Shown here: piece by piece, positions 1 to 21,707 of the stretch
Layout of the letters: each line of letters begins with the position of its first letter
Numbering within the stretch: the stretch's first letter is position 1
Virus record (IMG/VR): IMGVR_UViG_2718217636_000001
Length of the DNA: 21,707 nucleotides
Source: an uncultured virus (IMG/VR IMGVR_UViG_2718217636_000001)
Lineage: Duplodnaviria; Heunggongvirae; Uroviricota; Caudoviricetes
Direction: 5' to 3' (one strand)
Program-made: the position numbers and the translations under genes
The notes under the pieces: model-generated
Seen by the model: only the letters and a program-made list of their open reading frames with translations
Databases searched by the model: none
What the model was told of the DNA's origin: nothing

Positions 1-164
1 TGCTGCTCCAGCCACCGCATGAGCTGCGGCGTGATCTCCACGTCGCGGCACAGCCTGGTCGTGCAGACCTCGCAGATGAGTGTCCCGTCCGCTGCCTGGC
101 GGGGTTCGCCCCGTCCGCAGCGAGGGCCGATGCACAGCGGGTTCGTGTCGGTCAAGGGCAACAC
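1..164 (-). CDS. Partial (runs off left edge) Cys-rich hypothetical protein, phage-like zinc-finger N-terminus
   Basis: Not in the ORF track. GTG at 164 preceded by GGAAGGA. Reads MLPLTDTNPLCIGPRCGRGEPRQAADGTLICEVCTTRLCRDVEITPQLMRWLEQ with high-GC3 codons and a Cx4C...CxxC pattern. Confidence 0.65.
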   Translation of the reverse strand, partial: MLPLTDTNPLCIGPRCGRGEPRQAADGTLICEVCTTRLCRDVEITPQLMRWLEQ

Positions 165-356
165 TGGTCCTTCCAACGTCAAAGAGGGGCAACGAGAGTA
201 GTCTCTATCATGCAAGCATTATCGCTAGGATGATGCGATCCTCACGGCGACCGAACGACTCCGATGACGCGTGTTCTGATGATCTTCACAGAGTGGGCCA
301 TTGCTCTTTTTTTCCCCACATGAGTACATTGACATGGACTTCCTCTGGAGCAGGGC

Positions 357-1226
357 ATGAACCGATCACCAAAGCGCGACGAAGTAAGTTCTGAGCATCG
401 AATAGCGAAACGCCTCCGTCGTCTTAGATCGCCGCAAAGGAAGCTCGGCAATAAGAGCAGGGCAAAAGTTGCACGAACTTGGATAGTAGGCGTCCTGGTG
501 GCCGCACTAGGAATAACGATCACAGATGCGACCACCGGCGCCCTCTCCACGGTCGCGTCCGGCATAAAGAGCAGGATTTTTGACGGACCTCCGGTCCGCG
601 TAACTAAAACCATCGATTTTGTTAGCCAGGAACGCGAACGCCTTCGCCGATCCTCCTATATTCTTCCTGGTAGATCAATTGCATCGATGGGTCCGCCACC
701 GAAGATCGATATGGAAGATTATGCGGCAAGAGCAGCCTGGGCTAAGCAAAACAATGCTGTAGATGCTTACAACTCCTACATCCGAGTAGTGGTTGATGCG
801 CCGCAATCTAAAACGGTCGTGTTGACCGGTTTGCGCGTACGAGTTCTACAGAGGCGTCCGCCGCCATCAGGTGTGGCTATAGATGCCATCGGTGCGGGCC
901 CGATAGTGACGCGCAGCTTCTTCGCTTCGCTAGACGAAGAACAATCGCGGATTGAATACATGGAGCCCGAGGAAATAGTGCCGGGCCAAGAGAGGGCTAT
1001 TGACTTTCCATTTCGGATCTCAAATACGGAGCCTGAGGTTTTCCTCATAATCACTGACGTCCAGAAGTTTGACGTCGACTGGCAAGCAGAGCTCACATGG
1101 GTGGCCGACGGCAAGGCGGGGCGATCAGTGATAGATGATGAAGGGAAGCCATTTCGGACAGCCTCAGCCGCAAACGCTCCCATGTATACACCAACAGCTA
1201 AAGGTTGGAAGAAGGTAGGAGATTAA
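357..1226 (+). CDS. Membrane-anchored hypothetical protein with a beta-rich C-terminal domain (low-GC insert)
   Basis: 289-aa ORF in visibly lower-GC DNA. Basic N-terminus, then hydrophobic TWIVGVLVAALGITI. The C-terminus (DFPFRISNTEPEVFLI...WQAELTW...IDDEGKPFRT) resembles the C-terminal domain of actinomycete HTH-TM proteins. Confidence 0.75.
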   Translation: MNRSPKRDEVSSEHRIAKRLRRLRSPQRKLGNKSRAKVARTWIVGVLVAALGITITDATTGALSTVASGIKSRIFDGPPVRVTKTIDFVSQERERLRRSSYILPGRSIASMGPPPKIDMEDYAARAAWAKQNNAVDAYNSYIRVVVDAPQSKTVVLTGLRVRVLQRRPPPSGVAIDAIGAGPIVTRSFFASLDEEQSRIEYMEPEEIVPGQERAIDFPFRISNTEPEVFLIITDVQKFDVDWQAELTWVADGKAGRSVIDDEGKPFRTASAANAPMYTPTAKGWKKVGD

Positions 1227-1327
1227 TACAGTGGCGACGATCGAGAATACCGCCCTCACGGCTGGGTCGACGACGTTCTTCAGGTAACCGTCAGGCCCCA
1301 GTAGAAAAGCATGTACGTGGCTGGGGC

Positions 1328-2005
1328 TCATCTGAGGATTCCGTGCGTGATGCCATCGGCCACGTCTCGCACGCAGCGGGCGTCGCCGAGCGCGGTGTGC
1401 TTGGTGTACCAGGGCTGGGTGACGCCGACGACCTCCCAGGGGAGCACGTCGGTGCTGGTTTCGAGCCAGTCGCGGACATGCTCTGCGGCCTCGCCGGTGA
1501 ACGCCTCGTCCACCTTGCCGCCAGCGGCGGCCAGGCGGCCGAGCACGTAGCCCTTCAGCATGCTGCGGATGTCGTCCATGCGGTGCGACGCCGTGAACGC
1601 CTGCCCGTGGGCACGCAGGAACGAGCGAAGGAAGTCCCGATCATGCCTAGGGTTGTTCGCCACGATGGTCGCGCCGTCGAGCTGCCGGGCGATCTGCAGC
1701 GCGATGTCATCCGCCGTCATGTTCTTTGCGATCGTGCCCTCGTCGGTGTCGTCCCAGTTCGCGCCGCACGACAGCAGCACGCCGTGGCCGATGGGAAGGT
1801 GAGCGACCTGACTCCGCTCGTAGTACTGGCTGACCTGCAGCGCCTTGGGGTCCGCGGCGGTGAGGCCGGGCCTCACCTGCCACCAGAACTCCGCCTCGCC
1901 GCCCTCGGGGAAATCGGGGTCGCGCACGATCAGCGCGGCCTCCCAGAGGTGGCCGATTTCCGCGTCGAGGTGCGTCGACTCCGTGTCGAGGTATACGTAG
2001 CGCAT
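1328..2005 (-). CDS. DEDD-family (DnaQ-like) 3'-5' exonuclease
   Basis: ExoI YLDTEST, ExoII ANNPRHDRDFL, ExoIII HTALGDA (DEDDh). RBS GAAAGGAA upstream of the ATG. Confidence 0.85.
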   Translation of the reverse strand: MRYVYLDTESTHLDAEIGHLWEAALIVRDPDFPEGGEAEFWWQVRPGLTAADPKALQVSQYYERSQVAHLPIGHGVLLSCGANWDDTDEGTIAKNMTADDIALQIARQLDGATIVANNPRHDRDFLRSFLRAHGQAFTASHRMDDIRSMLKGYVLGRLAAAGGKVDEAFTGEAAEHVRDWLETSTDVLPWEVVGVTQPWYTKHTALGDARCVRDVADGITHGILR

Positions 2006-2041
2006 GGGTGTTCCTTTCTGGGGTGGGGTGGTTGCTGGTCG

Positions 2042-2560
2042 TCAGGTGTTGTCCTGCGACAGCCACGCCCTGACGAAGTGGTTGAGCCGGGCGGCCACGA
2101 TCTCGTCGATCTGCCGCAGGTCGATGGTGTTGTCGCCGTCGTTCTTGGCGGCGGCCCACAGCTGCAGGACCTGCGCGAGTGTGGCCGTCAGCTCGGCGGT
2201 GAGGCTGCCCGGCGAGTAGTCCCGCTCGACCGCACCCAAGAGCCGGTCGTAGTCGGGCAAATGCATCAGGGTCCGGTACTCGGCGGCTCCGGCTTTGAGG
2301 CGGAACCGCTGCATGTATCCCTGTTTGGTCCACAGGTTGACGTGCCGGTGTTTGTCGGGGTCGTAGTCGGCGCCCTGGATGGTGAAGCCGTAGCCCCACC
2401 GGCTGACGTACGGGGTGATGTGCTTGCGGGGGATGTTGTGCTCCCGGCAGATGAGGAGCATGTCGTACCGGAGGCCGCGGACGACTTGGCTGGTGTCGCC
2501 GTCGATGTAGTCCATCGGCACGGTGCGGTGGGGTGGGGTGAGGGTGGGGGCGCGACGCAT
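2042..2560 (-). CDS. Hypothetical protein
   Basis: 172-aa ORF with high-GC3 codons and GGAG before ATG 2560. Alternative start ATG 2515. Confidence 0.75.
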   Translation of the reverse strand: MRRAPTLTPPHRTVPMDYIDGDTSQVVRGLRYDMLLICREHNIPRKHITPYVSRWGYGFTIQGADYDPDKHRHVNLWTKQGYMQRFRLKAGAAEYRTLMHLPDYDRLLGAVERDYSPGSLTAELTATLAQVLQLWAAAKNDGDNTIDLRQIDEIVAARLNHFVRAWLSQDNT

Positions 2561-2578
2561 GAGGTCTCCGAGGGTAGG

Positions 2579-2609
2579 GAGGGGGCCCGGCGCGCGGCCG
2601 GGCCCCCTC
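2579..2609. terminator. GC-rich intergenic hairpin (terminator or processing stem)
   Basis: Perfect 13-bp inverted repeat GAGGGGGCCCGGC-gcgcg-GCCGGGCCCCCTC right after the stop at 2612. Confidence 0.6.
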
Positions 2610-2611
2610 GG

Positions 2612-3226
2612 TCAGGAGCAGTGCTTGCGGATCAGGTCGAGCAGGTCGTCCAGGAACGTCTTGTCCTGAGCGAATTCCAGGCTGTGGTGGAAGCCGCCCC
2701 GCATGGTGGCGATGATCGTCATGCTGGCGGCCTTGCCGTCGGGGCCGACGAAGTTGATCAGCTCTCGGTCCCTGTTGCTGTACTGCGCCCCGCCGGGCAG
2801 CAGCGCGGCGAGCCGCTCACCTTCGGCTCGCCGCGCGGCCTGCGCGGCTTCCCGCTCGGCGGTCCTGCTCCGCTCCGCGTCGAGCAGCCTGCGGTAGGCC
2901 GGCCGCAACTTCCGGTCGATCTGGGCGGCCACGGTCTTCGCCGGGCGGGTCAACGCCGCGGTGGTCATCGGGCCGCAGAGCCGGTGCAGGCACTTCGGGT
3001 TCTCCAGGTCCACGTCCAGGCCCAGGCCCATGAAGGTGATCCGGTCTGTGGCGCGGGCACCGTAGGTGCTGTGCACCAGAGCGACCCGCTCGTCCCCGTT
3101 GACCAGGACCTGGGCCATGATGCCGTGGTCCTGGTAGACCTTCTGTCTCTCCCAGCCCTCCCCGAGGTGCTGAGCGATCTCGATGGCGAAGCGCTCGACG
3201 CGGGCGGGATCCATGTACCTGATCAC
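2612..3226 (-). CDS. Hypothetical protein
   Basis: Likely start GTG 3226 (GTGA overlap with the upstream stop, RBS AGGAGG). About 204 aa with a charged coiled-coil-like stretch. Confidence 0.75.
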   Translation of the reverse strand: MIRYMDPARVERFAIEIAQHLGEGWERQKVYQDHGIMAQVLVNGDERVALVHSTYGARATDRITFMGLGLDVDLENPKCLHRLCGPMTTAALTRPAKTVAAQIDRKLRPAYRRLLDAERSRTAEREAAQAARRAEGERLAALLPGGAQYSNRDRELINFVGPDGKAASMTIIATMRGGFHHSLEFAQDKTFLDDLLDLIRKHCS

Positions 3227-3477
3227 TGGCTGTCCTCCTGGACGATGTCGAGACGGGAGGCCGACGCGGTGGAAACGGGTTTCCGGTCGGGGTTGCGGTG
3301 GTCGGCTCGGTGGATGCGGGCCAGTTCCTCCGCTGGGGCCTTGATCCCGCAGGGCATGGTGGCCCACACGCCGCCGTCGACCCCGAGGGTGCAGCCGGGG
3401 GTGTGGCAGACGGCCCGGTGCCGGGTCTCGCCCTTGAACTGCACCGGCTCGATCTTCACGACGATGCGCGCCATCAC
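3223..3477 (-). CDS. Small Cys/His-containing hypothetical protein
   Basis: 84 aa. RBS AGAAAGGA. GTGA coupling at both ends. CHTPGC...C...HRADH. Confidence 0.7.
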   Translation of the reverse strand: MMARIVVKIEPVQFKGETRHRAVCHTPGCTLGVDGGVWATMPCGIKAPAEELARIHRADHRNPDRKPVSTASASRLDIVQEDSQ

Positions 3478-4097
3478 TTGCCATCCTTTCTGCTTGCGTT
3501 AACGGTCACGTCCTTGGTCCAGTCCTCCCACCGGCTGCCGTCCATGCCGACCCAGCCGGGGTTGACGACGTACAGACCCTCGCAAGCAATGGCGACGAAG
3601 TAGCCGACGTTCTGGTGCTCTGTGTCCTCCGCGCCGGGCTGGACGCCGCACACCGGGCAGGTGAGGGTCAGCCACTTCATGATCTTCTCGGGGTGCTCGT
3701 CGATGGCCTGGGCGAGGCAGGCGAGGTAGCCGGCGTCGTCGGCGAAGTACGTACGGCTGCTGACGATCTCCCCGATCCTGGCGCTGTGGTAGTTGTCTTC
3801 CATGCTGTCGATCCACCGCTCCTCGTGGTCGGAGAGGTAGGGGGATAGCGCGTCCGGGGTGACGCCCAGGTGGACCTCGAACTTCATCTCCCAGTCGTAG
3901 GTGACCACTTCCTCGACCCTGATGCGGATCGTGCGGGTCTCGCGGGGCAGGTTCTGCTCGACGAGGTACGGCGGGGACGGGGTGGGGCAGAAGGGGTTCG
4001 TGACGGTGGTGTGCCCCCACACATCAGGGCGGCCGTTCGCGGCCCGGTTGATGATGGGGGTCCTGCATCTGGTGCAGGTCGTTTTCGTGTTCTTCAT
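3474..4097 (-). CDS. Hypothetical protein with CxxC motifs
   Basis: 207 aa. RBS GAAGGAAG. CTRC...H...C and CPVC...H...C putative Zn sites. Confidence 0.75.
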   Translation of the reverse strand: MKNTKTTCTRCRTPIINRAANGRPDVWGHTTVTNPFCPTPSPPYLVEQNLPRETRTIRIRVEEVVTYDWEMKFEVHLGVTPDALSPYLSDHEERWIDSMEDNYHSARIGEIVSSRTYFADDAGYLACLAQAIDEHPEKIMKWLTLTCPVCGVQPGAEDTEHQNVGYFVAIACEGLYVVNPGWVGMDGSRWEDWTKDVTVNASRKDGK

Positions 4098-4117
4098 GGC
4101 TTCCTTCGGGTTGGATG

Positions 4118-4148
4118 AGCGGCGGGCGCTGGGTGGGCGCCCGCCGCT
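4118..4148. terminator. Intergenic hairpin
   Basis: AGCGGCGGGCGC-tgggtgg-GCGCCCGCCGCT, a perfect 12-bp stem just after the DUF2786 stop. Confidence 0.6.
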
Positions 4149-4153
4149 GGGGG

Positions 4154-4882
4154 TTAGGCGTTGATGGCGCGCCGGTCGCCGCCGAGGCGGGCACGGCCGC
4201 CGACGTCGGCGCGGTCGCCCGCGTCGCGTCCAGCGAGGAACGCGCCGTAGTCCTTGACCGGGCGGGCCTTGACGGTGCCGGTGTTGGGGGCCTTGGTCTT
4301 GAAGTACTGCTCGACGGCGGTCGCGCGGTCGCGTAGGACGAGTTCGGTTGACGGGCCGCCGTTGCTGGCGTCGGCCTCGGCCGCGGCCTGCTGGTTGGCT
4401 TCGCGCAGCTTCTCGCCGACGCGGCTGGCGAACCCTCGCATGAAAGCCTTGCGGGCGGGTGCACGGCCTCTACCGGCCGGGAGGATGGTGTTGACCTCGT
4501 TGCTCATCTGCAGCGACAGGGAGGCGTAGAGCATGGTCACGGCGTCGAGGTCGCTCGTGTGTCCGACGACCAGGACGTACGTGATGCCGTTGACCTTCCA
4601 TTGCACGGCGCGGCAGGTCTTGGCGTCGACGATGGAGCCGATGAGGTACAGGTGTTCGAGCTGGTAGGTCTTGACGTCAACGATGAGGACCGAGGTGCCG
4701 AGCTCGTCGGGGGTTTGTCCGGCGGCGGCGAGGTGGGCGCGTTCGACGTTGTACTTGGCCATGAGCGCCATGGCGCGCTCGCGGTGGACTTTGGCTTCTT
4801 CGGGGCTGGTGTTGGGGTGTTCGGCGACGGCGAGGAGTCGCCGGATGCGCTCGATGGTCTTTTCGGTTGCGGTGGTGGTCAC
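4154..4882 (-). CDS. DUF2786 domain-containing protein
   Basis: N-terminal 'IERIRRLLAVAEHPNTSPEEAKVHRERAMALMAKYNV' is the DUF2786 pattern. C-terminal 'AFMRGFASRV...G..AG..AD' is typical of these proteins. Start GTG 4882 after AGAAAGG. Confidence 0.85.
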   Translation of the reverse strand: MTTTATEKTIERIRRLLAVAEHPNTSPEEAKVHRERAMALMAKYNVERAHLAAAGQTPDELGTSVLIVDVKTYQLEHLYLIGSIVDAKTCRAVQWKVNGITYVLVVGHTSDLDAVTMLYASLSLQMSNEVNTILPAGRGRAPARKAFMRGFASRVGEKLREANQQAAAEADASNGGPSTELVLRDRATAVEQYFKTKAPNTGTVKARPVKDYGAFLAGRDAGDRADVGGRARLGGDRRAINA

Positions 4883-4972
4883 CGGTTGGTCGTGCCTTTC
4901 TTGGGTTGGTGCGAGCGATTTTGCTTGCGTGAGCTGGGTGGGCTCGCGCGTGCTGGTTTGTGGATCTTCCGT

Positions 4973-5001
4973 ATTCTGGCATGGTCGTTCCGTTTTCGCA
5001 A
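4973..5001 (-). promoter_or_regulatory. Putative housekeeping-sigma promoter for the DUF2786-to-exonuclease operon
   Basis: Minus strand TTGCGA-N17-CAGAAT, with TG one base before the -10. Confidence 0.45.
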
Positions 5002-5250
5002 CGAGCCCTAGGGCGTGCTGAAACACTCTCTGAGAGCGCGTGAGACGCGAGCCAGTCCCCCACGCACGCAAACCACGCTGAGAAGCGCTTACGGGGGCTC
5101 TCAGCTCCGCGTGCGCGCACTCTCCGCGCCACGACGGGCGGGAATCCGGCGACCGACACGCAAGCACCGTCACTTGCGGAATAAACCGAAGCGCGGGAAG
5201 GTAAGGTGCACTAACCCAACCGCCGCCCTGGCAAGGAGACACCGCCACCC

Positions 5251-5739
5251 ATGGCCCGCTCGATCAAAGCCGCAGCCACCCGCAAAACGCTAGTCACGCA
5301 AGCGAAACAGCAGGCCCCTCGTGTCCGCACCAAGGCGCGGCAGGACAAGCCCACGCTGTCCGCCCGCATCAGTCACCAGACCAACGAACGGCTCAGCATC
5401 GCCAACGAGGACACCGGCCTCGGCATCTCCGGCATCGTCGAAGCCGCCCTGACCGAGTACTTCGACTTCCTCGGCATCCCCGCCGACGTCGAACCGCCCC
5501 GCGCCCCAGACGGCAGCCGCCCCAAGCGGGAACGCACCCTCAAGAAGCGCATCCGCCGCGCCAGGGAAGAGGTCGACGAAGTACCGATCGCGCCGCGCAT
5601 CACCCGGCAGACGGACAACCGGCTTACGGTTGCGTGCCTGAACACCTCCACCGGCCCGCAGGACGTGGTGGAGACCGCGTTGAAGGCGTGGCTCATGCGG
5701 CACGGCATCCCGCTCTACCGCCCCACCCCCGGCACCTGA
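5251..5739 (+). CDS. Tandem ribbon-helix-helix (RHH)-like DNA-binding protein
   Basis: RBS AAGGAG. Two internal repeats, PTLSARISHQTNERLSIANEDTGLGISGIVEAALTEYFDFLGIP and VPIAPRITRQTDNRLTVACLNTSTGPQDVVETALKAWLMRHGIP, each with a beta-strand/helix/G-turn/helix RHH pattern. Confidence 0.7.
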   Translation: MARSIKAAATRKTLVTQAKQQAPRVRTKARQDKPTLSARISHQTNERLSIANEDTGLGISGIVEAALTEYFDFLGIPADVEPPRAPDGSRPKRERTLKKRIRRAREEVDEVPIAPRITRQTDNRLTVACLNTSTGPQDVVETALKAWLMRHGIPLYRPTPGT

Positions 5740-5931
5740 CAAAACAGGAGGGCGAGGTTGGGCCAGTAGCCGGGCCGGCCGCCGGGATCGCTCGCCGAGG
5801 ACCGGTTTCGGGCCGGACGTTCGGGGATGAGTCAGGGGCCCGGACGCGGCCGGATGAGGGGGACACGAGACGACCGGACGGCCGTCCGGTGCGTAGCATG
5901 GTGCTCCCCCCTGATGGCTGGAGGTCGTGCC

Positions 5932-6150
5932 ATGGACTGGGAGTTCTTTCGGCTCTATGCCTTGGTCGCGGCCGGGCTGGTCGTCGTGATCTTCATCCTG
6001 TTTGCGGTCATGGAGGCGACCGGGCCGGGGGTCTTCCTCCTGCTTCTGGTCGCCCTGGGGATCGCCGCGGCCAGCGAATCACGAGGGAAGAGGAAAGGGG
6101 GGCCCGGCGACGAGGACGGGTGGTCCAGCGACGCGGGCGGCGGCGAATAG
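5932..6150 (+). CDS. Small two-TM membrane protein
   Basis: GGAGG then ATG 5932. 72 aa with two hydrophobic segments and a polar tail. Confidence 0.65.
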   Translation: MDWEFFRLYALVAAGLVVVIFILFAVMEATGPGVFLLLLVALGIAAASESRGKRKGGPGDEDGWSSDAGGGE

Positions 6151-6227
6151 CCGTCCGGCCCAGGGGCGCCACCTTCACCGAAGCTTCTGCCGTTATCTAG
6201 GGTACTGGCGGGCCTGTTTCAACCAAG

Positions 6228-6265
6228 CGCCAGAGAGGCCAGCGCTTTCGCTGGCCTCTCTGGCG
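6228..6265. terminator. Probable bidirectional terminator
   Basis: Perfect 17-bp stem CGCCAGAGAGGCCAGCG-cttt-CGCTGGCCTCTCTGGCG between convergent genes. Confidence 0.75.
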
Positions 6266-6267
6266 TT

Positions 6268-6645
6268 TCAGATGCGGCGGGACCGCTTGATGAGCAGCTG
6301 CGCGTCAGCGTCGCTGAGTCGCCCGCCCTCCGGGACGCAGCCATGCTCGCACGGCATGCCCTCGGCCGCGCCCCACAAGCGGCAGATCAGCGGACGCAGC
6401 TCGTACGCCCGGCACCGACCGTCATCGCCCAGCGCCGCGCACGGCTCGGCCTCGGTCACCCGACTGACCCGCTCCCGCATCAAGGCTCCGACCGACGTCG
6501 GAAGCGGGAACCCGGCCTCGGCCATCCGCTGCGCCTCCCGCCGGCCCCCGGCGATGCTCGTGCAATGCTCCTGGCACAGGCCCTTGCAGCCCACGTCCGG
6601 GACCTTCGCGTACAGCTCCTGCAGCAGGACGTCCTGCCGGTCAGT
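6268..6645 (-). CDS. YkgJ-family (CxxCxxCC-like) cysteine-cluster protein; 5' end irregular
   Basis: CKGLCQEHC...C..L...GRCRAYELRPLICRLWG...C.HGC. The coding frame extends to 6645 (TDRQDVLLQELYAKVPDV), but ATG 6649 is one base out of frame. The only in-frame start is GTG 6594. Confidence 0.75.
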   Translation of the reverse strand, partial: TDRQDVLLQELYAKVPDVGCKGLCQEHCTSIAGGRREAQRMAEAGFPLPTSVGALMRERVSRVTEAEPCAALGDDGRCRAYELRPLICRLWGAAEGMPCEHGCVPEGGRLSDADAQLLIKRSRRI

Positions 6646-7018
6646 CCATCGGGTACTTGCCGACGTTGTAGTTGCCGCATCCGATCCGGCCGTCCCAATC
6701 GCACCACCCCTTCGGCCCGCCGATCCACGGCGAAGCGATGCGCGCGTTGCCCAGATACTCCAGCTGCAGGACTCCCACCCGCTGCCGCCACTCCCTCTTC
6801 CCTGCCCACGCCGACTTCTTCGTCTCGATGTCCGCGCTGAACGGCGGCTCGGCCGGCATGCCGTACTCGGCGGCCAGGCCCTCCACGGCCGCCTTCCACG
6901 CCCTGTCGTTCGTGCTCAGAAACCAGTCGTCAGTGCGTACCAGGATCTCGCTGGCCTGCTCGCGCGTCACCGGCTCGCCGACGACCAGGAGGCGCGGCCA
7001 CTTCGTCAGGTCGATCAT
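6641..7018 (-). CDS. Hypothetical protein, possibly C-terminally truncated
   Basis: GGAG then ATG ATG. Conserved-looking WPRLLVVGEPVT...ASPWIGGPKGWCDWDGRIGC, ending abruptly at GKYPMD*. Confidence 0.7.
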   Translation of the reverse strand: MIDLTKWPRLLVVGEPVTREQASEILVRTDDWFLSTNDRAWKAAVEGLAAEYGMPAEPPFSADIETKKSAWAGKREWRQRVGVLQLEYLGNARIASPWIGGPKGWCDWDGRIGCGNYNVGKYPMD

Positions 7019-7061
7019 CATTCTCCATTCGGGGGTTGATCGATTGTCGCGCTGTTCGAGA

Positions 7062-7499
7062 TCACAGCGAACCGAACAAGTCGAGCTGGTCGCCGCCGAC
7101 CGGAGCCTCCTCGGCGGCCTTCCGCACGGCCGCCATCGTGCCCACCGGCTGCGGCCGGTGCGTCCCCGGATCCACCTCGAAATGCATCTGGCAGATGTCG
7201 GCCCGGCGGCCCTTGTAGACCGCCGAATACCAGCCGCCACGGAGTGCCGTGGGGTGGTAGGCGATCTCCCGGCCGCGTTCGACGCTGTCGGCCGCCTCCT
7301 CCGCGATCAGCAGCATGGTCATGCAGTTCGTGTACTCGCAGGCGAGCACGACCATCGCGTCCAGCTCGGGCGCGTCCGGGTGCAGCGTGGCGACCAGCTC
7401 GCGGGCGTGCGCCACGGTGCGCACCTCGAACCGGTACATCTTCGTGTCGTCGGCCCACGGGCTCTTACCCTTCTCGTGCAGCCAGATCCACGCGCTCAC
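7062..7499 (-). CDS. Hypothetical protein with a C-terminal QLDLF beta-clamp-binding-like motif
   Basis: GGAGG plus GTG, GTGA overlap. 145 aa ending GDQLDLFGSL. Confidence 0.75.
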   Translation of the reverse strand: MSAWIWLHEKGKSPWADDTKMYRFEVRTVAHARELVATLHPDAPELDAMVVLACEYTNCMTMLLIAEEAADSVERGREIAYHPTALRGGWYSAVYKGRRADICQMHFEVDPGTHRPQPVGTMAAVRKAAEEAPVGGDQLDLFGSL

Positions 7500-8062
7500 T
7501 CGGCACCTCCCACGTGAAACTCCAGGTCAAGCGCCTCCTGCGCGGACCTCTGCGTCTTCTTCGTCTGGTAGTACGACGCGGCCAGGTCGTAGCCGCCGCC
7601 CGGCGCCCTACCGGGCGAGTGCCGGGAGAAGCGGGAGTCGGCCCGGATGGTGACGATCGGGCCGCCTGCCTCCAGCCAGCCCGGCGGGTAAGCCCGCTTC
7701 ACGTCGGACAGCCACCGCTCGTAGTTCGACTTCGACGGCTTCACGCCAGGCAGGTCGCGCCAGCCAGGCCAGGCGTGGTCGTGAGCGTCCTCGACGGCGT
7801 CCCGCTCCCGCTCGCGGGTCTCGCCCTCCCAGTCGCAGCCCAGGCACGCGCCCCGGTACAGCTGGTGCCACTTCGGCTCGTCAACGACGCGGAACAGGAT
7901 GGTCGGCCGGTGGTCCGGCGCGGTCGACGGGAACTCGTCGTTTCCGCGCACGTTCGCGCCCGGGTGAGCGAAGTAGATGCCCCACTGGCCGCGCCCCTCA
8001 CCGATCGGGAGCTGCCGGCGGGCGGCGTGGCGGGCCGCCGCTCCGCGAGACTCACCGCTCAT
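7496..8062 (-). CDS. DUF6349-like protein
   Basis: Start ATG 8062 after GGGAG. Motifs YRGACLGCDWEG...AVEDAHDHAWPGWRDLP...YPPGW...GGPI.T.R...RH.PGR.PGGGYDL. Confidence 0.7.
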   Translation of the reverse strand: MSGESRGAAARHAARRQLPIGEGRGQWGIYFAHPGANVRGNDEFPSTAPDHRPTILFRVVDEPKWHQLYRGACLGCDWEGETRERERDAVEDAHDHAWPGWRDLPGVKPSKSNYERWLSDVKRAYPPGWLEAGGPIVTIRADSRFSRHSPGRAPGGGYDLAASYYQTKKTQRSAQEALDLEFHVGGAE

Positions 8063-8522
8063 CGGACGCTCCCGGCGCGAGCGACCACAGGATCGCCTTC
8101 GGGGAGCCGGACTCACGAGTCTCGATCTCGTGCCGAACGAGGCCATCCCGTTCCAGGCTCACCAACGCTCTCGTTACGACCCACAGCTTCGGCATCCGAA
8201 TGGCTCGGGCGAGCATGAACGAGCTAATCCGAAGCTGTGGATACGCACGCAGGTGCGCTATCACCTGCGGCTTGATCTCGCGGTACAGGAAGTCTCTCTG
8301 ACCCCTGGCTCGCCGGTCGACATCGCCTTGCAGTTCCCGCACGTACCGCATCACGGTCCGCTCGTCGACCCCGATGCGGCTGGCGATCACAGCCGTGTCC
8401 GTGATGCCGACGCGCAGCAGCTCCGCGGCCTTCTTCTTCCGCTCAGCTCGCTTCCGCCGGACGACCGCGATAGCGGCCGCCCGCGAGTCGACCGTAGAGG
8501 CAGCTGCGTGCCTGTAACTCAC
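8052..8522 (-). CDS. HTH / winged-helix DNA-binding protein
   Basis: GTG 8522 (GTGA overlap, GGAGG). HTH 'TAVIASRIGVDERTVMRYVREL' plus a second wHTH 'SSFMLARAIRM...VTRALVSLERDGLV'. Confidence 0.75.
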   Translation of the reverse strand: MSYRHAAASTVDSRAAAIAVVRRKRAERKKKAAELLRVGITDTAVIASRIGVDERTVMRYVRELQGDVDRRARGQRDFLYREIKPQVIAHLRAYPQLRISSFMLARAIRMPKLWVVTRALVSLERDGLVRHEIETRESGSPKAILWSLAPGASDER

Positions 8523-8977
8523 TGCGGCTGCCCTTCCTCCACGTCGTCGAACGCCGCCACGACGGCTTCGACCGCGCCTTCGGCCGGCTGCAGCTCGGCG
8601 GCTGGCGGCTCCCAGTTGGGCCGGGACGCGACCATGGCCAGGTACAGCCAGGCCGGCAGCTGCGCCCACACCATGGGGTCGGCGCTGTACTTGCGTTCAG
8701 TGACGGTCATCAGACCGGCCGATCGGTCCGCCTTCCGGTTCGGGCCGCTCAAGTCGTACCGGACGAGGGTCCAGGCGCGATCCGGCGTCCATTCCCACTG
8801 GTACGTGGCCTTGTGGGGGTAGAAGTCACGCTGGCCAGGCCGGACGACGGCCTCGGCGGCGGCGAAGTGGTCGTGAACGGTGACCGTCACCTTCTTCCGA
8901 GCAACCATCACCCAGCCAGGCGCGGCCGCGGGGCTGTCGGCGGTCGACGGGGGGTCGAACAGGGTGTCGCTGTCCAT
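8519..8977 (-). CDS. Hypothetical protein
   Basis: GAAAGGAA plus ATG 8977. 152 aa with high-GC3 codons. Confidence 0.7.
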   Translation of the reverse strand: MDSDTLFDPPSTADSPAAAPGWVMVARKKVTVTVHDHFAAAEAVVRPGQRDFYPHKATYQWEWTPDRAWTLVRYDLSGPNRKADRSAGLMTVTERKYSADPMVWAQLPAWLYLAMVASRPNWEPPAAELQPAEGAVEAVVAAFDDVEEGQPQ

Positions 8978-8990
8978 GAGGGGTTTCCTT

Positions 8991-9752
8991 TCAGAGAAGG
9001 GCGAGTTGTTCATGGGCGGGGCGTCGCGAGGCTGGGACCGGCGGGGTTCTCCGCCAGGAGGCGAGGTCGTATCCGCCGTCCCACGGGTCCAGGTCGTGCG
9101 GGGGCTGGTCGAAGTCGAACAGGCCGGGCGGCGGCGGCTCGTCGTCGCGGAGCAGCGCGTCACGCCAGCCGAGAATGGTGGGGATCGACCGGTCCGGCCC
9201 GGCGCGCTGCGGGTAGGTGCCGTCAACAGACAGGGCCCAGCGGACCGTCCGGTAGCGGAGCAGCGAGTTGACGCGGCCGACATGCGTCCACAGGCCGATC
9301 GAGTTGGCGACTCGTCCGAGGTTCTCGGCGGCGTCCGACAGCTTCCACGCCGTGGTGCCGCCGACGAACAGGCAGTCGAAGTCCTCCCAGTCCCACAGCG
9401 GGCAGAACTCCATGTAGTCCTGCGCGACCAGCGCGGCCGGGAGACCCATGGCGCGGATCTCGCGCAGCATGTGCCGTGACCGCGCCACCGTGGCGAACGC
9501 GTTCCCGACCACGTCGGGCGCGGTCACGAACAGGCACCGGTCGGCGTGCGGCACGAACCGCTCCAGCCACCGCAGGTACTTCCGGTCGTCCGGGTACTTG
9601 CCGCTGAACACCGCGTTGTCCACGCCGAACAAGCCCTGCTTGGGGACGCCGTTGCCGGAGGCCGGGTTGAGGATCGCCCCCAACCGGCCGCCGACGATCT
9701 CGGCGCGGATGGACGGGGTCGACGGCGGCGCGAGGTAGAGCGGCCCGCTCAT
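8991..9752 (-). CDS. Putative TGT/DpdA-like (guanine transglycosylase-fold) TIM-barrel protein
   Basis: Ordered motifs VDNAVF, APDVVG, VAQD, LFVGG, WTHVGRVNS and SVDGT parallel the TGT motifs DSGGF, D, VQG, AIGG, HxLG and D.D. ATGA overlap with the upstream gene. Confidence 0.6.
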   Translation of the reverse strand: MSGPLYLAPPSTPSIRAEIVGGRLGAILNPASGNGVPKQGLFGVDNAVFSGKYPDDRKYLRWLERFVPHADRCLFVTAPDVVGNAFATVARSRHMLREIRAMGLPAALVAQDYMEFCPLWDWEDFDCLFVGGTTAWKLSDAAENLGRVANSIGLWTHVGRVNSLLRYRTVRWALSVDGTYPQRAGPDRSIPTILGWRDALLRDDEPPPPGLFDFDQPPHDLDPWDGGYDLASWRRTPPVPASRRPAHEQLALL

Positions 9753-10219
9753 TGGTCGTGAGCCGATTTGCGGAGCGCGGCCCGCAGCTCAGCGCGCCTG
9801 CCCGCGCCGAGGTCCCGGATGCCGCGCACCTCTTCCTCGCTGAGCTTCGCCAGGTCTCGGAGGGTGAAGATGCCTGCCCGCGCCAACGTGTTCACGAGCG
9901 CGACGGACACCCCAGGCAGGTCGCTGACGTTGGTTTTGACCGGCCGCAAGGAGTAGCGCACCAGGTCGGCCGTGGTCGTGGTCTGCGCGGCGAGCTGGTC
10001 CACGATCTCGTCGCGCCAGGCGCGGACCTGCCCGCCGTACTCGGCCTCCTCCTGGTGCTTGGGGCACATCCCGGGCTCGGCTCTGTCGCAGCCGAAACAG
10101 TCGCCCAGCCACGGGCGCTCCTCGGCGTCGTCGGCGTAGTCGCCGAGCCGGTCGAGGAGGTGATCCCAAACCTCGTGGGTCAGCGTGACGGTCAGTTCGC
10201 GGTTCAGGTCGGTGGCCAC
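9749..10219 (-). CDS. Protein with a C-terminal RNA polymerase alpha-CTD-like (HhH) domain
   Basis: GGAGG plus GTG 10219. CFGC...CPKH in the N-terminal part. C-terminal VSDLPGVSVALVNTLARAGIFTLRDLAKLSEEEVRGIRDLGAGRRAEL matches the alpha-CTD pattern. Confidence 0.75.
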   Translation of the reverse strand: MATDLNRELTVTLTHEVWDHLLDRLGDYADDAEERPWLGDCFGCDRAEPGMCPKHQEEAEYGGQVRAWRDEIVDQLAAQTTTTADLVRYSLRPVKTNVSDLPGVSVALVNTLARAGIFTLRDLAKLSEEEVRGIRDLGAGRRAELRAALRKSAHDQ

Positions 10220-10236
10220 GAAAACCTCCAGGTCAG

Positions 10237-10662
10237 TTAAGCGCGCTCGCCGCGGCAGAGGTGGCACCACTCGGAGCGGGCCACGGACGTGCAGCCGTGG
10301 CAGTGGGTGCCGTGCAGGGTCAGCAGGTGCAGCTGGAAGGCGTTGAGCGCGCCGCCCTGATTCAGCGCGGCCACGTGGGGGTCGTGCGGCCAGGTGTGCG
10401 GCAGGTGGCATTTGAGGTAGGCGTTGCCGAACGCGGGCCAGCGCCGCCCGGTGCCGACCGTCACTCCGGCTACCGTGATCTCCACCCGCTCACTGCCGAG
10501 CGTCACGTCGATGCCGTCGATGGGCCGGTGGTCGTGCACCATGTGGCCGACGCACGGGGCAGGGCGGCCGCCAGGCCAGCCGAGCTGGGCGTTGATCGCG
10601 TCGATCGCGGTGACAACCGCCTCGGGGACGTCGTCGATGCAAGGTCCGCTGTTCCACGTCAT
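10237..10662 (-). CDS. Cys/His-rich hypothetical protein
   Basis: GAAGGAG plus ATG 10662. 141 aa with C-terminal CHGC...CHLC. Confidence 0.7.
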   Translation of the reverse strand: MTWNSGPCIDDVPEAVVTAIDAINAQLGWPGGRPAPCVGHMVHDHRPIDGIDVTLGSERVEITVAGVTVGTGRRWPAFGNAYLKCHLPHTWPHDPHVAALNQGGALNAFQLHLLTLHGTHCHGCTSVARSEWCHLCRGERA

Positions 10663-10733
10663 GCGAAGCTCCTTCGGGGATGGTGGCGCTAGCCGTACCG
10701 CTTGCGACAACGGCCAGCGCCCGAGGTGAGAGA

Positions 10734-12353
10734 TCAGCAGGGGATGACGACGGCGACCGTGAGGACCGACAGCCCGGCCGCCGCGAACGCGTCCTTGGGG
10801 AGCGGGATGATCTCGCCTTCCCAGTCCTCGACGAGCTGCCGGAAGTCCTGAGCGGCCTTGACCTGGCTGAAGGTGATCCCGGCGCCCATGACGGCGACGA
10901 GCCGGCCGCCGGGCTTCACGAACTGCAGGGCGTGGACGACGTGCGCGATGTCCTGCCCGCGTGAGAACGGCGGGTTCATCAGAACCCGATCAAACCGGTC
11001 CGGGAAGTGGCTCGGCGCGGCCTGCAGAAAGTCGCCCGTGGTTAGGCCGACGATGCCGGGCACGTCGAGCAGATCCTTAGACAGCTGCGGATACCGCTTG
11101 ATGCAATGAACCTCGCAGCCAGCCGCGGCCGCCGCCTTGGCGATGGCGCCAGCACCTGCGGAGGGCTCTAGCACCACCATGCCGGGCTCCAGGCCGGCGG
11201 CGTCCAGTATCCGCGCCACCACGGCGGGCGGAGAGAAGAACGCTTCGGAGTCGCGCGGCACCTCCGGCAACGCCGCCTCGATCTTCGCGGCGAGCTCGTC
11301 CATGTTCATCTTCGGTACCTCGACCTTCGGCCTGGCCTGGCCCTTCTTCTTGGGCCGGTTCGTCGTGGTGATGGCCGGTCCGTCCTCGCCGTGCGGGCAG
11401 TCGACGGCCAGGATGTCGGTGAACTTCACCTTGTCCGGCCAGGAGTAGCCGGACTCGACGGCGACGGTCACTTTGTTGACCTTCACCACGGTGCGGCGAC
11501 GGCCTCGCATCCAGTACGTGACCATGTCGCCGACGTGCACATTGCCCTTGTGCCACATGACGTACTCGCCCGCCTCGATCGCGGCGGCGAGCTGCGCCCG
11601 GTCATATTCGAGCTGGTTGTCGAGCTGCGCCTTGCGGGCGAGCAGCCGCTCCCGGTAGTCGCCCTGGGCGGGCGCGTGGTCCTCGATGTAGCGCGGGTTC
11701 CCTCCGTAGTCGAGGTGCCTGCGCTCGTAGCCGTCCAGGCCCTTCTGGATCTGGCGCAGCTCCGCCTCAGCCGTCTCGATCCGGCGGCGGGTCACCGCCG
11801 GGGTCGCGGAGCGCCGCATCTGGGAGCCGACAGCGTTCGCGCGCTCGGCCGCGCTCTGCGCGGCGTCGTTCTCGCGGACGCTCTTGCTCATCGCCTGGTG
11901 CATGCGCTTCTGGTCGGCGCGCGCACCCCGCTCGGAATGGTGACCAACCAGGATCGGCTGGCCGCCCGCGAACCGCTCGCTCAGCTGCTCCGCCCGGTCG
12001 TGCGCGGCCGCCGCCGCGCCGGCGTGCCGGTCCGCTTTCCGTTCCAGCGCGTCGCGCCGGTCTTCCAGCCGGTCGGCCTTGTCCGCCAGGACCTGGGCGC
12101 GGTCGCGGAAGGTGTCGTCAATCTCGACCTCGACCTCGTACCCGGCCGCGCGCAGCGCCTTCGCCGCGGCGCTGATGGCGTACCGGTCGGCGACCTGGTC
12201 ACGGCTGTTGCGCAGGCCGAGCATCCGGATGGACGGGAAGAACTTGAAGCCGCCGTTCTCCCACAAGCGGATGATCTCGTACACGCCGTCGCCCTTGCGG
12301 GTGCCGTACACGAGGGTGCCGTCCTCGTGGTTGTGCTTGATGGTGATGGTCAA
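10734..12353 (-). CDS. DUF3560 domain plus amino (N6A/N4C-type) methyltransferase fusion
   Basis: DUF3560 signature GQPILVGHHSE. C-terminal MTase motif I VLEPSAGAG and motif IV FDRVLMNPPF. Start TTG 12353 after GAAGAGGG. Confidence 0.85.
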   Translation of the reverse strand: MTITIKHNHEDGTLVYGTRKGDGVYEIIRLWENGGFKFFPSIRMLGLRNSRDQVADRYAISAAAKALRAAGYEVEVEIDDTFRDRAQVLADKADRLEDRRDALERKADRHAGAAAAAHDRAEQLSERFAGGQPILVGHHSERGARADQKRMHQAMSKSVRENDAAQSAAERANAVGSQMRRSATPAVTRRRIETAEAELRQIQKGLDGYERRHLDYGGNPRYIEDHAPAQGDYRERLLARKAQLDNQLEYDRAQLAAAIEAGEYVMWHKGNVHVGDMVTYWMRGRRRTVVKVNKVTVAVESGYSWPDKVKFTDILAVDCPHGEDGPAITTTNRPKKKGQARPKVEVPKMNMDELAAKIEAALPEVPRDSEAFFSPPAVVARILDAAGLEPGMVVLEPSAGAGAIAKAAAAAGCEVHCIKRYPQLSKDLLDVPGIVGLTTGDFLQAAPSHFPDRFDRVLMNPPFSRGQDIAHVVHALQFVKPGGRLVAVMGAGITFSQVKAAQDFRQLVEDWEGEIIPLPKDAFAAAGLSVLTVAVVIPC

Positions 12354-12382
12354 CGTGCCCTCTTCTGGGTTGGTCGGGGGGA

Positions 12383-12409
12383 GGGGCGGTGGTGGGTGGC
12401 CGCCGCCCC
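12383..12409. terminator. Intergenic hairpin
   Basis: GGGGCGGTGG-tgggtgg-CCGCCGCCCC, a 10-bp stem with one imperfect pair, after the stop at 12422. Confidence 0.5.
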
Positions 12410-12421
12410 GTGACGGATGGG

Positions 12422-12697
12422 TCAGGACCGCTGGTAGGTCCAGCCGGGCGGGAGCGACACCGGCCGGCTGCAGTCGGTGCAGGTGAACCCCGCGTGCCCG
12501 GACGTCCGGTCGTCGTCGGAGACGGTGGTCGCGCTGACGACCTTGTCGCCAGCGATATAGATGGCGTGATGTTCGCCGTCCGTGGTGGTCTCCGCGATCT
12601 CCTCGCTGCCGCACGAGCTGTACGGGCAGGCCAGCGACATGCGCAGGAACACGGTCGGCGCGCTGTCGCGGCCGAGCAGCGGCGTGGCCGCGATCAC
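12422..12697 (-). CDS. Small zinc-ribbon hypothetical protein
   Basis: GTG 12697 in a GTGA overlap. 91 aa with CPYSSC...CTDC. Confidence 0.65.
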   Translation of the reverse strand: MIAATPLLGRDSAPTVFLRMSLACPYSSCGSEEIAETTTDGEHHAIYIAGDKVVSATTVSDDDRTSGHAGFTCTDCSRPVSLPPGWTYQRS

Positions 12698-13362
12698 CGA
12701 AGCGTCCTGCTGCCCGGGTCGTCCGCGGTGCGGCACATGTCCTTGTGGATGTAGCCGAGCTGGTACTGGTCGGCCAGCCCTTCCTGCGCGGCGGCGCGGA
12801 TGTTCAGCTCCAGCAGCGCGGTCGGGTTGTCCTCGCCGACGCGGCCGATCTCGACGTCCTCGGGCATCGGGTCGCCCGGCCGGACGACCTGCAGGACCCA
12901 CGCCTGCGCCTGGACGCCGTGCTCGCACAGCGGGATCCCGCTGATTGCGACCCTTCTCGGCGGGGCCGGGACGAACGGCACCTGCAGCCAGCCGTCTTCC
13001 CACGGCAGCCCCATCTCCTCGGCCAGGTCGCCCACCGCGCCCTCCGACGCGGCCAGCTTCTCCAGGCTGGAGCCGTAGATGTCCACGAACTTCTTGACGC
13101 GCCGCACGACGGCCTGCGGCGTCAGCTCGACCAGGAGGACAGCGCCGTCTGCGTGCCACCCCTCGGCCATCTGCTCCAGCTTCCCGGCGGCGTAGTAGCG
13201 GCCGTGGCCTATCTCGCCGGTCCAGGTGAGGTCACCGGCCACGTAGCGGGGCGAGTTGACGACGGCCAGGCCCTCCCGGCGGATGAGGTGGTCGTGCTCG
13301 CCCCAGCCGGGGATCCCGGCCAGGACGTACCGGGTTTCGAGGGCGATGTCGGTGATGGTCAT
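12694..13362 (-). CDS. Hypothetical protein
   Basis: ATG 13362 in an ATGA overlap after GGAAGGA. 222 aa with high-GC3 codons. Confidence 0.75.
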   Translation of the reverse strand: MTITDIALETRYVLAGIPGWGEHDHLIRREGLAVVNSPRYVAGDLTWTGEIGHGRYYAAGKLEQMAEGWHADGAVLLVELTPQAVVRRVKKFVDIYGSSLEKLAASEGAVGDLAEEMGLPWEDGWLQVPFVPAPPRRVAISGIPLCEHGVQAQAWVLQVVRPGDPMPEDVEIGRVGEDNPTALLELNIRAAAQEGLADQYQLGYIHKDMCRTADDPGSRTLR

Positions 13363-13598
13363 TTCTGAAGTCCTTCCAGGGTGCAGTCGTAAAGAAGGTG
13401 GGTGTCCATGAGGGCGTCGAGCGTGCTGGTGACGATCTCGCCGTGGCCGGGCTCGCTGCCCTCGACCCGCTCGCGGCACATCGGGCAGTTCACGCCGATC
13501 GTGTGGTTGTTGGTGTCGTGGAAGTAGCCGTGGCTGCGCGCCTTGCGGGCGATCGCGGCGCGGCCGGTCTTCGTGGCCGGGTTCGGGGAACTGCTCAT
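13359..13598 (-). CDS. Small zinc-finger hypothetical protein
   Basis: 79 aa. ATGA overlaps at both ends. CPMC...H...C. Confidence 0.7.
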   Translation of the reverse strand: MSSSPNPATKTGRAAIARKARSHGYFHDTNNHTIGVNCPMCRERVEGSEPGHGEIVTSTLDALMDTHLLYDCTLEGLQK

Positions 13599-14263
13599 TC
13601 GCCGTCCTCGCCTTCGAGGTCGGTCGCTTCGTCGCGCGCCGCCTCGGCGAAGTCCAGGTCGAACCCGCCTTCCTCGCGCAGGATCTTGTCGAGGAGTTCG
13701 GCGACTTCATCCCGGCTCGGGAGGGGCCCGGTGACCGGGTCGTACACCGGGCACGAGTCGGGGCACCGCTGGCCGGCCTCGCCGCCGCAGAGCGGGCAGG
13801 GCTCCTTGCTGGGCACGGTGTCGCGGACGTCGAAGACGCGTTCAGCGGTCCAGCCGGACCACTTGCCCTGCACGGTCTCCTCAACTTCGCCGGTGTCCGG
13901 GTTCTCCTCCGCGACGATCTTGTTGCCGCGACGGCGGGCGAGGACGCACAGCGGCTTCGCCTCGTCCAGGACTGTGCGGCCTTCCTTGGCCCAGAAGAAC
14001 GCGCTGTTGACGCGGATCGCGTCGGGCCGCTGCGCCATCATGCCGAGCGCGTTGCCGAGGGTGCGGTGCCCCATGACGCGACTGGCGTACATGCGGAACA
14101 TGTCGATCAGTTCGGGCCGGGAGGCGAGCACCGCCGCACCGTTCTCGCGGGCCGCGATCGCGGCCTGCTTGTCGGCGTGCTTACGCGCCGCCCATTCGGC
14201 GCGCTGCTCGGGGGTGAAGTTGGCGCGGGGCCGTTTCCTGGTCCTGCGGGTCGTGCTGCTCAT
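13595..14263 (-). CDS. ArdC-like N-terminal ssDNA-binding domain protein (no metalloprotease domain)
   Basis: AGAAAGGG plus ATG 14263. 'TLGNALGMMAQRPDAIRVNSAFFWAKEGRTV....KPLCVLA...VFDVRDT' matches the ArdC-N (DUF1738) pattern. C-terminal CPLC...C..SC and an acidic tail. Confidence 0.7.
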   Translation of the reverse strand: MSSTTRRTRKRPRANFTPEQRAEWAARKHADKQAAIAARENGAAVLASRPELIDMFRMYASRVMGHRTLGNALGMMAQRPDAIRVNSAFFWAKEGRTVLDEAKPLCVLARRRGNKIVAEENPDTGEVEETVQGKWSGWTAERVFDVRDTVPSKEPCPLCGGEAGQRCPDSCPVYDPVTGPLPSRDEVAELLDKILREEGGFDLDFAEAARDEATDLEGEDGE

Positions 14264-14606
14264 GGGTTGCCCTTTCTTGCTTGCTTTTTTGCTTGCGTGA
14301 TTGCGCTGGCCCCGGGACGGGCCAGCGCCGGGGCGGAGTCGGGTGGTGACTGCGGGCGGCAGGCCGAACAAGTCGGTGCCGATGGCCACGGGGTCGTCAT
14401 GGGTGTTTCTGCTCTGGGACAGGCCATAGCCGTCGTCGAGGCTTATCAGCCGAACGGCTCTGTCCCGCGCCGTCGTGAGGGGGACACCGTCCTGCTTGTA
14501 GCCACGATACGGATTCCGCTGTGGCGACAAAGCTGTCACTGATCCCCGTACGACCACGCCTGCGCCTTATCGTCGAATCATGGACGGAGCGGTCTTCACG
14601 ACTAGC

Positions 14607-14712
14607 CTCCGCCCCTCACGCCCAAGGGCGAGCTGGGTCTGTGTGGTTCTGCAGGGCCTTCAGGCACCTGCCGGACAGCGGGCTCGGGATCCCTAGGCGT
14701 GAGGGGAGGGAG
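14607..14712 (+). promoter_or_regulatory. Structured 5' leader occluding the Shine-Dalgarno of the downstream sORF
   Basis: CCCCTCACGCC (14612-14622) pairs with GGCGTGAGGGG (14696-14706). Further pairs AGGG/CCCT, CGAGC/GCTCG and CTCC/GGAG, plus an inner GCAGG-GCC-TTCA-GGC-A-CCTGC hairpin. Confidence 0.55.
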
Positions 14713-14715
14713 AGC

Positions 14716-14832
14716 ATGCTTCAGGAAGAGCAGAAACGCCACAGTAAGTGGTGGTGGCTTCCTGGCACGCTATCGGCTGCGGCCTCGATTATTCGGCTGG
14801 CGTACCAGCTGATGCGCGACCACAGCCTGTAG
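14716..14832 (+). CDS. 38-aa hydrophobic/amphipathic peptide (type I toxin-like)
   Basis: MLQEEQKRHSKWWWLPGTLSAAASIIRLAYQLMRDHSL. Strong purine-rich SD, followed directly by a hairpin. Confidence 0.55.
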   Translation: MLQEEQKRHSKWWWLPGTLSAAASIIRLAYQLMRDHSL

Positions 14833-14837
14833 AACGA

Positions 14838-14871
14838 GACGCAGCCCCGGCTTCAAGGCCGGGGCTTCGTC
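14838..14871. terminator. Hairpin terminator after the sORF / between convergent genes
   Basis: GACG-C-AGCCCCGGC-ttcaag-GCCGGGGCT-T-CGTC. Confidence 0.65.
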
Positions 14872-14946
14872 ATGTCACAGCCTCAGCCGTGACGGCCTGT
14901 TCGCTGAGGGCGGCCCGCCCCGGGCGAGGCGAAGCCGCGAGAGGGG

Positions 14947-15554
14947 CTAGTACCTGGTGGCGTCGCGGTCGTCCTGGGTGAATCCGCCGCCGCCGCGCGA
15001 CACCAGCCGCCCGGCGCGCGTCATGGTTTCGGTGGTGCGGCGGGAGGAGTACGACAGCGTCGTGTCCGCGCCGATGCCGATGTCGCCGGCCGCAACGAAC
15101 GCGTCCTGGTCCGCGCCGAGGAAAATGAACGTCCAGCCCTTCTTCTGCTGGTCTTCGATCAGGCTGCGGATCTGGCGGCGGGAGCGCCACTCCGTGGACC
15201 TGTTCTCCTGGCCGTCGGTGAGGATGACGACGCTGATGTGCCGGGGACGTCGCCCTCGGGCATGGCGTCGAACTGGTCTTGCATGCGAGTGATGGTCTGG
15301 CCGATGGCGTCGAGCAGCGCGGTCATGCCGCGCGGCTGGAGATGGTAGTTGGGGACTTCTGCCAGGGGGCGGACCTCGTACACCGTCTCGCAGTGGTCGT
15401 CGAACTGGTACAGCGACACGAGGGTCTCGCCCGGGTTGGCGGCCTGCTCGGCGAGGAACGCCCTCAGGCCACCTTCGGTGTCGTCCTTGACTTTCTGCAT
15501 GCTGCCGGAGCGGTCCAGGATGATCGTGATGTGGCGGCGGTTCGGGTTGGGCAT
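14947..15554 (-). pseudogene. von Willebrand factor A (vWA) domain protein, frameshifted (or sequencing error)
   Basis: MIDAS ILDRSGSM and GMTALLDAIG in one frame; ISVVILTDGQEN...KGWTFIFLGA in another. One base is missing at GGC AC ATC (about 15238-15240). RBS GAAAGGG. Confidence 0.8.
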
Positions 15555-15617
15555 GTCGATCCCTTTCGAGAGTGGAGGGGTTGCGCCGAGCCGGCGAGCA
15601 CCGGTTGGCGTAGAGGG

Positions 15618-15645
15618 TTAACGCAAGCAATATTGCTTGCGTTAA
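15618..15645. promoter_or_regulatory. Perfect 28-bp palindrome, putative operator
   Basis: TTAACGCAAGCAATATTGCTTGCGTTAA. Its half-site ACGCAAGCA recurs at 3491, 4922, 5158 and 14290. Confidence 0.7.
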
Positions 15646-16281
15646 GCGGTACACGTACTCGTGGATCCAGGCCAGGCCGGTGTTGTCGAGGTCGTACTGC
15701 GCCCGGGTCACGGTGACGAGGCGAGCATGGCGTCCGGACGGGATATTACCTCCGGAGCGGAGAGTCGGCGCAGCACCCTGAGCAGGGTCTCTCAGATCTC
15801 GGCAAGGGTTTAGGGTTCAACCCTGGGCATAGTGATAATCATGCGCACCTCTCTGCTAGCGGTGTTGCTTGCATCTGTGGCGAGGAACAGCTGCGGACGT
15901 AATTCCGGGAGCGGTGGCATGGTTGCGCGACCTCCGATGTTCCGCCGCATTTCCGCAGGCCAGAAGCTTGTTTGCTGAGATCAGCTTGCCATAAAGTTAT
16001 ATCGTTTGCAAAACGACCCTTTGACGTTGGGAAACGCGCTCCTCAGAGCGCGCGTGAGCGCTCCGAGGAGCGTTCCCACCAAGCGCACGAGACGCCACGA
16101 CTCCGGAATGGCGCCCGAATGTCGTCGGGTGGTGAGTGGCTGAGCGTAAGGCATCCCGTCTGCCATCGACCCAGGCAACCTGCAGCAGAACACCCCCGCC
16201 GCCGCCCACCCGGCCGTTACTATTGGCATCAAATTGGAAGGTGCCAAGCGTTGGGACATGTTAAGCCGGGCTTGCACCTCC

Positions 16282-16319
16282 GTCGTCGGCCCACTGCTGC
16301 TACGCAGTGGGCCGACGAC
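16282..16319. repeat. Perfect 16-bp inverted repeat upstream of the low-GC gene pair
   Basis: GTCGTCGGCCCACTGC-tgctac-GCAGTGGGCCGACGAC. Confidence 0.7.
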
Positions 16320-16370
16320 ACACGGGATGGATAGGCGAACTACGGAACGACGAGAGCGACGGAGACGTCC

Positions 16371-17369
16371 TTGCTGCGACAAACATGGAGGAGGCGCATC
16401 CGTCGCTGGCGGGCGGGTCTAGCCCTTCTGCTGGCCGGCATGATATGCCTCGCGGCATCGTTCATTTTCCAGGATTCGCCCTGGTACTCAAGCGCCCTGA
16501 CTGAAGTTGGTGCTACATTCCTGCTCTTCGCACCTCTATTGATGCTGCAACGCCGCATTGAGAAGAGATTTCATCTGGTTGAGACAGGTCAACAAGCTAT
16601 CGAAGATCGACAAAACAGGACCATAAACGAAATTGCAGCCCTGTCGGAGGAAGTAGCCCAAAATAAGGACGATATCCAACGAACCCTAGATCAGCTCTCA
16701 GAGGCTGTGTTTGAACGTCTACAGACAGCCCGAACAAAGGACAAGGAAAGGTTTGCGGCCGTCAGTGCCAATCCTACCTTTGAGTCTCTGGGTGACGCTC
16801 TGCAACGCGCCCGAGAACTGGGGCTAATATCTGATCAAGGATGCAGAGTGCCCTTACGGGAAACGCCCCTCTTCGTGAGATTTCACGCGAATATGCCTCA
16901 TGACGTACAGCTAACCCTAGAAGACATGGCAGGCAATGCCATCCATACCGCATACTGGGCTCACGACAATAGCGCTGAGGCCGTTTTGGTGGATATCATC
17001 GAGAAAGTGCAACTGATCGGACAGTATCCAGGAGACGTGGCGTTCTATCCAACACATATATTTGTCGACCTTCGCAACTTGCTGGATCTAGCTCATCGTC
17101 ATTCGACCGGGGAAAGTCGAATGCGCAACCCTCTGGGCCCGCTAATACAATTCTGCGATCCCCAATGGGTCATCACAGAAACAAAGGTTATGGCCATTGA
17201 TGAGGGCTATACGATAGAAGCCCATCGGTTGAACGAGATGGATTGGTACGATCACGTGCGCCCTAAGGGTTGGGCCGATCCCACCTCTCTCTTTGATGCC
17301 CTCGAAAGCGCTCGCGCCCTGTACCGCAACGGTCGGCTTGCCGTCTATCCTCCCGATCCTCCCTTCTAG
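16371..17369 (+). CDS. Membrane protein: two N-terminal TM helices, coiled coil and globular domain (low GC)
   Basis: GGAG plus TTG. Hydrophobic AGLALLLAGMICLAASFIF and ALTEVGATFLLFAPLLML. Heptad-like INEIAALSEEVAQNKDDIQRTLDQLSE. Confidence 0.8.
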   Translation: MLRQTWRRRIRRWRAGLALLLAGMICLAASFIFQDSPWYSSALTEVGATFLLFAPLLMLQRRIEKRFHLVETGQQAIEDRQNRTINEIAALSEEVAQNKDDIQRTLDQLSEAVFERLQTARTKDKERFAAVSANPTFESLGDALQRARELGLISDQGCRVPLRETPLFVRFHANMPHDVQLTLEDMAGNAIHTAYWAHDNSAEAVLVDIIEKVQLIGQYPGDVAFYPTHIFVDLRNLLDLAHRHSTGESRMRNPLGPLIQFCDPQWVITETKVMAIDEGYTIEAHRLNEMDWYDHVRPKGWADPTSLFDALESARALYRNGRLAVYPPDPPF

Positions 17370-17445
17370 AATCGTGGCTTTGGGCCCGGGGTAGATGGCT
17401 CAATCATAGAAAATCACATTATTTTTTATTGAAAGAAGTATCTGA

Positions 17446-18339
17446 GTGGCAGAAGTCCGTTTCAAGGCGTACGAGATATATACACGCACGAGAGTGGAGG
17501 TCAACGATGCCATCATGGCGCTTTTGGCAGGATCCAGACTCGCGGCACACACACTTCAACTGACAAGTGGCTCCCAAAAGCTTCTCCCCGAGATTTTTCC
17601 TGCCGTCGACCATATTACGAGATTCAATTTGCAGAGCGAAACCGCCAGAGAATTGCTTCTGAATGCAGACGCTTACCTTGGCGCCGTGACCATCCCTTAC
17701 GCATTGGCAGTCCACGAAGACTTCGTATCTGTCGCATTAGACTTGGTAAAGCGCGCGGGCATGCCCCTGCTGAGCCTGGGTAAGCCGATAAAGGCGTGGA
17801 ATATGCATGAAACCTTATTTCGTTCGCTCGGTGCGCCTCTGCCTGCAGCAACCCTTTCGCAATTCCACCTCCTCCGACATTTGCGCAATGCATTGATTCA
17901 TGAAGGGGGTGCAGTATCTAGTCAATTGATCGACGCAGTTAACGGTATGCCAGGAGACGTGACGGTCGATTGGGAGCTCCTTACCGGACGTCATCCGCAG
18001 GACATTTTATCCTCTTCGACTATCGTCTTTACCGCGAATGATATATTCGCATCCTTTGCAATAAGTAAAAGGCTGGGCCGAGACATCAATTCCGCACTAC
18101 AAATCGGTCTGCCTTCGAATGTCTGGGTAGAGCTGGCTGTAGAGCATTTCTTAGATGATCCCGCAAGCACCGGCAGAACCCGTAATAGCGACCAATGGAT
18201 GAGGGCGCTATGGGGCTACGCCCGTAGAGTGTACAGAGAGTTGAACCTTCCTGAGGGCGAGTTGGAACGGGCGGCCAGAACTATGGGAGTTTGGACGCGG
18301 CCAGCAGGCTCAGTGCCGCCTCGCAGAAGAAGGAAGTGA
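17446..18339 (+). CDS. Putative HEPN-domain ribonuclease (low GC)
   Basis: Helical-looking 297-aa protein with the Rx4H motif LRNALIHEGG (17884-17901) and an upstream helix glutamate (VHEDFV). Confidence 0.7.
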   Translation: MAEVRFKAYEIYTRTRVEVNDAIMALLAGSRLAAHTLQLTSGSQKLLPEIFPAVDHITRFNLQSETARELLLNADAYLGAVTIPYALAVHEDFVSVALDLVKRAGMPLLSLGKPIKAWNMHETLFRSLGAPLPAATLSQFHLLRHLRNALIHEGGAVSSQLIDAVNGMPGDVTVDWELLTGRHPQDILSSSTIVFTANDIFASFAISKRLGRDINSALQIGLPSNVWVELAVEHFLDDPASTGRTRNSDQWMRALWGYARRVYRELNLPEGELERAARTMGVWTRPAGSVPPRRRRK

Positions 18340-18470
18340 GAAAAAGGGGGCTCTTCCTATTGAGCTACATCCAGCAAACCACTGGAGCCGGGACTCGAAC
18401 CCGGGTCGCCACCTTTCTGTGAGAGACTCCGGCTGCGAGCCGACTAGGGCTTGGTCCCTGTCTCCCTGCT
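18303..18470 (-). ncRNA. yrlA: Y RNA-like (YrlA-type) circularly permuted tRNA-mimic RNA
   Basis: Minus-strand order: T-arm CCGGG-TTCGAGT-CCCGG (18404-18388); acceptor-like stem CTCCAGT/GCTGGATG closed by a GGTTT loop; TA plus D-arm GCTC-AATAGGAA-GAGC (18365-18350). Closing stems AGAAAGG/CTTTTTCT, GGAGT/ACTTC, GTCG-CTCGCAG/CTGCGAG-CGGC and AGCAGG/CCTGCT. Confidence 0.75.
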
Positions 18471-18475
18471 TTTGC

Positions 18476-18484
18476 AGCATAGCA
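18476..18484 (-). promoter_or_regulatory. Putative extended -10 promoter for the Y-like RNA
   Basis: TGCTATGCT (TGnTAnnnT) ends a few nt upstream of the AGCAGG that pairs with the RNA 3' end. Confidence 0.45.
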
Positions 18485-18813
18485 GATACGTCGGAACGGC
18501 AGAACTGATTAGTTGTTCCGTCTTTGTTACGTCACACCCATGAAAGGCGGCGGAACATGGCGAACGAGATTTGGCCAGCTCAGTGACCTGCCAACCGTAG
18601 CACCGACAGGTCGCGAAGCCAGGCCGGCGCTGGATACCGGAAGAACAGGTTCGGGTAGCGGTCGCGACCTGAAGCGCTCACGCGCGATTCTGGCCGCGCG
18701 TAGACGGAAGCAACTGCTCCCGCCATCGCAGGTGGAGGATACCCGCCCACTCCCGATGGCGAGATGAGCCCGATCGCAACCGTTCCGCAAGGCCCGGCTT
18801 CTACGCTCGGCGT

Positions 18814-19929
18814 ATGACGGAGAAGCGTCGACGCCTGCCCTCCCAGCGCACAATCCTGATGGTGGCCGCTGGGTTGCTCCTCGCCGGACTCGTCTGGGTG
18901 CTGGGGCCCGGTGCTCGATGGGTTGTTGACCTTGATGTGGACGTCACCCAATTGCCGGAGAAGGATCTCGCGACTGCGGCCGACGCCGTACGCGGGCGGG
19001 CACTCGCGATTGCCACCGGATTGGTCGCGTTGGCCGCTGTGTACTACACGGCACGCAACGCCGAAACCGCCCGCCGGGCCGTCGAGCTAACCCAGCAAAC
19101 CTCAACCCGCACTCTGGAGCTGACCGAGCAAGGCCAGGTGACCGACCGCTACACCAAAGCCATCCAGCAACTCGGCGACTCCGAAAACCTCCACATCCGC
19201 ATCGGCGGCATCTATGCGCTTGAACGCATCGCCCGCGACTCCGAACGCGACCACAGCACCGTTCAGGAGGTCCTTACCGCCTTCGTACGCGAGTACGCAC
19301 CCGAACCCGAACAGTCAGCAGCCGAAGAAGGCGCGACGCAGGTCGCGCTCCCGCGCAAGGTACCCGCAGACGTTCAAGCTTCTCTCACGGTGCTCGGCCG
19401 GGCGAACATGTTGGACGCGAACCTGACCGGCGCATACCTGGCCCGCGCGGAGTTGCCCGGCGCGGATCTGTCCCGCGCAAAGCTGACTGGCGCGGACCTG
19501 ATCAACGCGAAGCTGACCGGCGCAAAGCTGACCGGCGCGGACCTGGCTGGCGCGGACCTGACCGCTGCGATGCTGGGCGGTGCGAACCTAGCGGGCGCAC
19601 GCCTAGCCGATGCGGACCTGACAGGTGCGACGCTGGGCCATGCGGACCTGCCCGGCACGGACCTGACCTACGCGACGCTGACGGGCGCTAACCTGACCGG
19701 CGCTAGCCTGACCGGCGCTAACCTAGCCGGCGCGGACCTGACCGATGCGAAACTGATCGGCGCGAGGCTGGTCGGCGCAAAGCTGACCGGTGCGTGCCTG
19801 GCTGGCGCGGACCTGGCTGGCGCACGCTTGACCAGGGCGCAGTTTGAATCGGCAGCAGCGAAGCAGCGCGCAAGCCCGCCAGCCCGTTTCCTCGACGATC
19901 CACCCCAGGAGCAGGCCGAATCGTCATAG
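18814..19929 (+). CDS. Pentapeptide repeat-containing membrane protein
   Basis: N-terminal TM segments, conserved EQGQVTDRYTKAIQQLG...RIGGIYALERIARDS block, then many A[DNK]L[TA]G pentapeptides. Confidence 0.9.
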   Translation: MTEKRRRLPSQRTILMVAAGLLLAGLVWVLGPGARWVVDLDVDVTQLPEKDLATAADAVRGRALAIATGLVALAAVYYTARNAETARRAVELTQQTSTRTLELTEQGQVTDRYTKAIQQLGDSENLHIRIGGIYALERIARDSERDHSTVQEVLTAFVREYAPEPEQSAAEEGATQVALPRKVPADVQASLTVLGRANMLDANLTGAYLARAELPGADLSRAKLTGADLINAKLTGAKLTGADLAGADLTAAMLGGANLAGARLADADLTGATLGHADLPGTDLTYATLTGANLTGASLTGANLAGADLTDAKLIGARLVGAKLTGACLAGADLAGARLTRAQFESAAAKQRASPPARFLDDPPQEQAESS

Positions 19930-19995
19930 GCCGGCTCGGGGCGCGCCGTGAGCCGAGTCGCCCTACGACCCCGCTCACCAAACGGCATTCCTCTG

Positions 19996-20592
19996 CTACC
20001 AACCGACACCGCTTCCGCCCTTGCGGCCACGCTCCCACCGCGCCCGCGCCAACGCCCGCCGCTGGGCCATATCCCGCAGATCCACCTCCGACTCGGGCTC
20101 CGGCACCTGCACCTCAGCCACAGCTCCCGCCACTACTGCGGCAGCAGCCGCCTCATCCAACCGACGCCACCGTTCCCAATTCTCACGCGTCCCCACCTTC
20201 GACTCCCGCCTAACCAACGGCTCAGCAGCAGCCGGCAACACCTTCGCCACCGTCTCCCTCACCCGCGCCATCGTCGCCTCGAAATCCGGCGCCGCCCTCT
20301 GCTCGGCCTCAGCCCGCGCCACCTTCGCAAGCGCTTGAGCTCGCATCCTCGCCGAATTTGCGCGAGCCACCTGCTGCGACCGCGACAAGATCGGCTGCAG
20401 CTGCTCATCCATCCAGAGCCGCAACCGCGCCCGCGCCACCTCCCACCGCATCGGGTCGCCCCACACCGGTGCGCCGTTCGGTGAGTTGTTCAGCGCGTGC
20501 AGCACGTCCGTGTGACTCCAACCTGCGTCGAAGAAGCGGCCGGCCAGGTCCAGCAGATGCTTGGGCACCTGCGGCGGCGGGTCTCCCGTCAC
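19996..20592 (-). CDS. Hypothetical protein paralogous to the C-terminal domain of the upstream Rep-like protein
   Basis: GGAGGAGG plus GTG in a GTGA overlap. FFDAGWSHTDVLHALNNSPNG..WGD...RARLRLWMDE..P.LSRSQQ aligns with Rep LFTAGHTVADVEHALNRMPDG.HWGD...RHRVGLWVDADG.P..LSASQQ. Confidence 0.7.
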   Translation of the reverse strand: MTGDPPPQVPKHLLDLAGRFFDAGWSHTDVLHALNNSPNGAPVWGDPMRWEVARARLRLWMDEQLQPILSRSQQVARANSARMRAQALAKVARAEAEQRAAPDFEATMARVRETVAKVLPAAAEPLVRRESKVGTRENWERWRRLDEAAAAAVVAGAVAEVQVPEPESEVDLRDMAQRRALARARWERGRKGGSGVGW

Positions 20593-21707
20593 GCGCCCTC
20601 CTCCATCCGTGACTGCATCGCCGCCCGGGCGGCCAGGTACTCCGCGGGCGGCCGCCGCCGCTCGACGAGATCGACCACGAGCCCCGCCTGGTCGACCGGC
20701 TCAGGCCCGGGGTCGTGAACGCCCCAGGCGGCGACGAGGCGGCGAGCTTGCGCCCACCACATTGCGTCCTCGGCCTCCTGAGTCTGCTGCGACGCAGACA
20801 GTGCCAGCGGCCGGCCGTCAGCGTCGACCCATAGGCCCACGCGGTGGCGGATGCGGGCCCGCATGCCCCGCTTGCGGGCAACCGTGCTTGCGAGGCGGCC
20901 GGGGTCGAGGTCCCCCCAGTGCCTGCCGTCCGGCATTCGGTTCAGCGCGTGCTCCACGTCGGCGACGGTATGTCCAGCGGTGAACAGGGGACGCAGCAGT
21001 GACCGCAGGTCCTTCGCCGACAGGATGCCGAGGGTGAGCCGGTTGTCCTGGCGGAGCCGCTCACATGCTGCGAGCTGGTCTTTCCTGCTGCCAGGCGTCG
21101 AGTGGCGTGGCCACGAGCGGGACGGGCCCGTGGCCCCGTAGTTGTCGCGCGCGCCCGCGTATGGGAGAGATCCTCCCCAAGAGAACCCCTGAACAGCGGG
21201 GGTGCAAATTTGATCCACATGCCCGCTGACGTGGGAAAACGTGGGACGCTCCGTGACGGTTTCGCACGGCCACGGGGTCTCTTCCTCCTCCTCGCCGAGC
21301 TCGGCCGCCTCAAGTTCGTCGACGTCGTCAGGCAGCAGCTCGTCGGGGATGGTGAGCGCGTACTCGGCGGCGAGGTTGCCCAGGCCGTCGTCGAGCAGGC
21401 CCCACAGGTTGCCCGGCCGGGTGCGCGGGGTGGAGCCGGTGACGATGGTGACGAGCAGCTGCTGGTCGCGCATCCATCCCAGCAGGTAGGCGATCGTGCG
21501 GCGGGACACCTCGATCTCTTCGGCGAGCACGTCCCAGGTGGCGCCGCGTTTGGGCGCGGTCATCATGGTCCGGTCGGTGCGGGTGGCGAGCTGCCACGCG
21601 AGCCGCATGAGGTTGCGGTGCCGCTGCCGGTTGCAGTGGGCGCGGGCGAGGTAGTCCACCGCGTCGAGCCAGGTGGCGCGGGTGGGTGCAAGTTTTTGGC
21701 CGTCCAT
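20589..21707 (-). CDS. Putative plasmid replication initiator with a winged HTH (true start may lie beyond the window)
   Basis: HTH 'TWDVLAEEIEVSRRTIAYLLGWMRDQQLL' followed by TGSTPR...GNLAAEYALTIP, motifs I recall from actinobacterial plasmid Rep proteins. The ATG sits at the window edge. Confidence 0.65.
   Translation of the reverse strand: MDGQKLAPTRATWLDAVDYLARAHCNRQRHRNLMRLAWQLATRTDRTMMTAPKRGATWDVLAEEIEVSRRTIAYLLGWMRDQQLLVTIVTGSTPRTRPGNLWGLLDDGLGNLAAEYALTIPDELLPDDVDELEAAELGEEEEETPWPCETVTERPTFSHVSGHVDQICTPAVQGFSWGGSLPYAGARDNYGATGPSRSWPRHSTPGSRKDQLAACERLRQDNRLTLGILSAKDLRSLLRPLFTAGHTVADVEHALNRMPDGRHWGDLDPGRLASTVARKRGMRARIRHRVGLWVDADGRPLALSASQQTQEAEDAMWWAQARRLVAAWGVHDPGPEPVDQAGLVVDLVERRRPPAEYLAARAAMQSRMEEGA

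Follow-up and report, generated by a model that had tools for sequence, protein, structure and literature searches.

The 21,707-nucleotide stretch of DNA analysed here, referred to as the window, contains a gene for a predicted HEPN-fold protein (ORF B) and, converging on it from the other strand, a gene for a small structured RNA that includes a candidate tRNA mimic. The two genes are inherited together. We propose, at a probability of roughly one half, that they make up a self-contained cassette of ~1.04 kb that moves horizontally among Actinomycetota, and that the RNA would restrain a HEPN RNase in a type III-like toxin-antitoxin or abortive-infection module, by analogy with the systems compared below. 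The protein-coding features and the cassette are as follows.

16371..17369, plus strand: ORF A, 332 aa, with a predicted N-terminal transmembrane helical hairpin, a long helix to residue 133 and an alpha/beta C-terminal domain
17446..18339, plus strand: ORF B, 297 aa, predicted HEPN-fold protein
17445..18486, no single strand: two-part cassette made up of ORF B and the convergent RNA gene together with the latter's -10 element, a homology block of ~1.04 kb

The limits of the cassette come from comparison with other genomes. A blastn comparison of locus L001, from another genome of the same genus, with the whole window gives one match, at 17445-18486, with 80% identity over 1046 nt. Both genomes have a low GC content in this block, and homology to the closest other genome ends exactly at the start of ORF B. 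In the window, GC is ~52-53% at 16401-18400 and ~66-72% across most of the remainder, which agrees with the low-GC island described in the first-pass annotation. Several other elements of that description also hold: the 332-aa ORF A, with two hydrophobic helices at its N-terminus and a single long helix that reaches residue 133; the 297-aa ORF B, with RNALIH at residues 147-152; and a tRNA-like, anticodon-less RNA on the minus strand that converges on ORF B. As judged by covariance model, the RNA is present in 24 of the 28 distinct loci where any sequence resembling ORF B occurs, and it is always convergent. A pattern scan that started from the RNA found 8 metagenome loci, each with a score of 93-123 bits; tblastn confirmed ORF B at 6 of them, and the other 2 are cut by the contig end on the ORF B side. 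The window's own genome, at 100% completeness, has one copy each of ORF B and the RNA. Single components are also found. Locus L010 (Frankia) encodes a full-length ORF B with its motif, and no RNA was detected within this 8.9-kb locus, even with filters off; in the genome of L053, the RNA is present at 86.7 bits without ORF B. Relatives of ORF B occur in 3 of 400 genomes of the family, and the distribution is patchy (0 of 150 genomes of the class). An all-against-all ORF comparison of the ~25-26 related loci found no gene other than ORF B common to them. Because the RNA moves together with ORF B, the fallback reading offered earlier, in which cargo landed beside an RNA gene that was already there, is rejected.

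The cassette often lies among defence or mobile genes. In other genomes, genes for restriction, Abi or transposons are frequent neighbours. As a raw count, PADLOC models match neighbours at E<=1e-8 in 12 of 19 loci, and the genes matched include type I and type IIG restriction, AbiTii, IetS and NsnA. Two of these 12 loci (TniQ, oxidoreductase) are doubtful as defence. At some loci (L015, L018 and L021), the surroundings are housekeeping genes.

The predicted fold of ORF B is HEPN, and its RNxxxH motif is intact, invariant and located where a core helix ends. The initial HEPN reading is thus supported in fold, motif and motif position by the model and the alignment. The AF2 model has a pLDDT of 94.9, and its best structural matches by fold comparison are HEPN toxins, with a sequence identity to HepT of 7-8%. 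Foldseek against the PDB returned no match at E<=1e-3, and a profile search of PDB sequences with the ORF B alignment (A1) gave only two chance-level matches (E 0.6). In the cited part of Anantharaman 2013 (PMC3710099), the HEPN core is a four-helix up-down arrangement with inserts between helices 2 and 3, and the motif is placed where core helix 3 ends and the loop after it begins. The ORF B model shows this arrangement, including the inserts between helices 2 and 3, and DSSP places the motif at the end of helix 134-153, followed by the G154-G155 loop. The motif itself fits Rx4-6H, with a polar residue after the arginine. R147-N148-x3-H152 is invariant in 58/58 aligned relatives; the full invariant set is R144, R147, N148 and H152 (LLRxxRNxxxHxGG), plus H35 and E91. 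Among the locus ORFs, 21 of 22 keep R..RN...H, and the lone exception is truncated. E91, a candidate for the conserved acidic residue that HEPN proteins have in helix 2 close to the motif, lies within helix 74-103, where an Ex3[KR] pattern is not obvious, and the basic C-terminal tail is restricted to the closest subclade.

The ORF B protein family comprises 376 cluster representatives. ORF B has no match among Pfam, NCBIfam, PHROG and PADLOC models and fails the profile cut-offs of described HEPN families (e.g. PF18735 RiboL-PSP-HEPN, PF05168 HEPN and Abi_2). None of the 58 family members matches a HEPN Pfam model below E 0.1, with one reaching 0.13 to HEPN_Cthe2314. The longer relatives (P0218, P0152, P0096, P0160 and P0164) contain no informative fused domain; one has a Bactofilin tail. 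No relatives were found in the viral contigs searched. As leads only, one UniRef relative is named "RiboL-PSP-HEPN domain-containing," and ESM Atlas neighbours of ORF B are found at 0.80-0.85.

The RNA gene comprises the following features.

18466-18341, minus strand: structured RNA core, ~126 nt (the covariance-model match spans 18331-18476)
18466-18460 with 18427-18421, minus strand: helix P1, enclosing hairpins H1 and H2 in a 5' three-way junction
18458-18447, minus strand: hairpin H1, inside P1
18443-18429, minus strand: hairpin H2, inside P1
After P1 and before P2, minus strand: linker CACAGAAA, the joint between the 5' domain and the tRNA-like module
18418-18409 with 18349-18341, minus strand: helix P2, closing the tRNA-like module
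18350..18408, minus strand: permuted tRNA-like module, from the Rfam YrlA local alignment and pairing across 24 RNAs
18408-18405, minus strand: variable-loop-like CGAC of the tRNA-like module
18404-18388, minus strand: T arm, with loop UUCGAGU
18387-18368, minus strand: closed acceptor-like hairpin, then a UA linker
18365-18350, minus strand: D arm, with loop AAUAGGAA
18476..18484, minus strand: extended -10-like element TGcTATGCT, the putative promoter, with the RNA start placed by inference near 18470

Comparative analysis indicates that the RNA has a covarying structure, with a putative promoter of its own, in which a family-specific 5' three-way junction precedes a YrlA-type permuted tRNA mimic. 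The window RNA scores 127.8 bits with covariance model R1 and 123.4 bits with R2. On a MAFFT alignment that was not fitted to a model (A3), the covariation score is 0.261 versus 0.180 in shuffles, with 0 of 500 shuffles as high. In the model-fitted alignment of 24 sequences (A6), 24 of 39 pairs are changed on both sides, as are all six pairs of P1 (6/6), and 81% of cells are paired, compared with 54-56% after a shift of the partner by 1. Across the 24 RNAs, the T arm pairs at 100% and the acceptor hairpin at 91%, and all 6 acceptor pairs covary. G-U pairs are frequent, and therefore the fold belongs to the minus strand. Folding of 18296-18475 was no better than that of shuffles (z 0.05), and no tandem repeats were found in the RNA gene. 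A TAnnnT hexamer lies upstream of the RNA at 24 of 25 loci, in 19 of them at a near-constant place (~2-10 nt before the model's first base), and the TGn-extended -10 form is present at 15 of 25. A generic scan for sigma-70 promoters and simple terminators called neither the RNA promoter nor P2.

The RNA differs from a canonical tRNA in that its acceptor stem is closed by a loop and the anticodon arm is absent; ARAGORN reports 0 tRNA genes in the window. The mimic appears to keep the T-loop/D-loop "elbow" of tRNA without an anticodon arm or a free acceptor end. Among the 24 RNAs, the canonical T loop and the GG of the D loop are both kept in 14 and both lost in 8, with GG alone in 2 and the T loop alone in none. 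The 5' domain (H2, CACAGAA) is kept in RNAs with decayed T and D loops.

The closest described relatives are the YrlA RNAs. The Rfam YrlA model (RF02553) matches 18348-18410 at 23.8 bits (E 0.019), over model positions 25-83 only and under its gathering score of 69. There are no Rfam matches in the window at gathering threshold, and a YrlA search of the window's own genome gave no matches at E<=0.001. Of seven RNA relatives searched, 5 score 28.6-36 bits, and the other 2 give nothing at E<=0.1, so that HEPN-linked RNAs span 23.8-36 bits. In both YrlA and the window RNA, T arm, acceptor stem-loop and D arm follow in the same order with a variable-loop-like linker, and the module is closed by a stem at the would-be anticodon stem position. 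Y RNA genes (with Rsr) and the window RNA gene also both lie beside the gene for a dedicated protein. The non-tRNA part differs, being a 5' three-way junction in the HEPN-linked RNA and a helix of the 5' and 3' ends in YrlA. The partner differs as well: it is Rsr/Ro60 for YrlA, whereas here it is a HEPN protein, on whose gene the RNA gene converges. Models built on HEPN-linked RNAs detect Rsr-linked RNAs as well, with scores of 36-52 bits, and 15 of 15 weaker matches examined in other genomes adjoin Rsr (TROVE) genes. Weak R1 and R2 matches elsewhere were considered as family members and rejected as tandem tRNA genes or Rsr-linked Y RNAs. No TROVE gene is found among 70 neighbours of 19 cassette loci. 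The Ro-binding motif GNCGAAN0-1G occurs in 1 of 24 HEPN-linked RNAs, but this test does not discriminate because only 4 of 15 Rsr-linked positive controls carry the motif.

Our proposed mechanism for the cassette is as follows. ORF B would be a metal-independent RNase, probably acting on tRNA or another elbow-bearing RNA. The RNA would bind ORF B directly and keep it inactive, serving as a pseudo-substrate without a cleavable part and hence as a type III-like RNA antitoxin. If the RNA is short-lived, its loss or titration, for example upon phage shut-off of host transcription or loss of the cassette, would free the nuclease, and growth would stop. A precedent is AbiF-RCd22, likewise a HEPN-family protein (Abi_2) coupled to a dedicated structured ncRNA on mobile or defence DNA; the cited part of PMC12373285 describes neutralisation of AbiF by direct binding of RCd22. 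The same logic is proposed for ORF B and its RNA. In contrast to AbiF, ORF B has no Abi_2 match, and its RNA is unrelated (no Rfam abiF match at gathering threshold), being a tRNA mimic that lies downstream and convergent. ToxIN-type systems are similar in that an endoribonuclease, here a predicted one, is paired with a dedicated RNA gene, and the adjacency of the toxin-like gene and the RNA gene is conserved in our family. In known type III systems, however, the RNA is encoded upstream, on the toxin's strand, and often consists of tandem repeats processed by the toxin, whereas the present RNA is convergent in every locus, lacks tandem repeats and accompanies a different toxin fold. The HepT-MntA (HEPN-MNT) type VII toxin-antitoxin is represented by PDB entries 5yep, 6m6w and 7bxo. 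Compared with HepT, ORF B has double the length, carries insertions and continues into an additional helical region at its C-terminus (residues 224-297), and no MNT nucleotidyltransferase gene lies beside it in the window or is conserved across loci. PrrC, RloC and the Gifsy-1 HEPN nuclease HepS are anticodon nucleases; ORF B has neither an ATPase nor a sensor domain, and no sequence relationship to them was detected.

Several observations speak against this mechanism, among them the convergent layout, the RNA without ORF B in the L053 genome and the loci set among housekeeping genes. The full-length ORF B without an RNA in the 8.9 kb of L010 is unexpected for an unguarded toxin, and the degenerate T and D loops in 8 of 24 RNAs, whose ORFs keep the motif, weaken a strict "tRNA decoy" reading. 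In the cited part of Hughes et al. 2020 (PMC7790460), YrlA's tRNA-like domain is proposed as a possible competitive inhibitor of an anticodon nuclease. More tentatively, the cassette may be a founding example of Ro-independent Y-like RNPs, in which a YrlA-type tRNA mimic was captured as the antitoxin or pseudo-substrate of a HEPN tRNA nuclease, yielding a mobile two-part anti-phage module. If so, Rsr-linked Y RNAs and HEPN-linked RNAs might have diverged from a shared tRNA-elbow scaffold on which the protein-binding module was exchanged. To our knowledge, what bacterial Y RNAs use their tRNA-like domain for has been an open question since 2014. A YrlA-type mimic tied to one small HEPN protein in a Ro60-less genome would narrow this question to two components, encoded in ~1 kb and open to expression, mutation and reconstitution. 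It would also lengthen the short list of HEPN toxins under RNA control, which includes AbiF-RCd22. Defence islands of Actinomycetota hold both families, and the defence repertoire of this phylum is, as far as we know, poorly charted. Neither the protein nor the RNA family is reported by any Pfam, NCBIfam, PADLOC, PHROG or Rfam model at curated threshold. A search of the openly accessible literature listed no earlier account of a HEPN gene accompanied by a Y-like RNA.

The RNA could also be an adaptor rather than an inhibitor, which we regard as possible but doubtful. As a Ro-independent, Y-RNA-like tether, it would bind ORF B through the 5' three-way junction and dock a tRNA-handling machine or substrate through the tRNA-like module, steering the HEPN RNase towards certain RNAs; the pair would then serve in RNA surveillance or processing, or as a guided effector, and not as a toxin-antitoxin system. 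The logic is that of the Y RNA that tethers Rsr to PNPase, as described in the cited part of Chen et al. 2014 (PMC4201824). Consistent with this role, the tRNA-like part is common to Rsr-linked Y RNAs and the partner-specific part differs, all 15 of the weaker matches examined adjoin TROVE genes, and the 5' domain outlasts decayed T and D loops. An intact ORF B without an RNA, as at L010, would also be easier to tolerate. However, the patchy, horizontally moved distribution (3/400 and 0/150 genomes) and the defence-island neighbourhoods fit conflict systems better than housekeeping, and no third partner gene is conserved. A mainly cis-acting element is improbable, whether it would terminate transcription in both directions or regulate the ORF B transcript as a convergent or antisense element, without a free sRNA that binds protein. 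The U-run of P2 (18345-18341) begins 2 nt past the TGA stop (18337-18339), the gap between the stop and the P2 end is 0-8 nt in 8 loci, and the A-tract/U-tract stem resembles a bidirectional terminator in sequence. Yet in the 20 loci where the ORF is intact this gap takes values between -23 and +65 nt, and antisense overlap is therefore not conserved. Moreover, a terminator has no need of ~126 nt that hold four more covarying helices, T and D loops of the tRNA type and a conserved -10 of their own, and the simple terminator scan made no call. The 37-nt overlap with ORF B proposed in the first-pass annotation, with its GSVPPRRRRK tail antisense to the RNA 3' stem, is thus not a feature of the family, and it is not confirmed in the window either: the conserved structure ends with P2, just past the stop, and the purine-rich 5' segment pairs internally in P1, not with the 3' tail.

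That the RNA is a genuine Y RNA for Rsr/Ro60, or else what is left of a decayed tRNA gene or of an integration site, and lies beside ORF B by chance is scarcely tenable and, for the window's own genome, already refuted. That genome is 100% complete and has 0 TROVE genes, whereas the same search is positive in the control, Deinococcus radiodurans. YrlA is the best Rfam match and the region looks like a mobile element, with DUF3560-methylase, DUF2786 and DUF6349 in the window and a RepSA fragment and a tRNA gene at L001. The scores below the Rfam gathering score, the lack of an ARAGORN call, the permuted arm order, the conserved 5' domain and the co-inheritance with ORF B all speak the other way. 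The original proposal of a three-part system, with ORF A as a membrane sensor or effector alongside the HEPN protein and the RNA, is very improbable and already largely refuted; its ORF B/RNA pair stands as evolutionarily tied, and ORF A drops out. ORF A and ORF B are 76 nt apart on the same strand with the same anomalous GC3 of 0.55, and inverted repeats at 15937-15953 and 18542-18558 bracket ORF A, ORF B and the RNA. The cassette homology block nevertheless leaves ORF A out, and the comparison of 26 loci gave no shared gene. The co-occurrence check of all three parts was negative: relatives of ORF A and of ORF B, each in 3 of 400 family genomes, share no genome except the window's own. ORF A is a neighbour outside the conserved cassette. 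Its AF2 pLDDT is 79.8, it has no match in four family libraries, a fold search with the whole protein gave only generic helical hairpins, and Atlas scores are low (0.76). Neither the RNA nor a HEPN gene is found at the loci of its relatives, and hhalign of A1 against the genes next to them shows no relationship (probabilities of 3% and 0.1%). ORF A has only 2 homologues in a set of 5.8 billion proteins, and its relatives adjoin unrelated genes such as HTH_31/DUF5753.

When locus L001, from another genome of the same genus, was compared with the whole window by blastn, the sole block recovered was 17445-18486 (80% identity over 1046 nt). This block runs from the start codon of ORF B, the HEPN-like gene, to the -10 element of the convergent RNA, and it is low in GC in both genomes. 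On sequence grounds, it is the strongest single result for the unity of a cassette comprising ORF B and the RNA. The surrounding features are as follows.

16371-17369, plus strand: ORF A, 332 aa
17446-18339, plus strand: ORF B, 297 aa, with RNALIH at residues 147-152
4154-12614, minus strand: plasmid-/ICE-type gene run (DUF2786/DUF7168, DUF6349, an RNA-polymerase-alpha-CTD-like protein and a 626-aa DUF3560 protein with a methyltransferase tail)

GC content is 0.51-0.53 at 16401-18400 as compared to 0.66-0.72 across most of the window, and GC3 is 0.55 for both island ORFs versus 0.80-0.93 for genes nearby. The composition profile and ORF coordinates thus agree with the first-pass annotation, which described a low-GC plus-strand island encoding these two proteins. 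The genes around the island (DUF2786/DUF7168, DUF6349, DUF3560-methylase) resemble those of a plasmid or ICE, and the gene run at 4154-12614 therefore places the island within mobile-element-like DNA.

The association of ORF B with the RNA was followed in both directions. R1, a covariance model of the RNA, matches at E<=1.8e-12, and convergently every time, in the window, in 21 of 25 related loci fetched from species-representative genomes, and in L050 and L051, from another two family genomes; L049 duplicates the DNA of L001. Counting every distinct locus that has at least some ORF B-like sequence, 24 of 28 contain the RNA. Three of the four loci lacking it (L022, L023 and L025) hold ORF B fragments only. 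The fourth, L010 (Frankia sp. AgB1.9), carries a full-length ORF B relative at 3941-4960 with an intact RCMRNCQIH motif; on its downstream side a DUF4238 gene takes the place of the RNA, which was still not found within the locus with search filters off. In the reverse test, an RNA pattern scan of metagenome contigs yielded eight loci, all scoring 93-123 bits with the second covariance model, R2. Six have ORF B adjoining and convergent by tblastn (E 1e-35 to 7e-87). One contig (L063) stops 16 nt beyond the RNA, and another (L068) stops 137 nt beyond it, where the frame resembles the ORF B C-terminus by eye. In one genome, G283, the locus carries the RNA (86.7 bits) but lacks ORF B.

L053 (G283:C10) 1501-1641, minus strand: orphan RNA between a MazG-like gene and an HNH_2 gene

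An all-against-all ORF comparison of 26 loci found no other gene common beyond close kin, and the window's own genome, 100% complete by marker genes, has one copy each of the RNA and ORF B. Together, these comparisons show the RNA and ORF B as one cassette whose two parts are strictly co-inherited.

A three-part system that also included ORF A had been proposed; the pairing of ORF B with the RNA stands, but ORF A falls away. Its homologues number two among 5.8 billion proteins. Relatives of ORF A and of ORF B each occur in 3 of 400 family genomes, and only the window's own genome has the two together. The genes beside ORF A relatives are unrelated (HTH_31/DUF5753 and others), and no RNA was found at their loci. 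By this genomic comparison, ORF A is not part of the cassette. Its description as a 2TM/coiled-coil protein holds up: the predicted model (pLDDT 79.8) has a transmembrane helical hairpin, a long helix that runs as far as residue 133 and a C-terminal domain of alpha/beta type, and a structural search gave no informative match. Within ORF A, positions 17079-17095 of the coding strand match the acceptor-3'/D-arm segment of the RNA (18361-18377) at 16 of 17 bases. Because both read in the same sense, no pairing between the two transcripts is expected there, and the match is probably due to chance.

Searches of Pfam, PADLOC, NCBIfam and PHROGs give no matching model for ORF B, and none of 58 aligned relatives matches a HEPN Pfam family below E 0.1. 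A word-indexed search returned 193 homologues, and an exhaustive profile search defined a family with 376 cluster representatives at E<=1e-3, among which 185 reach E<=1e-30. Almost every member stands alone at about 280-300 aa, and no informative fusions turned up. Invariant positions in the protein alignment (A1) include H35, E91, R144, R147, N148 and H152, giving LLRxxRNxxxHxGG. The AlphaFold2 model (pLDDT 94.9, pTM 0.90) is all-helical and places this motif at the end of helix 134-153, ahead of a Gly-Gly loop. As Anantharaman et al. (2013, PMC3710099) describe the HEPN Rx4-6H motif, it is located at that helix end, its arginine usually followed by a polar residue. Foldseek found no match to the model in the PDB at E<=1e-3. 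The predicted structure, the motif placement and the invariant R147, N148 and H152 bear out the HEPN assignment of the RNALIH protein, and the model shows an intact catalytic-type motif in a family without earlier description. ORF B is sparsely and unevenly distributed: relatives occur in none of 150 other class genomes and in 3 of 400 family genomes, and the viral contigs searched yielded none.

Beyond ORF B, no tRNA is called by ARAGORN on the minus strand, and Rfam at its gathering threshold gives no match there. A permissive Rfam search gives a local match to YrlA, a Y RNA-like family, at 18348-18410 (23.8 bits versus a gathering score of 69, E 0.019), spanning model positions 25-83 of 114, which comprise the T arm, closed hairpin and D arm. 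A T-arm pattern search recovered the element from 12 of the 25 related loci, immediately beyond ORF B and on the opposite strand. The MAFFT alignment of 13 RNA copies (A3) yields a seven-helix structure, with the following parts on the minus strand.

P1: encloses hairpins H1 and H2; H2 loop UUCAnGA
Linker CACAGAA: conserved, after the P1 domain
P2: AGAAAGG.GG with CCCCUUUUU; closes the tRNA-like module
Module inside P2: four-base linker, T arm, closed acceptor-like hairpin, UA linker, D arm

The A3 covariation score is 0.261 versus 0.180 in shuffles (0 of 500 as high), with 20 pairs changed on both sides as compared to 14.9 expected (6 of 500 as high). When 24 copies are aligned to the model (A6), two-sided changes are seen in 24 of 39 pairs, the score is 0.347 versus 0.171, and 81% of cells are paired versus 54-56% when the partner is shifted by one column. 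The A3 result is the safer one because a fitted alignment is biased towards its model. The fold is assigned to the minus strand because G-U pairs are frequent. An upstream TAnnnT hexamer is conserved in 24 of 25 loci, at a near-constant position in 19 of these, and is TGn-extended in 15 of 25. From this conservation we infer that the RNA has its own promoter, with a start near 18470; a generic sigma-70 scan did not call the -10-like element. Of 24 RNAs, 14 keep both a canonical T loop (UUCGA/UUCAA) and the GG of the D loop, and 8 have lost both; 2 keep the GG alone and none the T loop alone. An elbow contact would give such joint retention and loss, here counted over related, non-independent sequences. 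These comparisons indicate a real, structured gene with a putative promoter of its own, in keeping with the tRNA-like convergent RNA originally described.

Two details of that description are not confirmed. The RNA had been said to overlap the last 37 nt of ORF B, with its 3' stem antisense to the sequence encoding the GSVPPRRRRK tail. In the window, the P2 U-run (18345-18341) starts two bases past the TGA stop (18337-18339), and the distance between the stop codon and the P2 end varies between -23 and +65 nt in the 20 loci whose ORFs are intact. The 5' purines previously paired with the tail region form P1, and the fold of 18296-18475 is no better than shuffles. The basic tail is confined to the closest ORF B subclade, where it is conserved as protein (A1).

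Weaker R1/R2 matches (36-52 bits) appeared in other class or family genomes, 14 of 150 in one search and 36 of 150 in another. Some are tandem tRNA genes; all 15 of the remainder examined adjoin a TROVE (Rsr/Ro60) ORF and, where tested, score 31.5-56 bits with the Rfam YrlA model. They are ruled out as HEPN-linked RNAs, being ordinary Rsr-linked Y RNAs or tandem tRNA genes. What Rsr-linked Y RNAs have in common with the window RNA is mainly the tRNA-like module; their 5' parts fit the model poorly. Three Rsr loci of related actinobacteria (L030, G091:C1; L055, G239:C33; and L029) carry two or three tandem Y-RNA-like copies at 31-56 bits. All fall under the gathering score, and the Rfam model therefore under-detects actinobacterial Y RNAs. 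Five of seven HEPN-linked loci score 28.6-36 bits with it, below the gathering score, and the other two have no match at E<=0.1. No TROVE gene was found in the window's 100%-complete genome by a search that was positive for the Deinococcus radiodurans control. The published Ro-binding motif GNCGAAN0-1G occurs in 1 of 24 HEPN-linked RNAs and is uninformative for Ro binding because only 4 of 15 Rsr-linked controls carry it. We conclude that the window RNA would act in the manner of a YrlA-type tRNA mimic. It is probably related to the YrlA family, but it misses two defining features, an Rsr partner and the Rfam threshold. The search described in Chen et al. (2014, PMC4201824) was made in Ro60-carrying genomes, so the HEPN-linked branch may have gone unseen.

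Defence or mobile genes are frequent neighbours of the cassette, as seen among 70 genes within two genes of it at 19 other loci.

L002: type ISP/IIG restriction-modification enzyme
L008: type I HsdR
L011: Mrr-helicase, NTase-HEPN
L006: AbiTii, IetS-like protease
L003: GmrSD/NsnA
L007: DUF4365
L004, L009, L014, L017: transposases or integrases
L001: pSAM2-type RepSA fragment

PADLOC models (E<=1e-8) match neighbours in 12 of 19 loci, a raw count uncorrected for background, in which two loci (TniQ, an oxidoreductase) are doubtful as defence. At three Nocardia loci, the cassette lies among housekeeping genes. In L017, a Candidatus Baltobacteraceae MAG labelled non-Actinomycetota, it sits beside a transposase and an RHS-repeat protein, consistent with horizontal transfer. 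In L003 (Streptomyces; 6023-7929, plus strand), it is followed by a GmrSD/NsnA-like gene and a second, unrelated HEPN gene with a weak RiboL-PSP-HEPN match (E 4e-5).

We put at about one half the probability that the RNA would bind ORF B directly as a partner and restrain its RNase, whose predicted targets are tRNA-like, much as a type III-like toxin-antitoxin or abortive-infection system would. For AbiF, a HEPN toxin, neutralisation through direct binding of the ncRNA RCd22 is described (PMC12373285), and Hughes et al. (PMC7790460) raise the possibility that an anticodon nuclease is competitively inhibited by the YrlA tRNA-like domain. Several observations count against an antitoxin: the convergent layout, the Frankia ORF B without an RNA, the orphan RNA in G283, and eight RNAs whose T and D loops have decayed while their ORFs still keep the motif. 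The main rival, which seems to us less likely, is a Y-RNA-style tether: the 5' junction peculiar to this family would hold ORF B, leaving the shared tRNA-like module to dock at another site. Such a tether is favoured by the modular conservation of these two parts and opposed by the conflict-type distribution of the cassette.

HEPN toxins, RNA antitoxins and Y-RNA tRNA mimics are already known kinds. Literature searches turned up no account of a HEPN gene coupled to an RNA of the Y-like or tRNA-mimic kind, and the libraries searched hold no curated model for ORF B or the RNA. What is new is the combination of a HEPN gene with a tRNA mimic, the RNA architecture and the Ro-independence.

Positions 1-1200 of the window form another low-GC stretch (0.53-0.58) containing a 289-aa ORF (357-1226, plus strand) without a Pfam match. 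Directly past the RNA promoter, 18814-19929 (plus strand) encodes a 371-aa protein whose N-terminal region is membrane/bPH_10-like and which carries a long pentapeptide-repeat domain (PF00805, E 2.3e-54). Two inverted-repeat pairs, one at 15937-15953 and 18542-18558 (17 nt, 94% complementary) and one at 16034-16062 and 18673-18701 (29 nt, 76% complementary), bracket the whole low-GC island with ORF A, ORF B and the RNA; they could mark the termini of a larger insertion by which both cargoes arrived.
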